From: a virus
Lineage: Duplodnaviria > Heunggongvirae > Uroviricota > Caudoviricetes
IMG/VR virus record: IMGVR_UViG_3300042975_000097
Direction: 5' to 3' (one strand)
DNA: 64,000 nucleotides
The notes beneath the pieces are model-generated. The model searched no databases, was not told the DNA's origin, and worked only from the letters and a program-made list of their open reading frames with translations. How positions within the stretch are numbered: the first letter of the stretch is position 1; each line of letters begins with the position of its first letter. Shown here piece by piece: positions 1 to 64,000 of the stretch. The position numbers were made by a program, and so were the translations under genes.

Positions 1-1724
1 TCCGGGTGTACGAGCAGCCGGCGGCGATCGGCGGCGCTCCCCCGCTCCACTTGCTCGACCTCAGGCCGCATGAGCAGCCGCGAGCCCAGTCTGTCGGCGG
101 TGGCGACCACATCGTTCATACGATGGGAGGCGCGTAGCGTGCTCACCAGCAGGGAACGGTAATCGTCGTCGATCTCGGTGTCGCCGGCGCGCACGATGGT
201 TCCCGTGTCCTCCGCGTGAAGCGAGGCCGAGCGATCGTCAAGCACGCTCACGTCGGTGATGCCCGATGCCAGCGATTGTCGGCTCTCGGTGACCGCGCGC
301 ACGGCGAACCCAGTGGACTCGACGGCGTGCGCAAGCGCGGTGACGACGTCGCGCTTACGGTTCACGCGCACGATGCGCTTCGAGTATGACGTGGGGAACC
401 GGTGGCGATTGTACTCGTCGATGTAACGGTCGTACTCGTCCGGCACCCGCAGCCGTTGGATGGCGGTGATGCCCTGGGTCGCCTGCAGCCCGTTCAGGTC
501 ATGCTCGATGTCAAGGTTATGATCGTTCGAGTATATGTACGTTCCGTTGAGTTCAAGGTAGTGCTTCGTGTCGGTGTTCGTGTAATGGCGTCCATTCGTG
601 GTGCGCAGGAACCGGCCGAGGTTCTGAATCTCGAACACTTTGGACTTCGTGTGGCGGAAGCCGACGAGGATCTGCGCTCGCGGGCAGTTCCACCCCATGG
701 CGATGGCCTGCTTGTAGATGAGGACGCGAACATTGGATGTCGGCGATTCAAGGCTGGCGATCTGCCCGCTCTTGCGCGTGTTCATGTAGACGAACAGTTG
801 GCCGTTCGCCTCGGTGATGCCCTTGGCCGCCCAGTACTTGGTGATGCGGTCGAGCGCGTCCACGCTCGGCTTGCCGTTGCTCAACTGGATGCCGATGAGC
901 GGGATAGCGTCATCACCGGCTTCATGATAATACGCGATGAGTTCGTTCTGCATGGCATACGCCTTGTCGAGCAGGTACGTCTCCGCGTCCTCGTTGCCCA
1001 TGTTCTCCATGGAATCACCAAGCATGCTGACGCCGTGGTTCATGTCGATGAACGAGCGGAGGAGACCGGCGTCGCGCGCCTCCGCGAACGAGATGACCTC
1101 CGAGCAGTGGTATGGTCCGATGTCGTTGTGGATCGGCGTCGCCGTCGCTTCGATGACGATCGGCGCGGCCCCGCCGACCTCAAGGATAAGGCCCTTCACG
1201 TCATTCAGGAAGTCGTTGATCTTGCTGGCGGCGTTGGCCTTGCCGTAATGCGCCTCATCGACCATGATGACCACGTTGACGCCGGATTTCACGGTCTCCC
1301 GCAGCCAGCTGAACAGGTTGCCCTGCTCATTGTCGCGGACGAGCAGGTTCTTGTAGTCGTTCGTCTTCTTATCGCGCATGCAGAACGCCTCCCAGTTCTT
1401 CACTAGGATGGTGCCGGGCGTTCCCGGCGTGCGGAACGTCTCCATGGTCACGTCGTTCACCGTGAACGGCTGGCCGGCGAGGTTATCGGCGATCGCGCGG
1501 CGCGTCTGATCGTCAAGACTGCCATTGCCCGGCGACATGAACAGCACGACGCTATCGGCCAGCGAGTCGCGGATGATGTACGACAACATGAGCGTCTTGC
1601 CGGAACCGGTCGGGGCGATGAGCTCGATGTACGGCGATGTCTTCGGCCGCTGGGCGCGGTACGTGCGAATGTTCGACTCCAGCGTGTCCAAATGGCGACG
1701 CTGGAAAGCCATGAGTTTCTTCAT
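1..1724 (-). CDS. res: Type III restriction enzyme Res subunit (SF2 helicase/endonuclease), 3' end beyond window start
   Basis: Minus-strand translation from ATG at 1724 (RBS AGGAAAG upstream): MKKLMAFQRRHLD...PTGSGKT (Walker A)...VIMVDEAHYG (DEAH box). Directly downstream of mod. The listed + ORF 402-1406 is antisense to it. Confidence 0.75.
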   Translation of the reverse strand, partial: MKKLMAFQRRHLDTLESNIRTYRAQRPKTSPYIELIAPTGSGKTLMLSYIIRDSLADSVVLFMSPGNGSLDDQTRRAIADNLAGQPFTVNDVTMETFRTPGTPGTILVKNWEAFCMRDKKTNDYKNLLVRDNEQGNLFSWLRETVKSGVNVVIMVDEAHYGKANAASKINDFLNDVKGLILEVGGAAPIVIEATATPIHNDIGPYHCSEVISFAEARDAGLLRSFIDMNHGVSMLGDSMENMGNEDAETYLLDKAYAMQNELIAYYHEAGDDAIPLIGIQLSNGKPSVDALDRITKYWAAKGITEANGQLFVYMNTRKSGQIASLESPTSNVRVLIYKQAIAMGWNCPRAQILVGFRHTKSKVFEIQNLGRFLRTTNGRHYTNTDTKHYLELNGTYIYSNDHNLDIEHDLNGLQATQGITAIQRLRVPDEYDRYIDEYNRHRFPTSYSKRIVRVNRKRDVVTALAHAVESTGFAVRAVTESRQSLASGITDVSVLDDRSASLHAEDTGTIVRAGDTEIDDDYRSLLVSTLRASHRMNDVVATADRLGSRLLMRPEVEQVERGSAADRRRLLVHP

Positions 1725-1844
1725 CCTATGACTCTTTCCTCTGGTTTAACGGTTTTCATAGTATCCATGGTACCTTCGATTTCGGCATCGCCCGTTCCGC
1801 GCGGTCGCGGCGGACCCGCGATAACGCATCGTCAACGAACGCAT

Positions 1845-3719
1845 TCACTTCTCGCGGGCCAGCAGTCCCTGACGCTCAAGCCCATTAACAGTGCGCCGCA
1901 CGGTCCTCACGTACGGCAACGGGTACACGGTCCCATCATCATCCGACTCATCAAGACTCGCCAGGTACACGGCACCCTTATCACCGGCCCACTCGCGGAA
2001 CCCGGCGAGCGCGGCCTCGTACTCATCATCCCCGTTCATCACGGCTACGGCATCCGCGTACACGAGCACCCGGTCACCGTGCCCGTTCGTGAGCACCATC
2101 GACCTGCCGTTAGTGACGGCCGCGGCAAGCGCCGGGCCAGCGGCCGCCAGCGATTCGGTGCTCACCACGTCATGTGTTCCATGAGCAAGCGCGATGACCC
2201 CAGCGATATCACTGGGCGCAGTGAACGCGCTGGTGAACACGTCCGCGTCATCGGCCAGCGCCTTGAAACCGACGCGGTAGTACCGCAGGTTCCCCGGCAG
2301 CGGGTCATGCTTCTTCCCATCGGCCCAGTCCTCACCAGTGAGTACACGGCGCATGCGAACCGCCGTCACGCTGCGAGCGATGCCGTTCTCCGCGCCGTCC
2401 TGCTCGTAATTATTCGTCACGAGGATTGCACGGCGATGCCCGCCATCCTCCTTGTTCAGCTCCGCGACCGCCTGTCCCGTGGTGCCGGAACCGGCGAAGA
2501 AGTCAAGGACAAGAGCATCCTTGGAAGGAGAACCTATTCTGATGATATCTTTGACGTACTTGGCCGATTTTGGTGAGGAAAACACCTTGTTTCCAAAGAT
2601 ATCCGAGAATATTCGCCCCCCGGCTGTCGTGCTATATTCCGGTCTTTCCCAGACGCTCTTTGGTTTAATGGTTCGCTGCGAACCACCTGACTCCAACCTC
2701 ATCTTTGTATAAAGCACAATACCCCCATGCTGTCTCTTTGCGACGACCTCTGATGCACTGTTAGCGATGAACGTTTCCTTTCCCCATCGCCAGCGGCCCT
2801 CTTCGCCGTTAATCTTTGGATAGACACTAAGCGCACCGTCGAAAGGCTCGGCCTCTATGCGAGATAGATCTTTCGACACATAGATCGGATAATACATCCT
2901 TGGGCGATCTGTTCGAAGCGAGTTCTTCCCACTCTTTTTCAATCCGACGAGCTTATACCTTGATATACTGTCGTGTTCTTTATACTCTGCAATCTGCTCC
3001 TCTAAGAGGGGGAACTCGGCTAACTGCACCGATTTCTCATCCTTTGCGTATACTATAAGATATTCATGTGAAGTCGCTATATGTTTGTCGTCACTACGAC
3101 CCGACCTATTATTAATCGCCGTGATGTTCGCCACGAAATTGCCCTCCCCGAACACCTCGTCCATGAGCACTCTCAGGTACGCTTGCTCGTGATCATCAAT
3201 GCTCACGAAGATCACGCCATCGTTCGTGAGCAGTTCCCGCGCGAGGACCAGTCGCGGGCGCATGAACGACAGCCACTTACTATGCCGGTACGAGTCCTCC
3301 GGGTCAACGAACCTGTCATTATACACGAAGTCCTGGTTACCCGTGTTGTACGGCGGGTCGATGTAGATCACGTTCACCTTGCCCGCGTGCGTGGCTTGGA
3401 GCATGGTCAGCGCGGTCAGGTTATCGCCCTCGATGAGCACGTGATCATCCTCGATGGCGCCGGTCTTCACCGTGGAGTGCGCGGGGTCCGCGGTGAGCAC
3501 GGGCACCTCCCCGTTCAGTAGTCTCTGCGCGTCGCCGGTCTCGGGAATGGTGTTGTACGCGAGGCCGAGGTGATGACCGATGGCGAGCAGCCGTTCCTGG
3601 TCCTTGATCGTGGCATCCTGCGCGCGTAGCCTCTCGGCCTGCGCGTCGATGATTGCTTGCAAATCGTTGGCGTTGTTGTGGTCATCAGTGTTGTTGCTTA
3701 TCATTCCCGTGTTGGTCAT
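1845..3719 (-). CDS. mod: Type III RM Mod subunit, N6-adenine DNA methyltransferase (beta class)
   Basis: Motif IV VIYIDPPYNTG precedes motif I DFFAGSGTTGQA (beta-class order); 624 aa; immediately followed by res on the same strand. Confidence 0.85.
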   Translation of the reverse strand: MTNTGMISNNTDDHNNANDLQAIIDAQAERLRAQDATIKDQERLLAIGHHLGLAYNTIPETGDAQRLLNGEVPVLTADPAHSTVKTGAIEDDHVLIEGDNLTALTMLQATHAGKVNVIYIDPPYNTGNQDFVYNDRFVDPEDSYRHSKWLSFMRPRLVLARELLTNDGVIFVSIDDHEQAYLRVLMDEVFGEGNFVANITAINNRSGRSDDKHIATSHEYLIVYAKDEKSVQLAEFPLLEEQIAEYKEHDSISRYKLVGLKKSGKNSLRTDRPRMYYPIYVSKDLSRIEAEPFDGALSVYPKINGEEGRWRWGKETFIANSASEVVAKRQHGGIVLYTKMRLESGGSQRTIKPKSVWERPEYSTTAGGRIFSDIFGNKVFSSPKSAKYVKDIIRIGSPSKDALVLDFFAGSGTTGQAVAELNKEDGGHRRAILVTNNYEQDGAENGIARSVTAVRMRRVLTGEDWADGKKHDPLPGNLRYYRVGFKALADDADVFTSAFTAPSDIAGVIALAHGTHDVVSTESLAAAGPALAAAVTNGRSMVLTNGHGDRVLVYADAVAVMNGDDEYEAALAGFREWAGDKGAVYLASLDESDDDGTVYPLPYVRTVRRTVNGLERQGLLAREK

Positions 3720-3884
3720 GCGGGCATTATACCGGTGCGCGCACGAGTGGGATCGCGTACTGATTCTCTTCGCCTATCGACGTCGGTTATGCAGGAGAAT
3801 CGTTCACTATTGAGACCACCCCAAAACCGCGTCATCGCCCTCTACGTGGCTTACAGCTTGCGGCCGCCGCCGATGCCAGCGCGG

Positions 3885-4244
3885 TCAGACTCCCGAGTAG
3901 GAATCATGCTCATCATCCATGAGCGAGCGTTGGCGCTCGTACTCCTTGTCGGCGGCGACGGCATCGGCGCCATCGTAGAACGTGATGCGACCCCACTCGC
4001 CGGGGACAGGCGGTGCGGCGAAATCGGGGTTGCCGTCCATGTCGTCGATGCGGACCACACGGTAGGATTCGCCGGCATCGCCGCCGTTCGTCTCCGGGGC
4101 CGGCACGGTGACGTGGAGAAGGGCGAGCGTCTCCACCACCGGTTCATCATCGCTGAAGTCCACTGCATGTTGTTTCAACAGTTCCATCGATTGCCGCCTT
4201 ACCGCGCAGTCCGCGCTTTCCGCATTCATTACATGATCAAGCAT
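3885..4244 (-). CDS. hypothetical acidic protein
   Basis: 119-aa ORF, protein-like composition, no recognisable motif. Confidence 0.35.
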   Translation of the reverse strand: MLDHVMNAESADCAVRRQSMELLKQHAVDFSDDEPVVETLALLHVTVPAPETNGGDAGESYRVVRIDDMDGNPDFAAPPVPGEWGRITFYDGADAVAADKEYERQRSLMDDEHDSYSGV

Positions 4245-4461
4245 AGCGCGTCGCGTGGAATGACACGCCGTGCCGCGCTGGCCCCGTTATTGCTCATCAA
4301 GGTTCCGCATGTCACAGGGATTCGCAGTCGGCGCCGGTGACCGATCCCGGACGCCGTGATACCATGGAAGTCATGAGATTAGACGTATTGAAACTGCGAG
4401 AGTCGATAACGGCCGGAGACCTGCGCTACATCACGGTCATGCGTGTCGAACGGCCGCGAGC

Positions 4462-5286
4462 ATGACGGCGAGAACCGATTCCGTCGATGCCACGGGGTGG
4501 GAATACGAGACCGTGCCGACTGATGATGGAATCATCCACATCGTCAGCGGCGGGCTCGCGCGCGACCAGGGTGACGTCACATTAATCGCCCGCAGGCTAG
4601 AGGCGGCAGGCAACGGCGACTGGTTAATCTCTCCGGATGGAACCATCCTCGCGCACAGGCTGGGAGCGGCTGGACTCTCCGGCGCCAGATGGAGGTGCTC
4701 GATCATAAGGCCGCGGGGCGGCGGTTTGACGTTCCGTTACGTCTGCGGTTCCGGCCCCGGAATTCTGCCGCCATGCTCTATCGTTGCGAATGGTTGCGCC
4801 GGTACGGGGGAGCCGGAGAAAGGCTTCTACCGCACTCTCCCCATCATCAGGCATGGCATGAGGATAGGCGAGATCATCGTCGATGACAACGGCGACGGGT
4901 TCACGGTAGCCGGCGCCGCGATGACGTTCGGAGAACGGCTCGACCGCGCGGTCAGGCATTGGAGCCACATCGTCACGCGCCGCCCGTGGACGTTCGCGGA
5001 TCGCATCATCATCAAGCGGAGCGTGGCCGACCCGATTCCAGTAGGCCACACTCCGGTGGTCACGGCGTCGACGGCGCTCGTTCTCGTTCGTGCGGACCTG
5101 TACGCGCTGCGATTCAACGAGCGCCGATACATGGACATCGACGGGAACGCCCGCATCGACGTCGTGAACGAGATCGCGCGGACGTTCCCGGATGCGACCG
5201 CCGCGATGGTGAACGGCGCGATCGCGGATCTTGATCCGGCTGCTGCGAGCGCGATGCTTGCGCGGATTCAGGAGTTGGAACGATAA
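4462..5286 (+). CDS. hypothetical protein
   Basis: 274-aa ORF. The middle section is R/G-rich, so an internal frameshift is possible. Confidence 0.35.
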   Translation: MTARTDSVDATGWEYETVPTDDGIIHIVSGGLARDQGDVTLIARRLEAAGNGDWLISPDGTILAHRLGAAGLSGARWRCSIIRPRGGGLTFRYVCGSGPGILPPCSIVANGCAGTGEPEKGFYRTLPIIRHGMRIGEIIVDDNGDGFTVAGAAMTFGERLDRAVRHWSHIVTRRPWTFADRIIIKRSVADPIPVGHTPVVTASTALVLVRADLYALRFNERRYMDIDGNARIDVVNEIARTFPDATAAMVNGAIADLDPAAASAMLARIQELER

Positions 5287-5337
5287 CCTCGGCTGCGACG
5301 CTGGTGCTATCCTCGGACTTGTGGTACGATTATCGGT

Positions 5338-6105
5338 ATGGGACTTGATCAGAGTTATCTTGGCGAAGAGTACAGCGCGAACTTCGTACTACAGTCCGTG
5401 GTGCGTCACGTGACGGGCAACGACAAGGCCGGCTACCCCTGCTCGGTGCCGGTCACCGTCGGGCAGGCGCGTCGCGCGGACGCCATCATCCGCTCCATCG
5501 CCGCCGGCACGCGGGCGGGCGACGATGACGCCGAATCGCTCGCCGAGCATATCAGACATGGGTTTTCGACCGGCGACTATCATCACTACGATGCGGAGAA
5601 CGCGCTCGCCTTGACATGGCATGTCGTTGATGACGCCGTGCGGTCCGCGTTCGACGCCGCGTGGTCCACGGCCGCAGACCACGCCATCGCCGCGGCATTC
5701 CCCGAATCCGATGGGCTGACTCTAGACGGGGTGTTCTACGCCACGGCCCACACGCGCATGCTTACGCTGGACGAGCGCACGCTGGTCGATGACGCTCGCG
5801 CGCACGGGCTCTGCAGGCTGGCGTTCGCCAGCGTGTTCACCGCGGAACTCGCTTGCAACGGGATCACGGCGACGGACTCGGAGGTGGAGTCATACTACTG
5901 GCTGGCACGATTGCGGCTCGCCGGCTACGATTACCCGCAGGAGGGCGAGTGGCCGTTCGCGGACGATGCCGACCCGCGCTGCCCGCTGGCGGCGAAGGCG
6001 CGCGCACGGGTTCGCGGCATCATCACCGCGCATCATGATGACGGGTGGGACATCCTTCGACTGCGCGATCATGATCATCATGTCCTACAGTACTCGGAGT
6101 ACTGA
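5338..6105 (+). CDS. hypothetical protein
   Basis: 255-aa ORF with protein-like composition. Confidence 0.45.
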   Translation: MGLDQSYLGEEYSANFVLQSVVRHVTGNDKAGYPCSVPVTVGQARRADAIIRSIAAGTRAGDDDAESLAEHIRHGFSTGDYHHYDAENALALTWHVVDDAVRSAFDAAWSTAADHAIAAAFPESDGLTLDGVFYATAHTRMLTLDERTLVDDARAHGLCRLAFASVFTAELACNGITATDSEVESYYWLARLRLAGYDYPQEGEWPFADDADPRCPLAAKARARVRGIITAHHDDGWDILRLRDHDHHVLQYSEY

Positions 6106-6211
6106 TGGCGACGGGCGCACATGGCAATGGTACCGCGCTCTCGATGGCGTATACGAAGAGCCGGTCCGATCGCTGACCGTCCGCTTACGAGGTTAGATTC
6201 TCCGTGGTTGA

Positions 6212-6535
6212 CGATGTTCGTGTGATCAGGGCATTCGTCGGCGCGCCCGCAAGGATCGAAAACGACGCGCCGACATCGTAGCCGCCGCCCGACGTGACAT
6301 CGCCAAGGCCGAGGCCCAGCATGACATCCCGGACGAGCGCGTCGCCGCCGAGCGGTTGCGACGGTACAACGACCTGTACAACGAGGGCGGCGACGGCTGG
6401 CTCCCCAGCATCATCACCCGCGAACGGTATGAGGAGGCGCGTCGCATCGTGGCGCGTGACCGCTACGAGAAGAAGAACGGGCTCATCGAAACGGACGCCG
6501 ACGCTGACGCCGATGGCGACTCGCCGGCTGCGTAA
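6212..6535 (+). pseudogene. start-less coding remnant (frame 2), protein-like translation DIAKAEAQHDIPDERVAAERLRRYNDLYNEGGDGWLPSIITRERYEEARRIVARDRYEKKNGLIETDADADADGDSPAA*
   Basis: ~107 codons open from the TGA at 6209-6211 to the TAA at 6533-6535, with no ATG/GTG start. Lies between gene 5338-6105 and the IS right end. Confidence 0.25.
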
Positions 6536-6676
6536 TCATGTGAAGTCGTAATCGTAATCGTCCCCGTCCGGGCGTGTCGCCGGCGGGGCCGTACTATGCT
6601 CATGGGTATCAAGACAACAAGTCAGGGAGCGGATGCCATGTCAATGATCGGTAAGTTGGATGCGACGATGTACGCC

Positions 6677-6830
6677 TTGACACTCCCGGGGTTGAAACCC
6701 CGGGATTCCTGCGAACTGGGTTTGCTTGGCTTCCGGTCTTTGTGAGGCCGGCATGCCAGCGGCTCCCCATCTTGAGCAGGCTATCCCCGATTGTCGGTCG
6801 GTTCCAGCTCCCCTTTTACTGTCAGGGGGT
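6677..6830 (-). ncRNA. predicted omega RNA (reRNA) of TnpB, overlapping the tnpB 3' end and the right end
   Basis: Placed from established TnpB biology (ωRNA derives from the 3' end of tnpB plus the right end). Contains the right-end hairpin. Exact 5' end not determinable here. Confidence 0.35.
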
Positions 6831-8006
6831 TTCCGCATGCAGGCGGAGCGCTTCGCCGAGGATGTTGCGTGCAGCGTTCACGTCACGGTCGTGGAGGGTA
6901 CCGCATCGTGGGCATGTCCACTCCCGGTCTTCCAGTTTCAGGCCGGTGTTCTTCCACCCGCATTCATGGCAGAGTTTGCTGGACGGGTAGAAACGGTCGA
7001 CCTGCTGGAAAACGCGACCGTACCATTCGGCCTTGTAGGCGAGCTTGTCCACGAATCCACTCCACGCGGCGCGACGGATATTGCGGTTCATGACTCGTTT
7101 GCGTGACTGCCCGCTCCTCTCATACCTGCCGTCCGCGTTCAGGCGTTTGCGTGCCTTGCGTGTCATGTTCGCCACCATGAGGGTTTCCATGCCGATGAAT
7201 TGGTTCTCTTCGATCAGCCGATGGGTCACCTGATGCTGGTAGTTGTCACGCCAGTCGCGGAGCTTCCTGTGGGCGGCTTGAAGCCGGGCTTTCTGCTTGT
7301 AATAGTTGTTGGATTGCCTGCCTGTTCCTCTCTTCCTGCGGGAGAGCTTGCGCTGCTCGCGGATAATGGCCCGTTCGAGTTGCCTCATACGCTGCGGGTA
7401 GTCGATCTTCTCGCCTGTGGATAGGATGAGGAAGTCTTTAACGCCGAGGTCGATGCCGACCTGTCCGCGTACTTGGGGTTTGGGTTGGATGTCCACGTCG
7501 AACAGGAACACGATATAGTATCTGCCGCCCTCGCGTTTGACCGTCCAACTGGATAGTTGGTCGAGCGGGTAGCGGGGTTTGCGGCGTTTGCGGATGCGGA
7601 TGGAGCCGAGTTTCTTGGACAGCGGGTACCGGCTGCCGTCCATGTGCCGGATGGGCATCGTGTTGCGGAACGATTGCACGTTGCCATGCCGGGTGGCGAA
7701 TCGTGGCCGGTTCTTCCCGTACTGTTTCTTGCGGAAGTATGCGGTTTGGGCTTTCCGGTAGTCCATGATCGCGTTGCTCAGCGAATTCGACGGGATGGGG
7801 CTGTCTTTCAACCATCCGTAACGGGTTTTCATGTCCGTCACGTTTGGGCATGTGGGACGTGGGTTCGTGTCCTTGTCGTAGGCGTTGAACGCCTCGACCT
7901 GCTGGTTGTAGACGAATCTCTTGTCCCCGAAGCATTGCTCCAATAGTGCGGCCTGTGTCTTGGACGGGGCGAACGGTATGCGTTGCGCGAACTTGCGTCT
8001 GGTCAT
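6822..8006 (-). CDS. tnpB: TnpB (OrfB) RNA-guided endonuclease, IS605 family
   Basis: 394 aa. RuvC-like motifs (GIDLGVKDF). C-terminal zinc finger CHECGWKN...CPRCGTLHDRDVNAARNI. Confidence 0.9.
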   Translation of the reverse strand: MTRRKFAQRIPFAPSKTQAALLEQCFGDKRFVYNQQVEAFNAYDKDTNPRPTCPNVTDMKTRYGWLKDSPIPSNSLSNAIMDYRKAQTAYFRKKQYGKNRPRFATRHGNVQSFRNTMPIRHMDGSRYPLSKKLGSIRIRKRRKPRYPLDQLSSWTVKREGGRYYIVFLFDVDIQPKPQVRGQVGIDLGVKDFLILSTGEKIDYPQRMRQLERAIIREQRKLSRRKRGTGRQSNNYYKQKARLQAAHRKLRDWRDNYQHQVTHRLIEENQFIGMETLMVANMTRKARKRLNADGRYERSGQSRKRVMNRNIRRAAWSGFVDKLAYKAEWYGRVFQQVDRFYPSSKLCHECGWKNTGLKLEDREWTCPRCGTLHDRDVNAARNILGEALRLHAETP

Positions 8007-8446
8007 TCCGCGTCACGCCCCTTGGCCCGCTGGTCGTCGATGCATTTGGCAACGGCCTGCTCGTTCACGCTGCCGATGCTTTCCGCGAAGTAGCTGGGCG
8101 GCCATAGGCTTCGCTCCCCGCGCCGTTTCCAGTATTCGCTTTTAAGTTCGGGACGCATGGCGCACAGACGGAGACTACTGGTGCCTTTCAACTGTTTGAC
8201 GATGCTGCTGACGCTGATCTTGAGTGGTGCGGATACGAACAGGTGGATGTGGTCGTCCAATCCGATTTCGACATGGGGGATGCGGTAACCGTGCTCCTTG
8301 GCTATCGCATGGAGGATGGTTTTCAGATCGTCGCCCACACTGTCGGCGAGGACCTTGCGACGGTATTTTGTACACCAGATGATGTGGTAGTTCAGGTTAT
8401 ACACTGAAGTTCTACCATGCGTGTACCGTTCGCCACTTGATTTCAT
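8003..8446 (-). CDS. tnpA: TnpA Y1 HUH transposase, IS200 family
   Basis: 147 aa. HUH motif DHIHLFVS. Overlaps the tnpB start by 4 nt. Confidence 0.85.
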   Translation of the reverse strand: MKSSGERYTHGRTSVYNLNYHIIWCTKYRRKVLADSVGDDLKTILHAIAKEHGYRIPHVEIGLDDHIHLFVSAPLKISVSSIVKQLKGTSSLRLCAMRPELKSEYWKRRGERSLWPPSYFAESIGSVNEQAVAKCIDDQRAKGRDAE

Positions 8447-8630
8447 AGGATTATTATACCATATGTAGTGGATGAGGGCGTTCTAACCCGGCATTAAAAT
8501 ACCGGGTTAGCGAACGCAAATTCCCATCAACCACGCGGAGGAGACCGGTAGGAACATCCATCGGGCGGCCGGGTGGCTGAGCAAGCATTCGGGGTCGATC
8601 AGCCATGGTCTCGACACGGCCCGCGAATCG

Positions 8631-8921
8631 GTGAAATCGCATGCGCCGGCGGCCACGCCATCGGCGTCGCCGAGCGCCGCCGCCGCCCATGACGCCGTGC
8701 GCTCACAGGTGGAATCATCGGCGGCCGGCACCGCGGCCGCGCCGGCGTCACCGGTTCATGCTGCCGCCGTCCACGCCGTGGCCGACAACCCCGGCGTCAT
8801 CGACTGGTTCACGGCCGCGCCCGTTGGCGTGAAGGCCATCGTGGTCATCGCCGCCGTCATCGTCATCGCCACGGCTGTTTCTCTCGTCCGCCGTCTCATT
8901 CGCTCGCGCCGCGCACGGTAG
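8631..8921 (+). CDS. small Ala/Pro-rich protein with C-terminal TM helix
   Basis: 96-aa ORF with GTG start and C-terminal hydrophobic segment AIVVIAAVIVIATAV. Confidence 0.3.
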   Translation: MKSHAPAATPSASPSAAAAHDAVRSQVESSAAGTAAAPASPVHAAAVHAVADNPGVIDWFTAAPVGVKAIVVIAAVIVIATAVSLVRRLIRSRRAR

Positions 8922-9136
8922 GAACGCTCCCGGCGACGTTCCCACCCCACATCGCCATCGAGCGCGCCGAGGATCGCGAGCATCGCCACGGAACGGTGAA
9001 TACGGGCGGCATATCATGTTCCTGCCAACGGGCGTGGGCGGCGCCTGCAAGCGACGCTGAGCATTCGCGTGTGGTGTCCCAAGTGGTATCATGGAGGTCG
9101 TATCATTGAACAGGCACAAGTGAGGAGCCATGCGAC

Positions 9137-9820
9137 ATGGGAACCACGGTCGAATCGGTGCTGACCACGGCGCACGGGTCATGGCACGTGCCAGCCGGGC
9201 TGGGCGTCGACACGCATGATGGCGTGCTCGAGTTCTGGTCGCGGGCGGACGGTGACGATGATTACCGCATCCACTACCGCGTGGCCGAGTCCGACGTGCT
9301 CATGCTGGCCCCCGTGGGCTCGCTGCTGACCGTCACCGCCGACCGCGCGCACGCGAACGATGACGGCGGCGTTGGCGATGCCGCGCAACGGCTCGCCGAC
9401 GTCAACGGGATGATGGCGAGCGCGCGCGTCGGCATCGACGCCATCGCATCGGCGGCGGCCGCCGCGTTCCCCGACGGAACGCTCGCGAGCGGCATGGTCC
9501 GGCGGCTACGGGCGACGGCGGACGCCATCGACGCCCGTACCACGGTCACGGCCCGTCTCATCGACGTGGATTCCACGAGCGGGTTCGCCGTCGACGGGTT
9601 GAACTCCCTTGAGGCCGACGCCGCGCGGCTCACCGGCATCATCACGTCGACCCTCAAGGCTCTTGAGGGCTTGAAACCGGTCGACATGACCGCCATCACC
9701 GGGGACGCCGCCGATATCGTTAGCACGGCGGCGCTCAAGGCCGATAGGACGACCACGCCGCCAATGGAACGGTCGGCGAACGCCGCCGACCATGAACCGA
9801 GGGGAGCGACCACCATATGA
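9137..9820 (+). CDS. hypothetical protein
   Basis: RBS GAGGAG 7 nt upstream; 227 aa. Stop overlaps the next start (ATGA). Confidence 0.5.
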   Translation: MGTTVESVLTTAHGSWHVPAGLGVDTHDGVLEFWSRADGDDDYRIHYRVAESDVLMLAPVGSLLTVTADRAHANDDGGVGDAAQRLADVNGMMASARVGIDAIASAAAAAFPDGTLASGMVRRLRATADAIDARTTVTARLIDVDSTSGFAVDGLNSLEADAARLTGIITSTLKALEGLKPVDMTAITGDAADIVSTAALKADRTTTPPMERSANAADHEPRGATTI

Positions 9821-10939
9821 CCACGATGACCAACACAAGAGGACACGGCGGCACGGCCGCCGACCTTATCGACGTGCTCAACGAGCGTGTGCGCGCGCTC
9901 GGACGTGGAGCGCCAGCGCTCGCGGGCGGTGGTACCACTCTTATCGTCGACCCGGAACCGTGGTCGAACGCGCGGCTGGAGGACATGCTGCGCGTCGTGG
10001 ACGCTGACTTCACGCCGAGATTGTCGGAGCGTTCGGGCATGCGTCATGACCTGGCGGCGCCCGCGTTCGATGGCGATGGCGTCCGCGCCTACCTCGGCTC
10101 ACTGGAACGCGAGCGCGCGGTCGCGCTCATCGCCATGGCCGGTGACGTCGCGTTGGCGGTCGCCGTCATGATACGCGAGCCCGGTGAACTGTACGTGGCG
10201 CTGATGGCCACGATGCCGGCCGCCCGCGGTCTCGGTCTCATGACGTCCATGTACGAGGTCATCGAGGACGTGGCCGATCACATGGCGCTGCCAGTTCACC
10301 TGCGCACGTCCAGCGAGAACGGGGCGCAGGTCCACATTCTCACGAAGCGCGGTTACGAGCGCGCGTTCACGCAGGAGCATCATCGTGGACCAGGCGTTCA
10401 CACGGTTCACTGGCGGAGATCGCCGGTGGCGGTCGATGACGATACGAGGGGGGCGGGCATGATCGAGTGGTTGAGGGATCATGTCAAGGGGGTCGATGAC
10501 GATCGGCTGGCCGAACTGGTCGCATGGGTGGGCCGGCAACGTGATATCGACCCGACAGTTGGCGCAGCCGGCGACAGGTGGGCGGTGGTCATCGCCGAGC
10601 ATAACGGTCAGGTGGGCGGTGGTCATCGCCGAGCATAACGGTCAGGTGGACATCACTGTGGCCGATGGCGGCACGGCCGCGCGGTTTGCGTTGGCGACGG
10701 GCGCGGGCGCGATTGACGACATCGTGACGCTCGATGATGATGGCGCGGCGCGGCTGCGGCGTTTCGAGGAAGTCTGCGCGGAATCGGTGGACGCGCATGA
10801 TTACGATTGGTCGCCGGCGTTCGACGGCGGCGCCGAGCGGTTATCGGTGACGTTGACGGTATCGTTCACCTCGATGGGCGAACTGTTCAAGGCATCGGAA
10901 TCGCCGACCTGCTGGTCTCGGCTGCGGGCGAACCTGTAA
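9817..10939 (+). pseudogene. hypothetical protein gene (weak GNAT-like ARGLGL motif) disrupted by a 34-bp tandem duplication
   Basis: ORFs 9817-10638 and 10481-10939 are in different frames. Removing one 34-bp copy restores a single frame: ...RWAVVIAEHNGQVDITVADGG.... Confidence 0.55.
10575..10642 (+). repeat. perfect 34-bp tandem duplication (CAGGTGGGCGGTGGTCATCGCCGAGCATAACGGT x2)
   Basis: Copies at 10575-10608 and 10609-10642, a partial third start CAGGTGGA at 10643. 34 is not a multiple of 3, so it frameshifts the gene. Confidence 0.9.
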
Positions 10940-10956
10940 TCGCCGGGTCGTCGGCG

Positions 10957-11095
10957 CGCGCTGTAAGCCACGTAGAACGACGAATCACGGTTTTGTGACC
11001 GTGGCATCGAAAAAGCCGTTTTTCGCACGGCGTTGAGAAAATACGCTCATACGATAAGTAAACGCTTGCCGTGTGAACGTAATCGACGTAGAGCG
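10957..11095 (+). repeat. copy A of a ~140-bp structured intergenic repeat family (GCTGTAAGCCACGTAGAAC...AATCGACGTAGAGCG)
   Basis: Near-identical to 33652-33790 and to the reverse complement of 19264-19412. Internal hairpins CACGGT-tttgtga-ACCGTG, CGAAAAA-gcc-GTTTTTCG, and ACGCTCATACG...CGTRTGARCGT with G-U compatible changes. Confidence 0.7.
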
Positions 11096-11209
11096 ATGCC
11101 ACGGCGTCGCGGAAAACAGTCCCCGCCCCGTTCGCGTCATCGCCGGCGTGTCGTTGGCGTTCATGGTGTTATCATGATGATAGTGAACAACCACGCAGGA
11201 GGTATGAAC

Positions 11210-11566
11210 ATGAGCATCGATGAACTTTTCGAGAACGTCATCGCCGGTCCCGAGCGTTATTACGCCGCCGTCGCCGATGGCAACACCGTCATCGTGTACC
11301 GCGAGATCATCGACGATACGTCGGTATCCGACTCCGAGTTCGAGATGCGGCGGGTGACCGCCGTCGACCCGGTTCACGGGTACTCCGGGATGAAACCACT
11401 CACCCCGTGGCTTCTCGTCGCCGCCGATGACATCGATTACGCGCCCGGGTCCAACATCGATGACATCACGTACCTCATGAGCAGCGTCGCAGCAGCCGAC
11501 GATGGCGACGATGGCGAGTACTTCGCGGATAAACTGCGAGAGGCACGCAAGATGCTCATGTTCTGA
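11210..11566 (+). CDS. hypothetical acidic protein
   Basis: RBS AGGAGG 8 nt before the ATG at 11210 (MSIDELFENV...); 118 aa. Confidence 0.45.
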   Translation: MSIDELFENVIAGPERYYAAVADGNTVIVYREIIDDTSVSDSEFEMRRVTAVDPVHGYSGMKPLTPWLLVAADDIDYAPGSNIDDITYLMSSVAAADDGDDGEYFADKLREARKMLMF

Positions 11567-11665
11567 TGACGCTCGCCGGCGATGGTCGGCGATAATGCGG
11601 GGCTGATGATCATCACATCGTGATGGCGTCGGCCCCGTTTGCGTGCACGGTCGCTGGCGTGCCGG

Positions 11666-12832
11666 TCAGTGCGATTTCACCGATGATCGGCGCTCCCCGG
11701 TCTTCAACGCGGACATCGCGCTCAGGTCATCGATGTCACGGCGCAGCGTATCCATGGTCGAATCGTCGCCCAGCACGTCCAGTGACGCGCTCATCTCGCG
11801 TATCATGGACTCGTAATCCTTGATTGTTCGTTCCATCGTCGTCGCGTCGGCATCGTCGGCGGTGCCCAGCAGTCCGATTTCAGCTGCCATTCGCCGGCGG
11901 AGGCCCGACAGGTTGCCACTGAGCAGCCGACGATCCGCCGACTGATCGGGCAGCACCGTGCGCAGTCGGTCGGCGAGGACGGTCACCTCGTCCATGAGCG
12001 AGCGCAGCCGTCGGCGCGCGTCGGCGCTCGCGCCCTCGTCCGAGCTCACTGACGGGCTGTTTGGAGCGGGTTCGGCGAAGGTGGCCGGTTGCGTGACTGG
12101 TTCCGTCATCGCGAGTTCCCTGCCGAGCTCCTGCCAGCGCGGCGTCTCGATGCATTCGTAGAGCCATTCGCCATGTTTGAACTTGGTGCGGGCGGTGTCC
12201 AGTATCTCGCATGCCTTCTCGGGAAGCTTGTCGGAGTCGATCATGACCGAGAACCCGTTATATGCGATGACGTTATCAGTGTCGATGCCGTCGATGTCGC
12301 TTCCGAACCGTGATCGGAACCATGCCCGGTCGGCCCACGCGGGAACATCATCCCCGCCAGTGTATGCGGCGAACATCGGGTGCCGCTTGGTTCTAAGGGC
12401 CCTCGGCAGGAAACGGCCCGGTGTGTTCAATCGCGTGTCGGTAATGGAAGCGCGGATGAGAGGTCGGGCCACTGCGCCCGGGGTCAGTCCCCGTTTTTTC
12501 AGCGCCCTCCGGATTCCCGTTTTACGAATAAGAGCATTAACCCACGCCACTACCGACGTAATGAAAAAGAACAGAGCCGGCACGCCGAACACGAGAACCA
12601 GAGCCAGGTTAGTCAGGTTAATCGGATCGCATGTGGATAATATGAGCGTTATGGCGATACTCGTTAGCATTATGCCGATAAACACGACATTATTGGCATT
12701 ATCAAGCCACATTCTACGGACATCCGGTATCGCGTCGAAATCAGCGTACCGTACCTGCTCATCATCATTATCGCTCATGACCACCATGATAGCATGGTGC
12801 CGCCCACGATCGCCGACGCCGTTCGCCGACAT
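11666..12832 (-). CDS. hypothetical membrane protein (2 TM helices)
   Basis: 388-aa ORF with hydrophobic stretches VVFIGIMLTSIAITLIL and LALVLVFGVPALFFFITSVVAWV. Start uncertain. Confidence 0.5.
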   Translation of the reverse strand: MSANGVGDRGRHHAIMVVMSDNDDEQVRYADFDAIPDVRRMWLDNANNVVFIGIMLTSIAITLILSTCDPINLTNLALVLVFGVPALFFFITSVVAWVNALIRKTGIRRALKKRGLTPGAVARPLIRASITDTRLNTPGRFLPRALRTKRHPMFAAYTGGDDVPAWADRAWFRSRFGSDIDGIDTDNVIAYNGFSVMIDSDKLPEKACEILDTARTKFKHGEWLYECIETPRWQELGRELAMTEPVTQPATFAEPAPNSPSVSSDEGASADARRRLRSLMDEVTVLADRLRTVLPDQSADRRLLSGNLSGLRRRMAAEIGLLGTADDADATTMERTIKDYESMIREMSASLDVLGDDSTMDTLRRDIDDLSAMSALKTGERRSSVKSH

Positions 12833-13106
12833 GCTACCCGATCAGGCCGAGTGCGGCTATGCGCCGCGCCACTGGGGGTCGAAGTCCACGCCGGCGGCGG
12901 CGGCCATGTCGGCGGGATCGGCGGCGTTCGCCCACATCGCCATCGCCAGGCGCGCCGCATGGCGTGGGTTATCGCCGCCCGCCCAGAGTCGTGCCGTACT
13001 CCCGCCGCCGACGATGACGGTGTGCCCATGCCCATGCGAGCGTCGCCCGTCGATGTTAGATTGGTCATGGTGAACAAATGACATGGGTATGGATTCGGAG
13101 GTCAAA

Positions 13107-13928
13107 ATGGCTGGAAGCAATGATTGCTGGCACGTGGTGACTCGCGGCAAGCACAAGGGCGACGTGGCGAAGTGCCGGAGCAACCCGTGCTCGCTCCACT
13201 CGTCGTCCGAGCACATCCACGCGGATTCCAGGCAGGCCGCGCAGGAGGTCGCCGAGCAGCGGGCGGCGGCCGCCATCGATACGAAGTCGCTGTCGAAGTC
13301 GACCCACAGTCATGACACGATCGAGACGTTCGCCGCCCGCATGGAGGATTACGATAAGAGACTCCATGACGTCGCGTCATACGGTTACAGCGCCGACGGC
13401 CTTCAGAACGGTGACGAGGCGTACCGCATCGATGAGGGCACCTACGTCAGCGAGGATGATTTCAACAAGATCATGCCGGATGAGAACGAGCGTTTGAAGT
13501 ACATGCTCTGGGCGAACGGCGGCATCGAGGACGGCAACGAGGACCTCGTCAACTCGGCTGACGCTCACGCCCTTTCCGGCGCGGTGTCCGACATGTTCGA
13601 CTCGGATGGCGCGGATAACGCGTACTTCACCGAGATCGACGATGCCGATTTCGACGCCCCGGAAGAAGACGAGCCGGAGGAAGACGAGCCGGACCGCATG
13701 TATTCGATGAAGCGGGAGGCGGTCGACGCGGTGATCACCGACGCCATCGAGGCGAACGGGAACGCGCGCGCCGACGAGTACGACATGGATGCCATTACCG
13801 ATGCCGTCATCGAGACGCGAACCGATGCCAACGGCCGCGTATCGTACGCCCAGAAGCGCGGTCTTGACACCGATGGATTCTGGGACGTGGTACAGCGGAA
13901 CGCGAAGGACGATGGCCCGCAGTCATGA
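13107..13928 (+). CDS. hypothetical acidic protein with N-terminal Cys/His motif
   Basis: RBS GGAGG, then ATG at 13107. N-terminus CWHVVTRGKHKGDVAKCRSNPCSLHSSSEH resembles the N-terminus of the 23196-24431 protein. Confidence 0.5.
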   Translation: MAGSNDCWHVVTRGKHKGDVAKCRSNPCSLHSSSEHIHADSRQAAQEVAEQRAAAAIDTKSLSKSTHSHDTIETFAARMEDYDKRLHDVASYGYSADGLQNGDEAYRIDEGTYVSEDDFNKIMPDENERLKYMLWANGGIEDGNEDLVNSADAHALSGAVSDMFDSDGADNAYFTEIDDADFDAPEEDEPEEDEPDRMYSMKREAVDAVITDAIEANGNARADEYDMDAITDAVIETRTDANGRVSYAQKRGLDTDGFWDVVQRNAKDDGPQS

Positions 13929-14096
13929 TGCGGCTGTGCTTACGGTCGGCGTGGAGCATTCGTTCCTCGCCGATGACTATGACGGTCTTCCGTTGAACCG
14001 GCCGTCATCGCGAGCGCCCGCCGACAGGATGTGAACCTTGTCGGCGGGCGCTCGCATGATCGCTGGCGATGATGACGTCGCCGGCAGCGCTCGGCG

Positions 14097-14583
14097 TCAG
14101 TGGGCGGCGCGTTTCAACGGTGTGAGCCGGTTCGCGGTGATGTTATACGCGTACACGGTCACCTTGTTGCCCTTGCGGGCGAGAATGCCCATTTGCGGTT
14201 TGCCATCGCCAACGAAGTACGTGATGGACGTGCTGCCCGACTGTGCCCCCGATTGAAGCACACGCATGACATCGCTGGGCTTCGAGATGGTGATGCCGTA
14301 TGCGTTGGAAACGGCATCGAAGTTATTCGATTCCTTAACGATGTCACCACCTAATACGCCGATCGCACATATCATGGCTACACCGATCGCCGCGATTTTC
14401 GATAACTGCAGGGTCATCGTCGGGCGTCGCTTGCCATGGGTCATGACATGGATCAACCAAGTGATTCCTACGAGAAAGACAAACATCACCGCACTGATAA
14501 GCCCGACGAGCACGAACGGTTGCGAGGCCTGCGCGCCGAGAAAGCCTTGCGGGTACTGTGAAATGGTTACTGGATCGGTCATG
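14097..14583 (-). CDS. hypothetical membrane protein
   Basis: RBS AAGGGG before ATG (MTDPVTISQ...). Two hydrophobic helices. Confidence 0.45.
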
Positions 14584-14709
14584 ATATGACCCCTTTCAAT
14601 CGGTTTGGCATTCACCGCTGTTCGCACCATCATCATGATGCCGATGACGGTGATGACGTCGCCAGCGAGTCGGAGTCAGCGAAACGGCGGCGAACGATGC
14701 CGCCCGCGA

Positions 14710-15579
14710 TCACGACCAGCGGCCGGTGTTGTAATCGATGGCGTGCCCGTTCGCGTAGTTCCACACGACCACATGCTGATCGATGCTCCCATCGCTGCTC
14801 CTGACGTCCACCGTGGCGCCGCGGGCGACGATCTCGTTGCCGAAGTAGATGGGATTCACGTAGTACAGCACGGTCGCCCCGTGATTCGCCTTGAGCAGGT
14901 TGCGCACCTCGGTCTCCGTGAACGCCATGCCGCCGGGGTTGGCGGAGTTGTCGCCGACGTTCTGCGTGCGCGTCCCCGTGATGATGTTCTTCCTCGATGA
15001 CGCGCCGCCCAGCGAGTCCGCTATCAGATGCGAGCGGTTATAGAAGTAGCCGCGGTACGAGCGGCCGTTGTCAAGCGCTATCGTCGTCTCATGGTTATTG
15101 CTGCGCCCGTCGGCGTACCAGCCGCTGACGCCGCTGACGTCCGCGTCGAACTTCGCCCGCCAGCCGGCCGACTTCTCGTACATGTCATACGTGAGGTTGC
15201 CGTGCGCGTACCCGGTTCGCCCAAGACCGTCGATGCCCTGATAATCGACTGTTCCGGCAGCCACGGGGGCGTCTGGGAGAACGGCCTTGCCGGTGACCTT
15301 GTAGTAGTTCGGCGCGATGTCGTTCGACCACGCCGACAGCATCGTGGCGTCGCTGGTCGGCGCCGCCGACGATTGCGGGCTGGTAGGCTTCGCGGACGGC
15401 GAGGTCTGCGCGTCCGTCGATGATGATGACGGCGCTGATGCCGACGCTCCGCCCGCGATCGTTGACGATTGCCCGCCCATGTCGGCGGTGTCGGCGCACG
15501 CGCTCATCCCCGCCATCATCGCGATGGCGGCGATCGCCGACGCGATGCGCGCGATTCCCATGCCCGTTGCTCTCCTCAT
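14710..15579 (-). CDS. secreted/lipoprotein DNA/RNA non-specific endonuclease (NucA/EndA-like, Endonuclease_NS_2-type)
   Basis: Signal peptide with lipobox-like MMAGMSAC. Ser/Ala-rich linker. Motif NRSHLIADSLGG resembling the DRGHL nuclease motif. Confidence 0.5.
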   Translation of the reverse strand: MRRATGMGIARIASAIAAIAMMAGMSACADTADMGGQSSTIAGGASASAPSSSSTDAQTSPSAKPTSPQSSAAPTSDATMLSAWSNDIAPNYYKVTGKAVLPDAPVAAGTVDYQGIDGLGRTGYAHGNLTYDMYEKSAGWRAKFDADVSGVSGWYADGRSNNHETTIALDNGRSYRGYFYNRSHLIADSLGGASSRKNIITGTRTQNVGDNSANPGGMAFTETEVRNLLKANHGATVLYYVNPIYFGNEIVARGATVDVRSSDGSIDQHVVVWNYANGHAIDYNTGRWS

Positions 15580-15792
15580 AACCGATTCTCCCTCATTGTC
15601 CGTCTCGTCGGCGTGCGCCGGCGGCTGTCTTCACCCATCATGATACACGATTAGCCGATAGGAAACGCCGGCGGCCGGCGGTCACCGCATACGAATCGAC
15701 TGGTCATGACCTGGTTGCGACCGGTCGGCGTGACCGTGCTCACTCGCCGACGGCGTTCCTTGTCATCCCCGTGAGATCGTTCTGGGTCCTGC

Positions 15793-16757
15793 TCATGATC
15801 TTGCCCGTTTCCTTGTTGTTCCAAGGTTCTGACTATCCTCGCTGGCATGACCGGTGCGGGCGCGCAGCCGGGCCATGACCGCGCGGGATTGCTCCGCATT
15901 CAACGTGGACACGGCCGACGGTATCGCTGACGGTTCGATGATATTCTGAAGCGCGTCGATGACCGTGCTTGCCGACGGGTCCTTGAGTTGCGTTGCGGTG
16001 ATGAGATGGGAGGCTGATGTCGGGATCGAACCGAAATCCCGTACCTGTTGTAACACCAGGTCGATGGCGTCATCACGCGACACGAACGTCGGCGTACCGG
16101 CGTTCTCGTGGATATAGGCCACCTCCCCATTCCTTTTTATGCGGGACCAGCCATCGGGTGCGGCGTCGACCCTCGCATGACATCTCCTGAGCAAGCGGCG
16201 CATTGCCGATGATAAGCGAACTCGAACCGGAGTTCCTCCCGCATTGGTAATGGCGGCTCCCATGCTGTCTATGACGCGCCGCCCCGGAATGTCGTCGTGG
16301 GCGGCGGCGCCACCGGCAATAACCACTATACCAGTGAGGAAACCGAGGAGCGGATACTCAGAGCCGGTTACACCCAATATGGTTGTACCGAGCACGATGG
16401 CGACTCCGCTAACGAGCATCGCGTGCGACAAATAGTTATGTCCGGATAAATCATAGAACGGCCCGATCGCCTTCGGTTCGTCCTCGATGAGTTCATCGCT
16501 GACTGCACCGCTATGGTAGAAGTACCGAACCGACTTGCCTTCCATTTTCTCGGTTCTCACCCAGTAGCACGGATCATCGATATGCCCGAGTTCACGGGCC
16601 TTTCTGTTCACGGCATCATCATCGGGGAGCAACCCGCCGCTGATGATATACCCGCGCTCACCGTCGGCGTTCTCGTACTCGTGGTACGTCCACCTGCCGT
16701 GGTCATCGTTCTCCTCATTACTGGTCATATGCTTCTCCTCACTACTGCTGCTGGTCA
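15793..16757 (-). CDS. hypothetical membrane protein, paralog 1 (conserved N-terminal WTYHEYENADG..GYIISGGLLPDDDAVNRKARELG)
   Basis: Start taken at MTSSSSEEKH (ATG ~16757). Shares N- and C-terminal motifs with the adjacent gene. Confidence 0.5.
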
Positions 16758-16765
16758 TAACGTGC

Positions 16766-17722
16766 TCACTCTGGTACTCGTGTGCGCAGTCGAGCCATGA
16801 CCGAGCGTGACTGCTCCGGGGTGAGCGTCTCCACTGCGGGCGGCACCGACGAGAACCCCACGATACCGCGCAGAGCATCCTCGACGGCCGCCGCGGATGG
16901 TTCTACGATCTTGATTTCATGAACGCTTCGCGGGCTATCATAGGCGTAGTTAACGGTTCGAGAGCGATCATAGGCGTAGTCGTTCGTCTTACCGGCAATG
17001 ATGTCGGCGGCCTCGTCCTCTCCGATTGCGGTGGGCGTACCTGAATGCTCGTGAACATATACAACGGTATCACCGCGGACGATGCGGCGCCAGCCCTTGG
17101 GCGATTCGCCGACAGGGATGTGAAGACGTCGCAGGGTACGCCGAACGGCGATCGACAGGAGCGTGCGGAACGGCACGGCCATGTTGTTCATGATGGATGA
17201 GCCAGCATCGTCAATGACACGGTGTGGCTTACCATCACCATCCGACTCATATAGCAACCCCGCTAACCCGATGAACGTGAGGCTCAGAACAAAAGTGATG
17301 ACGGAAACGGCGCAGACAACGGGATTGGGGATGAATATTGGCAAATAAATCGATGCGCTACCGAGGACTCCACTGAGATAGGTTGGCTTCATCCACTGGT
17401 CGATTCCATGTAGTTTGAGATCATAGAACGCGCCAACCGACTGCCGTTCCCTACCCATCAGGAACCTGCTAATCCCACCGGTGTAGTATAGGTACCTGGT
17501 AGCCACCCAGCCCATCTCCCTGTCGCGCAACGGGACCCTCTTCCACTTAGTGTCAGGATTCGGGAATCCGAGTTCACGCGCCTTGCGGTTCACGGCATCA
17601 TCATCGGGAAGCAGGCCACCGCTGATGATATACCCATGCTGACCGTCGGCGTTCTCGTACTCATGGTACGTCCACTTGCCGTAATCGTCGTTGCCGGTTT
17701 TCTTCTTGCTCATACGATTCAT
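16766..17722 (-). CDS. hypothetical membrane protein, paralog 2
   Basis: Start MNRMSKKKTGNDDYGKWTYHEYENADGQHGYIISGG. Tandem paralog of 15793-16757. Confidence 0.5.
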   Translation of the reverse strand: MNRMSKKKTGNDDYGKWTYHEYENADGQHGYIISGGLLPDDDAVNRKARELGFPNPDTKWKRVPLRDREMGWVATRYLYYTGGISRFLMGRERQSVGAFYDLKLHGIDQWMKPTYLSGVLGSASIYLPIFIPNPVVCAVSVITFVLSLTFIGLAGLLYESDGDGKPHRVIDDAGSSIMNNMAVPFRTLLSIAVRRTLRRLHIPVGESPKGWRRIVRGDTVVYVHEHSGTPTAIGEDEAADIIAGKTNDYAYDRSRTVNYAYDSPRSVHEIKIVEPSAAAVEDALRGIVGFSSVPPAVETLTPEQSRSVMARLRTRVPE

Positions 17723-18027
17723 GATAACACGTCCACGAGCATTCATCCCCGTCAACGACGAATGCCGATTCCATCACGCGCAATCATCGTCTCCGTATAC
17801 TGTTCACGTCATCGTCATCGGCGAGCAGACAGCCGCTAACGATATACCCATGCTGCCCGTTCGTGACTTACTCGTGGTACATCCACTTTTGTCGTGATTA
17901 TCATCGCTAGTTCTCTTCTCCCATACCGCCCATGAATAGCACGGTAATCTGGGCGGTTACCGTCGGCGGTATGCGCTCAGATCAACTCCACGGGCAGGTC
18001 ACCGACCAGCACCGTATCAATGACCGG

Positions 18028-18180
18028 CTTAAACCCCCACGAGTGTGGGGAATGTACACGGGCTCTCTCCTCGCCCGTGAATCCAACCAGAATCAACCCC
18101 ACTAGTGTGGGGAATGTGGTATCTCGTCATCGATGCGCGCCGAGTAGCCCTGGGATCAACCCCACGAGTGTGGGGAATGT
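18028..18180 (-). CRISPR. orphan CRISPR-like mini-array (3 repeats, 2 spacers), no cas genes nearby
   Basis: Repeats cttAAaCCCCCACGAGTGTGGGGAATGT (18028-18055), aATCAACCCCACtAGTGTGGGGAATGT (18090-18117), gATCAACCCCACGAGTGTGGGGAATGT (18153-18180). Period 62-63 bp, spacers 36-37 bp. Internal palindrome CCCCAC-gagt-GTGGGG. The first repeat is degenerate and an AT-rich leader-like region (18181-18290) lies on the right, suggesting minus-strand transcription. Confidence 0.4.
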
Positions 18181-18456
18181 AGTAGCAAAACCGATATGTA
18201 ACAGTTATCATGCCCGGTTATTCTCTACTAGAGAAAACAACTGACTTACAGGATATAATATCATTATACCACATGTTCAGATTATGGGTCACCTATGTCT
18301 ACGGAAGTAGGCGTTATTCTGGTGAACTGTCCTTCCATAGACGGTCATTGGCGTTCCGACCCTATTATGGTGTATGATTTCGCGCAGACCGTCATCGATG
18401 GCGCGCGACCGACATCGTGAGTGCAATATTCCATCAGGCGAGAACAGTTCGCGGAC

Positions 18457-18467
18457 GGGGGGGGGGG
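18457..18467 (+). repeat. homopolymeric G11 tract 8 nt upstream of ATG 18475
   Basis: GCGGAC-GGGGGGGGGGG-ACATCAT-ATG. Candidate slipped-strand phase-variation site in the RBS/5' region. Confidence 0.9.
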
Positions 18468-18474
18468 ACATCAT

Positions 18475-19044
18475 ATGAGCAGCATAATCACACATGAACC
18501 GGGCGGCACGGCCGCAGCCGGGGTCACGTCGACGATCGCGCGCCCGTCTGCGCCGAGCGGTTGGCGGCACGGCGCCGCGTGGACGTACGGCGTCATGCTC
18601 GCGGCGTCCGCCGTCGCGTTGTTCGTGTCGTTCATCCTCTCCGCGGAGACCCTACAACTGGCGCGACACCCGAGGCAATCGCTCAGCCGCGACATCAACG
18701 CAGTGCTCTCATGCTCGGCGGCCGCCGGCTCATGGCGGTCGGAGATCGTGAAACTGGGGACGCTGAGCGTGCCGAAGGCGTTCATAGGCATCGCCGCCGA
18801 GTCGGTCCTCGTCACGCTCGCCGTTCTCGGCATGATCCGCGTCAGCGTGCCGAGGTGGTTCACCGTGTGTACGTGGCTAGGCGGGCTGGCGGCGCTCGCG
18901 TACGGCCTACTGGCTGTTCAGCCAGTCCATGTTCGTCATTCAGGCGTTGTGTCCGTGGTGCCTTGTGCTTATGTTCTCCACGACCGTCCAGTTCATGGCG
19001 TTGTCGCACGCGACCGTCACCGTCCGCCGCGTTCCCGGCCATGA
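18475..19044 (+). CDS. hypothetical membrane protein
   Basis: MSSIITHEPGG... with several TM helices. A GTG at 18421 is in frame through the G tract, so the start is ambiguous. Confidence 0.45.
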   Translation: MSSIITHEPGGTAAAGVTSTIARPSAPSGWRHGAAWTYGVMLAASAVALFVSFILSAETLQLARHPRQSLSRDINAVLSCSAAAGSWRSEIVKLGTLSVPKAFIGIAAESVLVTLAVLGMIRVSVPRWFTVCTWLGGLAALAYGLLAVQPVHVRHSGVVSVVPCAYVLHDRPVHGVVARDRHRPPRSRP

Positions 19045-19263
19045 CCATCACCCCGTGGCGTCAAGACGGCTGGACGCGTATTATCGTCTTCGTTATGACC
19101 TCATGGTCGATGTGGTCGTAGTGCTCGCGCTCGCGGCCATCATACTGGTGCGCGATGGCGCCGCCATATTCCGATGAATCACGGGCACGCACGCACTGGC
19201 CAGCGCCGTTCGCGGTCGTGGCCGGTCGGTGGGGACGATAACGCCGCCGGCTACCGATCACGA

Positions 19264-19412
19264 TGACGCTCTACGTCGATTACGCTCACACGACAAGTAA
19301 ACGCTTGCCGTATGAGCGTATTTTTTGTGTGACGTCGTGAAAACGGCGTTTTCGATGTGACCATCGCAAAACAGTATTCTGTCGTTCTACGTGGCTTACA
19401 GCGCGCGTGGCT
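19264..19412 (-). repeat. copy C of the ~140-bp structured repeat (inverted), abutting the Dcm promoter
   Basis: Reverse complement matches copy A (...GCTGTAAGCCACGTAGAACGAC...AATACGCTCATACGG...CGTGTGAGCGTAATCGACGTAGAGCG). Confidence 0.7.
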
Positions 19413-19443
19413 CACTGCCCGCGCAAGTTGATATAATGCCCGT

Positions 19444-22353
19444 ATGACCATGAAATACATCAGCGTGTTCAGCGGGATCGAAGCGGCCACGGCCGCATGG
19501 TCGCCGCTGGGATGGAAACCGCTCGCGTTCAGCGAGATCGAACCGTTCCCGAAGGCGGTGCTCGCCGCCCATCACCCGGACGTCCCCGACCTTGGGGACA
19601 TCACGAAGGTCGACTGGTCCCCGTACGCGGGCAAGGCCGACGTGCTCGTCGGCGGCAGCCCATGCTTCCCGGCGGGCACGCTGGTGCTCGCCGCGGACCG
19701 GTTGACGCCCATCGAGGACATCCGGGTCGGCGACATGGTGCTCACGCATCGCAACCGTTGGCGTCGTGTGACGGCGGTCGGCTCCAAGACGTCGGCGACG
19801 ATCACGGTCGCCAGCGATGGCGTTACCGTGGAGTGCACACCTAACCACCCGTTCTACGCCGAGTCCGATGAAGGCGCCGACTCTCCCCGCGAGTGGGTGC
19901 GCGCGGACGCGATGGCCGGCCGTCGCTGGCTCACCGTGAACGCGCTGGCGGACCCGCTGCCCACGCCGGCCATGGTGAGCGCCGATGGCGAGGCTGGTCG
20001 AACGTTCGAGGTCGTGGGCCGGGCGCTAGCGAGCGGCGGCGACGCGGACGTGTATCATCGCGGCTGGGCCTGGCTGTTCATCCGCGCCGACGGGCCGACG
20101 GTGCCCGCGTGGGTGTTCGCCGCTCGCGTGGAGTGGCGCGCAGCGCTGAGCCGCGGGTATCATGCGGTCGCCAGCGGTTCGCCGACCCCTGCGGTCGTGG
20201 CGGCCATGCGCATCATCGACGCCGGTCTTCACGGGAACGACGCGGATGGTGATTGGGGAAGCGTGCGATCGTTGTCACGTTCGCGCGATCATGTCAAAGT
20301 ATATAACCTGGAGGTAGAGGATGACCATAGTTACACAGCGGACGCTATCGCAGTTCACAACTGCCAGTCGTTCAGCATCGCCGGAACAAGGGCAGGGCTC
20401 AACGGGGCCAGCGGGCTCATGTGGGAGTATGTCCGGGCGGTTCGAGAACTCCGTCCTCGTTGGTTCCTCTGGGAAAATGTCCCGGGGGCGCTCTCCAGCG
20501 CGCATGGGGAGGATTTCAGATGTCTCCTCACGAGCATGGATGAGCTCGGGTATGGTCTCTCATGGCGAGTACTGGACGCGCAGTTCTTCGGAGTGGCCCA
20601 GCGACGCCGTCGCGTGTTCCTTGTCGGACATCTTGGAGACGAACGCTCCGGCGAAGTATTATTTGAGCCCGAGAGCCTGCGATGGGATACTCCGTCGAGC
20701 AGAGAAAAGAGGGAAGGCCTTACCCGAGGAACTCAGAACGGCGTTGGAGAAGCAAGCGAACCCCGACTGAACCACCATACATGGGAGATCGCCGGGAACA
20801 TCATCGGCAGGCAGGAGAAGAACGGCGGCCATCAATTAGGCATCGTCGACCCCGATAAGACCGGCGCGTTCACGCTCACGACCGCCGACAGGCACGCGAT
20901 CGCTGATTGCCTGACTCCATGGGACAATCAGGGACGCCGACTGTACCGCCCGGATGGCGTATACCCGGCATTGGATGCGAGGACCGGCAACGCGGGCGGC
21001 GACGCGCGGGCGGTGATGACGAACTACGGAAGCGACATCGCCGGCACGCTCACGCGCCGTTACGATTCATCGCCGTGCGCGGACCGCGGGCAGAACATCG
21101 TGCTCGCAGCCGGTTTCAGCGCCGGCCAATCGCAATTTGCCGGCTCGATAGGGTACGAGCACGAGATGACGCCGACGCTCAGGGCGAGCGGATCGGGAAC
21201 GAATCAAGTGCCGACGGTACTGGTGAAGACCGATGACCCGAAGCGCGATCAGCCGACGATCGCGTTCGCCGCTAACCAGCGTGATGAGGTGCGCGACCTT
21301 CATGACCTTGCGGGAACACTCGCCGCCCAGCCGGGAATCAAGGGGCAGACGTACGTTATTCCCGAGAACGCCGCCGACCCGGTGCGCGATCGAGAGGTCG
21401 AGATGCGTAACCTTCATGACCCGGCCGCCGCGATCGCCGCCGAATCAGAGGAATCCACCATCATGTGCCGCGCGGGCGGTCAGGTGAACAGCGAGACCGA
21501 CCGTGACCTGTCGCCAACGCTCACCACGCATGACGCCAAGGACCCGCATATCATATACCCCGAGCGTACCGGCGCATGCTCCGTGCTCCGTATGCGCGCG
21601 GGGTGCGCGGGCGTCGGCAAGGATGCCCTGATTCAGAACGACGCCAGCGGCACGCTCGCGTTGAACAACGATCAGACGCTGTTCCCTCCGCACGGCGGCA
21701 TCCGTCGACTCACGCCGATGGAGTGCGAGCGGCTCCAAGGATTCCCTACGAGAGTGAAGCTTGACGTTTCGGCAATGACCGAGGCCGACATCGCCGCGAA
21801 TCTGCTCGCCGGCGGCGTCATCGCCATCGACCTTGACGATGACGCCGTCCACGCGCATACGGCCGATGGCGATCAGGTGGTCACGACCCCGTTCGTGGAC
21901 GCTATCATGGACGGCGCGCATCACCGCATCCGCACGGACAGGCTCGCTTACCAGTTCGCTTTCGGCGCCATCCCCGATGGCATGGTCATCGTCCATGACG
22001 ATCATGACGAGTCGAACAATCACCCCGACAACTTGTCGCTGGCGCCCGTGGACGATGCGCCCGCGACCGATGACGGGTCGGCCGTCGATGCGCCGACGGT
22101 GACGATGCCGGTCTCGTTCACGCATGATTACATGTCATCATGGTCGACGTACCGTGATCTGGCCGCGTGGTACGGCATCGATGGCGAGCGTATCGACTCC
22201 ATCGTCAGCGAGCGCGGCTGGACGGACATCCCGTGGCATGGCAAGGATCACGCGGCCGACGCGCCGAGGTACCGCGCGCTGGGCAACTCCATGTGCGTTC
22301 AGGTGATGCGCTGGCTTGGCGAGCGCATCGCCCGCGCCGATGCCATGGACTGA
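19444..22353 (+). CDS. Dcm-type DNA cytosine-C5 methyltransferase precursor with an intein in motif IV and an HNH-like insertion between motifs IX and X
   Basis: Extein motifs: I VFSGIEAA; IV GGSP|intein|CQSFS; VI WENVPG; VIII QRRRVFLVG; IX RRLTPMECERLQGFP; X YRALGNSMCV. HNH-like VHDDHDESNNHPDNL at roughly 21960-22040. Leaderless-type promoter TTGATATAATGCCCGT-ATG. Confidence 0.8.
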   Translation: MTMKYISVFSGIEAATAAWSPLGWKPLAFSEIEPFPKAVLAAHHPDVPDLGDITKVDWSPYAGKADVLVGGSPCFPAGTLVLAADRLTPIEDIRVGDMVLTHRNRWRRVTAVGSKTSATITVASDGVTVECTPNHPFYAESDEGADSPREWVRADAMAGRRWLTVNALADPLPTPAMVSADGEAGRTFEVVGRALASGGDADVYHRGWAWLFIRADGPTVPAWVFAARVEWRAALSRGYHAVASGSPTPAVVAAMRIIDAGLHGNDADGDWGSVRSLSRSRDHVKVYNLEVEDDHSYTADAIAVHNCQSFSIAGTRAGLNGASGLMWEYVRAVRELRPRWFLWENVPGALSSAHGEDFRCLLTSMDELGYGLSWRVLDAQFFGVAQRRRRVFLVGHLGDERSGEVLFEPESLRWDTPSSREKREGLTRGTQNGVGEASEPRLNHHTWEIAGNIIGRQEKNGGHQLGIVDPDKTGAFTLTTADRHAIADCLTPWDNQGRRLYRPDGVYPALDARTGNAGGDARAVMTNYGSDIAGTLTRRYDSSPCADRGQNIVLAAGFSAGQSQFAGSIGYEHEMTPTLRASGSGTNQVPTVLVKTDDPKRDQPTIAFAANQRDEVRDLHDLAGTLAAQPGIKGQTYVIPENAADPVRDREVEMRNLHDPAAAIAAESEESTIMCRAGGQVNSETDRDLSPTLTTHDAKDPHIIYPERTGACSVLRMRAGCAGVGKDALIQNDASGTLALNNDQTLFPPHGGIRRLTPMECERLQGFPTRVKLDVSAMTEADIAANLLAGGVIAIDLDDDAVHAHTADGDQVVTTPFVDAIMDGAHHRIRTDRLAYQFAFGAIPDGMVIVHDDHDESNNHPDNLSLAPVDDAPATDDGSAVDAPTVTMPVSFTHDYMSSWSTYRDLAAWYGIDGERIDSIVSERGWTDIPWHGKDHAADAPRYRALGNSMCVQVMRWLGERIARADAMD
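19663..20361 (+). other. intein (233 aa, Hint domain, no obvious LAGLIDADG motif)
   Basis: Starts CFPAGTLVLAADRL (block A) directly after GGSP. Ends VYNLEVEDDHSYTADAIAVHN followed by C of CQSFS (blocks F/G, HN + Cys). Confidence 0.7.
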
Positions 22354-22375
22354 CCAGTAGGTGCACGCCCGGCAT

Positions 22376-22440
22376 GACAACGACGAAGCGCCGTGAGCAC
22401 GACTCGAAATCGTGTTCACGGCGCTTCGTCGTTGTCATCG
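22376..22440. terminator. long near-perfect palindrome (25-bp stem, 11-nt loop) between convergent genes
   Basis: GACAACGACGAAGCGCCGTGAGCAC-gactcgaaatc-GTGTTCACGGCGCTTCGTCGTTGTC, one mismatch. Generates the mirrored artefact ORFs 22205-22438 and 22167-22544. Confidence 0.5.
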
Positions 22441-22492
22441 CTGGCCTTCGCCGGCATCCTTGCTCATGCGCGCGTCGGCAGTGTCCGCAGCG

Positions 22493-22831
22493 TTATCGTC
22501 CACCGTCGAGCGCGCTGACGTCGATGCCGGCGTCAGCGAAATGACGGCGGATGATGGCGTCGAGCGGACCGCCGTCCGGGATCATGCCGACGGGTTCGCC
22601 TAGACCATCGGCCTCCACGGGGATGACGGACCAGCCCTCGCGCTGGTTCGCGTATCGTCTGATGGCCATCTTCGTCCGCAGCGGCGATCGGACCACGATC
22701 GTGTACACCGTCGGCAGTCCGGCTGCGTTCTCCGCGGTCGGCTCGCTCATCGGCCTGACGTCGAACAGCACGGTCTCGTCGATCGTCATGGAATGGTTAC
22801 TTGTATGCTTCTCGTTGTTCTTGTTCATGTG
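22493..22831 (-). CDS. hypothetical small protein
   Basis: MNKNNEKHTSNHSMTIDETVLFDVRP.... No RBS evident, start uncertain. Confidence 0.3.
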   Translation of the reverse strand, partial: HMNKNNEKHTSNHSMTIDETVLFDVRPMSEPTAENAAGLPTVYTIVVRSPLRTKMAIRRYANQREGWSVIPVEADGLGEPVGMIPDGGPLDAIIRRHFADAGIDVSALDGGR

Positions 22832-23195
22832 GCCTACGATAGCATCGATCGGTTCGCGACACGCCGGCGAGCGCGGATTGGTCACACGCTCGGCATCATG
22901 GCCAGCAGGGCGCTGACCCCATTGGAATCGTCGGCTCCGAAGCGGCGTTCCAGCCATCCATCCATGGTCGTGCTGAAATTCAACGCGGCATCGAGCGCCC
23001 ACACCGCCGTCCTCGTCAACGGGTCGTTCGCGTCGATGCGGTCGCCGCACGCCATTGATTCGCATACGACCCGGATGCCGGCGGCGGCGTCAAGTGGTCG
23101 CCGGCACCGGGAACGCGATGGGCGGCCGACCCCGTTATGGAGTCCGACCGCCCATCATCTGATCTTACCGACCGGGCATCACCCGATCACGCCGT

Positions 23196-24431
23196 TCAGT
23201 ATTCCATGTCACCGTAGTCGGCGGCGGCGGCATCATACGATTCATAACCGGCCGCTTTGACGACGCTCGGGGATACCAGCTGCCCGTTGGCGCACCGTTC
23301 GGCGACGTCATCCGTGAAAGCGGCCCATGACGCCTTGTCGCGATGCGCCCGCGCCCATGCAAGCACCAGATTCGCATCGGTATCGTAATTAAGTTTACGG
23401 ATGTAGGCGACGTTATCGCCGTGGCTGGTGAGTTTGCCGGCGAGCGCGTGCTTCTGCTCGTCTGTCAGCTTCACCGACCGGTCGATCATATCGACGTAAT
23501 CCTTCGCCTTCACGCCTTCTGGTCGTTCGCGGGCGGCTGCCGACCTCGCGTACAGATGTAGCCGATCATTGGCGAACCATACCCCCGAACCGTAGGCATT
23601 GGTCATGTCGCGAACCGTCCAGTGGACCTTCCTGAGCGCGTACCGTGTGATGGCCTCACGTTTCGGGTTTTTCGTCCCGCCGTATGCCGGTGTGTAGCCG
23701 GCGATGCGGCTGAGCGACAGCCGGTGCTGGTTGTCCTTCCCGGTCCTGTCGATGATGCGCTGGGAGAGTGCTATCGACGAGCCGTGATCGCCGTCGTCAT
23801 ACCCTGCCGACCGGACGTGCGCGCGTTCCACCGAGTTGACGGGCTTGTCGGCATCGTAGTCGATGAGGTCGTTCGCCAGTTCCGGGGTGATATCGTGGCG
23901 TTCGGCGAGCCGAGCGGCGAACTTGTATCCAAGCCAACGACGGCCATGCTGCCCGCGCACCATGTCCATGGCATCCTCGTCACCCGATGGACCATCGATG
24001 TCGATGCCGTCGGCGAGTATTTCCAACGCCTCGTCATGACGGGAGGCCAGTTCGTCCTTCCTGTATTCTTTCTCCGTGCTTGTGATGCTGACCGCGTTGA
24101 ACGCGGCGTACAGGGACTCGTTATCGTAATCGCCGGACTTCACGAGGTCGCGCAGGTCGCTGATGGCGGCATCCGCCTCGGTTATCTCGGCGTCGACCAC
24201 GGCGCGCCAGCGTTCGGCCTCGGCGTCCTCACGACGCTGCTTCGCTCCCTTGCGCATGACGCCGAGCTTGACGGCGTAGAGTTCGTTGTACGCCTCCATG
24301 TATGCCTGCGCCTGATCCTTGGTGTACTCCTTATGCTCCGTGTGGTACGGGCATTTCGACTTGTCCTTCGCGCGGCACTGGCTGATGGACTTGTCCGCCT
24401 TCACCCCGTATGTGATCTTCTGCTCGGTCAT
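23196..24431 (-). CDS. hypothetical protein with N-terminal Cys/His motif (CRAKDKSKCPYHTEH)
   Basis: RBS AGGAGG 6 nt before ATG (MTEQKITYG...); 411 aa. Confidence 0.5.
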   Translation of the reverse strand: MTEQKITYGVKADKSISQCRAKDKSKCPYHTEHKEYTKDQAQAYMEAYNELYAVKLGVMRKGAKQRREDAEAERWRAVVDAEITEADAAISDLRDLVKSGDYDNESLYAAFNAVSITSTEKEYRKDELASRHDEALEILADGIDIDGPSGDEDAMDMVRGQHGRRWLGYKFAARLAERHDITPELANDLIDYDADKPVNSVERAHVRSAGYDDGDHGSSIALSQRIIDRTGKDNQHRLSLSRIAGYTPAYGGTKNPKREAITRYALRKVHWTVRDMTNAYGSGVWFANDRLHLYARSAAARERPEGVKAKDYVDMIDRSVKLTDEQKHALAGKLTSHGDNVAYIRKLNYDTDANLVLAWARAHRDKASWAAFTDDVAERCANGQLVSPSVVKAAGYESYDAAAADYGDMEY

Positions 24432-24649
24432 CGCTTCCCTCCTGCTATGTATTTCCAATCATCGGTAGCCATCGTTCGCTATCACCGGTTCATCTAACGG
24501 TAGGGCGTGGCGAGGACATGGAGAACAAGTGTCTGGAGCCGACTGTCCATGCCTTCAGCATCGTCGCCCGCATGGGCTTCGCGGGTTTCCGATCGCGTGC
24601 GGCTTCTCATCGTCATCGCGGAATACGAGAAACTAATCGTCGGCAGCAT

Positions 24650-25897
24650 TCATCGACTCCGCACCCCGAGGTCGGCCAGCAGCCCCAAGCCCTCATCGGC
24701 ATTCCCGTCGATCACCTCGTCCGCCAGCGAGGACAGCAGCGATTCCAGATCGGCGTTCAGAGCGGCAAGCATCGTCAACGTCTCGCCGACATGACCGTCC
24801 CCGGCGGCGCTGTCAGCGGTCAGCGACGCGCGGCGGATGCGGGCGTTGGCGATGCGCAGCCCCATGATGTCGAAGCCGGCGAACGCCGACGTGAGACCGC
24901 GGCGGACGATGGCGGCGGCATCGATGTAGGGCCAGCCGAACAACCCGTCATGGAGAGCGGGGTCGCCGGCGCCGACGGCGCTCAGGGGAAGAGCGAACGT
25001 GTAGGTATACCCGGAGCCATCGGAGTCGCAGAGCGATGATGGTAGCGAGCAGAGTCGTCGGCGGATGACCGGCGCGCCATCATCGCCATCGGCATCGATC
25101 ATGGCCGCGGCGCCGAGAACCTGCATGAACATGTCGTCATGATGACGATCGGCAAGCGAACGACCGTACTGGACGCCGAGCGAGCGCAGCGCGGACATCG
25201 CGTGCGCGTGGTCGGCGGCGAACCCGCCTGCGGCGGCCTTCGCCCGGCGTGACTGCTCCGCCAGCGCGACGGCCTGCTCGGGCGTTCCCAGCCGGCCATC
25301 GTCGGCGGGCGCGTACTTGGCGCGCATCCGTCTCATGGCGCGGTGACGGGTGGCGGCGCGCATCGCCGGTATGGTGGTCGCCCATTCGGCGTCGGTCGGC
25401 AAAGTCATCGGTCCGCCGATGATCGGCCGGCTTTTCGACATGGTGGCTGATACCGCGATGTCCAGCGCCTTCATCAGGGTCTTCGTGACGGTCGCGCCGA
25501 TGCTCTTGCTGTCGCAGCCATCGAACATGGTCTTGACTGCGGCGTCGACGAAGAATTTGGGAACGTCGAATCCAGTCGGCGGATCATCGTTTCCGTACGG
25601 CGAGATCACGTCCGGCCATGAGCCGTCCGCGGTTCCCGGCGTTGTCAATGCGAGCAGGTATGGCCGGTGATGATCGTGTCTTGTCGCCAACCCGTAAGCG
25701 ATCAGCATGGGATCGGATCCCAGCCGCTCGGCAGCGGTCATCTCGTTGATGTTCTGAACATAGAACTTCACTGCCGCTGCGTGGGCGGCCGTTGACAGTT
25801 CCGTCCTCCTCTTTTTGATCTCGTCGTTCAATCGCTTCGCCGACGCGATCATGGACGGCAGGTCCTGCTCTTCATGGTTTTCCTGTTGTATTGTCAT
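24650..25897 (-). CDS. hypothetical protein P1 (paralog of 31832-33244)
   Basis: 415 aa. Shares DRHHDDMFMQVLGAAA...TYTF with P2 (DRYHDDMFVQFLGASA...TYSF). Confidence 0.5.
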   Translation of the reverse strand: MTIQQENHEEQDLPSMIASAKRLNDEIKKRRTELSTAAHAAAVKFYVQNINEMTAAERLGSDPMLIAYGLATRHDHHRPYLLALTTPGTADGSWPDVISPYGNDDPPTGFDVPKFFVDAAVKTMFDGCDSKSIGATVTKTLMKALDIAVSATMSKSRPIIGGPMTLPTDAEWATTIPAMRAATRHRAMRRMRAKYAPADDGRLGTPEQAVALAEQSRRAKAAAGGFAADHAHAMSALRSLGVQYGRSLADRHHDDMFMQVLGAAAMIDADGDDGAPVIRRRLCSLPSSLCDSDGSGYTYTFALPLSAVGAGDPALHDGLFGWPYIDAAAIVRRGLTSAFAGFDIMGLRIANARIRRASLTADSAAGDGHVGETLTMLAALNADLESLLSSLADEVIDGNADEGLGLLADLGVRSR

Positions 25898-26815
25898 GTC
25901 CCCAGTGGTATCACGGCATCGCCGGCGAAACGCCGTTGCGCGCGCATAACATCCATCACGCGATGCCCCAGTGGTCGCGGTACTCCTTGTCGAACTCGGA
26001 GATGGCCTTCAGCGCGGACTGGTCGCCGGGGGTGGGCGCCGCGGTCGATGAGCGCGTTCGCCTTCCCCACGAGTTCATGGAATCTGGCGGCGACGTACTC
26101 GTCGGTCCGTATGCCGCCGTCGCTGGAGAACACGGTCGGCTCGTCGGCGAGCGCGGCCGCGCACTCGCCGAACTTCGCCGACGCGCGGTTCTCCGGCGCG
26201 AGTTCGTCAAGACCGGCGTGCTCGTCCGCGTACCGGGTGAGCGCGGACTCGATGTCGGAGCCCATGCGGGCTCTCTCCATGATGGTGAGCGGGCGGTCGA
26301 ACCCGTAATCGCCGAGCACCACCTCCGCCGCGCGGGATGATTCCGGGGTGGACAGCATGACCTGGGTAGGCCTCCACGAGCCTGATCGGGTTCACCGGCT
26401 CGTCATCGCCCGCGCCGTCGGCGACCCACTCGCTCAGCCTGAACGCGGCGTCATCCGGTGCGATGTTGGCGAACACGGCGACGTCGCGGACCCACCGGAC
26501 CACGGCCGCCGCCGCCTCCTCGGCGCTCGACGCCGATTCCAGGCCACCGGGCACCGGCGTCGCCGTGAGTGAGAACCCGTCCTCGATGGACCGGGCGATT
26601 CCCTCGGCGCCGGGGTCGGGGTGCGCGCGCATGTACTCCGCGAACTCGTCCACACGGGCCATGGCGACCAGCCGGGCCACGCCCTTGGCGGCCGTCAGCG
26701 CGGCCGCGCCGTCGGCGTCGTCATCCTTCGCGCCATTGGCGGCGAGCACGTAGCGCACGCTCGCGTCATACCAGTCCCTCAACTCGTCCTCGCTCATCGC
26801 CCGGCCCCCTGACGT
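25894..26815 (-). pseudogene. hypothetical protein gene with apparent frameshift near 26340-26400
   Basis: N-terminal part (MSEDELRDWYD...) is in the frame of ORF 26207-27016. Protein-like continuation (LSTPESSRAAEVVLGDYGFDRP...) is in the frame of ORF 25894-26358. The stop sits 3 nt from the next gene start. Confidence 0.3.
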
Positions 26816-26923
26816 GCCCATACCTGATGATCTCATCATGAGTATACCGTGCGCGGTTGCGTGACGTCGCCGCGGCGTGCTATCATGGGCATCGAACGCC
26901 ATGCTCGGCAGGAGGCAATCACT

Positions 26924-27163
26924 ATGAAGACCATCATCGTGCCAGTGGAGTCGATGCTCGCACCGACCCCCGTCTACTCGTTCCCATCGGCATACGGTTC
27001 CATCGACGTGTATCACGCCAAGGCCAGCGGTTTCGCCGTCATCGCCCGCAGGGCCGACTCGGCCGCGGATGCCATGGGCGAGTTGCTCAGGTCATTCGCC
27101 GGCGACGAGGACGCTGTTGATTACGCGCAGGACATGGCGGTGATGCTCGGAGCGCTGGCATGA
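26924..27163 (+). CDS. small hypothetical protein (79 aa)
   Basis: RBS AGGAGG before ATG (MKTIIVPVESMLAP...). Stop overlaps the next ATG (ATGA). Confidence 0.4.
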   Translation: MKTIIVPVESMLAPTPVYSFPSAYGSIDVYHAKASGFAVIARRADSAADAMGELLRSFAGDEDAVDYAQDMAVMLGALA

Positions 27164-27430
27164 GCGGGGTCTCGCGGGCGACGGACGGCGGCGCGGACGC
27201 GAACGCCGGACCGGTGGATGATGATGACAGGGAACTCGAGGCGGCGCTGCGCGGCGTCATCGAGGAGCGGCTTGCCGGCCTGGGCGACGCGGAGCGGAAC
27301 GACGCGATGCTGGCGGCGCTGGCGGCCGCCGCCGACGGTGGTGCGGTCGATGGACCACGCTGGCATCGTCGACGTGGCCAGCGTGGTCGCCGAGGCCTGC
27401 GAGGCGCGCGCGTCATGAGGGAGGTCGGGA

Positions 27431-28414
27431 TTGACTTTTTACAAACCAGAGTATGGGTGGGTTCGCTGGAAGTGGCCGAGCCGATGGTCCGCGGCGCGGA
27501 TGTTCTCCGGATGGATCGCTGCGGCCGGCGTTACCGGCATCGTCATCCGCAGCGAGAACGATCCGTTCGCCGCACCGTTCGATGGCGTAGATCGTATGTG
27601 GCCGGCTACTTATGATCAGAAAAGTGCTTCGGATAGGAGAGCGAAGAGCATCAACGCCGAACTGTCGAACACCATGATCCGCGTGACCGCAAACAAGTAT
27701 GTCACTTCGATGGTGATAACCGGCCAGTATGTGTTCTCCGACCCCATATGTTATCATAGAGAGCAGCCACGCATCCGCATAGGCGATGACGAGTACCGGT
27801 ATGCTGCGGTTGCGCTGTCGAGGCACATGGTCATCGATCAATGCGATGACATGCCCGGAAACGATGTGCTTACGACCCGTGACCGTGAAACGTTGATGCG
27901 TGGCCTGATCGGCATGATCAGTATGTCTCCGCGGAAACGAAAGCAGTTCGCGAGCATCATCACGCATGTGTCGTTGACGACCGACCCGGCGTCGTTCCTC
28001 ACGGGCAGCGAGGACGGGACGGTAACGCCTTCGAACAATCGCGATCGCCGGCGGGCGGCGACATTCATCGACCATATGAGGAAGACCCGGGATGGACTCC
28101 GGCCGATCATGCCGGGCGCCATCATGGAACTGGCCGACCGGTATGTCGGCATGGCCGATGAGTCGGCCGAACTGATTCCGACCGCCATCGACCGGTCGGC
28201 GATCGACACCATCGAGGACGCGATGCTATCACTCGATGCGCTCGCGTTCACGGCAAGGAGTACGAGACTCGCCGGCGAGGGCCGCCGGCTTGATGCCGCG
28301 CTCGCCGCAGCAATGCGCGACATCGAACTCATGGACGGCGAGCACGCGCGGCGCGGGCGCGAGGTCATCGACTCGGCGCTGGCGACAGAAAGGGAACGTG
28401 AGCATGTTCGGTAG
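27431..28414 (+). CDS. tandem paralog family, copy 1 (divergent N-terminus, TTG start after RBS GGGAGG)
   Basis: Shares ...GITSITIRSPFDPYER.../...GVTGIVIRSENDPF..., AELSN(I/T)M(F/I)R, and C-terminal RDIELM..EH..RGR.VIDSALAT.REREHVR with copies 2-4. Confidence 0.55.
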   Translation: MTFYKPEYGWVRWKWPSRWSAARMFSGWIAAAGVTGIVIRSENDPFAAPFDGVDRMWPATYDQKSASDRRAKSINAELSNTMIRVTANKYVTSMVITGQYVFSDPICYHREQPRIRIGDDEYRYAAVALSRHMVIDQCDDMPGNDVLTTRDRETLMRGLIGMISMSPRKRKQFASIITHVSLTTDPASFLTGSEDGTVTPSNNRDRRRAATFIDHMRKTRDGLRPIMPGAIMELADRYVGMADESAELIPTAIDRSAIDTIEDAMLSLDALAFTARSTRLAGEGRRLDAALAAAMRDIELMDGEHARRGREVIDSALATEREREHVR

Positions 28415-29441
28415 GAAGAAGAAAGTCGTTAAGAGCGAGCCTGACGTCGTGCGTCACAATAAGGCTTACCCGGTGATGACAGTGAACATCGATGAGATGA
28501 ATGCCGATGACGAGTCGTTCCGCAACTGGATTCACTCGGCTGGAATCACAAGCATCACCATTCGCAGCCCGTTCGACCCGTATGAGCGTAAGGACATGGG
28601 GCTGCCGGGGCAAGGCGATAACATCAGTCATGAAAGTTACGATATGATGTCGGCTGAGATTAACGCGGAGTTGTCGAACATCATGTTCCGGATCATTGGC
28701 TCCCGGTACCGCACCTCGATCCTAGTCAATAACGGCTACTGGGTCAGGGCTAACTACGTAAGTCCAAGTTTTCGTATCGATCATGACGAGTACATACTCC
28801 GGAGCATGGTACACGCAAAACCCGATAACAACAATGGCTTCGACTACTGGCTATCCCAGTGCGATGACGCGCCCGGCAATGATGCGCTCGACGTATTCGA
28901 GAGAACGGAACTCGGCAAGGCGATGACATGGTTCATGGAGGCCAGCCCTGAGGAGCGGAAAACATACGCGGACATCATCACATGGGTGGGACCGGACGTC
29001 AAACCGGTGGCGTTCCTCACCGGTAGTGGTAAGAACGTCGCGCCGGCAAGGCTGATCGAGCGCGCTGAGGATTACATGAGACATATCCATGCGAGCCGCG
29101 CCGGCATCCCCGAAGCAACGCCGGATGACATTGCGGACATCGCCGACGGTTACGTGGCGAACGCGGAGTCAGCGATGACGATGATGCGTGAACCGAAACC
29201 AGCCGGCAACGCGGACTGGAACGCCATCGTCGACGTCATCGACAAGGCCATGTCCGACATGGATGCGCTCGTGTTCGCCACGAGCACCATGACGATGGAG
29301 AACGAGAACAGACGTCTCAGGCTGGCGCTTGTCGACACGATCCGCGACATAGAACTCATGAGCAGCGAGCATGAGCAGCGTGGCCGCGCGGTCATCGACT
29401 CGGCGCTGGCGACAGGAGGGGAGCGCGAGCATGTTCGGTAG
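28404..29441 (+). CDS. tandem paralog family, copy 2 (intact; MFGRKKKVVKSEPDVVRH...)
   Basis: ATG lies inside ATGTTCGGTAG, which also holds the TAG stop of copy 1. 345 aa. Confidence 0.6.
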   Translation: MFGRKKKVVKSEPDVVRHNKAYPVMTVNIDEMNADDESFRNWIHSAGITSITIRSPFDPYERKDMGLPGQGDNISHESYDMMSAEINAELSNIMFRIIGSRYRTSILVNNGYWVRANYVSPSFRIDHDEYILRSMVHAKPDNNNGFDYWLSQCDDAPGNDALDVFERTELGKAMTWFMEASPEERKTYADIITWVGPDVKPVAFLTGSGKNVAPARLIERAEDYMRHIHASRAGIPEATPDDIADIADGYVANAESAMTMMREPKPAGNADWNAIVDVIDKAMSDMDALVFATSTMTMENENRRLRLALVDTIRDIELMSSEHEQRGRAVIDSALATGGEREHVR

Positions 29442-30465
29442 GAAGAAGAAAGCCGCGAAGAGCGAGTCGGACGTCGTGCGTCACGATACCGATTACCCGG
29501 TGATGGCAGTGACATCGATGAGATGAATGCCGATGACGAGTTGTTCCGCAACTGGATTCGCTCGGCGGGGATCACGAGCATCACCGTTCGCAGCCCGTTC
29601 GACCCGTATGAGCGCAGGGGACATGGGGCTGCTGGCGCGGACAGAGCGATAGACATCAGCCATGAAAGTTACAACATGATGTCGGCTAAGATTAACACGG
29701 AGTTGTCGAACATCATGTTCCGGATCATCGGCTCCCGGTACCGCACCTCGATACTGATCGATAACGGCTACTGGGGCAGCAGTATCTCCCGACCCCAGCT
29801 TTCGCATCAATCATGACGAATACGTATACCATAGCATGGCAAAAGTACGCCATGGTGACGGCGATTACCTGTACTGGCTATGCCAGTGCGATGACGCGCC
29901 CGGCAATGATGCGCTCGACGTATTCGAGAGAACGGAACTCGGCAAGGCGATAACCTGGTTCATGGAGGCCAGCCCGGAGAAGCGGAAGACATACGCGGAC
30001 ATCATCACATGGGTGGGCCCGGACGTCGACCCGGTGGCGTTCCTCACCGGTGATGGTATGAACGCCGCGCCGGCAAGGCTGATCAACCGGGCGGACGTGC
30101 TTATCGAGCACATGGAGCACGCACGCGATTCGATGTCATCGACCATGCCCGATGACATCATGGGCATGGTCGATGCGTGTATGAACACGGCGCATACGGC
30201 GGCGTCAGCGCTTCGTACGCGATCATTGGCGGACGTCGACTGGAACGATCAGATGGACATCATCGACACGTCCGCGACCAACCTTGATGCGCTCGTGTTC
30301 GCCGCAAGCACCATGACAATGGCAAATGAGAGCAGACATCTTAGGATGGCGCTTGTCGACACGATCCGCGACATAGAACTCATGAACAGCGAGCATGAGC
30401 AGCGTGGCCGCGCGGTCATCGACTCGGCGCTGACGACAGGAAGGGAACGTGAGCATGTTCGGTAG
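29431..30465 (+). pseudogene. tandem paralog family, copy 3, inactivated by a -1 and a +1 indel
   Basis: N-terminus in frame 1 stops after ...VMAVTSMR*. Conserved middle (ORF 29523-29816) is in frame 0. C-terminus (29836-30465) is back in frame 1. Indels are at GTGAACATC->GTGACATC and TATTCCCG->TATCTCCCG relative to copies 2 and 4. Confidence 0.6.
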
Positions 30466-31456
30466 GAAGAAGAAAGTCGTGAAGAGCGAGCCTGACGTCG
30501 TGCGTCACGGTAAGGCTTACCCAGTGATAACAGTGGACATCGACAATACAGATGCCTACTCCGAGTTGTTCAAGAACTGGATTAACTCGTCGGGGATCAC
30601 GAGCATCACCGTCCGCAGCCCGTTCGACCCGTATGAACGCGGGGATATGGGGCTGCTGGCGCGACAGGGCGATGACATCAGCCATGAAAGTTACAACATG
30701 GCGTCGGCTAAGATTAACACGGAGTTGTCGAACATCATGTTCCGGATCATTGGCGCCCGATACCGCACCTCGATACTGGTCGATAACGGCTACTGGGGCA
30801 ACAGTATTCCCGACCCCAGCTTTCGCATCAATCATGACGAATACGTATACCATAATATGGCAAAAGTATGCCATGGTGACGGCGATTACCTGTACTGGCT
30901 ATGCCAGTGCGATGACGCGCCCGGCAATGATGCGCTCGACGTATTCGAGAGAACGGAACTCGGCAAGGCGATAACCTGGTTCATGGAGGCCAGCCCGGAG
31001 AAGCGGAAGACATACGCGGGCATCATCACATGGGTGGGCCCGGACGTCGACCCGGTGGCGTTCCTCACCGGTGATGGTACGAACGCCGCGCCGGCAAGGC
31101 TGATCGAGCGCGCGGATATACTCGTCGAGCACATGGAGAAAATCCGGGGAACGCTGACGACCGTCCCCGACGACATCATGGCAACGGTTGACAAGTACTT
31201 CGGAACCGCGAGATCGGCCCTGACCATCATCCACTCGCCGGCGACAACACCCTCCGCCAGCCGCTCATGGAACGATCTGCTTGACATCATCGAACATTCG
31301 ATGATGGCCGTCGACGCGCTGGCGATGACCGTGATGACATCGAATCTCGCACAGTCGAACAAGGCAACTGGACATGGCGTTCGCCAGCGCGATTCACGAT
31401 ATCGAACTCATGGACGGCGAGCACGCAGCCAAACCGAACCGCAGGCATGTTCCCTA
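30455..31456 (+). CDS. tandem paralog family, copy 4 (C-terminal frameshift/truncation)
   Basis: Conserved to ...NLAQSNKA. The family C-terminus (LDMAFASAIHDIELMDGEHA...) continues in the +1 frame and ends at TAG 31454-31456. Confidence 0.5.
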
Positions 31457-31831
31457 GAAGACGACCGTCTGAGTTCTCGTTAACGCCTGAGCCGATCACC
31501 CGGTGATCGACGGCGGCGATGTGATGCCGGGCAATGGCGCCGACATGCTATCATCAATCGACAACGCCCGAGTACGAACGCACGAACCGCGAGCACGGCT
31601 CGAAGCCATGACCGGACAGTATGAACCCATCGATGACCTCGCGGAGCTCCGCGCTCGGGTATGTCGAACGTTCACGCGCTTGATTCCATGTCAGCCCGTC
31701 ATCGGCGCAGATGCCAAGCCAATCGCTATCGGCCGTCGTCGTGTAAGCGAACGGCCGACCCTCGTACCCGTTGTCGTTTAAGAGCGGAAGATACCAGCCG
31801 ACCGAAAGCGGCCGACCGGTCGATCCTCGGC

Positions 31832-33244
31832 TCATGATCGGGGCGCTGGCATGAGCGAAGCCGCCATCTCAGCCAACTTCGTCAGCTCGTCGGCGCCCGC
31901 GGCTCCAGTCAGATCGGCGATGCCCACATTCAGCGTGTCGATGGCGTTGATGATCGCAGACGATTGTTCACTGTACTCGATCCCCCGGGAGAGTTCGCGC
32001 ACGGCCTCGATCTCGGCTCGCAGCAGCGCGTCCTCAAGCCCCTCCTCCGTCAACGTCGCCGCATCGGCGTCACGCCAATCCGAATCGATGCCCATGGTGA
32101 ATGAGTACGTGAGCGTACAGCCGCTCCACTCGGCGATACTGCCGCTCAGCATCGCCAGCGTGGGCCAGCGGTCGGGCTCGTCGACGTAACCGAGCCACTC
32201 GCCCTGCGCGGACGCTCCGAGGAACTGTACGAACATGTCATCGTGATACCGGTCGACGATCAGTCGAGCGATATCCACGCCAGCGAACGCGAGCGCGCCC
32301 ATTTCCGGCCGGTGATTATCCATGAACGCGTCGGCCACCGCACGCGCCGTCCGTGACTTGCCCACGAGCAGTTCACGGTCGGACTCGGCGAGTTTCGGCG
32401 GCCGGCGAGCGTGATCGTCACGGATGCCGCGCTCGATGCGATGGCGAAGGGCGGCGAACGCCTCATCCAGCGCGCGGGCGTCACACGCGGCGAAGCACGC
32501 GTTCCCGGACGGGTACGAGGCCACGTTCACCGAGGCGAGCGCCCGGTCGACGTCATACGTCGGCGTTCCCGGAACCGGAACCGGTGCCGATGGTCTCGCG
32601 TCGCGCGGCGTCGGCATGGCCCACGGGTACGGGGCGACGTACCTGGGCTTGACGCCGCCCGTAGCCTTTTCGTGCCGGAGGAACCGTGACAGGTCATCCG
32701 GGTGCCCGTTCGTCACCGCGCCGATGACGGCGACGTCGAACGCGAGCGACATGACTTCGAGTACCCGTTGCCGAATCTCGTCGACATTCATCGTCTCAGC
32801 GAGCGCGAGCGTAACCGCGCCGGCGCGCTCGATGTTCGGCAGGGCGGCGCGGTTATCGAGCTTGAACCCGGTCATCAACGATCCCACGCGTCTGGTTTCC
32901 TTGACCGGCCAAGCGCCATCGTCGCCGATGTCAAGCGGATCGATGCCGGTAAGCGCGTACGCGGCGCGCGAACGATCGTCGATCGATGCCAGTCGGCGGT
33001 CGATGGCGTCGCCGGTGTGGTGTGCCGTCGGCCGATCTGCTCCCCACACCGTGTCCCCGGCGATGGTCTCGATGTCGAAGCCCCTGCGCCAGGCCGCGTC
33101 AACGGCGTCGGCGCGACGGTCGATGTAGTCATGGCGCGCAGTGACGGCGGCGTCGACGAGCGCCCGGCGCATGTCGCGTATGGTCGTGCCGAGCCCACGT
33201 TGGCGTTCCAGCAGTTCCCTGATCCCGTTCCTGTTATCGGTCAT
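31832..33244 (-). CDS. hypothetical protein P2 (paralog of 24650-25897)
   Basis: 470-aa ORF. Shares the DRYHDDMFVQFLG region with P1. Confidence 0.5.
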   Translation of the reverse strand: MTDNRNGIRELLERQRGLGTTIRDMRRALVDAAVTARHDYIDRRADAVDAAWRRGFDIETIAGDTVWGADRPTAHHTGDAIDRRLASIDDRSRAAYALTGIDPLDIGDDGAWPVKETRRVGSLMTGFKLDNRAALPNIERAGAVTLALAETMNVDEIRQRVLEVMSLAFDVAVIGAVTNGHPDDLSRFLRHEKATGGVKPRYVAPYPWAMPTPRDARPSAPVPVPGTPTYDVDRALASVNVASYPSGNACFAACDARALDEAFAALRHRIERGIRDDHARRPPKLAESDRELLVGKSRTARAVADAFMDNHRPEMGALAFAGVDIARLIVDRYHDDMFVQFLGASAQGEWLGYVDEPDRWPTLAMLSGSIAEWSGCTLTYSFTMGIDSDWRDADAATLTEEGLEDALLRAEIEAVRELSRGIEYSEQSSAIINAIDTLNVGIADLTGAAGADELTKLAEMAASLMPAPRS

Positions 33245-33651
33245 GTGATGGCTCCTTGTTCTCTCGATGTATCGGCTCTTACCCGTTCCCCATCATACTA
33301 CCGCCGACATGCCGATGACGCGAAACAGCGGCGATCACGACGATGCCGGCTGGCGTGTGATGCCGAGCGCTGCGGTCAGGTAACCGTTCACTTGTTCGCG
33401 GGCCTCGCTCGCGGCCATGCCGTCCGCGAGCGGCGGCAGCGCCGGGTCGGGCCATGAGCCGTCCTCGGCGAGGTCGCCTAGTTGGATGCCGGCGAGCACG
33501 TAATCGGCTCGGCGCCGAGAATCAGCGGCATTCATGGCCGCGGCGATGGCGTGGGTGAAGCGTCCCGGTGAGACGGATGGCCCGTGTAACGGCGGTCCAG
33601 CGACCGGCTGGTGGCAGGAACGGGCGACGACGCTGGCGACCGATGCCGTGC

Positions 33652-33790
33652 GCTGAGAGCCACGTAGAACCCGGAAACACGGTTTTGTGACCGTGGTATC
33701 GAAAACGCCGTTTTTTCGACGGCGCATGAAAATTACGCTCACACGTCAAGCGTTTGCTTACCGTATGAGCGTAATCGACGTAGAGCGATG
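33652..33790 (+). repeat. copy B of the ~140-bp structured repeat
   Basis: GCTGAGAGCCACGTAGAAC...CACGGTTTTGTGACCGTGG...ATTACGCTCACACG...CGTATGAGCGTAATCGACGTAGAGCG. Confidence 0.7.
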
Positions 33791-33891
33791 TGGTCAACGA
33801 TCGTCGGCGAGGTTTTCACCGGTTCGCACCGTTCAACCGCGCGCAGGCGTCCCGGTCGACCTGATGGCGTTCGCCGGCGAACCGGCGACGG

Positions 33892-34981
33892 TCACCGGAT
33901 TCCCCGTTTCCGTTGTCCGTCGGCGTAGGGTGCGGCGCCGGCTGTCCCGCTGGTCTCACCACCCGTTTGCCCCGGTGCCGTGGCAAGCCGTCTGATCGCG
34001 GCGTACAGCCCGCCGGCATCCGTCGGCGACAACGAGGCGACGGCCTCGCGCATGTTCCCGCCGACGCCGCCCGGAAGCAACGCCGACAACGCGGACTCGA
34101 CATCATGCGCGGACGGTTCATCGACTGCCACCCGGCGTTCGATCGCGCCGCGCTCGGTGCTCACCATATCGACCGGACTGGACCATGACGCCCTCTCATG
34201 GAACGTGGCTTCGAGTTCACGGTTCGTGTACGACGTGGGCGCGAGCCCGATGGCGGTGCGGGCATAGTCGCCATCATCGTCCAGTGTGACCTGTCCGGCC
34301 GGCTTGCTGTACAGGTTGTTTCTCGGCTCGTCGAACATCGGTTTCGGTGAGAGCAGGTCATCGAACGATTCGCCGTGATCGTTCACCACCGATGTGGTCC
34401 TGTGTCGGCGCGCGGTGGAGAGCAAGTCGACAAGACCCCCCGGCGCAGAGCAGCGATGACATGACTGCGAGGAAAGCGAGGAGGGCTGTGGGCGCCGATT
34501 GACTAAGTATTGCGATCGCGACGAACGGACCGGCGGTAACCGCAGCGGCAATCAAGAATGGCAGCGGCAATAGCTTGGATATGTTGCGCCATGGAACGGA
34601 GCGGAGGTGCGTATGATACTCGTAGAACGTTCCATCCGATGCGGCGTCATCAAGATACCGGTCATGGCATCGTCGATCGCGTCCGTTCACGATGTAGCAC
34701 CAGCGGGCGATGCGGTAGGCGTCGTTGTTATAATCGTCCAGCGACACGCGGCGACGCTGGACGGGGATGCCATCATGGCCCAACCGGCCGATCGCGTCGG
34801 GGAACTGATCGCATATGCGGGCGATCACGGCGCCGGGATCGTCCAAATACCCGCCGGTGAGCATATACTCGGCGTCATCTCCCGTGCCGTACCTGCGCGC
34901 GACCCACTTGTTCACGTTCCCCTTGTCCACGGCCGCGAACATGTCATCGGCCCTGGCGTCGTGCCTGTGCCTGAACCACAT
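33892..34981 (-). pseudogene. hypothetical membrane-anchored protein gene split by a C6/G6 homopolymer frameshift (possible phase variation)
   Basis: ORFs 34358-34981 and 33892-34551 fuse into one ~360-aa frame (…LLCAGG|LVDLLSTARRH…) if one nucleotide is removed from the C6 run at 34436-34441. Confidence 0.4.
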
Positions 34982-34985
34982 GATT

Positions 34986-35600
34986 TCACTCCTTATCGAT
35001 GCGCACGCCCACGGTATGCGTGTCGGCGACGGTCGCCGACACTACCTCGATCGAGGCGAGCACGCGACGCGCGATGTCCTCCAACGCCACGCCGGGGCGT
35101 TCCGGGGCGAACGATGAATGGTACATCGGCTGGCGCTGGTCATCGGTGAGGGCGAGCCAGTCGCGCAGCGTCCTCGGCAGGTCGACGAAACCCTCGACGT
35201 ACTTGCGCGCGTCGCAATCCGGGAACGTCCTGACCATCCCGTTCGACATACCGATGTAATCGTCGCCGCCATCCACGTCCACCGCGTGCCGGAGCAGCCA
35301 GTCAGCGGTCATCGAACCGAGGACAAGCCCCGGCTCGTCGATGTCGGCCACCAAGGGGCCGTCGACGCCGGCCGCATGGAGGTCGCCGGCGATGCCGACG
35401 AGGTCGTCGATGGTCAGCGCGTTCGCGTACTCCTCGTCCGGTGCCGACGGGGCCGACGCGATGGCGTCGAACGAATCGGCGACGGCGCCGCCGTTGAAGG
35501 ATTGCTCCGACCAGCGGCCGCCGCTCGCGATCGCGTCCTCCAGCGTGACCGGACGCCGGCGTGGCGGTGTCACCGTGACGTCGCCCGCGGCATCGCTCAC
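34986..35600 (-). CDS. hypothetical protein
   Basis: 204-aa ORF with protein-like composition. Confidence 0.45.
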   Translation of the reverse strand: MSDAAGDVTVTPPRRRPVTLEDAIASGGRWSEQSFNGGAVADSFDAIASAPSAPDEEYANALTIDDLVGIAGDLHAAGVDGPLVADIDEPGLVLGSMTADWLLRHAVDVDGGDDYIGMSNGMVRTFPDCDARKYVEGFVDLPRTLRDWLALTDDQRQPMYHSSFAPERPGVALEDIARRVLASIEVVSATVADTHTVGVRIDKE

Positions 35601-35890
35601 CGGGCCACCTCGGCCATCGCTTCCACGTCATCATGGAACGTGAACCTGCGCGCCGTGGCGTCATAGGGGCCGTACGGCGTGCGCTCGTCGGCCCAATCGC
35701 CGGCGATGCCGTCGAGCAGGTTCTCTACGCCCCCGGGGACGAAAATGGAGTTCCTGCCCGGGTCAAGCCCGTAGGCCGACAGGTTCACGCTGGCGATGTC
35801 ACGCCCATCGTCCCCTTCCGCCAGCACCGCGAGCGTGTCATCCACCTGATACCGGGCGATGACGATTTCATCGCCATGAGCGTTCTTCAT
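35597..35890 (-). CDS. hypothetical protein (MKNAHGDEIVIARYQ...)
   Basis: RBS AGGAGG + AGTCAA + ATG. Overlaps the upstream stop (ATGA). Its first 26 nt are duplicated next to the IS right end. Confidence 0.45.
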   Translation of the reverse strand: MKNAHGDEIVIARYQVDDTLAVLAEGDDGRDIASVNLSAYGLDPGRNSIFVPGGVENLLDGIAGDWADERTPYGPYDATARRFTFHDDVEAMAEVAR

Positions 35891-35959
35891 TTGACTCCTC
35901 CTCAGCCATGTTTCTTTATCTCCTTCGGTTCACATTTCATCGCCATGAGCGTTCTTCAT

Positions 35960-36120
35960 TTGACTTCTCCCCACGGCTAAAACCGGGGGATTCCAAGCCC
36001 TAGTGAGACATGCGCCTCCGGCACAGCGTCCGGGTGGCGTCTTACGGTCTCATGGGATTCAGGGACAAGTCCTGCCCTGGTGAGCATGTTCACAGCCGCG
36101 TTCTTATCACGGTCCTTCAC
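35960..36120 (-). ncRNA. predicted omega RNA of TnpB (scaffold over the tnpB 3' end and right end)
   Basis: Placed by established TnpB biology. The conserved right-end sequence shared with copy 3 supports a structured 3' element. Confidence 0.35.
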
Positions 36121-37245
36121 CATTCCGCAATATCGGCAACGGTACACGCGCTCCTTTAACCCGATTGGGGGATTGGCTATCTCCCCGCATTCGGAGCAGG
36201 TCTGCGTGGTGTACGCCGGGTTGACCGGAATGAATCTACGACCGTTCTTAACGGCTTGCCAATGCAGTATTTGGATGTCCATGGCGATGGCGGCATCTTG
36301 GGCGTTACGCGCCATGGTGGTTTTCGACAGGAACTTCGGTTTGAAGTCCTCACTGGCGATGATGTCGTTGCGTTCGCACACGCGTTTCGCCCATGTGTGG
36401 GCGATGGTGAGGCGTTGCGCCGCTATGCGCTGGCAGAGTTTTCGATATTGTGTTCTCGCTTTCTTGTAGCCTTTCGACTGGTTCGGATACCTAACGCCTT
36501 TCTTATGTCTGCGTGCCATACGTCGTTGCAATCCGGCCATTTGACAGTGGCGTATCCTCTCGAATCCCATATGCGGGAAATCGTCTGGGGAGTTTTCGGA
36601 AATCTCGCCTGTCGAAAGATTCATCCCGACCGTCGAGGCGGTGGTCTCGACGCCCCAGTCAATACCGACCGCGTGTCCCGTTTCCGGGAGTGCTTTCACG
36701 TCCGTTTCGACTACGAACGAGGCGTACCAGTGTCCGTCCGGGGATTTGTATACGCGGACGCTCCTGGGTTGCGAGGGCAGTTTTCGGGACCATACAACGG
36801 GGATGAGCACTTCCTTCGGCAGTTTGAGTCGGGTTTTCCCGTCCTGCTCCACGAGCTTGAATCCGCCGATGCGATAATTGAGGGACGGCAACGTGATCTT
36901 ACGGCTCTTATACCGTGGCATTCCCGATTTGCGTTTCCTTGTGGGCGACTTGCGGTCGGAGACCGCTTTCCCTCTGGCTTGACTATAGTCTCTGACTATC
37001 TGCTGTTGGGGTACGCACGAGTGCCCGGCGAGCCATTTATCGCCGTTTCCGTCCGTTCTGCTTGCCCTGAGAAAGGTGAGGTGCTTCTGCGCCTGTGCTG
37101 CGCCGAACGTCTCGCCCCGTTCGTACCGTGCTTGGGATTCGTCCACCATACGGTTCCATACGTACCTGCATGCATCCCATTCGGCAACCAGGTATTGTTC
37201 CGCCTGCTCGCCGGGGCGCAGCCTGTACTTGTATCGAACCTTCAT
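35977..37245 (-). CDS. tnpB: TnpB RNA-guided endonuclease
   Basis: Start MKVRYKYRL (ATG 37245), preceded by TGGTATAAT. RuvC motifs, zinc finger CSECG...CRYCGMVKDRDKNAAVNM. Confidence 0.85.
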   Translation of the reverse strand: MKVRYKYRLRPGEQAEQYLVAEWDACRYVWNRMVDESQARYERGETFGAAQAQKHLTFLRASRTDGNGDKWLAGHSCVPQQQIVRDYSQARGKAVSDRKSPTRKRKSGMPRYKSRKITLPSLNYRIGGFKLVEQDGKTRLKLPKEVLIPVVWSRKLPSQPRSVRVYKSPDGHWYASFVVETDVKALPETGHAVGIDWGVETTASTVGMNLSTGEISENSPDDFPHMGFERIRHCQMAGLQRRMARRHKKGVRYPNQSKGYKKARTQYRKLCQRIAAQRLTIAHTWAKRVCERNDIIASEDFKPKFLSKTTMARNAQDAAIAMDIQILHWQAVKNGRRFIPVNPAYTTQTCSECGEIANPPIGLKERVYRCRYCGMVKDRDKNAAVNMLTRAGLVPESHETVRRHPDAVPEAHVSLGLGIPRF

Positions 37246-37477
37246 GCAAATCATTATACCACAGTACGCGCAGAACCAACACAACGCATAAGAAAGGGGC
37301 GGCTTACCCCAGTCTTAAAAGGCGGGGCTTGCGCCGCCATTGCCGGTCATATCCTCCTGATAGGTGTTATCAACAGCCGACCGGCGGCCGCCATGTACGA
37401 TGGCGATCGCCGACCGGCATGACACCAATGATAGCACGAACCGCCGACCAGTACCGCGGCGCGCCGGCGACGGGCGT

Positions 37478-38588
37478 TCACGACTTGGTTTTCAATAGGT
37501 ACTTGTTGCTTATCGACTTGAAGTGGCGCCAATCGTCGGCCATCCTGTTCACGGTCGGCCCATCGTAACGCCACACGATGCCCTCGGCGAGTCTTGCCGG
37601 GTTCAGCGCCGACCTGACGCCATCGGAGGCGGCGATGATCGCGTCCACGCCATCGTCAGCGGTCATGTTCTCGCTCAACGGCAGTCCGACCGCGCGCTGC
37701 GGCACCGTGATGTCGGCGAGACCGTACCCGTCGGCGTAGGGGTCGATTCGGCACCCGTCGATGACGAGGTTGAACGCGTGGAACTCGAGGGATCGCGCGT
37801 CGAGCCTGTTGCCGAGGATGCCCGGTCCCGTGGACTCGCCCTGTATGACCACGGAGGAGGCCCCCGTGTCGGCTGCGATGGCGTCCAGCCGGTCACGAAT
37901 GGAGTACGCTTCATAATTGTCCCAGTACGGGTTGTGGACGCTCACGTCGACGCGCTCCACGCTCGCATCATGCGAGCACACGCCGTACTCGGTCTCGTCA
38001 TCGCGCTCCACGCGGTAGTACGTCGTGCTCATGCCGTCCAGCTTCTCGCTGCCGTGGTAGGCGGCGGCGACGTCGAGGTGGCCATCGAGCATCCATGCCA
38101 CCATGTCGGTGAGGTCCTGTATGCGCTGCTCGTCGGTCCTCGTGATGAACCCGGGGAATCCGCCCAGACGGGCGCCGGGGATCTCGATGAGCGGCTGCTC
38201 GTACTTGTGGACGTGTAGCGCGGCGCTCACGTCGGCGCCCTCGGGGGTTCCCGGATCGATGCCGAGCTCCGCCGGCGACATGACGAGTCCCTGCGACAAC
38301 TGGCCGCGAAGCTTCACGCTCCGCAGGATGACGCAATCGACGCCATCCGGATTCACGCCGTGCGCGCCACGGCCAGCGAGCGCGGCGAAATCGGGACGGT
38401 CCAGCGGCAGCATGGAGTCCGGCTCGAAGTACACCACCTTGTCGCCGGCCTTGAACTCGTCGCGCCCGATGACGACGGGCCAGCCGCCGACGCGGGCGAC
38501 CGCTATCCTGTCCGCGTTCGGTATCCGATCGACCCTGCTGATGATCCTGACCGTGGCCAGTTTGCGTGCGCTTGTCGTTCCCGTCATG
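37478..38588 (-). CDS. ATP-dependent RNA ligase family protein (Rnl, DRB0094/NgrRnl-like)
   Basis: RBS GGGAGA before ATG (MTGTTSARKLATVRII...). N-terminal OB-like region ...IPNADRIAVARVGGWPVVIG..FKAGDKVVYFEPDSMLP. Nucleotidyltransferase motif I SEKLDGMS. Confidence 0.55.
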
Positions 38589-38601
38589 ATTGATCTCCCT
38601 A

Positions 38602-39250
38602 TCATTCGATGATTCCCTCTCGATGATAGCACCCGCCGGCGATCGGCGACGGGACCACGGAGCGGGCGCGGAGCCAACGCCCGATGGCATCGCCGTCACC
38701 GCTCTCGTAATAGCGCACGAGCGACGCGCGGAACGCCGGGTCGGCGCCGTCCGGGATCATGAACAGGCCCGCGCCCGATCGGACCATGACGTGGTTGGCG
38801 GCCATGATCGCCGTGCGCTTGTTCCCGTCCTCGAACCACTGGCCCCCGACATACGGTCAGGAACAGCCTGATGGCGCGCTCGCGAGCGTCACCGGGAGCG
38901 GTCGCCGACGCGATGGCGGCGCGGGCATCGTCGAGCGTTGGCATCGCCGGCGTCCATCCCGTGCCGGTCATGCCAACGGGGAAGCGTCTCATGGCGCCGG
39001 GCTCACGGGTGAGACCGGCCGTGAGAAGACGGTTGTACTCGGATATGTGCGCCCAATCGACGGCGGGGTCGGCGTCGTCGGCGAGCAGGAACGTCCACGC
39101 TGCGGCGACGTTCCGGATGATCAGGATGTCATGGCCGCCGGCGGCGTCGGCGCGGAGCGCGCGGTTCACGTCATCGAGGGTAACCGTCGGCATTTCGATG
39201 CGCGCGCATGACCATATGAGCGCGGCGAGGTCACACGCCGTCATCATCAT
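38602..39250 (-). pseudogene. Fic/Doc-family gene interrupted by a frameshift in a G5 run
   Basis: Removing one G (plus C5 at 38843-38847) joins ...AIRLFLTVCRG to QWFEDGNKRTAIMAANHV... (Doc-type FxDGNKRTA motif, with Q in place of H). Confidence 0.5.
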
Positions 39251-40500
39251 GCCCGCGCCCGTTCTCGCTTGTGCGCGGGTTCGCGAGCGCCGCCGCCACC
39301 GCTCCCCTTGGACAATCGTGATTCGCTCTCCACGAGTTCGCGGACGGCCGCCAGCAGCCGGCCATCATGGCTCTCGACGTCATCGCGCAGCATTCCCCGA
39401 AGCGCATCCACGTCAAGACCATTGCCCGCGGCGACGCCAGAGGCCAGCGATGACAGCCCGACCTGAACGTCAACCGGCACCGGGTCGGTGATGCTGATGT
39501 CCGCGTCCGCGGGGCGCCTCGCCATCGATTCGAGTTCGCGCAGCACGTCGACATCCTCCTCGCCCATCATCGCCAGCGCATCCTCGACGGTACGCGTGGA
39601 TCCCGTCGAATCGCGGGCGAGCGTGAAGTAGCCGGTGGCGCCTCTGACCACGGGCATCGAGCCGCGACGCCGGATCGCACTCTCACTGTTCGACCAGCGG
39701 AGCCGCCGGCCGTCGGCGACCGGGATGTCCCTGATGAGCGTGGGTTCCGATTCGGCGCGCAGCTGTGTCGCCAAAGTCAGAAGGGGCGGTCCGCTTATGA
39801 GCAGCGAGATAATGAGAACGATGATCACGCCGAGTGGATCCCCAGAATAGGCGATGGCCGTCGGCACGCCCAGAATAATCGAGACGATGATAGCAAAGAT
39901 ACTGGTGCCAAGGATGATCGGGTTGAATGAATACAGCATCAGCCGACGATAGGCGACGCAGTGCCGTCTGATGAACCGGCGCACCCATCCGCCGCGGTCA
40001 TGGACGGTCAGTTCGGCATCCGGTGAGCCGCCGGCGTTCTCGTCGGCGTGGGCTCGCGCCCACTTGCCGCCCTCACGCTTGAGCTTCGCGTCCCCGATCA
40101 TCGCTGTCCACACGACGGCGATGCGCGAGCCGTACGCCGTCTGCGTGGTCAACAATTCCTCGTCGGCACGGTGGAAGGATTTGTAATCCCATTCCCTAAA
40201 CTTCGGCATGTCATCGGGGTTCATTCCTCGGAACCAACTAATCTCCTTAACGAGTTGGGGGAGGTCGTGGAGGGAGTCGCGCATCGACCATGGCACGCAT
40301 ACGCGCGCTTGCATGATTGCGCCATCGCGGACGATGATGTCCGCGTCCGTGTTGCTGAGATCCTTGTTGCTGATGTCCATATGGCCGAGTGTAGCACTAG
40401 TCAGTGGCCGACGCCTTGGAGCGGAATCCCGTGCCGACGCGCGCTATACCTGATAGCTCCCACCTTTAACACGATTTGAGGGGGTCGTCCCGTAGTTTTA
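39205..40500. repeat. segmental duplication, copy 1 (paired with 53893-55200)
   Basis: Near-identical DNA including the gene and a flanking 60-bp repeat unit. Confidence 0.8.
39247..40380 (-). CDS. hypothetical membrane protein (copy 1 of a duplicated gene)
   Basis: 377 aa, ~95% identical to the 53934-55076 product. Central TM region. Confidence 0.55.
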   Translation of the reverse strand: MDISNKDLSNTDADIIVRDGAIMQARVCVPWSMRDSLHDLPQLVKEISWFRGMNPDDMPKFREWDYKSFHRADEELLTTQTAYGSRIAVVWTAMIGDAKLKREGGKWARAHADENAGGSPDAELTVHDRGGWVRRFIRRHCVAYRRLMLYSFNPIILGTSIFAIIVSIILGVPTAIAYSGDPLGVIIVLIISLLISGPPLLTLATQLRAESEPTLIRDIPVADGRRLRWSNSESAIRRRGSMPVVRGATGYFTLARDSTGSTRTVEDALAMMGEEDVDVLRELESMARRPADADISITDPVPVDVQVGLSSLASGVAAGNGLDVDALRGMLRDDVESHDGRLLAAVRELVESESRLSKGSGGGGAREPAHKRERARA

Positions 40501-41582
40501 GTGAGGGACATGATGCCTTCCGAGGATGGCCGGGGCATAGGTTCCTGCTGGGGAGTACGGGCCGTGGTGCCGGGGATTGCCATGGCTGAACTGTGCTTCG
40601 ATCTGCCTGTGGCCGCCGCCATACCTGATAGCTTCCACCTTTAACACGATTTGACGGGGATCGCTCTTAGTTCTCGCCACTAGGGAGCGGGGTGGTGTGG
40701 ACCGATGGAGTGCTGGTGGCATTGGCATGTGTGGCATCGTCCTGTGGGACCATGATGGTGGGTGCTGGTTGATCTTGCTTCGCCTGTGGATTCGCTATAT
40801 CTGATAGCTCCCTCCTTTAACGCGATTCCGAGGGGGTAGGACGGGGATTTCTCGATGGAATGAATCACGATCGCTATTCGAGCAGTACCGCTGTCGAGAT
40901 GACGTCGTTGACAGCGGTATCGGAGCCCAGTGGTTTCGTCGGCAGAACGTAATCGCCGAACGTCAACAGTAAAACAGGGCAGATATCCATATATGCCCTG
41001 AGAGCCACAAAAAGGGGCATTAGACGGAGTTTATGTCAAAAACGATAGATTATACTTATTTGATATAAAAACGTCTTACGCGGAAACCTCGCAAGCATGA
41101 GCACCCCTGTATCATATGTGTTCCGTTGCCCACGTCACAACATGATGGATGCCATCGATGTATAACCACTCTCCGTAGATCGAGTCGGAAGTACCCTCGG
41201 AATCGTGTTAAAGGTGGGAGCTATCAGGTATAGCACCGGCAGAGCGAAGGGAAGTTCGGACGTGGCCACCACCAGCAAACCACCATCCTCATCAGGAGCG
41301 CATCCTCCACCCCTCGGATAAAGCATCATGGCCCTCACAAAAGCTACGGTCCTACCCCTCCGAATCGTGTTAAAGGTGGAAGCTATCAGGTATAGCGGGC
41401 GACAGCACGCGAGGCAAACCGCGCACATCATCCCTCCATTCCCATGCCAGCACAGCCATTATCACCCCATGCCCCGGACGAGGAGCAGCCATCACGTCGA
41501 CGTCCATCAATCAGGAACAGCAGGACAGCTATGGATGACCCCCTAGAATCGCGTTAAAGGAGGGAGCTATCAGGTATAGCGA
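40444..41582. repeat. inverted array of six ~175-bp units (3 forward, AT-rich centre, 3 reverse), each with the conserved core GCTATACCTGATAGCTCCCACCTTTAACACGATTCCGAGGG
   Basis: Forward cores at 40444, 40620, 40795. Reverse-complement cores at 41190, 41358, 41541. Core hairpin GCTAT-acctg-ATAGC. AT-rich centre 40960-41150. Unit flanks are partly conserved (F1 ~ R2). Confidence 0.7.
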
Positions 41583-41680
41583 AGCCACAGGCGTCTGTGA
41601 TATCACATCAACAGGTACACCCGCCCGAACGCACCCAGGAGTGCTATACTGGAGGCAGTCACACAGGAAGGCCAAGCACA

Positions 41681-42475
41681 ATGTCACGGACGATCAAGGA
41701 CAGGCCCTACATCTCGATGGCCGCCGAGGCGTCGCGCCGCGGCTTCACGGAGACGCCACGCTGGCGCGGGCACGGCGGCCGGCGCGACGGGTACGGCTCA
41801 TACGGCTTCAAGGTCGCCGTGCCCGTCGATGACGACGGTCTGCTCATGGACTGGCTACACTACGTCGACCAGTTCGCCGTGGACATCAATGTCGAATGGG
41901 ACGTGAGCAACATGACGTTCATCGCCGTCGAGGACATGTTCGGCGATGCCCGGCGGTTCGCCGACGTTCGTCAGGTCGGCCCCGATGGCAACGTCATCGG
42001 CTATGAGTTGTACCACTACGCCCGCGTGTGGACGGATGGCCACGTGCCCATCATCTGGTGGTCGTACGGCGTTAGCGCGGCATCGGACGTCTTCAACGAG
42101 TACCCGCCATCCGAGCGCGCATTACAGCCATGGGCATCCATGGTCGGCGAGCGCCGCGTGAACGTCATCAGCGGCACCGTCCGCTTCGCCCGCACGTCGG
42201 CGGGCGGGCTCGTACATGACCCGCGTTACGCCGCGTCGATCAGCGCGGACATTCCCGCGTACCTTCGGGCCACGGGCCGGCGCGGTCGACGGTGGGAGCG
42301 GTTCGCCGCCCCCGGTCGCGGGCACAGGTCGGCGCCGGTCGCCGATTCGAGATCGACGGTGAACGACCGGCTGCGCCGCGCGGTCACCGAGTTCAACGGC
42401 GGCGATGCCGACGAGGACTGGGATGACCCGGCGGTCACCGTGGACAGGCATGACGACCGCTGGTGGATCGATTAG
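41681..42475 (+). CDS. hypothetical protein (MSRTIKDRPY...)
   Basis: ORF 41597-42475 with an internal ATG at 41681. N-terminus shared with the 50404-50667 product. Confidence 0.45.
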   Translation: MSRTIKDRPYISMAAEASRRGFTETPRWRGHGGRRDGYGSYGFKVAVPVDDDGLLMDWLHYVDQFAVDINVEWDVSNMTFIAVEDMFGDARRFADVRQVGPDGNVIGYELYHYARVWTDGHVPIIWWSYGVSAASDVFNEYPPSERALQPWASMVGERRVNVISGTVRFARTSAGGLVHDPRYAASISADIPAYLRATGRRGRRWERFAAPGRGHRSAPVADSRSTVNDRLRRAVTEFNGGDADEDWDDPAVTVDRHDDRWWID

Positions 42476-42580
42476 AGGGCGTTTTCGCCGGCCACGACGC
42501 CATGCCCGGCGAGCACGCGAGCGCGTGTCGCGGGATCGGCGTATGCTGGCGCCACGTACGACAAATAGAAAGGTGATGAC

Positions 42581-43069
42581 ATGAGCATCAAGGATGAGAT
42601 CAGGAAGCGGATGACCACGGCCATGCGCACGGGCGACAGGAAGACTCGGCTGCTGTGGTCGACGGTGCTGTCGGAGCTCCAGAACGCGGAGAAGAGCGGG
42701 CGCGACCCCCGCGGGTTCGATGATGCAGCCGCGACGGCGTTCCTGCGCTCGCAGATCAAGCAGCGCGCGAAGAGCGCCGCCGAGTACCGGGCGCATGCGG
42801 TCGCGGGCACGCCAGCCGGTGACCGCGCGTTGGAGCACGCAGACGCAGAGGAAGAGGAGGCGGCGGTCATCAACGAGGTGCTGCCCGCAATCGAGAGCGA
42901 CCGCGCGCGTCTGAAGACGGCGTTGCTCGCCGGTCGTGACCGCGCCGACAGGAAGGCGTTCGGCCATGCTATGGGCGTGATCGCGCGCGCGACCGATATC
43001 GACGCGGACGCTGCGGTGACGATCGCGGATGACGGGGACGTCGTGCTGACCGGCGTGGTCGCCGGTTAG
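42581..43069 (+). CDS. GatB/YqeY domain protein
   Basis: MSIKDEIRKRMTTAMRTGDRKTRLLWSTVLSELQNAEKSG... is a typical YqeY N-terminus. Confidence 0.7.
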   Translation: MSIKDEIRKRMTTAMRTGDRKTRLLWSTVLSELQNAEKSGRDPRGFDDAAATAFLRSQIKQRAKSAAEYRAHAVAGTPAGDRALEHADAEEEEAAVINEVLPAIESDRARLKTALLAGRDRADRKAFGHAMGVIARATDIDADAAVTIADDGDVVLTGVVAG

Positions 43070-43175
43070 CGACCCACGCCGCGACACGCCCGGATCACCG
43101 TGACGTTGACGGTCGTTGGCCCGCATGATACCATGAGTGTCATCAGGCAAACGAAGTCAAGTCGAAGGAGTCATC

Positions 43176-43589
43176 ATGGGTTACACGCACTACTGGAACG
43201 GTCGTTATCATCTCACTGAGAATCTTGTTGAGGATGTGAAGTCCATCATCGCGAAGGCCAGGGAGGATGGCATCGTCCTTGGCGACTGGGAGGGCAACGG
43301 CGAACCCGAGGTCAGCACGCGGCTGATCTCGTTCAACGGTTCCGCAGCGAGGGACGAGGATTTCGAGACCGCCGCGTTCGATGACGATTCGGAAGGCTTC
43401 TGCAAGACCGGGCGCAAGCCTTATGACGTCGTGGTCGGCGCGGTGCTGCTGCGCATCCGGCATTACAATCGGAACTTCCGCATCGAGTCGGACGGCGACT
43501 GGGACGACGAGTACGAGTGGGTTCCGGTTCGCGCGCTGTACCGCGAGGTGTTCGGAGAGGAGCCGACCAAGCCGGAGGGCATGAAGTAA
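43176..43589 (+). CDS. hypothetical protein
   Basis: RBS AAGGAG before ATG (MGYTHYWNGRYH...). Confidence 0.5.
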   Translation: MGYTHYWNGRYHLTENLVEDVKSIIAKAREDGIVLGDWEGNGEPEVSTRLISFNGSAARDEDFETAAFDDDSEGFCKTGRKPYDVVVGAVLLRIRHYNRNFRIESDGDWDDEYEWVPVRALYREVFGEEPTKPEGMK

Positions 43590-43609
43590 GAACGCGGTAA
43601 GAATCATGA

Positions 43610-43644
43610 CTTGACACTCCCGGGGTTGAAACCCCGGGAGTGTC
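43610..43644 (-). terminator. hairpin GACACTCCCGGGG-ttgaaa-CCCCGGGAGTGTC; solo copy of the IS605 right-end terminus, likely an intrinsic terminator
   Basis: 31 nt identical to the right end at 6677-6707, including the GTCAAG terminus. 13-bp perfect stem. T-rich tract follows. Confidence 0.5.
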
Positions 43645-44263
43645 AATTTCGTTCCATTGGAAAGCGTTGAGGTAATCATATGGATTATATAACGTTGGAG
43701 AGTACCGCTGATTCTCTGTTGTCAACAGTTGCTGGCATGGTGATTTTCTGTGGTTAGATTCTTGTATCGATAGTAATGTGCGATATTATCATGGTATGAA
43801 AAAGCATTAACGTGCGAGCATGATGGGCGTTACCACGCAAACCATACGTGATCACGTTCACAAACTCATCAAACAAGCACAACATAACAGTAATGGCGGG
43901 TACCCCATAACCGTGAGTACATCGCATAAGGAAAGGCTAACCACCACCTTATTGAGCAATCACATTACCACCAGTCACGCGCGCACCATGGCACACCATG
44001 GCAAAACGCAACGAAACTGGTAACGGTGGTATCCACCATACTGTAACGTATCTAGATCAAGCCTTTTCGCGCATCCATCGATCCGACTATGCCGAGATCC
44101 CTACAAGGGCGCGGCGATCTCAGCATGGTCAAAATCTAGCGTCGGAGCGAGGGTCCTAAAACCGGTTTTCAGCGCGTCACGGGTGATCCTGTGCTAAGAT
44201 TGCACCTAGAGGTTCTAGAGGTTCCAGAAGGCCAATAATCAAGATCAAGGAGCAGTGAAGGGA

Positions 44264-45400
44264 ATGGCAAGAACAGTGAAGAAGGTGACGGCATCCGTGT
44301 CTACGTCCGTGGATGCGCCCGTAGGCAATGACGCTGGCGCGGACGGCATTGCGGGAGACGACGTCGACGGTATGGCATCATCCGTGGATTCTACGGCGCA
44401 TGTCGTGGACGGGATGACGTCCAATGAGGGGAAGGCGGTCATGAGCGCTTTCGCCGCGAACGTCATCGTGGCTCTGGCGAAGCTGATCTGCGGTCTTTTC
44501 GGCGTCACCGCCATGCTCAGCGAGGCGGTGCACTCCGCCGCGGACTCTCTGAACGAAGTGGCGCTGATCGTCGGTAGAAGAAAGAGCCATGAGCCTCCCA
44601 CAAGGGATCGTCCTCTTGGCGGAAGCAGAGCGCGGTACTTCGCGTCGTTCCTCGTGGCGGTGCTTCTCTTCGGTCTTGGAGGCGTCTTCACGATGTCCAC
44701 GGCCGTGTCCAAGGTCGGAGCGATCGTGAAGGGCGGTCCCGGCGCGCATGACATAGATTCCATGGCGTTGATGGCGTCGATCTTCGTGATCGTCGTCAGC
44801 GCGTTAGCGGAGGGATGGAGCCTTCACACGTCCATCGGTGAGGCGAAGGAGCGTTGGCATGTCGTCGGTATGAGAGGAAGATTCTCCCTCGTGCGATTCT
44901 GGGTTGACACGAAGTCAAGTGATCTTACCAGCGTGCTTGCTGAGGACGTTCTCGCGCTCGCGGGTCTCGCCGTGGCTCTCATTGGATGCGTTCTTAGTTT
45001 GTCCACCGGGGACGAGATCTGGGATGCGTTCGCGTCTCTCATGATTGGTCTCATCCTAGTGGTGGGATCCGTCGCGCTTGGCGTCCAGAACGCATCCCTA
45101 CTGACGGGGGAGGGCGTGGACGGCGCGGTGTATGATGAGATCATGTCCGTCGTCAGTGCCAACAGGGACGTGAAGGCGGTGCTGCATCCGCCGATCATCT
45201 ACCATCTGTCGGAGAAGCGGATCAGTGGAACCCTCAAGCTCCAGTTCGCCAGACGTCGAGGGACCACCGTGGAGTCTCAGATCAACTCCCTTGAGGACAA
45301 GATCCGCGCCGCCGTGCCCTACTACACGATCGACCTGTGGATCGAACCCGACGTCTATGATCCCGACAAGGCGGCGGTGGAGATCACGTCCGTGGACTGA
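44264..45400 (+). CDS. cation diffusion facilitator (CDF) family metal efflux transporter
   Basis: RBS AAGGAG. Motif LSEAVHSAADSLNEV in TM2. Six TM helices. C-terminal cytoplasmic domain. Confidence 0.75.
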   Translation: MARTVKKVTASVSTSVDAPVGNDAGADGIAGDDVDGMASSVDSTAHVVDGMTSNEGKAVMSAFAANVIVALAKLICGLFGVTAMLSEAVHSAADSLNEVALIVGRRKSHEPPTRDRPLGGSRARYFASFLVAVLLFGLGGVFTMSTAVSKVGAIVKGGPGAHDIDSMALMASIFVIVVSALAEGWSLHTSIGEAKERWHVVGMRGRFSLVRFWVDTKSSDLTSVLAEDVLALAGLAVALIGCVLSLSTGDEIWDAFASLMIGLILVVGSVALGVQNASLLTGEGVDGAVYDEIMSVVSANRDVKAVLHPPIIYHLSEKRISGTLKLQFARRRGTTVESQINSLEDKIRAAVPYYTIDLWIEPDVYDPDKAAVEITSVD

Positions 45401-45465
45401 TCCGCCATGTGACTATAGTAGGTATTCGGATTTACTATCAATACATAATATTCCAAGGCGCCGCA

Positions 45466-46491
45466 TCATCTGCGTGCGGTACGTCTTTGCTGATTGTCCT
45501 TATCGAACGTCTTCCACTGTTCTATGCTTATGCTCCTGTCTATTGAGTTGACTCTTCTCGTCGCCCATTTATTGTATTCGGTGTTCTCATCGCATGCAAG
45601 CCATTGTCGGTGAAGCTGCGATGCGGTGACCGCCGTGGTTCCTGAACCTGAGAATGGATCGAGTATCATGTCTCCGTCATTGCTTGATGCAAGTATGAGT
45701 TTCCTGATGAGTTCTTCCGGTTTCTGGGTCGGGTGCGGAGTCTTTTCATGCATGCCATTGCAGGTCGTAGGTATTTCTATCACGTCCTTTGGTTTTGCCC
45801 CTCTTGGATTCGGTGTCCAGTGCTGATCATCGTTTCCATATTGTGATGAATCGGCTTGTGGATGATCCGGATATTTCAGCGTGTGATTTCCGTATGGAAT
45901 GCGTACATCATCATAATTGATGTGGCTGAAATCCTTTTTCCGAAGATGGAGGATGCTTTCATGCGATCTTCCCCAATCCTTTCCCAGGTTCGCCTTGTTC
46001 CTATAGAACCAGACCAGCCATCTGCATGAATCGAAGTATTCCATTGCGGGATGTTTGATATCCGCTAGTATTTCACTGAATCCACATACGTAGAGGCTCC
46101 CTGTTGGTTTAAGTATTCGTGACGCCTGTGAAATCCATTGCATCGACCATGATATATACTGCTCCTGTGATGCGAAATTATCCCATGCGGCTTTTCCGAT
46201 ATTGTATGGTGGATCTGCAAATACCATATCAATGCTCTCGTCCTTAACATTATGTAGCCATTGTATGCTGTCTCCGGTGAATAACGCCCCGTCTTGGAAT
46301 ACGGTTAGATCGACTGGCGGTGCTGGCCGGCATAAAAAGAATGGCGCAATGTCGAGCGGTTCGTCTTGCTGAATTTCGTCGCCTTTGACTGTTCGCCATG
46401 TAGTCATCAGGTACCTGCTTTCGTTCAAGTCTTTTATTCTTCGGTTTTCCATGATGCCATTGCCGACAAATGTCGGTGATGGCATTTGTAT
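45466..46491 (-). CDS. DNA methyltransferase, beta class (N6-adenine or N4-cytosine), orphan
   Basis: DPPYNIG (motif IV) upstream of LDPFSGSGTT (motif I). Lies in a low-GC island with no adjacent nuclease gene seen. Confidence 0.7.
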   Translation of the reverse strand: MQMPSPTFVGNGIMENRRIKDLNESRYLMTTWRTVKGDEIQQDEPLDIAPFFLCRPAPPVDLTVFQDGALFTGDSIQWLHNVKDESIDMVFADPPYNIGKAAWDNFASQEQYISWSMQWISQASRILKPTGSLYVCGFSEILADIKHPAMEYFDSCRWLVWFYRNKANLGKDWGRSHESILHLRKKDFSHINYDDVRIPYGNHTLKYPDHPQADSSQYGNDDQHWTPNPRGAKPKDVIEIPTTCNGMHEKTPHPTQKPEELIRKLILASSNDGDMILDPFSGSGTTAVTASQLHRQWLACDENTEYNKWATRRVNSIDRSISIEQWKTFDKDNQQRRTARR

Positions 46492-46606
46492 TCTCGATAT
46501 GCTGAATATGAACATGATGATTGAACTACGTATGGTGTTCCATTGAAAACAGTCCGAGCCTAGACGGACAAATTGACCGCCCGCGATCATACGCCGCGGC
46601 GCGCGG

Positions 46607-47166
46607 CTACACGATCGTCGGCGAGGAAGGGGAGATAGCGTCTGGTCTCAATGACCAGCGCCGACGGTACAGCGCGCGCATGGCCGTCAGGTCAAGACCG
46701 AGGGGCGTGAGCCGGGCAAGCGTTTCGATGTCGTCATCGTCGGCGGCCGCGCGCCAAGCGCTTGCGGATTCGCCGGCGGGGCGGTCGACGGAATGGATCG
46801 TGACGCCAGCGCAGCCGGCTCCGGCATCGCGCACCTGCCTATCATAGCCGGCGGCGCGATCGACCCCCACGACGACGTCGTTGACGGCGATGCCGTTATC
46901 GGCAAGCCATGCGATGATGTCGGGGAGGTACCCGTTCGCTGCCGTGAGCGCGGGGATGCCGGGAAGAGCCGAGCGGATCATGGCCACGCGGTCGTCGAGA
47001 GTGAACGGCCGGCGACGATCCAGCCGCCCCGCGTCGATGACGAGCACGAGCGGGTTCGGGCATGATTCGATGAGGCGGACGTGCCCCGTGTGAAGCGGCT
47101 GGTAACGGCCGGGAACGAGCGTGAACGGGCCATGCCCGGTCGGCGGCATGATCATTCTCATGCTGT
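46607..47166 (-). CDS. cytidylyltransferase-like nucleotidyltransferase (HxGH family)
   Basis: GRYQPLHTGH motif near the N-terminus. Start MNSMRMIMPP at 47166. Confidence 0.45.
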
Positions 47167-47368
47167 TCATGATACGGCATGCCGTTGACGAGCCGACGCC
47201 TCTCTCCCTAGAATGTTTCAAAATCCTAACATCGTATACATGTAATGATATCGTAACATATTAAGAATGTAACAGTTAACGAACATTCTGCGGTATCCAT
47301 GCCCGGTCGGCAGTATGATCATTCTCACACCGTTCATAGTACAGCATGCCGTTGACGAGCCGGCTTCG
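47133..47368. repeat. ~65-bp direct duplication (47133-47205 and 47296-47368) flanking a 90-bp AT-rich insert with 8-bp terminal inverted repeats AGAATGTT/AACATTCT
   Basis: Both copies contain CATGCCCGGTCGGC.GCATGATCATTCTCA...GCATGCCGTTGACGAGCCG. The insert has three (C/G)TAACA repeats. Confidence 0.6.
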
Positions 47369-47415
47369 GCGTTGATGGTGTATCATGGCGAGAGTAAGAG
47401 CATATACGGGAGGTC

Positions 47416-48945
47416 GTGATCGTGAACATTGACGTCAACGGGCGGATACGGGCGTTCGGCAGGCGGGTCGGTTCGCTGGTAGTGGTGCCGGTGACGACCC
47501 CGCCACCGAACGCCGACAAGCGCGATGACGGCGACAGCGACGCTGACGGTCGGCCATTGTTCACCACCGAGGACCCGTGGAGCGTGAGCATCGACAGGGA
47601 CCGGGACGGCACGGTCGGTCACATCGACTATTCGGGGCCGGCCGTTACCTCGGATGAACTCATCGAGCGCGCCGCGTCCGATCTCCATGTCACCGTGGGC
47701 GAGGTGCGCGCGCTGGCACCGGTGATCAGCATGCGGGCCACGCGCTTCCCCGTCCGTTATCGCGTGACGTTCCATAAGAACGCCGCCGGCGAGCCGTTAT
47801 CGGTGGATGACGATGATGATGCCCTACTGCGCCCCGTGGATGCCGATGCCGATGACGATGCTGCCAAATCGATGATCCTGGTGTGGTTGGGCGATCCATG
47901 GAAGGTCTTGGCTTCCGCGGGTCCGTTGATGATGGCGGCAACTAATAACGCGGTGGTTGTTTTTACTGGCCTGGTTTTATCGGTCGGTCTCTTTCTCGTC
48001 TCGACGATAGAACTCATGGGTAATGGCGTGGCCGGCTGCGCGGTGTCACGTGATGGTATCGCCTTGATGGTCAAGGGAAGGATGTCGCGCTGGTCGCTGT
48101 ACCTGAGCATCCGCCGCGCTCTGCGGGCTGCTCGCAGGAAGGGTCTTGAGCCGGCCGGTATCGACACTTCGACCAGCTGGGCGCGCTCACGCGCCGCGTG
48201 GAGACTATCCGGCTCGTGTACGGCGTTATCACGCGATGACGGCGACATGGGCCTCGTTCGTCTTGACTGGCGGCCGGTCCGGCTGCCGGTAGAGCGGGAT
48301 GATGACACCGGGCTGGTGAACCCCGCCGAAATCGACGCCATGCTGCCGAGCGCGCACGAAATCGGCATGGCGATACGATACATCAATCTCACGCGCGACG
48401 TTTCGAGCATGGATGACGATGACGTCGACATGATACGCAGCACCAAGAGGGAACTCGGCGTCGAGTCCATGCGCGTTGTCGGCAAGCATCATCGGCGCGC
48501 GGCGGCGGACATGCCCGAGGATATCCCGTGGGAGCGGCTGGCGAACGATTACATCCGCGCCCGCGACTCGCTGGCGGCGCTGGACGCCCGCGATGACGTC
48601 GACGCGGATGCGGCGGCGCGTCTGCGCGGCGTGCTGTCGGCGGCGATGGCCGAGTTGTCCGACAGGGGCGTGGAGTCCATGACGCCGACGGACGCCAGCG
48701 TGCTCGCCGACCGGTGCGATGACTCGGTGGGCGCCGCGGCCACCGAGGTCGATGGCCTGGTGCGCCGCGCGGAGGCGTTGAGCACGGTGAACGGGTTCAT
48801 TGACGATCTCGGCGACGCGTTGGAGTTGAAGCGCCAGCGTGAGGCCGAGCGCGCGCGGTCGTTGCGGCCCATGGTCGACAAGGCCATCGAGCGCGCCCTC
48901 GCGAAGCAGCAGCCGGTGGCCGGCGAGCGTCAGCGATCACGGTGA
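47416..48945 (+). CDS. hypothetical membrane protein
   Basis: 509-aa ORF. TM region AVVVFTGLVLSVGLFLVSTI. Confidence 0.45.
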   Translation: MIVNIDVNGRIRAFGRRVGSLVVVPVTTPPPNADKRDDGDSDADGRPLFTTEDPWSVSIDRDRDGTVGHIDYSGPAVTSDELIERAASDLHVTVGEVRALAPVISMRATRFPVRYRVTFHKNAAGEPLSVDDDDDALLRPVDADADDDAAKSMILVWLGDPWKVLASAGPLMMAATNNAVVVFTGLVLSVGLFLVSTIELMGNGVAGCAVSRDGIALMVKGRMSRWSLYLSIRRALRAARRKGLEPAGIDTSTSWARSRAAWRLSGSCTALSRDDGDMGLVRLDWRPVRLPVERDDDTGLVNPAEIDAMLPSAHEIGMAIRYINLTRDVSSMDDDDVDMIRSTKRELGVESMRVVGKHHRRAAADMPEDIPWERLANDYIRARDSLAALDARDDVDADAAARLRGVLSAAMAELSDRGVESMTPTDASVLADRCDDSVGAAATEVDGLVRRAEALSTVNGFIDDLGDALELKRQREAERARSLRPMVDKAIERALAKQQPVAGERQRSR

Positions 48946-49475
48946 TGATGAACCGGTATAATGACATCGGAATGATTGAGTTGATCGTTCCCCTGCTTGC
49001 GGTGGTGGCGATGGTGATGATTGCACAGTCGCGTAACCAGTGCGCGCCGGAGTCGGCGTGGTGGACTCGTGATGGCATCGTGCTTCAAGCAGATCCGTTG
49101 CGGTCGGCGTTGGCGGCGGTGAGGCTCCTTGACATCGACGATCGCAAACGGGCGGACGCGCTCATGGATGTGTACTTGAAGTTGAAGGATGGCGGCGATC
49201 TTAGTGATCAGCCGACCATTCCGGCGCCGAGGTTCAATCGTTTCGCCTCGGCGTGGTGTATTCGGGCTGTGATGCGCCGCGCGTCCGTCCTCGGTGTACA
49301 CCCACACGGACTTACAGGCTCGACATGGCGGCAAGCATGGGCGTTGTCGGCGTTGACGGTCAAGCGCGCGAACGACGGGACGTTGATCGCTCCGTGCGTG
49401 TGGGAGGATGCTGATGGTCGGCTATTTGGCAACGGCGTTGGCGGAACCGGCTCCGAGTCACCCTCGGAATCATAA
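48942..49475 (+). CDS. hypothetical protein
   Basis: 177-aa ORF overlapping the upstream stop (ATGA). Confidence 0.4.
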   Translation: MMMNRYNDIGMIELIVPLLAVVAMVMIAQSRNQCAPESAWWTRDGIVLQADPLRSALAAVRLLDIDDRKRADALMDVYLKLKDGGDLSDQPTIPAPRFNRFASAWCIRAVMRRASVLGVHPHGLTGSTWRQAWALSALTVKRANDGTLIAPCVWEDADGRLFGNGVGGTGSESPSES

Positions 49476-49652
49476 GCGCGATCGCAATACGGGGAGGGCG
49501 ATAATCGGCGACCAGTCGATAGCGCTTAATGGGCAACCGTCGAATGCGATTGAATACCCCGTGTGACCGTGATCGACAAGCAGGCGCCGTTACCGTGGCG
49601 GCGTAGTCGTCGAGTGGCATCGAATGACATCACATGCCGCTCGCAAGCGGCG

Positions 49653-50132
49653 TCATGAAACCGTGATCTGCGTTTCCTTGAGGCCGCGATCCTCGATGAT
49701 GTTGGCGGTGATGAAGGAACCGCCGTCATCGCCATCATGGAGATCGATCTTCGCGAAAGAATCATCGTCCTCATCAAACAACGGTACGATGGTCCTAAGT
49801 AGGCGTTCCGGAGCAATCACCATATACACGGGGACCAACTCGACTTCACGGTTGTCGTCGATGATGACGATTGGTTCATCGCCGCGGATGGCGAAGGTCA
49901 CGTCGTCAACGGTATAGTTGACATCGGGATCATTCAGGACGTTCCTCAGCATGGTCTTGCCGGCATCATTGATCTCGGCGACGCTATCAAGGATATCGAA
50001 TGAAGTATCAGTGAACATGAGAGCGTATGGCTCGCTATTCTCTGGAACTGGAATCCTTACCGTGCGGGTATTCGCTTTCGCCTCGGAATCATATGATGTT
50101 TTCGGGTCTACAAGCATGTCATTCGTATTCAT
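49653..50132 (-). CDS. hypothetical acidic protein (low-GC island)
   Basis: 159-aa ORF. GC falls markedly across 49500-50800. Confidence 0.4.
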   Translation of the reverse strand: MNTNDMLVDPKTSYDSEAKANTRTVRIPVPENSEPYALMFTDTSFDILDSVAEINDAGKTMLRNVLNDPDVNYTVDDVTFAIRGDEPIVIIDDNREVELVPVYMVIAPERLLRTIVPLFDEDDDSFAKIDLHDGDDGGSFITANIIEDRGLKETQITVS

Positions 50133-50403
50133 GCTTGCATCATACCACGAATCGGTTCACGTATCATGATAGCGACAGTCATTAATACTAGTTATCAGAT
50201 TTTTACCCGTTGACTCGATAACTCTTTATTGACGTTTGACAGCCAAGAGATGATGCCGTTATTATGATCAAGATAATGATCCGATAAGAGTTGATTGAAC
50301 TCTACGGATCGTTCATCCGAGGGAACAGTGATACAGGCTACATTCTGATATGATAGGAGCCCATGGCGATTTTTCTCCATGGACTCCTGTTTTGTCTTGG
50401 TTA

Positions 50404-50667
50404 CTACTGTTCATTCTTGTAATCGTTAATAGCGTCCGTGCATGATGCCTTGCGCTGGCTGGTAGAATGAGCTTTGTTCTCATCACACCATTCACACAGA
50501 TTCTCGCAACGATGATCTCCGCGGAGGCTCTCCATCGAGTGGATCTTATCCCAGCTAGTACGGGTCTTCTCTAGAAAATCAGTGTAATCGCCAGCGTTCT
50601 CATACCCGAGCTTGCGAGCTTTGCGGTCAGTTCCGTTGTAAGTACGATCCTTGAAAGTTCTGGACAT
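50404..50667 (-). CDS. small Cys-rich protein (MSRTFKDRTY...CENLCEWCDENKAH...C)
   Basis: 87 aa in low-GC DNA. N-terminus matches the 41681 product. Confidence 0.35.
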   Translation of the reverse strand: MSRTFKDRTYNGTDRKARKLGYENAGDYTDFLEKTRTSWDKIHSMESLRGDHRCENLCEWCDENKAHSTSQRKASCTDAINDYKNEQ

Positions 50668-50806
50668 ATCGTCTCCTTATAGTACTCCCGGTTGTCTTGG
50701 GGTCCATTTGATTAGCCTCGTGAACTGGAAACAGGTGACTTCCAATCTTGAAGAGTTATCTCCACACGGGTTTATTCCATAAACTCATTATATCATACTG
50801 TTTTAA

Positions 50807-51634
50807 TCAACGTGGAATCATGATCGGCGTTGTCGTTCTGTCAGCGCCGGTCGGCTCGTAACAGCGGTCGATCGCCCGCGCCACGCTGACGATCAGGTCA
50901 TCCATGTCGGCGGACGTGACTTCAAGCCGCGGGTCGCGGACGTCGTGGAGCGGCTCCACGGACAGCCGGCCGTCGCCGAGGAACGATTGCCAGCCCATGA
51001 GACGGCTGAAGTTGCCATGCGTGATTATCGAATGCCGGTCATCATCATCGACCCACCAGCCCAACGGGTGAGCGTCGATGGCCTCGTAAGCGTTCACGGA
51101 GCCGCCGTCCGCCAGCCATCTCGGGTGAACGTACCCAAGGTAATCCGCGTAATCCGATGCGGCGACCGCCAAATTCTCCAGGAACCCCGGTTTCATGTGG
51201 ATCGCGACAGTATCCTGCCATATCCCGCGCTCCGAGTCGCGGTACTTCACGCACGCGAGCGACGGCATCGGCGACGTCGCCGTGTGCTCGCGGAACTCGT
51301 GCTCGGCGACGTTCATCAGCATGGTCGGGCTCCACGGCTTTCCGTCGATGCCGTTCACGGTGGCGTCAAGCCATACCTGCTCGGCGGAGTCGGCGATCGC
51401 CCGCGCCGCCGAGCGCAGCGCGGCGTTCCCGTTCCTGTCGTTCCTCGCGTAATCGGCACGACCGCCATCGGGGTCGATGACGGCAATGGCGTCGGCCCCG
51501 GCGTCATAGCCGACGATCCAGTACCGGTCGGGAATGAGCGACGTGATCTCGCCGCGAATATGATCGGGCAGCGCGATCGAGTCCACGTCGATGCCACCGA
51601 TGTCGATTGGCCCGTCCTGTTTGCTTGTAGTCAT
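50807..51634 (-). CDS. hypothetical protein
   Basis: Start MTTSKQDGP, overlapping the upstream stop (TGATGA). Confidence 0.45.
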   Translation of the reverse strand: MTTSKQDGPIDIGGIDVDSIALPDHIRGEITSLIPDRYWIVGYDAGADAIAVIDPDGGRADYARNDRNGNAALRSAARAIADSAEQVWLDATVNGIDGKPWSPTMLMNVAEHEFREHTATSPMPSLACVKYRDSERGIWQDTVAIHMKPGFLENLAVAASDYADYLGYVHPRWLADGGSVNAYEAIDAHPLGWWVDDDDRHSIITHGNFSRLMGWQSFLGDGRLSVEPLHDVRDPRLEVTSADMDDLIVSVARAIDRCYEPTGADRTTTPIMIPR

Positions 51635-52842
51635 CACATCCTCTTCTCCATGTTGTCGACCGTCGCCGATAGGTCGTCGATGGCGGTTCTCATGTCCACG
51701 TCCAACGCCCGTTCGAGGTTCGCCCACTCGTCCACGAGACCCGCCATCCGCGTGACGTCCGCGGTCCTGCCATCCACGGAGCGGAGAATGCCGAGCGCGG
51801 CCGCGCTGACGGCGCTACCGTCAGCCCCGCTGTCATCGAGCCGCACGCGCATGACGTTCAGTTGGACGGCGAGGTCATCGGCCCCGTCCAGGGCGCGCAC
51901 CACCGTGTCGCGCAGCGCGTCCGGCATCGTGTGGACGCGACCGAGCGCCTCTCTCGTCTCACGGCAATGGTTCGCCAGCCTGTCGGCGGCGGTCGTCAAC
52001 TCGTTCGCGTACCCCGTTTTCCTCGCGTCGATGGGCAGCATGTCCATGGTCGTCGCGGGCACCCCGGTATCGGATGACACGATCATCGCCGGACCGGCGC
52101 ATGACGGGCCGTCGGCGTGCCAGCCGTTCAGTAGGTCGAGAATCGGCGCGACCATGGCGACGGCGAACACGTCCCACTTGTAATCGATTCGGTCTCGTCG
52201 CGAGTGCGAGTAAGCGTAATGGGAATCCCTGCGCACGTCTTCGTACCGGTAGAGCGTGGCCCCGGTGAGCGCTTGGTATGATGACGGCATCGCGGAGTCG
52301 GCCCCCGGCGCCACGGGGTTCGAGATGATCATCACGTCACCCGGCGTGATGATGTCGACGTGCTGCGACCAGCCGACGCGGCGCGTCCCCGTATCGGCTT
52401 TTTCGTTCCTTTTGAACAGGCCGCCGGCGTTCTTCCTGCCGTCATCGTCCTCCTCGTGATCGACGTTCCATGCGGTCATGGTGTCGCGCCGGCGTCGCGG
52501 CCAGTCGCGCCAGCATCGCATATGGACGATGCCGTTGTCCCAGCGTGGACCCTCCGGAAGGTCGGGCAGGTAATCGAGATCGGCGTGCTCGACCCAGATG
52601 GCGTCAAGCGCCGAGATCATGATGTGCTCGAACAACGTGGCCGCACCGGGATTACCCTCACGGTAATAGGCATCAGTACGCTTGGCGATTCGTTGGACGC
52701 TGGCGCGACCGGCGATTCCCCGCGGGCGGGAGCGCGGGCGCGGGGTGCCGTTGACTATGGCCGACATGACGTCAAGCGCGAACAGCCGAACACTCAGATC
52801 ATACATAACCACGAGCATACCATGCCACGGCGATATACCCAT
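51634..52842 (-). CDS. hypothetical protein
   Basis: 402-aa ORF, start uncertain. Confidence 0.4.
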   Translation of the reverse strand: MGISPWHGMLVVMYDLSVRLFALDVMSAIVNGTPRPRSRPRGIAGRASVQRIAKRTDAYYREGNPGAATLFEHIMISALDAIWVEHADLDYLPDLPEGPRWDNGIVHMRCWRDWPRRRRDTMTAWNVDHEEDDDGRKNAGGLFKRNEKADTGTRRVGWSQHVDIITPGDVMIISNPVAPGADSAMPSSYQALTGATLYRYEDVRRDSHYAYSHSRRDRIDYKWDVFAVAMVAPILDLLNGWHADGPSCAGPAMIVSSDTGVPATTMDMLPIDARKTGYANELTTAADRLANHCRETREALGRVHTMPDALRDTVVRALDGADDLAVQLNVMRVRLDDSGADGSAVSAAALGILRSVDGRTADVTRMAGLVDEWANLERALDVDMRTAIDDLSATVDNMEKRM

Positions 52843-52897
52843 GCGGAACGGGACATGCGAACCGGCATGGCCCTGCGATCGATGAATCGGAGGAAGA

Positions 52898-53116
52898 ATG
52901 GGCAGGAAGCGAACGCTGGCGACGCTGGCGAAGGATCAGGGGTTCCGCGACATGCTGGCGACGGCGCTCAGGGAGAAGGCCGCCGAATACGGCGACGACC
53001 CCGACGTGGACGCGCTCGCCGATGACGTGATGAAGCAGATGCGCGCGAACCACGTGTACGTGCCGATGACGCACAGGATGGTCGTTCGACTCATCGGCGA
53101 CGCGCTCGCCTCGTAG
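52898..53116 (+). CDS. small hypothetical protein
   Basis: 72-aa ORF. Confidence 0.3.
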   Translation: MGRKRTLATLAKDQGFRDMLATALREKAAEYGDDPDVDALADDVMKQMRANHVYVPMTHRMVVRLIGDALAS

Positions 53117-53232
53117 AGTCCCCTGACGGGGCATGAGACGGCCGACGGCCACCAACACGGGTGATCTTACATGTTGGTGGCCGTCGGCCGTCAGCGGGCG
53201 TTCTCGGAGCGCTCGCGGTAGTATGCGCGCGC

Positions 53233-53805
53233 TCAGCCGATGGCCACGATCAACGGCAGCGTCGCATCGTACCGCGCGCGCCCGGCGCGCACGTCATCGT
53301 CGATGGCGGCGATCAGCCGCTCGCATTCGCAGGCGGCGCGCTCGACGATGGCGTTGTCGCCGGGCATGATGGCGCAGTCGCGCAGCGCGTCCCTGACGAG
53401 CGAGCGCATGGTCATCGGTATCGTGGGGATGCTCACGGTCATGCCGAGGAGCCGCGCCGGGGCGTGGAGGATAATGCGCCGGCGGATGATGGCGAGCGTG
53501 CTCCGCAGGTTGAGCACCATGTCCATGTTCCGCGCATGCTTGCGCCTCGCGAACCGCTCGGCGGCGTTAACGAGCCGCGCGCGGTCGGCGTCGGTCGGGT
53601 GGCCGTGCGCGATGATGTCGAGCAGGAGCGGCGACCAGTCGAAGCCTCCGCTGACGGCCGCGAGTTCGATCCTCGACATGACGGCGGCGTCGCTGACCTG
53701 CTCGCCCTTGGTCCCGATGAGTCTGGCAAGCGATATGTTGGCGCCGATCCGGCTGCTCGCCGCGATGATCTCCTGTCGTATGCCCCTCGTGCTCGTGTGT
53801 TCCAT
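53233..53805 (-). CDS. hypothetical protein
   Basis: 190-aa ORF directly upstream of the duplicated segment. Confidence 0.45.
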   Translation of the reverse strand: MEHTSTRGIRQEIIAASSRIGANISLARLIGTKGEQVSDAAVMSRIELAAVSGGFDWSPLLLDIIAHGHPTDADRARLVNAAERFARRKHARNMDMVLNLRSTLAIIRRRIILHAPARLLGMTVSIPTIPMTMRSLVRDALRDCAIMPGDNAIVERAACECERLIAAIDDDVRAGRARYDATLPLIVAIG

Positions 53806-53892
53806 GATTCATGCTCCTTGTGGTGATTCTGTCGCTTTGCGCTTAACCATATGATACGCCGCGGACGCGCGCGACACGCCGGCGGCGTGAGC

Positions 53893-55200
53893 GCATGACC
53901 ACATGAGCGCGGCGAGGTCACGCGACGTCAGCATCACGCTCGTGTCCGCTCCCGCTCGCGTGCGGGTTCGTGAGCGGGAGCGGTGGCGCCGCCACCGCTC
54001 CCCTTGGCTAGTCGTGATTCGCTGCCCACGAGTTCGCGGACGGCCGCCAACAGCCGACCATCATGGTTCTCGACGTCATCGCGCAGCATTCCCCGGAGCG
54101 CATCCACGTCAAGGCCATTACCGGCGGCGACGCCAGAGGCCAGCGATGACAGCCCGGCCTGAACGTCAACCGGCACCGGATCGGTGATGCTGATGTCCGC
54201 GTCCACGGGGCGCCTCGCCATCGATTCGAGTTCGCGCAGCACGTCGACACGCTTCTCGCCCATCATCGTCAGCGCATCCTCGACGGTACGCGTGGATCCC
54301 GTCGAATCGCGGGCGAGCGTGAAATAGCCGGCGGCGCCTGCGACCACGGGCATCGAGCCGCGACGCCGGATCGCACTCTCACTGTTCGACCAGCGGAGCC
54401 GCCGGCCGTCGGCGACCGGGATGTCCCTGATGAGCGTGGGTTCCGAGGTGGCGCGCAGATGTGTCGCCCAGGTCAGAAGGGTCGGTCCGCTTATGAGCAG
54501 CGAGACGATGAGAACGATGATCGCGCCGAGCGGATCCCCAGAATAGCCGAAGGCCAGCGGGAGGCCAAAGCCAGTCAAGACGGCAAGAGTAACGATACTG
54601 GCGGTAATGATGATCGGGTTGAATGAATACAGCATCAGCCGACGATAGGCGACGCAGTGCCGTCTGATGAACCGGCGCACCCATCCGCCGTGGTCATGGA
54701 CGGTCAGTTCGGCATCCGGTGAGCCGCCTGCGTTCTCGTCGGCGTGGGCTCGCGCCCACTTGCCGCCCTCACGCTTGAGCTTCGCGTCCCCGATCATCGC
54801 TGTCCACACGACGGCGATGCGCGAGCCGTACACTGTCTGCGTGGTCAACAATTCCTCGTCGGCACGGTGGAAGGATTTGTAATCCCATTCCCTAAACTTC
54901 GGCATGCTGTTGGGGTTCATTCCTCGGAGCCGACTAATCTCCTCGACGAGTTGGGGGAGGTCGTGGAGGGAGTCGCGCATCGACCATGGCACGCATACGC
55001 GCGCTTGCATGATTGCGCCATCGCGGACGATGATGTCCGCGTCCGTGTTGCTGAGATCCTTGTTGCTGATGTCCATATGGCCGAGTGTAGCACTAGTCAG
55101 TGGCCGACGCCTTGGAGCGGAATCCCGTGCCGACGCGCGCTATACCTGATAGCTCCCTCCTTTAACGCGATTCCGAGGGTACTCCCGAATCGATCTATGG
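53893..55200. repeat. segmental duplication, copy 2 (paired with 39205-40500), ending in one 60-bp repeat unit (55138-55200)
   Basis: 55138-55200 matches the reverse complement of the innermost right-arm unit 41170-41230 (...CCGAGGGTACTYCCGAMTCGATCTAYGG). Confidence 0.8.
53934..55076 (-). CDS. hypothetical membrane protein (copy 2 of the duplicated gene)
   Basis: 380 aa, near-identical to the 39247-40380 product. Confidence 0.55.
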   Translation of the reverse strand: MDISNKDLSNTDADIIVRDGAIMQARVCVPWSMRDSLHDLPQLVEEISRLRGMNPNSMPKFREWDYKSFHRADEELLTTQTVYGSRIAVVWTAMIGDAKLKREGGKWARAHADENAGGSPDAELTVHDHGGWVRRFIRRHCVAYRRLMLYSFNPIIITASIVTLAVLTGFGLPLAFGYSGDPLGAIIVLIVSLLISGPTLLTWATHLRATSEPTLIRDIPVADGRRLRWSNSESAIRRRGSMPVVAGAAGYFTLARDSTGSTRTVEDALTMMGEKRVDVLRELESMARRPVDADISITDPVPVDVQAGLSSLASGVAAGNGLDVDALRGMLRDDVENHDGRLLAAVRELVGSESRLAKGSGGGATAPAHEPARERERTRA

Positions 55201-55363
55201 ATAGCGCTCACAGGAGGATGAGAGCGCCCAGCACGATGGCGACGATCCCGACCGCGCCGGCGCACGCGTCGAGGAGGTCCATCGGATCGTCATGGGTGAA
55301 CGCGTCGACCATGTACCCGATGATGATGACCCCACACAGCACGAAGCAGATGCCGACGCCTAT
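55200..55363 (-). CDS. possible small hydrophobic protein (52 aa)
   Basis: MIGVGICFVLCGVIIIGYMVDAFTHDDPMDLLDACAGAVGIVAIVLGALILL. Weak RBS. Confidence 0.2.
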
Positions 55364-55558
55364 CATGATGCGCTCGTTCCCGTGCCGTTCCCGTGATTTT
55401 CGTTCATGTTATGCCCCCGACGTTTTCCATGCCCCCGATTATACCACGGGGAGCACGCGGCGTCGCCAGCGCGTCGCGGGCGGTATGATGACGATGCGAG
55501 GGCGGCTTGCCCGCATGACCGCGGCGGCGATATTCGCGGCGTAACGAAGGGAGCCCAT

Positions 55559-56161
55559 ATGAGTGCTTTGGATGCTGCGAGGAAGGCCATGCTGATCCTG
55601 TCGACGGTGCTGAAGACCGCGCCGGATGAACTGAGCCCGGACGAGCGGCTGCAGACCGTGTTCATCGTCTCTGAACTCGCGTCCGCGGATGAGGATGACG
55701 CCGCCGATCGCATCGTCGACGTCTCCACGAGAACGGTGAGCACGATCGAGGATCATCTCCAACGCTCGGATGGCGGGACGCAGGGCGTGATCGTGCTGCG
55801 CACGCTCAAGGAGGCGCTGTCGGCGCTCCCCATGAGCGAGGACGTCGCCGATCTCACGGAGCGCATATCCTCGCTGCTGTCGGATGAGTACTCCACGATC
55901 ATGAACAAGGCCATACAGGAGCTGCAGATCATGCCGGACGCCGCCGATTTCGCCGCCGTGGGCGCGGCGAAGCCCGATCGCAAGGCCATGAAGGGCTACC
56001 GGAACATGCTGGAGACGGTGCTCGCCCGGACGGCGGTGCCGGAGAGCACGCGCGACGGCATGTTCTTCGAGATGGACGTCCACGGCCGCGCGGGCCTGCT
56101 GGCCGCTTACGACCGTGAGCGCGAGCGCGTCCACGGCATTCTCGACCGGCTGGATTCCTGA
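55559..56161 (+). CDS. hypothetical protein
   Basis: ATG at 55559 (MSALDAARKAML...), 200 aa. Confidence 0.45.
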   Translation: MSALDAARKAMLILSTVLKTAPDELSPDERLQTVFIVSELASADEDDAADRIVDVSTRTVSTIEDHLQRSDGGTQGVIVLRTLKEALSALPMSEDVADLTERISSLLSDEYSTIMNKAIQELQIMPDAADFAAVGAAKPDRKAMKGYRNMLETVLARTAVPESTRDGMFFEMDVHGRAGLLAAYDRERERVHGILDRLDS

Positions 56162-56249
56162 ACCGGAGGGCCGACGCCACCGGGCATAAAAGGGCCGCCG
56201 CGAACAATCATCATGATGTTCGCGGCGGCCCTTCCCGTTCCCGCGCGTG

Positions 56250-56885
56250 CTACGAGGCCACGGGGAACGATGAGAGGATGGAGCGCGCGAGCGCCCGCGG
56301 ACTCTCGCCTGCGCCGTCCATCCACATGAGCAGGTCCGAGCCGGCGAGGTCGAGATGCTTGCTGACCGGGGCCAGCGCCACGCCGACCCTGCCATCGTCA
56401 TCGGGCAGCGCGGTCGCGGCGGTCATGGCCTCGTCCACGGTGGCGAACACGCCGTTGACGAGCATGGTCCGCCTGCCGTCCCCGTCCACGGTGAAGAGCA
56501 CGACCGCGTGGTCGATGTCCGCGGGCGTGATGCCGTCATCGTCCGCGTCCTCGCCGCGCTGCGCGACGCGGAACGCCAGCGTCGTCAGCGTCTGGTCGAA
56601 CAGGCCCATGTCCTTGGACCTGAGCGCCTTGAGCCGTGCCGTGGCGACCGGGCCGATCGATGGGGCGAGCGATCTGAGCAGCCGCTCGTAATCACCCTCG
56701 TCGGCCGGACTGATCGCCCATATGCGGGCGGGGCCGGCGACCGTCCGCCCCATCTCGTAGGAGCACACCGTGGCGTTGCCGCCGTGCGGGGCCGCCCCGC
56801 GTGCGAGCGCGAACGCGTCGGCCAGCGTCCGGCACAGCATATCCGGTCGACGGCCACTGCCGTCCATGACCATGTAGATTCTCAA
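56250..56885 (-). CDS. hypothetical protein
   Basis: 211-aa ORF. Confidence 0.4.
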   Translation of the reverse strand: MRIYMVMDGSGRRPDMLCRTLADAFALARGAAPHGGNATVCSYEMGRTVAGPARIWAISPADEGDYERLLRSLAPSIGPVATARLKALRSKDMGLFDQTLTTLAFRVAQRGEDADDDGITPADIDHAVVLFTVDGDGRRTMLVNGVFATVDEAMTAATALPDDDGRVGVALAPVSKHLDLAGSDLLMWMDGAGESPRALARSILSSFPVAS

Positions 56886-57032
56886 CAGCGCTCTCCATTC
56901 CCGTGGTGATTCCCGTGATGCTATACATATCGATCTAACGCCATCGTGCCCGGACGTCGGGGCATGGGGGCGGCCCGCGAGCGCAATCGTATGCGCTCGC
57001 GGGCCGTTGATGGTTCTCGTTTGTCGGAGACG

Positions 57033-57911
57033 TCAGTCCTTGGCGCCGGTGGAGGCCATCAACTGCTGGACGGCCTCCTGATAGCCGCCAGCGTCGCCGC
57101 GCATGAACACGACCTTGCCGTCGCCGCCGATGTTCTCCATGGTGTTGAAGTACTGGGTCATCATGAGGAGCTCGATGACCTCGTGGCTGTCCACCCCGGT
57201 CTTCTGGAGCGTGGACAACTGCTCGGCAAGACCGTCGGCGATGGCCTTGCGCTGGTTGGCGATTCCCTCGCCCTGCAGCTTCGCGGCCTCGGCGTCGGCG
57301 GTGGCCTTGGTGACGGTCTTGATGCGATCGGCCTCGGCCTGCTGCTGCGCGGCGTCCTTCATGCGCTGGGCGGCGTTGATGCTGTTCATGGCCTTGACCA
57401 CGGAGGAGTCCGGCGTGAGTTCGGTGATGAGCACGTTGTTGATGACGTACCCGTAGGCGGCCATGCCCTCGGCGACGGTATCCTTCACGTCCTTGGCGAT
57501 GTCGTCCTTGCGCTCGTACGCCTCATCGAGCGTGAGCACCGGGACTGCCGAGCGCACGGCGTCCTGGATGTACGATTCGATCTGCGGCTTCGGGGACTGT
57601 AGCGTGTAGTAGGATTCCTTGATCTTCATGGCGTCCACGTTGAACTGGACGGCCACGTTGACCGAGCACGATACGTTGTCCTTCGTCTTCGTGTCCACGT
57701 TCATGGTGTTCTGAATGACGCGAAGCTGGACGGTGGTGGCCACGCGGTCCACGAACGGCACGATGACGTGGATTCCCGGCTTCAGCGTGGTCCGGTACTT
57801 GCCGAGCCGCTCCACGATGACGGCCGACTGCTCCTTGACCACGATCAGCGTCGAAGAGACGATGATGCCCGCGATGAACAGCATGATGACGAGAGCGATG
57901 ATTGCGCCCAT
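57033..57911 (-). CDS. SPFH/band 7 (stomatin/prohibitin-like) membrane protein
   Basis: RBS AAGGAG. N-terminal TM helix, then VVKEQSAVIVERLGKYRTTLKPGIHVIVPFVDRV. Ala/Gln-rich coiled coil. Confidence 0.8.
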   Translation of the reverse strand: MGAIIALVIMLFIAGIIVSSTLIVVKEQSAVIVERLGKYRTTLKPGIHVIVPFVDRVATTVQLRVIQNTMNVDTKTKDNVSCSVNVAVQFNVDAMKIKESYYTLQSPKPQIESYIQDAVRSAVPVLTLDEAYERKDDIAKDVKDTVAEGMAAYGYVINNVLITELTPDSSVVKAMNSINAAQRMKDAAQQQAEADRIKTVTKATADAEAAKLQGEGIANQRKAIADGLAEQLSTLQKTGVDSHEVIELLMMTQYFNTMENIGGDGKVVFMRGDAGGYQEAVQQLMASTGAKD

Positions 57912-58118
57912 GATGTACTCCTTTTCCAATCGGGCGTTCCCGCCCGTTCACGGACGGCATGCGATGCCGCACGCCGTTACGCGGGCATTATACCGTTCGC
58001 GGGCGCGGCCGGTCGCCGACGGCGGGCGTAATCTGCGAACAGTATCGGGGCCGTATATTCACATGGGCGTCGGCTGTCGGCGATCGACGTCGGCGGAACG
58101 ACATACGAGGAGGTCGGC

Positions 58119-58274
58119 ATGGGAAGATTGAAGAAGGCGGCGCTCGCGTTGCTCGCGCTGCTCGCGGTGATGATCGGGGCGTTCGCGGCGCTGTCCGCGT
58201 ACACGATCATATGGGAACGGCGCCACCCGATGACCGGGGGGCGGCGCAAGCCCCGTCTTTTAAGACTGGGGTAA
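58119..58274 (+). CDS. possible 51-aa membrane peptide whose 3' end is supplied by the IS left end
   Basis: RBS GAGGAGG. MGRLKKAALALLALLAVMIGAFAALSAYTIIW.... The last ~15 codons lie inside the IS left end (from 58230). Confidence 0.25.
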   Translation: MGRLKKAALALLALLAVMIGAFAALSAYTIIWERRHPMTGGRRKPRLLRLG

Positions 58275-58320
58275 GCCGCCGTTTTTGATTAATCACTATT
58301 TTCGTGGTAAGATGTAAAGT

Positions 58321-59781
58321 ATGAGCCAGAAGGTACGAATCATCAGAGTCAGGCACACGGGCGCGACCGTGTACCTTGGCGACGATTCATACCACAACCA
58401 TTGCTGGACGCGCAACCCCGAACGCATCATGGACTGGCTGTGTGATGGTTGGCGCACCCGTTTCAACCAGCATCGGGAGCATCGGGTCATCCGCCGCTAC
58501 ATGGAGGGTATGGAATCCCATGAGCGCATGTGGGTGGACGTCCCCTTGGGTGGGGCGGCCGTCGGGGAGCCATGCAAGGACAGTGAGGCACGAACCCGGT
58601 GTTCTTGGCTCGCATGCATTCCCGCAGCCGTTCTCGCCAGTCCCACGCGCGTGGAGAACTCGGAATGGTACGCCGCATTGAAACGCAAGAAGAATAATGG
58701 CGGCCGTGTCCCGGGGTTCAAATCCCGCAAACACAACCCCCAGTATTTCGTATGTTGGCGCAACCAAACCAAGACGGGCAACGCCATCTACCATCAGGTG
58801 TCACGCAAGCGTGGCGTGGTCGTCATCACCGGAACCGTGAAAAAAGCATTCCGCAAGCCGGGCGAAACGGGATGCCGTTGGAGGCTCACCATTCACGTGC
58901 GCGTCAGCCAACCCGTCAGGGATTATACGAGTGTCGGGGTGAATTGGACGGAACGCACTCTGACGTTCACCAACATTCCGTCACCCATCCGGCGGGATGC
59001 CACCGGTCGGCAGACCGGCATCGACCGTGGTTGCGCCCACACATTGGCCTTGTCGAATGGGACCATGCTGGACATGCCGCAACCGTCCAAACGGGAGAAG
59101 CAAGCGTATCTGCGTCTGCAACGCAAGCTCGCCCGACAAGATGCGGTTAACAGCCGGCGTGGTGGGAAAACCGCGAAATTCCAATCGAAACGACGCAAAC
59201 TCACATTGAAGCGCATGGGTTCGATACGCAGCCGCACCAACAACCGCAAGGACGATTGGGTCGCGAAGACCACGGGCCGACTGGTCGAAGAATACGATCT
59301 CATCGCCTTGGAAGCGTTGAACACCCGGCAAATGACCCGCAAGCCGAAACCGAAACAGGACCCCAATCGCAAGGGGCGCTACCTGCGCAATGGTGCGGCG
59401 GCCAAAGCGGGATTGAACCGTAGTATCCTCAACAACCGTTGGGCGGATATCCAGAGCAAACTCGAATACAAGACCCGTCTCGCCGGAACCCGACTCATAC
59501 TGATCGACCCGGCGTACACGTCCCAGACCTGCAACCGTTGCGGTCATGTCGCAAAGGAGAACCGCGAGAGCCAAGCGGTCTTCCAATGCATCAACTGCGG
59601 CAACAAGGACAATGCGGACATCAACGCGGCCAAGAACATCCTCGACCGCGCGACACACACAACCGGCATGGACGATGCCGAGGGCGTGGAGGGACACGCC
59701 ACCCGTGAAACCTATGTTTCATGGGAAGGTCCCGTTGAAACGCCAACCCCTGCCACACGTATCGGAAGGCTCCTCCACTGA
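58321..59781 (+). CDS. tnpB: TnpB RNA-guided endonuclease
   Basis: 486 aa. GIDRGCAHT. EALN. CNRCGH...CINCGNKDNADINAAKNI. Upstream -10 TGGTAAGAT. Confidence 0.9.
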   Translation: MSQKVRIIRVRHTGATVYLGDDSYHNHCWTRNPERIMDWLCDGWRTRFNQHREHRVIRRYMEGMESHERMWVDVPLGGAAVGEPCKDSEARTRCSWLACIPAAVLASPTRVENSEWYAALKRKKNNGGRVPGFKSRKHNPQYFVCWRNQTKTGNAIYHQVSRKRGVVVITGTVKKAFRKPGETGCRWRLTIHVRVSQPVRDYTSVGVNWTERTLTFTNIPSPIRRDATGRQTGIDRGCAHTLALSNGTMLDMPQPSKREKQAYLRLQRKLARQDAVNSRRGGKTAKFQSKRRKLTLKRMGSIRSRTNNRKDDWVAKTTGRLVEEYDLIALEALNTRQMTRKPKPKQDPNRKGRYLRNGAAAKAGLNRSILNNRWADIQSKLEYKTRLAGTRLILIDPAYTSQTCNRCGHVAKENRESQAVFQCINCGNKDNADINAAKNILDRATHTTGMDDAEGVEGHATRETYVSWEGPVETPTPATRIGRLLH

Positions 59782-59840
59782 GGAACGTGTCCCATACGCG
59801 ACAGGAATCCCCCCGGCTTCAGCCGTGGGGAGGAAGTCAA
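59650..59840 (+). ncRNA. predicted omega RNA of TnpB (3' end of tnpB plus right end)
   Basis: Conserved right-end segment shared with the element at 35960. Confidence 0.35.
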
Positions 59841-59968
59841 GGACTTCTGGTCGGAATCATCATACCCGGTGGAACGCGACAGGGAGTCGCAACGGGGCTG
59901 GTGAGCATGATGGGGGTCAACGGCGCCCGCCGGCGCCCGTGAGGGCGGGTGGGAGACGTTCGCGGGCG

Positions 59969-60650
59969 TCAACATGTGTTGACGGCAGGCGTGCGATTCC
60001 CGCTCACCGGAACGGGACGAAGCCGTAGAGCACCAGCGTGAGCACGATGATCCACAGGCACGCGCGGCGCAGCATGTAGGCCACGGGGGGAACGCATGGC
60101 CCTCATGAGCATCATCTTCGTGTCATCGCCGATATCGTCGTCGCCGAGAATGGCCGCCAGCGCCCCGTCCTTCGACCATGATATGTACACGATCGGCAGG
60201 AACGTCATGTCGGGAATCAGCAGTGCGGCCGCGGTGACCACGTTCACTATCGCCGGAAGCGTGTACATGTACGAGGCGTTGAGCACGGCGCCGGCGGCGT
60301 TCGTCAGCGATCTGTAGCAGAGGGCGCAGAACGCGGCGATCAGTCCCAGATTGAGGCCGACGGTGATCATTTGATTGGCCCCTCGAACGACGCGGGCGCG
60401 AACGCTCATGTCGACGGTGGACTGGACGTCCGCGCTGATGATGCTCGATCGGGTCTCCATGATCATATGATGGCGAAACGTTCTGACGTTCCCGTTGGCC
60501 GTTTCGTCGGCGACCGCTGACGGCGCCGGTTCGGACTCGTCAGTGGTACCGGCCGCGGGTTCGCCATCATCGATCGGCGTTACCCCTGCGGTCGCTCTCG
60601 TCTCGTCATCATCATCGTTCGTCTCGTCATCGTTCATGTCATCAATGATA
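59969..60650 (-). CDS. hypothetical membrane protein, divergent from the pilin-like gene
   Basis: Start taken at MNDDETNDDDD. TM helices ITVGLNLGLIAAFCAL and VVTAAALLIPDMTFLPIVYI. C-terminus uncertain. Confidence 0.3.
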
Positions 60651-60733
60651 TCACGGCGGGCTGGAAGCCGCGCCGACCCGCAATCGGCCCGATATTCGTT
60701 CGTCGGCATTGTTACCGGCATGGACAGGGGAGC

Positions 60734-62536
60734 ATGATGGCGCGTAGGCATGGCAGTACGTTGACGGAGCTTGTGATGGCGGTCGGCATCATGATGGTGC
60801 TGGCGGCGGTGAGCGTCCCCGTCTTCCTGAACCAGCGGCAGCAGTCATGGCGCATGAGCGTGAAGAACGACGTGGCCGCCGCCTCCGTCGTGGCTAACTC
60901 GTTCATGAGACAGGGTTCGACGGGCACGAGCGGCGGCGTCGCCGGCGCTTCGTATGTGGTCACGACGGCGGATACGCCGGCCGATTGCTCACCGACGGCT
61001 TGCTCCGTGACGTTCGATAACGCGAACGGCGACACGCCGACCGGTAATCTGGATGCGCAGCACATGGTGACCATAGCGAAGGGGAACTCGCTGAAAATAG
61101 AGATCGCCGATCATAAGTACACCGTCACGGGAACCAGTGGGCGCATTTCCGGGTGGTCGTACGCATTCGATTCGACCACCGGGGCGGGTACTTGGAAGCA
61201 GAACAACACGACTAATTTCAAGAAAGCCGGTCCGTCCGACCCGAGCGTTGGCTGCGCGGCGGTGCTGGATGGCACGAAGCTCATCATCGGTAAGGACGGC
61301 ATGACATGTAAGCTGAGTACCGCCATGGTGGATGCGGTCGCCGGCGGAAACCGGGACGCCATCACTGAGATCGATCTCCACGGGCATATCGTGATCGTGG
61401 ACGGTTTTAATCTGTTCTCCAGAATGCCTTCTCTCACTTCGATTCCCTACCTGCCCGGGCAGTCGGTGACGTCCAGCGTTAATGGTGTGGTATACGCGGA
61501 AATGTTCCGGTATGACTACAAGCTTGAGCAAGCAGAATCTATCAGTCATTGGGATACCCGTAACGTCACGGACATGTCGCACATGTTCTGGGATGCGGAA
61601 GCGTTCAACCAGCCCGTGTCGAACTTCGACACGAGCAAGGTCACGGACATGTTATTCATGTTCTGTGGTGCGAGCGCGTTCAACCAGTCCGTGTCGAACT
61701 TTGACACGAGCAAGGTCACGGATATGGGCGGCATGTTCGCTGGTGCGAGCGCGTTCAACCAGCCCGTGTCGAACTTCGACACGAGCAACGTCACGAGCAT
61801 GTATGAAATGTTCCAAGATGCGAGCGCGTTCAACCAGCCCGTGTCGAGCTTCGGCACGAGAAATGTCAAGGACATGAGCAGGATGTTCCAAGATGCGAGC
61901 GCGTTCAACCAGCCCGTGTCGAACTTCGACACGAGCAACGTCACGAACATGGCATGGATGTTCGCTGGTGCGCATGCGTTCAACCAGCCCGTGTCGAACT
62001 TCAACACGAGCAACGTCACGAACATGAACGGCATGTTCAACGGTGCGCGCGCGTTCAACCAGCCCGTATCGAATTTCAACACGAGGAACGTCACGAACAT
62101 GAGGGACATGTTCTCTGATGCGTATGCGTTCAACCAGCCCGTATCGAGCTTCGACACGAGCAACGTCACGAACATGGCATACATGTTCAAAAATGCGTAT
62201 GCGTTTAACCAGCCCGTATCGAACTTCGACACGAGCAACGTCACGAACATGGCATGGATGTTCTCTCGCGCGTATGCGTTCAACCAGTCCGTGTCAAACT
62301 TTGACACGAGCAAGGTCACGGACATGAAATACATGTTCTGGTGTGCGTATGCGTTCAATCAGCCGATATCGAACTTCGACACGAGCAAGGTCACGGACAT
62401 GAGCAGCATGTTCAACGAGGCGCGTGCGTTCGATCAAGACCTGGCCGGTTGGAACGTCGCCAACGTCACCCTTCATGACTATTTCTCCACCGGGTCCGCG
62501 CTGACCGCGGACCATCTTCCGAATTTCAAGTCCTGA
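60734..62536 (+). CDS. prepilin-type N-terminal domain protein fused to ~13 DUF285-type (WDTSxVTxMxxMF..A.AFNQPVSNF) repeats
   Basis: N-terminus MMARRHG|STLTELVMAVGIMMVLAAVSVP (class III signal, Glu at +5). RBS GGGGAG. 25-aa repeats from ~61560. Confidence 0.7.
   Translation: MMARRHGSTLTELVMAVGIMMVLAAVSVPVFLNQRQQSWRMSVKNDVAAASVVANSFMRQGSTGTSGGVAGASYVVTTADTPADCSPTACSVTFDNANGDTPTGNLDAQHMVTIAKGNSLKIEIADHKYTVTGTSGRISGWSYAFDSTTGAGTWKQNNTTNFKKAGPSDPSVGCAAVLDGTKLIIGKDGMTCKLSTAMVDAVAGGNRDAITEIDLHGHIVIVDGFNLFSRMPSLTSIPYLPGQSVTSSVNGVVYAEMFRYDYKLEQAESISHWDTRNVTDMSHMFWDAEAFNQPVSNFDTSKVTDMLFMFCGASAFNQSVSNFDTSKVTDMGGMFAGASAFNQPVSNFDTSNVTSMYEMFQDASAFNQPVSSFGTRNVKDMSRMFQDASAFNQPVSNFDTSNVTNMAWMFAGAHAFNQPVSNFNTSNVTNMNGMFNGARAFNQPVSNFNTRNVTNMRDMFSDAYAFNQPVSSFDTSNVTNMAYMFKNAYAFNQPVSNFDTSNVTNMAWMFSRAYAFNQSVSNFDTSKVTDMKYMFWCAYAFNQPISNFDTSKVTDMSSMFNEARAFDQDLAGWNVANVTLHDYFSTGSALTADHLPNFKS
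61560..62430 (+). repeat. 75-bp in-frame tandem coding repeats (DUF285-like)
   Basis: Repeated ...GCGTTCAACCAGCCCGTGTCGAACTTCGACACGAGCAA(C/G)GTCACG(G/A)ACATG.... Confidence 0.85.
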
Positions 62537-62998
62537 CCGCCGCCAGACCGGCGAGCGCGTCGGCCAACGCCGAAGACGTTGACGATTCGTTAACGTACGC
62601 GAACGATTGCGGCGCCGAGCGCAGGCCAGCGTCCGCGAGCGTCAACGGGGTCGCGAGCGCCGTCGCGTCGGCGAGCAGGTACGCGAACGCCCTCGACCGT
62701 CCCGCGTGGTACGCACTGTACTCGGCGCGCGGCACCATGGAGGCCGCCCCGCATGTCGCCCACACGTCGCCGGCCGCGCCCGATTCGATGCCGGTGACGT
62801 TGGCGACGCCGACGATCGAGGACACGGGCGCGGTCTCATAGATGACGAGCCGCCCCACCGGTCCCGATGGCGCCCGCCGGCGAAGCTCCGCGGTCTTCGC
62901 GCCTGCGAGGATGAGACGCGACCACCTCGGGTGGATGGCGAGGACGACGGTCGCCGACGTATCGTCGTCCATCGTTCCTTGATGCTGGCCATTCATGC
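62526..62998 (-). CDS. ASCH domain protein
   Basis: VVLAIHPRWSRLILAGAKTAELRRR...GRLVIYETAPVSSIVGVANV pattern. RBS GGAGAG before ATG (MNGQHQG...). Confidence 0.4.
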
Positions 62999-63351
62999 CT
63001 TGCTCTCCTCTCCCGGCCGTCGAACCCGGTTGGTTACCCATGCACAGCGCAGCGTGGTTCACCGGATCAGCTGGCGCCGGCGACAACGGTTTGCGCTCGG
63101 CCGCGCGTGCGTTGATTCGATGTTCCTGCTGGTATAATTAACGAGGGACGTGGAATTATTGTCGCGTCCCTACCGGTGCAGAGAACTCCCAACCCGAGTG
63201 CTCGAGACCGGTGGGCTGCCCGTGAGGCACCCCCAGTAAGTTCTAACAGGTCACACAGGGTTACTCTAAGTGAGTCTAGTGAATTGTAGAACTAACAATG
63301 CAGAAGAGAATTTATGAGTGTTCGGCTCTGAATTAAGGAAGGACAATCATC

Positions 63352-63507
63352 ATGTGGTACGTTCAAGAGAACGGGCGGAATGAGTGCAGACCTGAGTATC
63401 GCTCGCGGATCGGCGGCGTCGGCGCTATCCGCGCCGTCATCGATGCCGTGAACGATCGTCTCCGCCGCGCGGCATCGCGGGTGTTGCGCAATAACTTGTG
63501 GTTCTAA
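63352..63507 (+). CDS. small hypothetical protein (51 aa)
   Basis: RBS AAGGAAGG. MWYVQENGRNECRPEYRSRIGG.... Preceded by an AT-rich structured leader at 63150-63340. Confidence 0.3.
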   Translation: MWYVQENGRNECRPEYRSRIGGVGAIRAVIDAVNDRLRRAASRVLRNNLWF

Positions 63508-63517
63508 GGGGGTCGGC

Positions 63518-64000
63518 ATGATCGTCATCATCAGCGGCGGGCAGACCGGAGTCGACCGGGCCGCCCTCGACGCGGCGGCGGAGGTCGGCTACCCCGTCGC
63601 CGGCATGGTCCCCAAGGGCTGGCTGACCGAGGACGCCTCGGAGACGGCCGACGTCATGCGCGCACGGTACCCCTCGCTCATCGAGTCGGAATCACGCTCG
63701 TACCCGCCGAGGACGCGATGGAACGTGGAGCATTCCACGGGCGTCATCATCATCGTCCGCGGCGGCATCGAGCGTCATCGCGGCACCATGCTCACGTACC
63801 GTCTTGCCCGTCGTCTCAATCGCCCGGCCATCGTCATCGACCCCGATGACGGTGATGGCATCGCCCGCGCGCTGACGTTCGTCATGACGCTCGGACGGGC
63901 GCCGCGCGTCATGATCGCCGGGCCGCGCGAGTCCGGCGACCCCGGCGTGTACGAGGCCGCGCGGGGCTGGACGGCTATGCTGCTGAGAAGGCTGCGGTGA
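63518..64000 (+). CDS. SLOG-family putative molybdenum-carrier-like protein
   Basis: IISGGQTGVDRAALDAAAEVGYPVAGMVPKGW motif. Stop at 63998-64000. Confidence 0.55.
   Translation: MIVIISGGQTGVDRAALDAAAEVGYPVAGMVPKGWLTEDASETADVMRARYPSLIESESRSYPPRTRWNVEHSTGVIIIVRGGIERHRGTMLTYRLARRLNRPAIVIDPDDGDGIARALTFVMTLGRAPRVMIAGPRESGDPGVYEAARGWTAMLLRRLR

Follow-up and report, generated by a model that had tools for sequence, protein, structure and literature searches.

A 40-nt repeat spanning the right end of a tnpA-less IS200/IS605 element and the start of the adjacent gene: a probable repair scar rather than a TnpB target

The locus lies in the window (the whole 64,000-nt stretch that was analysed, a Caudoviricetes record from IMG/VR), where an insertion sequence (IS) carrying tnpB but no transposase gene adjoins a small conserved gene of the same orientation. 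The replicon encodes many orphan methylases and no tRNAs, and the only product recognised by PHROGs is an RNA ligase. The IS and its parts, for which the evidence is given below, are the following.
35960-37345, minus strand: tnpA-less IS200/IS605-family element of 1,386 bp, from the left end CGGCAATGG... to the right end ...GGGGAGAAGTCAA
37346-37349, minus strand: target-adjacent motif (TAM) TGAC, or ATGAC with the preceding base, which abuts the left end and is seen at 12 sites and in the IS-free allele L025/26
37307-37327, minus strand: imperfect palindrome near the left end, CCCCGCC-TTTTAA-GAC(T)GGGG, in which one T is extra-helical; it was recognised in the sequence itself and is kept in related copies
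35969-35989, minus strand: hairpin of the right end, CCCCCGG-TTTTA-GCCG(T)GGGG, which contains a bulged T and does not vary among 28 aligned copies
35977-37245, minus strand: tnpB, 422 aa from ATG, with the Pfam domains HTH_OrfB_IS605 (PF12323), OrfB_IS605 (PF01385) and Cas12f1-like_TNB (PF07282)
35960-36112, minus strand: ωRNA-like structured region predicted with RNAalifold, overlapping the 3' end of tnpB and the right end

The ends of the IS were set by comparison with related copies elsewhere and with IS-free alleles of the same locus. Related elements were recovered by protein-guided and pattern scans, with ...CCCCCGGYTTTAGCCGTGGGGAGRAGTCAA as the right-end pattern. The 29 distinct flanks matching this pattern diverge directly past TCAA, as do the flanks at L064 and L065-68, two additional sites of the same tnpA-less element, for a total of 31 insertions. 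The last base of the IS is therefore 35960 on the plus strand, and the terminus given in the original prediction, which was made from the sequence of the window alone, was correctly placed. The right end of IS608 also finishes in TCAA. The conserved left end, C(G)NNAATGGCGGCGCAAGCCCC..., is preceded by NTGAC at 12 sites, which assigns TGAC at 37346-37349 as the TAM and 35960-37345 as the extent of the IS; the TAM candidates previously proposed at positions 37350 and 58230 agree with this result. No target-site duplication is apparent at the IS ends when empty and occupied alleles are compared. The right-end hairpin, with a DNA fold of -7.9 kcal/mol (z = -2.0), is followed by a 9-nt linker, AGAAGTCAA, that ends in TCAA. 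For the left-end palindrome, the minimum-free-energy fold is not decisive.

The Y1 (HUH) transposase TnpA is missing from the window copy. Relatives that are about 85% identical carry a divergent Y1_Tnp (E = 2e-41) encoded between the left end and tnpB, in divergent orientation with respect to the latter. In the window copy, an internal deletion has fused the 3' end of tnpA to the tnpB promoter region, and by this sequence comparison the IS is clearly a non-autonomous derivative of a tnpA-carrying relative. The same deletion junction is present in L064, a bacterial chromosome context beside gyrA and ligA, where the element shows 5 differences in 1,386 nt, and again at a third site, L065-68. 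The occurrence of one deletion junction at three or more sites indicates that the tnpB-only derivative was mobilised in trans. Near-identity DNA searches with the region in phage and plasmid collections gave no match. The element is a new non-autonomous TnpB member of the IS200/IS605 family that has TGAC as its TAM and whose right end, like that of IS608, finishes in TCAA.

Compared with elements of the ISDra2/IS608 type (ISDra2 TnpB, PDB 8BF8/8EXA/8H1J), the IS shares the TnpB domains with the RuvC and Zn-finger motifs, the bulged-T hairpins close to the ends, insertion on the 3' side of a short TAM with no duplication of the target, and a structured RNA over the tnpB 3' end and the right end; furthermore, its relatives carry a Y1 TnpA. 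It differs from these elements in the deletion of tnpA, in the divergent arrangement of tnpA and tnpB among its relatives, and in the TAM, which is TGAC as opposed to TTGAT in ISDra2 and TTAC in IS608. Like the IS1341-type members of the family, which contain only tnpB, it consists of both ends and tnpB without a transposase; unlike them, it clearly derives from a tnpA carrier of about 85% identity by internal deletion.

TnpB of the window aligns over its full length with ISDra2 TnpB (8BF8/8EXA), although the match is remote (E = 5e-24). In this alignment, the RuvC residues Asp (GIDWG), Glu (ASEDF) and Asp (DRDKN) and the CxxC...CxxC motifs are all retained, and the protein accordingly looks catalytically intact, judged by its sequence. 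Exact look-up of the 390-aa TnpB of the window returned no record, and relatives were reached through protein clusters instead; the nearest named one, from Bifidobacterium adolescentis, is 58% identical. An RNAalifold alignment of 15 copies yields 34 pairs, 14 of them with compensatory changes; 94.7% of the cells pair, compared with 37-53% when the partners are slid, and the observed score is reached in 0 of 500 shuffles. This conserved fold spans the last 120-150 nt of the IS and ends at the right-end terminus, as would fit an ωRNA scaffold. A scan of the window with Rfam at gathering thresholds matched no family, so that support for the ωRNA is drawn from covariation; a single-sequence RNA fold from the tnpB 3' end through the repeat described below is not above shuffles (z = -0.5). 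Given the apparently intact TnpB and a conserved fold that reaches the right-end terminus, it is reasonable to assign the DNA just beyond this terminus as the predicted guide.

On the right side of the IS lies the gene that was correctly recognised as its neighbour in the original prediction. Its Shine-Dalgarno sequence is found on the other side of the IS.
35597-35890, minus strand: 97-aa gene, translationally coupled to the 204-aa ORF 34986-35600, with seven homologous protein clusters at 86-98% identity
37353-37358, minus strand: native Shine-Dalgarno AGGAGG of the 97-aa gene, now cut off from the gene by the IS
In all four comparisons of this gene, synonymous codon differences equal or outnumber non-synonymous ones; its product has no Pfam or PHROG match. 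An exact search with the 97-aa protein and its 86-98% identical homologues recovered 21 further contigs of the locus. Three of these (L001-L003) contain the IS in the same arrangement as the window, and the other 18, which represent eight haplotypes, are free of it. In the IS-free alleles, an RNA-ligase gene, either complete or shortened by deletion, is separated by about 130 nt from ...AGGAGGAT(A)-NNNN-ATGAAGAACGCTCA..., with AGGAGG located 6-7 nt upstream of the ATG in every case (SD-N(6-7)-ATG). The IS-free allele closest to the window at the junction, L025/26, reads GGAGGATATGAC/ATGAAGAACGCTCATGGTGATGAAATCGTC, the gene side after GGAGGATATGAC being ATGAAGAACGCTCATGG..., which begins with ATGAAG. 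In the window, the left-end flank ends with ...GGAGGATATGAC and the right-end flank starts with ATGAAGAACGCTCATGGCGATGAAAT. By this comparison of alleles, the IS entered at AGGAGG-ATA-TGAC/ATG, exactly between the TAM and the start codon of the 97-aa gene. It follows that the DNA abutting the right end, which is the predicted template of the guide, comprises the first 26 nt of the gene.

These 26 nt occur a second time, at the present start of the gene, and the segment between the two occurrences can be divided as follows.
35934-35973, minus strand: IS-proximal repeat copy, made up of the true terminus of the right end (35960-35973) and the original first 26 nt of the gene (35934-35959)
35865-35904, minus strand: gene-proximal repeat copy; 35891-35904 (TGAGGAGGAGTCAA) comes from the right-end terminus and 35865-35890 is the working gene start
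35905-35933, minus strand: filler GTGAACCGAAGGAGATAAAGAAACATGGC of 29 nt, unique in the window and absent from all IS-free alleles
35930-35959, minus strand: stub ORF of nine codons (MKNAHGDEM and a stop), by translation the original start plus eight codons, a decoy
On the minus strand, the order is thus ...CCGTGGGGAGAAGTCAA/ATGAAGAACGCTCATGGCGATGAAAT/GTGAACCGAAGGAGATAAAGAAACATGGC/TGAGGAGGAGTCAA/ATGAAGAACGCTCATGGCGATGAAAT/CGTC.... The original prediction had noted both occurrences of the 26 nt (plus-strand 35934-35959 and 35865-35890), each preceded by AGTCAA, and both observations are borne out; the distance between them, given there as 64 bp, is actually 69 bp from start to start, with 43 nt between the two 26-mers. 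The duplicate had been described as flanking DNA identical to the gene start. The 26-nt match is real, but a repeat finder shows a direct repeat of 40 nt with 38/40 identity that also includes 14 nt of the IS, missed in that first description: TGGGGAGAAGTCAA in the IS-proximal copy and TGAGGAGGAGTCAA in the gene-proximal one. The duplicated interval therefore runs from -14 to +26 around the junction of the right end and the flank. Its exact core of 32 nt is found in only two places and in none of 100 dinucleotide shuffles. The two copies agree at 39/40 positions in the sister contigs L001-L003.

Relative to the empty allele, the addition to the right of the IS is a 69-bp patch that extends from GTGAACC... 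through the second ...GATGAAAT and is made up of 29 nt of filler, 14 nt that stem from the right end of the IS and the 26-nt gene head. In the window, 12/14 of these right-end nucleotides are identical to the invariant terminus, and in L001-L003, where the right end reads GGGGAGGAGTCAA, 13/14 are; on its left, the copy stops at the bulged T, within the 3' arm of the hairpin. At the position of these 14 nt, the IS-free alleles have (A)TATGAC-type sequence. The presence of IS-derived bases in the copy, as against this ATATGAC-type sequence, indicates that the copy post-dates the insertion and was templated on an occupied allele. A duplication older than the IS and unrelated to it, for which nothing speaks beyond its a priori possibility, is accordingly extremely unlikely: the repeat includes 14 nt of the invariant IS terminus, and the comparison with IS-free relatives suggested in the original prediction detects the repeat in 0 of the 18 IS-free contigs (eight haplotypes), all of which have a single 26-mer and lack the filler.

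No source of the filler was found within the window, and none of 11 nt or more in the locus contigs compared; exact viral and metagenome scans gave no match to it, the metagenome collection evidently being without the JGI samples that carry the locus. In the same scans, the 69-bp segment was not found elsewhere. Two simpler accounts of the patch were considered and rejected. A simple tandem duplication does not fit, the 29-nt spacer being unrelated to nucleotides 27-55 of the gene. Nor does a remnant of an older right end, given that only the last 14 nt are alike, compared with about 38 nt, including the hairpin, in true right ends. Owing to the repeat, the boundaries can also be phased differently, such that all 1,455 bp by which the window exceeds the empty allele form one insert that ends in ...GGAGGAGTCAA; the IS and 69 bp of foreign flank would then have moved as a unit by means of a downstream pseudo-right-end and landed at TGAC/ATG. 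This ambiguity of phase is real: an excision that used the second TCAA would give back the wild-type site without any change. Such a composite transposition nevertheless appears highly improbable because the captured foreign flank and the new target would have to share their first 26 nt, no right-end hairpin accompanies the second TCAA, and the scans did not find the 69-bp segment elsewhere.

The arrangement of the copies bears on what the guide could recognise. ISDra2 TnpB uses about 16 nt of the right-end flank as guide, requires both TAM and target for cleavage of double-stranded DNA, which it cuts 15-21 bp from the TAM, and needs no TAM for the in vitro cleavage of matching single-stranded DNA (PMC8612924). 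By analogy, the predicted guide of the window element, the first ~16 nt of the right-end flank, would match both copies. The match of the IS-proximal copy is the ordinary case: every TnpB of the IS200/IS605 family matches its own flank. At the gene-proximal match, the five nucleotides on the 5' side are GTCAA, the terminal motif of the right end, and not NTGAC, so that TnpB should not cut the gene copy as double-stranded DNA. The same non-TAM context, by analogy, would protect the occupied site itself. If the IS excises, the donor joint consisting of TGAC and the stub would still be cleavable, and the cut would fall in the stub, not in the gene.

The central proposal of the original prediction, a TnpB guide that perfectly matches the start of the neighbouring gene, can therefore be separated into two parts. 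The flank expected to supply the ωRNA guide is indeed the first 26 nt of that gene. That TnpB is aimed at the gene is unsupported, considering that the gene-proximal match follows GTCAA instead of the TGAC TAM and that the IS-proximal copy, which abuts the insertion point TGAC/ATG, is simply the original gene start.

A functional form of targeting would resemble TldR proteins, the nuclease-dead TnpB-like repressors whose guides match the 5' region of a neighbouring gene. The likeness consists in a TnpB-family protein whose predicted guide matches such a region, here perfectly over 26 nt at the gene start, and the TnpB/ωRNA complex could be imagined to bind this start as a repressor or to cut it when single-stranded, as the TAM-free cleavage of single-stranded DNA by ISDra2 TnpB in vitro would allow (PMC8612924). 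The window element differs from TldR in its intact RuvC D/E/D residues, in the missing TAM at the match and in its normal transposon ends; with RuvC intact and no TAM at the match, it is not TldR-like. Moreover, the guide has the same sense as the mRNA and would not pair with it, and a second match is present at 0 of 30 other insertion sites. Together with GTCAA in place of NTGAC and the retention of all RuvC residues, which sets this TnpB apart from the nuclease-dead TldR, these features make binding or cleavage of the gene start by TnpB very doubtful.

The most probable interpretation, to which we assign a probability of roughly 55%, is that the repeat is a one-off templated repair scar formed after insertion of the IS, and not a TnpB target. 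A scar of homing or repair had been named in the original prediction as its second choice; the evidence favours it, the IS bases within the copy pointing to templated copying after insertion. The tnpA-deleted IS first inserted 3' of the TGAC TAM, between the Shine-Dalgarno sequence and the ATG of the 97-aa gene. A DNA break or replication accident would have occurred later, within the 40 nt that span the junction of the right end and the flank. This interval holds the predicted nicking point of TnpA, after TCAA, and, by analogy with ISDra2, the TnpB cut zone 15-21 bp beyond. Repair would have used an IS-occupied copy as template: synthesis from one end could have left the right end and copied 26 nt of the gene, and synthesis from the other could have left the gene and copied 14 nt of the right end, halting in the 3' arm of the hairpin. 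The two ends would then have been joined with 29 nt of filler instead of annealing, yielding the 69-bp insertion. The stub beside the IS would still serve as the guide template and would become a TnpB target once the IS excises.

Candidates for the origin of the break include nicking by TnpA, cleavage of single-stranded DNA that requires no TAM, a homing-related cut at a vacated site and an unrelated replication error. A TAM-dependent cut by TnpB is not expected on the occupied molecule, so that the break could equally stem from other causes. The sequences themselves show where the IS inserted, in which order the events took place, that the copy contains IS bases, that a TAM is missing at the second match and that the event is unique; the break-repair mechanism is deduced, with moderate confidence, from a single product. 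This product is similar to those of synthesis-dependent end joining with templated insertions, and to the co-conversion scars of homing-endonuclease sites, in that sequence around a putative break appears as a short direct repeat with filler between the copies, both of which would be templated from an intact homologue. Such a process is mostly documented in eukaryotes.

The four IS-bearing contigs represent two haplotypes with an identical scar, which indicates a single event. At the other 28 insertion sites with this right-end pattern, there is no flank repeat within 470 nt, the longest matches being 8-11 nt; inspection likewise revealed no flank repeat at the two further sites of the tnpA-less element (L064 and L065-68) or at the second TnpB element in the window. 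No intermediates are present among the contigs of the locus, neither the IS without the scar at this site nor the scar without the IS.

By its sequence, the patch rebuilt the head of the 97-aa gene, leaving the original start as a stub. The stub is closed by a TGA formed at the filler junction, and the working start lies 69 bp downstream, behind the right-end-derived Shine-Dalgarno sequence GAGGAGG at native-like spacing. These features raise the question of why the scar persists, and a role for selection here would be compatible with its origin by repair. The original start codon lies against the predicted ωRNA scaffold, inside the guide segment that would be bound and trimmed by TnpB, and its translation might have been impaired; the patch would have moved the Shine-Dalgarno sequence and the ATG outside the TnpB footprint, made expression independent of the presence of the IS, and been kept by selection for this reason. 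In line with this idea, the arrangement is kept in two haplotypes whose IS bodies are 4% apart, the gene is conserved and its synonymous changes are no fewer than its non-synonymous ones, and the gene-proximal copy offers a strong GAGGAGG at native-like spacing, with the stub ORF ended by the filler-made TGA. The right-end terminus, however, already places a Shine-Dalgarno-like GGGGAGGAG equally far from the original ATG, so that a new Shine-Dalgarno sequence was not obviously needed; in addition, the patch goes back to a single event and has no promoter-like site, a search of it having found neither promoter nor terminator. Retention of the patch by selection is thus conceivable but rather unlikely.

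The occupied and empty alleles also differ in ways that touch on homing. Between the window and L001, there are 3 differences in the 4.5 kb to the left of the IS and 0 in the first 472 nt to the right, scar included. The two IS bodies show about 52 differences (4%), from IS nucleotide 3 to 6 nt before the right end; the derived states are divided 26/26, and the codon differences comprise 22 synonymous and 25 non-synonymous ones. The IS variant of the window is nearly identical to the chromosomal copy L064. Divergence limited to the IS, together with this near-identity, implies that two established IS lineages occupy one site with identical flanks. An assembly chimera is unlikely to be the whole cause because the differences reach to within 3 nt and 6 nt of the junctions. 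This pattern suggests cassette-limited exchange, as would be expected from homing or from excision followed by re-insertion.

Among the eight IS-free haplotypes, 0 have both an unaltered TGAC and full identity to the guide at positions 1-20. Perfect matches are accompanied by ATAAC or ATCAA, in haplotypes that include every IS-free contig from the three samples in which IS-bearing contigs occur. Those with an intact TGAC come from other samples and have a mismatch at position 18, with or without another at position 15; the vacant alleles L025/26 and L069 have ATGAC and then a target that departs from the guide at a single position, 18. Variation affects three of the four TAM columns, compared with 25% of columns overall. 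With only eight related haplotypes to compare, the TAM-mutant empty alleles are suggestive of a trace of homing pressure; both they and the divergence confined to the IS would be expected under such pressure.

TnpB has been proposed to cleave the donor site after excision and thereby to have the transposon copied back, a natural role for which the support comes mainly from reconstituted assays. The empty allele at this locus, a TAM followed by the right-end flank, is exactly the TnpB substrate predicted by this model of homing and retention. The published model predicts scarless products, whereas here an imprecise product with a templated insertion has been fixed. The locus as a whole might be a record of TnpB homing pressure between co-resident mobile elements, combining exchange of the IS cassette, TAM-mutant survivors and a scar that turns the original start into a decoy; this broader reading is tentative and we give it a low probability. 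If it is true, a gene start without a TAM, and therefore immune to TnpB, would represent adaptation of a host gene to an RNA-guided transposon nuclease.

For the automated prediction of guide targets, the locus carries a caution, namely that a perfect second match to a guide may be a local repair copy without a TAM. The element is of an ordinary type and the scar goes back to a single event, and yet the locus is unusually informative on TnpB-associated repair and escape. It provides a natural case in which occupied, vacant and TAM-mutant alleles coexist with an imprecise product in the same metagenomes, and could be used for testing homing, TAM escape and the fidelity of repair in the wild.

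Two variants of one tnpA-less insertion sequence (IS) occupy the same site in the window (35960-37345) and in the sister contig L001 (4546-5931). In a pairwise comparison, the IS bodies show about 4% divergence (about 52 sites), and the differences begin at IS nt 3 and continue until 6 nt short of the right end. The flanks of both variants are essentially identical: the 4.5 kb to the left show 3 differences, and the 472 nt to the right, which include the 69-bp scar at the head of the 97-aa gene, show none.

In the IS-free alleles of this locus (L016-L032 and L069), the five nucleotides 5' of the ATG are TTGAC, ATGAC, ATAAC, ATCAA or TTGGC. The TAM is mutated in every IS-free allele that perfectly matches the predicted ωRNA guide, and in the samples that contain IS-bearing contigs, all IS-free contigs combine a perfect guide match with a mutated TAM. 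The last four nucleotides of the ATCAA allele are TCAA, as at the right-end terminus, and in the contigs with this haplotype (L027-L030), the parental type changes exactly at the TAM point. The RNA-ligase gene located upstream of the 97-aa gene is deleted in L016/L017 and L027-L030 between two GTCGGCGGTT repeats, one in codons 30-35 of this gene and the other in the intergenic region downstream, so that only the first ~34 codons remain.

The tnpA-deleted element is also present elsewhere, including a bacterial chromosome, where it has a gyrA-side gene block on one side and sigma-70/ligA on the other:

L064, 2899-4286: chromosomal copy, deletion junction identical to that of the window IS

This copy is 99.6% identical to the window variant of the IS. 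A third site is represented by L065-L068, again with an identical deletion junction. The presence of the same tnpA-deletion junction at the chromosomal and third sites shows that the tnpB-only derivative transposes in trans. The window itself encodes further IS605-type units:

6822-8446, minus strand: third IS605-type unit, with a TnpB-like ORF behind a Y1 transposase-like ORF
8003-8446, minus strand: Y1 transposase-like ORF, 29% identity to the TnpA of L008 (tblastn E = 1e-17)
6822-8006, minus strand: TnpB-like ORF of this unit, 394 aa
58235-59840, plus strand: second TnpB element, TAM ATGAC at 58230-58234

The 6822-8446 unit is a possible supplier of TnpA in trans.

The replicon that carries these units has the appearance of a large phage or a plasmid-like element whose host would be a high-GC gut bacterium. 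It encodes three methylases:

19444-22353, plus strand: C5 cytosine methylase, 969 aa, with an HNH domain and an interrupting intein (Hint domains)
1845-3719, minus strand: N6/N4 methylase
45466-46590, minus strand: N6/N4 methylase

Most of the other ORFs in the window have no family match, and tRNAs are absent from it.

The second TnpB element, which has no visible flank repeat, closely resembles the first IS at the left end, in the hairpin of the right end and in the TCAA terminus. The 486-aa TnpB of this element shares only 27% identity with the TnpB of the first IS, and thus one type of transposon end is common to two distant TnpB lineages. In L045, another contig with a related right end, a second AGTCAA directly follows this end (...GAAGTCAA/AGTCAAATC), so the last 6 nt of the terminus occur twice in tandem. 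On 11 contigs (L033, L034, L041, L042, L044, L046, L047, L049, L056, L057 and L063), unrelated upstream sequences lead into the last ~38 nt of the right end (GAAT-CCCCCGGCTTTAGCCGTGGGGAGRAGTCAA). This arrangement suggests either a TnpA-recognition module common to different TnpB lineages or cargo-less mini-elements.

What the first reader, a model, noticed from the sequence alone, without database searches (positions are those of the whole stretch)
60734..62536. Prepilin-type N-terminus fused to a 13-repeat DUF285-like domain
A class III (type IV pilin-like) leader, G|STLTELVMAVGIMMVLAA, is followed by ~450 aa of 25-aa WDTSxVTxMxxMF..AxAFNQPVSNF repeats. These are encoded by near-identical 75-bp DNA repeats, prone to expansion or contraction.

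It could be a pilus-tip or pseudopilin adhesin with variable repeat number.
Basis: partly seen in the sequence, partly recalled or inferred. Interest (0 to 1): 0.55.

Follow-up and report, generated by a model that had tools for sequence, protein, structure and literature searches.

The report
Type IV pilin fused to variable LRR adhesin
This gene encodes a type IV pilus subunit fused to a leucine-rich-repeat "sticky" domain whose repeat number differs between strains. It is a real but already catalogued kind of modular pilin, found here on a very large, mostly uncharacterised mobile-element-like contig with no pilus machinery in view.

Summary
The ORF is real: 60734..62536 (+), 600 aa.

**Domain layout**
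- Residues 1-~165 are a complete type IV pilin module. The leader is MMARRHG|S, with Gly-1, Glu+5 and Pro22, followed by a 52-residue α1 helix and a β-sheet.
- This module is homologous to stand-alone 130-170 aa pilins.
- Residues ~166-272 are a capping or linker domain.
- Residues 273-572 are 12 in-register 25-aa DUF285/PARCEL repeats, followed by a degenerate cap (573-600).

- The repeats cover about 328 aa, not about 450.
- The 75-bp units are 60-92% identical (mean 77%), not near-identical.

**Evidence that the gene is functional and variable**
- About 20 metagenomic homologues have the same architecture, most with a canonical RRG|FTLIELLVV signal.
- Alleles at the same syntenic locus are 425, 510, 570 and 600 aa long.
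- The closest allele differs by one clean 525-bp (7-repeat) in-frame indel.
- dN/dS is 0.23-0.39.

**Limits**
- No prepilin peptidase or assembly genes lie in the roughly 74 kb examined (window plus downstream flank).
- In related metagenome contigs, paralogues sit next to stand-alone pilins and a PilT-like ATPase.

**Verdict**
- N_methyl-DUF285 pilins were already tallied in Raynaud et al. 2021.
- This is a new member of a known kind, of modest interest.

The parts
60726..60732 (+). Shine-Dalgarno-like AGGGGAG just upstream of the tandem ATG ATG start
   Evidence: Read directly from the sequence. The spacing suits the second ATG (60737) better than the first.
60734..62536 (+). CDS of the modular type IV pilin-DUF285 protein (600 aa plus stop)
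   Evidence: ORF list. GC3 is 0.80 in this frame. The exact protein is called on 5 metagenome contigs. dN/dS is 0.23-0.39 between alleles.
60734..60754 (+). Class III (prepilin) leader peptide MMARRHG, ending in Gly-1
   Evidence: It aligns with the leaders ending ...RRG / ...KRG of canonical paralogues and stand-alone pilins.
60755..60916 (+). Mature N-terminus and α1 helix (S1 TLTE5 ... P22 ...), including the hydrophobic assembly segment
   Evidence: AF2 predicts a helix at residues 10-61, with block-mean pLDDT 91-97 for residues 11-60 in the module model. PilA_Myxo matches residues 4-58 at E=8.6e-5. The profile hits solved pilins. This is the only strongly hydrophobic window in the protein.
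60917..61228 (+). Pilin globular domain: variable αβ-loop with Cys85/Cys90, then β-strands
   Evidence: It aligns with stand-alone pilins P0007/P0008 to their C-termini. AF2 predicts strands 118-125, 128-135, 141-146 and 151-156.
61229..61549 (+). Linker / N-terminal capping domain of the solenoid (aa ~166-272; Cys174/Cys192)
   Evidence: It is conserved only within this pilin-DUF285 family. AF2 block-mean pLDDT is mostly 87-94 over residues ~181-270 (one block 79). No relatives were found in GTDB species-representative genomes or in IMG/VR.
61550..62449 (+). Twelve in-register 25-aa (75-bp) DUF285/PARCEL leucine-rich repeats
61601..62125 (+). 525-bp (7-repeat) segment absent from the 425-aa allele (L018/P0001); breakpoints lie in the conserved GCGTTCAACCAGCCCGT core
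   Evidence: Global DNA alignment of the window gene against the L018 gene gives two blocks, 98.2% and 95.1% identical, separated by a single gap.
62450..62533 (+). Degenerate 13th repeat / C-terminal cap (WNVANVT...HLPNFKS); no LPXTG motif and no C-terminal TM segment
   Evidence: The same cap is conserved in family members.
61615..61633 (.). Perfect 9+1+9 palindrome CGTGTCGAACTTCGACACG at a repeat junction. Matches to the degenerate pattern also lie at 61690, 61765, 61915 and 62290; the copy at 61690 is imperfect.
   Evidence: Five matches against 0 expected in shuffles. Per-unit palindrome analysis. This is the PARCEL dyad symmetry described in PMC2996958.
61546..62358 (-). 270-aa antisense ORF across the repeats; a by-product of the palindromic repeat DNA, not a gene
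   Evidence: ORF list. Its translation is itself a repeat (...LVSKFDTGWLNA...). PMC2996958 notes such opposite-strand ORFs in many PARCEL regions.
59969..60709 (-). Divergently transcribed orphan neighbour (246 aa as called by JGI), conserved next to the pilin gene in all alleles
   Evidence: It has no Pfam or PHROG match.
62526..62972 (-). Convergent ASCH-domain neighbour whose 3' end overlaps the pilin gene by 11 bp; conserved synteny marker
   Evidence: Pfam ASCH. The same neighbour is present in L005-L007, L015 and L017.

Best explanation
The gene encodes a modular type IV pilin. A short class III leader (MMARRHG) would be removed after Gly-1 by a prepilin peptidase. The hydrophobic α1 helix would then insert the subunit into a type IV filament.

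The C-terminal BspA-type leucine-rich-repeat solenoid (12 DUF285/PARCEL repeats plus caps) would be displayed outside the filament as a ligand-binding (adhesin) module. Because of its bulk it probably acts as a low-abundance or tip subunit.

The number of LRR units changes by in-register recombination or slippage between the conserved cores of the 75-bp units. This gives alleles with solenoids of different length and surface.

**What is shown and what is inferred**
- Shown: the domain identities, the homology to pilins, purifying selection, and allelic repeat-number variation.
- Inferred: cleavage, incorporation into a pilus, tip position and adhesion.
- Unknown: the ligand and the assembly machinery.
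For: **Pilin module**
- Gly-1, Glu+5 and Pro22 are present, and there is a single hydrophobic N-terminal segment.
- NCBIfam PilA_Myxo aligns to residues 4-58 at E=8.6e-5.
- An exhaustive HMMER search with residues 1-272 gave 369 hits at E<=1e-3, mostly 130-170 aa and aligned from the signal onward.
- 40 of 43 sampled rows match N_methyl.
- Their profile hits solved pilins: Geobacter PilA 2e-25, Myxococcus PilA, PAK pilin 6.7e-14 over 111 residues, and S. sanguinis PilE1.
- AF2 gives a 52-residue helix followed by β-strands, mean pLDDT 83.7.

**Family**
- About 20 homologues at roughly 100% coverage carry PF07963 plus PF03382, with RRG|FTLIELLVV.

**LRR module**
- DUF285 scores E=5e-118.
- Variability is confined to 5 of the 25 positions.

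**Selection and variation**
- dN/dS is 0.23-0.39 over the 266-272 non-repeat codons, and the signal plus α1 is nearly invariant at dS up to 0.5.
- Syntenic alleles are 425, 510, 570 and 600 aa.
- One 525-bp in-frame indel separates the window allele from the 425-aa allele.

**Link to pili in related metagenome contigs**
- Three tandem stand-alone pilins lie immediately upstream of a pilin-DUF285 gene.
- A PilT-like T2SSE ATPase lies about 3.5-6 kb upstream of others.

**Precedent**
- Modular pilins, including 22 proteins with IPR012902-IPR005046 architectures, are listed in Raynaud et al. 2021 Dataset S1.
Against: - Pfam N_methyl is below its gathering score (16.8-17.7 against 21.2).
- The mature residue +1 is Ser rather than Phe, and Gly sits at +11 rather than +14.
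- No prepilin peptidase, platform protein, PilB-type ATPase or PilM/N/O, and no other pilin gene, was found in the 64-kb window or the 8.5 kb downstream of it. ORFs under 120 aa, the type III R-M ORFs, the 260-aa orphan neighbour and two low-scoring ORFs (18471..18863, 22551..22916) were not scanned.
- The contig fetched for the window's methylase gene (L026, a 10-kb contig from another sample) also shows none.
- The rest of the 346-kb contig and the host genome could not be inspected.
- Foldseek on the pilin-module model gave no significant match.
- No experimental data exist for any DUF285 pilin.
Confidence: 0.72

Rival explanations
1. The pilin-like N-terminus is not processed or polymerised. 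It acts only as an N-terminal membrane anchor (signal-anchor), so the LRR solenoid is displayed directly on the cell surface as a BspA-like surface protein with no pilus involved.
For: - No pilus machinery lies in about 74 kb around the gene.
- The signal is divergent (Ser+1, N_methyl sub-threshold).
- Most DUF285 proteins use other anchors, such as lipoprotein signals, T9SS sorting domains or cell-wall domains, so the repeats work with many display systems (PMC2996958).
Against: - A plain anchor would not need a complete pilin globular domain, yet residues 62-165 are conserved and align with stand-alone pilins.
- Gly-1, Glu+5 and Pro22 and the whole α1 are nearly invariant among alleles at dS up to 0.5.
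- Paralogues cluster with stand-alone pilins and a PilT-like ATPase.
Confidence: 0.13
2. It is a subunit of a filament encoded by the mobile element itself and serves element transfer or host-range determination. Variable LRR modules would choose the recipient or target cell, analogous to the PilV tip adhesins of the IncI1 plasmid R64 thin pilus, rather than mediating host or mucosal adhesion for the bacterium.
For: - The gene sits on a 346-kb, orphan-rich contig with mobile-element hallmarks: TnpB/IS200 copies, type III R-M, an intein-interrupted Dcm, a P4 cII-like gene and an RNA ligase.
- Related contigs carry several paralogous pilin-DUF285 genes, stand-alone pilins and a PilT-like ATPase.
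- The family is absent from 185,579 species-representative genomes.
- The R64 PilV analogy is my own knowledge.
Against: - No relaxase, coupling protein or complete pilus biogenesis set was seen in any fetched locus.
- The nature of the element (plasmid, phage or chromosomal island) is unresolved. There are no PLSDB homologues by tblastn for two orphans, no PHROG hits for eight orphans, and no IMG/VR hit for the linker domain.
Confidence: 0.1
3. It is a decaying or orphan pilin gene that is no longer functional, and the repeat-number differences are neutral assembly or replication noise.
For: - The signal peptide is divergent.
- No partner genes are nearby.
- Repeat arrays are hard to assemble from short reads.
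Against: - All four alleles have intact reading frames.
- dN/dS is 0.23-0.39.
- The identical 600-aa protein was recovered on 5 contigs, with three samples shown.
- The 425-aa allele was recovered in two samples.
- The indel is exactly 7 x 75 bp with clean breakpoints.
Confidence: 0.05

Closest known systems
Modular type IV pilins as defined by Raynaud et al. 2021 (S. sanguinis PilB with a vWA module; PilC with a lectin module), PMC8179133
   Same: An N-terminal pilin module with a class III signal peptide, fused through a linker to a bulky module not specific to T4P. In PilB that module is an adhesin. The organisms are monoderm.
   Different: The module here is a DUF285/BspA-type LRR solenoid rather than vWA or lectin. 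No biochemical data exist. The gene is not inside a pil locus. The signal is atypical (Ser+1).
IPR012902-IPR005046 (N_methyl-DUF285) architectures listed in Dataset S1 of PMC8179133 (22 proteins by my count, 1 to 9 DUF285 hits each)
   Same: The same two-part architecture, so the kind is already catalogued.
   Different: Those proteins are only tallied, not described. This lineage (a G|STLTE signal, a family-specific 105-aa cap domain, location on a huge orphan-rich contig) has no relative in GTDB representative genomes.
PARCEL / DUF285 surface proteins (Mycoplasma LppQ/LppC lipoproteins and others), PMC2996958, named 'BspA family leucine-rich repeat surface protein' by NCBI
   Same: A 25-residue amphipathic tandem repeat, variable repeat number, dyad symmetry in the coding DNA, antisense ORFs, and association with mobile elements.
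   Different: The anchor is a type IV pilin module rather than a lipobox, a TM segment or a sorting domain. That paper does not mention pilins.
PilV tip adhesins of the R64 (IncI1) thin type IV pilus, varied by the shufflon (own knowledge)
   Same: A pilin encoded on a mobile element, whose C-terminal ligand-binding part is genetically variable.
   Different: Variation there comes from site-specific inversion (Rci recombinase). Here it comes from repeat-number change. No conjugation genes were seen here.
Thermus thermophilus ComZ, a large minor pilin with a β-solenoid module (cited in PMC8179133)
   Same: A solenoid module grafted onto a pilin.
   Different: ComZ's module is inserted in the pilin fold and is implicated in DNA binding. 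It has no DUF285 repeats.
[not shown]
   Same: An LRR solenoid used as an extracellular binding surface. Variable residues are confined to a few positions per repeat here; that these form a binding face is inference.
   Different: Internalins are anchored by LPXTG or GW modules, and BspA by T9SS. There is no sequence homology beyond the LRR fold.

Membership tests
Type IV pilin (class III signal peptide proteins) | Short hydrophilic leader ending in Gly at -1 | tested here: met
   The leader is MMARRHG|S. It aligns with ...RRG|F of paralogues and ...KRG|F of stand-alone pilins.
Type IV pilin (class III signal peptide proteins) | Glu at +5 and about 20 hydrophobic residues forming the N-terminal half of a ~50-residue α1 helix | tested here: met
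   The mature sequence is S1-T-L-T-E5, with Pro22 conserved. This is the only hydrophobic window in the protein. AF2 predicts a helix at 10-61.
Type IV pilin (class III signal peptide proteins) | Match to Pfam N_methyl (PF07963) / IPR012902 above threshold | tested here: not met
   The score is 16.8-17.7 bits against a cutoff of 21.2. In contrast, 40 of 43 rows of alignment A5 (homologues plus the window module) match at E<=0.01, and most full-length family members are annotated with PF07963.
Type IV pilin (class III signal peptide proteins) | Globular domain homologous to, or with the fold of, known pilins | tested here: met
   - Residues 1-165 align end to end with the 161-170 aa pilins P0007/P0008.
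- The family profile hits solved PilA/PilE chains, including 111 residues of PAK pilin.
- Foldseek on the module model was uninformative.
Type IV pilin (class III signal peptide proteins) | A prepilin peptidase and filament assembly machinery in the same genome | tested here: inconclusive
   - None was found in the 64-kb window or the 8.5 kb downstream; ORFs under 120 aa and a few longer ORFs were not scanned. The contig fetched for the window's methylase gene also shows none.
- The remaining roughly 270 kb of the contig and the host genome could not be read.
- Related metagenome contigs have a PilT-like ATPase and stand-alone pilins next to paralogues.
Type IV pilin (class III signal peptide proteins) | Cleavage, N-methylation and polymerisation into a filament | not testable with these tools
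   This needs protein chemistry and electron microscopy.
Modular type IV pilin (sensu Raynaud et al. 2021) | [quoted passage not shown] | tested here: met
   Pilin module at 1-165 plus DUF285 at 273-600. The same architecture is listed in Dataset S1.
Modular type IV pilin (sensu Raynaud et al. 2021) | The extra module has a direct role in a pilus function such as adhesion | not testable with these tools
   Only inferred, from the LRR fold and the concentration of variability at a few repeat positions.
DUF285 / PARCEL (BspA-family LRR surface protein) | Tandem 25-residue repeat matching PF03382 / TIGR02167 | tested here: met
   E=5.4e-118 and 4e-87, with 11 stretches. There are 12 in-register units.
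DUF285 / PARCEL (BspA-family LRR surface protein) | Dyad symmetry of the repeat-coding DNA | tested here: met
   A 19-nt degenerate palindrome pattern matches at 5 repeat junctions (4 of them perfect palindromes) against 0 expected. The feature is defined in PMC2996958.
DUF285 / PARCEL (BspA-family LRR surface protein) | Solenoid (LRR-like) fold | tested here: met
   [not shown]
Flp/Tad (type IVc) pilin, the known Bifidobacterium pilus type | Small (~50-80 aa) subunit with a G|XXXXEY Flp motif | tested here: not met
   The protein is 600 aa with G|STLTELV and a full α/β pilin domain. Its homologues are PilA-type. The family definition is my own knowledge.
T2SS / Com pseudopilin | Membership of the GspG/ComGC families and a neighbouring T2SS or com operon | tested here: not met
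   GspG matches only at E=0.018, far below its cutoff. No such operon lies nearby.
Sortase-dependent (LPXTG) pilin | C-terminal LPXTG sorting signal with a TM segment and charged tail | tested here: not met
   The C-terminus is ...ADHLPNFKS, with no LPXTG motif and no C-terminal hydrophobic segment.

The most novel reading that the evidence does not exclude
Very large, orphan-rich extrachromosomal elements of gut Actinomycetota (the window's contig is 346 kb) may carry their own repertoire of type IV pilins. The repertoire would include stand-alone major-type pilins, several pilin-LRR fusions with repeat-number-variable binding modules, and a PilT-like ATPase. The element would use them to re-equip host pili or to build its own filament, for adhesion or for choosing transfer or infection targets. 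This would be a repeat-number-driven counterpart of the R64 shufflon.
Probability: 0.15. Interest if true: 0.65.

Novelty: new member of a known kind. Interest (0 to 1): 0.35.

Why it matters
**Why the gene itself is interesting**
- Modular pilins are one way that simple type IV filaments gain new binding functions.
- An LRR (DUF285/BspA-type) module whose length changes by whole repeats would make the adhesive reach and specificity of a pilus tunable between strains.
- Here that variation is seen directly at one syntenic locus.

**Why the setting is interesting**
- The gene lies on a huge, essentially unannotated element seen only in metagenomes.
- It is therefore a concrete entry point for asking what such elements contribute to their hosts' surfaces.

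**Why the score stays moderate**
- The architecture is already catalogued.
- Nothing here contradicts current views of T4P biology.

Tried and rejected
**Searches for relatives that found nothing**
- A genome-contig scan with the family-specific linker alignment found no relative in 185,579 species-representative genomes.
- The same alignment against IMG/VR found none.
- tblastn of the whole protein against PLSDB found only DUF285 regions, with query coverage starting at residue 165 or later, so there is no pilin fusion on known plasmids.

**Host and element identification**
- Megablast of 30 kb of the window against PLSDB matched only the TnpB element (about 90% to B. longum megaplasmids) and a 39-48-bp stretch matching mycobacterial plasmids.
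- Using TnpB on genome contigs for host identification gave only two uninformative MAG hits.
- tblastn of two large orphans against PLSDB, and PHROGs on eight orphans, gave nothing, so the element type stays unresolved.

**Hunt for pilus machinery**
- A metagenome-contig scan with the PilT-like ATPase, intended to find it on the window's contig, failed because the patterns chosen were low-complexity.
- Homologues of that ATPase fall from above 90% to 37% identity or less. None could be tied to the 346-kb contig, and the homology database also failed to return the window's own protein, so this says little.
- P0018 led to an unrelated chromosomal pilMNO-pilB-pilT cluster.

**Other scans**
- Foldseek of the whole model gave only weak LRR hits. 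Foldseek of the pilin module gave only spurious SH3 hits.
- Promoter/terminator, tRNA and Rfam scans found nothing near the gene.

**Ideas rejected**
- I rejected the idea that the antisense 270-aa ORF is a gene. It mirrors the palindromic repeats.
Full report
**The observation**

An AGGGGAG Shine-Dalgarno-like motif lies just before the tandem ATG ATG.

Pfam DUF285 matches at E=5.4e-118. NCBIfam TIGR02167 ('PARCEL repeat-containing surface protein') matches in 11 stretches. Tandem Repeats Finder reports a 75-bp period with 11.6 copies and 81% matches.

In the protein I count 12 units of exactly 25 aa in perfect register (aa 273-572), followed by a degenerate capping unit (573-600).

Two details were overstated:
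- The repeat tract is about 328 aa, not about 450.
- The 75-bp units are 60-92% identical (mean 77%), not near-identical. They do share exact stretches of up to 53 bp.

**Is the N-terminus really a prepilin signal?**

On its own the HMM evidence is marginal.
- Pfam N_methyl scores 16.8-17.7 bits against a cutoff of 21.2.
- NCBIfam's Myxococcus PilA model aligns residues 4-58 at E=8.6e-5.

The sequence has the essentials: a 7-residue basic leader ending in Gly, Glu at +5, Pro at +22, and the only strongly hydrophobic segment of the protein. It also has Ser rather than Phe at +1.

Homology settles the question.
- An exhaustive HMMER search of 1.84 billion cluster representatives with residues 1-272 gave 369 hits at E<=1e-3. 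Most are 130-170 aa proteins aligned from their own signal peptide onward.
- Of 43 sampled rows (40 of these hits, two stand-alone pilins, and the window module itself), 40 match N_methyl.
- The closest named one is a Cryobacterium (Actinomycetota) type IV pilin.
- A profile of these sequences hits solved pilins: Geobacter PilA (2e-25), Myxococcus PilA, Pseudomonas PAK pilin over 111 residues (6.7e-14), and Streptococcus sanguinis PilE1.
- Two stand-alone 161-170 aa pilins (P0007, P0008) align with residues 1-165 up to their C-termini.

The fusion partner is therefore a whole pilin, not just a signal peptide.

AlphaFold2 on this module (mean pLDDT 83.7) gives a helix at 10-61 followed by β-strands, four of them consecutive at 118-156. 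Foldseek on that model was uninformative.

**The rest of the protein**

In the full-length model (mean pLDDT 82.6), residues ~176-270 form a confident small domain that leads into a solenoid with pLDDT of about 97 through to the C-terminus.

- Next come plant LRR receptors and Listeria internalins.

There is no PDB relative by sequence.

Within the 12 repeats the scaffold positions (T3, V6, M9, M12, F13, A16, A18, F19, Q21) are invariant. Positions 10, 11, 14, 15 and 17 take 5-9 different residues each. This is the pattern expected of a variable binding face on a constant scaffold.

There is no LPXTG motif and no C-terminal anchor.

**A family, and a polymorphic locus**

A full-length search found about 20 metagenomic proteins of 479-664 aa that cover about 100% of the query at 49-73% identity. 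They are annotated with both PF07963 and PF03382. Most begin ...RRG|FTLIELLVV, a textbook class III signal.

The window's protein belongs to a sub-lineage with G|STLTELV (P0001, P0129, P0132, P0135).

The exact 600-aa protein is on five metagenome contigs; the three shown come from three JGI samples. The longest contig is 346,143 bp, with the gene at about 87.9 kb.

The same locus occurs with alleles of 570, 510 and 425 aa. It is recognised by the divergent orphan upstream and by ASCH, cpYpsA and a P4-cII-like gene downstream.

Over the 266-272 non-repeat codons, dN/dS is 0.23-0.39 with dS up to 0.57. The signal peptide and α1 are almost invariant. The unusual signal is therefore maintained by selection.

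The 425-aa allele is 98% identical to the window allele on one side of the gap and 95% on the other. It differs by one 525-bp gap, which is exactly seven repeats. The breakpoints lie in the conserved GCGTTCAACCAGCCCGT core.

**PARCEL features**

A 19-nt near-palindromic motif, CGTGTCRAACTTYGACACG, matches at five repeat junctions, four of them perfect palindromes, against zero expected.

This is the dyad symmetry that defines PARCELs (PMC2996958). It explains the 270-aa antisense ORF at 61546..62358, which is a mirror of the repeats rather than a gene.

**Context**

I found no pilus machinery near the gene.
- Pfam scans of 40 of the 44 called ORFs of at least 120 aa between 4.4 and 58 kb gave none. 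Smaller ORFs, two low-scoring ORFs and the IS200/TnpB pair (identified by eye) were not scanned. The two type III R-M ORFs at 3..3719 lie outside this stretch and were recognised from their translations; Pfam annotation on L026 confirms the methylase.
- What these scans and the earlier single-gene scans did find:
  - Mobile-element and DNA-modification genes: TnpB genes (with an IS200-type TnpA recognised by eye), and a C5-methylase interrupted by an intein and carrying an HNH domain.
  - Other genes: a secreted nuclease, an RNA ligase, a cation efflux protein and an SPFH protein.
  - A large majority of ORFs had no family at all.
- The 8.5 kb beyond the window end has none. The contig fetched for the window's methylase gene (L026, 10 kb, another sample) also has none.
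- A six-frame motif scan finds no second pilin gene in the window.
- The remaining roughly 270 kb of the contig could not be read with these tools.

Related metagenome contigs link the family to pili.
- In L008-L010, three tandem stand-alone pilin genes (172, 172 and 176 aa) sit directly upstream of a pilin-DUF285 gene.
- In L001/L002 and L011/L012, a conserved block precedes one or two pilin-DUF285 genes. The block is an orphan, a 547-aa PilT-like T2SSE ATPase, an NrtR/NUDIX gene, PnuC and a NadR-like gene.
- L003 holds two more such fusions (727 and 759 aa) next to three stand-alone pilins.
- In one ENA assembly, the window-type locus, the ATPase block and the pilin cluster occur on contigs with similar low coverage of 1.5-2.1x. 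This is compatible with one replicon or genome, but it is only circumstantial.

The element itself is unclassified.
- It has no PLSDB relatives beyond the TnpB element (about 90% to B. longum megaplasmids).
- It has no PHROG matches for eight large orphans.
- It has no IMG/VR or GTDB-representative relatives of the linker domain.

**Mechanism**

The best-supported reading is a modular type IV pilin.
- A prepilin peptidase cleaves after Gly7.
- α1 integrates the subunit into a type IV filament.
- The LRR solenoid is exposed as a binding module. Given its bulk it is probably a minor or tip subunit. Raynaud et al. argue this for modular pilins in general.
- Repeat-number change alters the length and the set of variable surface positions.

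Domain identities, selection and repeat-number variation are shown here. Processing, assembly, location and adhesion are inferred. The ligand and the machinery are unknown.

The rival readings are less likely:
- Plain membrane anchor. A full, conserved pilin globular domain argues against it.
- A filament used for the transfer or host range of the element. This is possible but unsupported by any transfer genes seen.
- Pseudogene. Selection and the recurrence of intact alleles contradict it.

**Comparison with what is known, and novelty**

The category already exists. Raynaud et al. 2021 (PMC8179133) defined modular pilins and counted 1,219 in InterPro.

Their Dataset S1 includes IPR012902-IPR005046 architectures. 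I count 22 such proteins. IPR005046 is DUF285.

None has been studied, and the PARCEL paper does not mention pilins.

This gene is therefore a new member of a known kind. Its particular points of interest are:
- the demonstrated repeat-number polymorphism at one locus;
- the atypical but conserved signal;
- its residence, with paralogous families, on very large uncharacterised elements.

Noticed in passing
window 1-64000; L005 (JGI 3300051660 contig Ga0527070_018, 346,143 bp): The window is part of a 346-kb metagenome contig at about 62% GC. Most ORFs have no Pfam family. Eight large ORFs have no PHROG match, and two have no PLSDB homologue by tblastn. Whether the element is a megaplasmid, a giant phage or an island is unresolved.
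   Followed up: partly
window 58321-59781 (+) and about 59800-59851: A TnpB (RNA-guided endonuclease family) element, about 90% identical in DNA to copies on Bifidobacterium longum megaplasmids. It is absent from the otherwise syntenic allele L017, so it is a recent insertion next to the pilin locus. A 39-48-bp stretch just downstream matches mycobacterial plasmids at 92-100% and is probably the conserved element end or guide-RNA scaffold.
   Followed up: partly
window 19444-22353 (+): A 969-aa C5 cytosine DNA methyltransferase interrupted by a Hint/intein domain right after its catalytic GGSPC motif. It also carries an HNH_3 domain near the C-terminus.
   Followed up: no
window 6822-8446 (-) and 35977-37284 (-): An IS200/IS605-type pair (a TnpA-like Y1 transposase at 8003-8446 plus a TnpB-like ORF at 6822-8006, both judged from their translations only) and a further solo TnpB confirmed by Pfam. 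That makes three TnpB genes in 64 kb.
   Followed up: no
window 39247-40380 (-) and 53934-55076 (-); also 28236-29441, 29836-30465, 30449-31483 (+): Two sets of paralogous orphan genes. The first is a pair of ~380-aa membrane-segment proteins with near-identical N-termini (MDISNKDLSNTDADIIVRDG...). The second is a tandem trio sharing long identical stretches. This suggests intra-element duplication of unknown genes.
   Followed up: no
window 3-3719 (-): A type III restriction-modification pair: an N6_N4 methylase (1845-3719) and a Res helicase subunit that runs off the window start.
   Followed up: partly
window 37478-38677 (-): An RNA ligase with a PHA02142-type OB-fold domain, an architecture named after a phage protein.
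   Followed up: no
window 14710-15579 (-): A DNA/RNA non-specific endonuclease with a lipoprotein-like signal (...AGMSAC). A similar nuclease, together with cpYpsA, TnpB, DUF285 and a modular pilin, recurs on another orphan-rich contig (L024).
   Followed up: no
L020 (JGI 3300046047 contig Ga0455796_000043, 170,763 bp), 4737-15518: From the same sample as one copy of the window's gene, this contig carries a cluster of four large pilin-like genes (400, 451, 402 and 342 aa). It also has a 139-aa N_methyl protein and a 291-aa DUF285 protein. Alongside are CrgA (an actinobacterial marker, by my own knowledge), YkuD, SIR2, AAA_5 with DUF2201, and a T4 rIIB-like gene.
   Followed up: no
L001/L002 2156-11125; L011/L012 4844-11548: Conserved synteny of a PilT-like ATPase with a long acidic N-terminal extension, an NrtR-type NUDIX regulator, the PnuC nicotinamide-riboside transporter and a NadR-like kinase, immediately upstream of pilin-DUF285 genes. 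This is an unexplained pairing of NAD salvage genes with pilins.
   Followed up: no
L001 16195-17451 (-): A 418-aa protein with a canonical RRG|FTLIELLVV signal and pilin domain, but a different, unannotated C-terminal module. The same elements therefore graft more than one kind of module onto this pilin.
   Followed up: no
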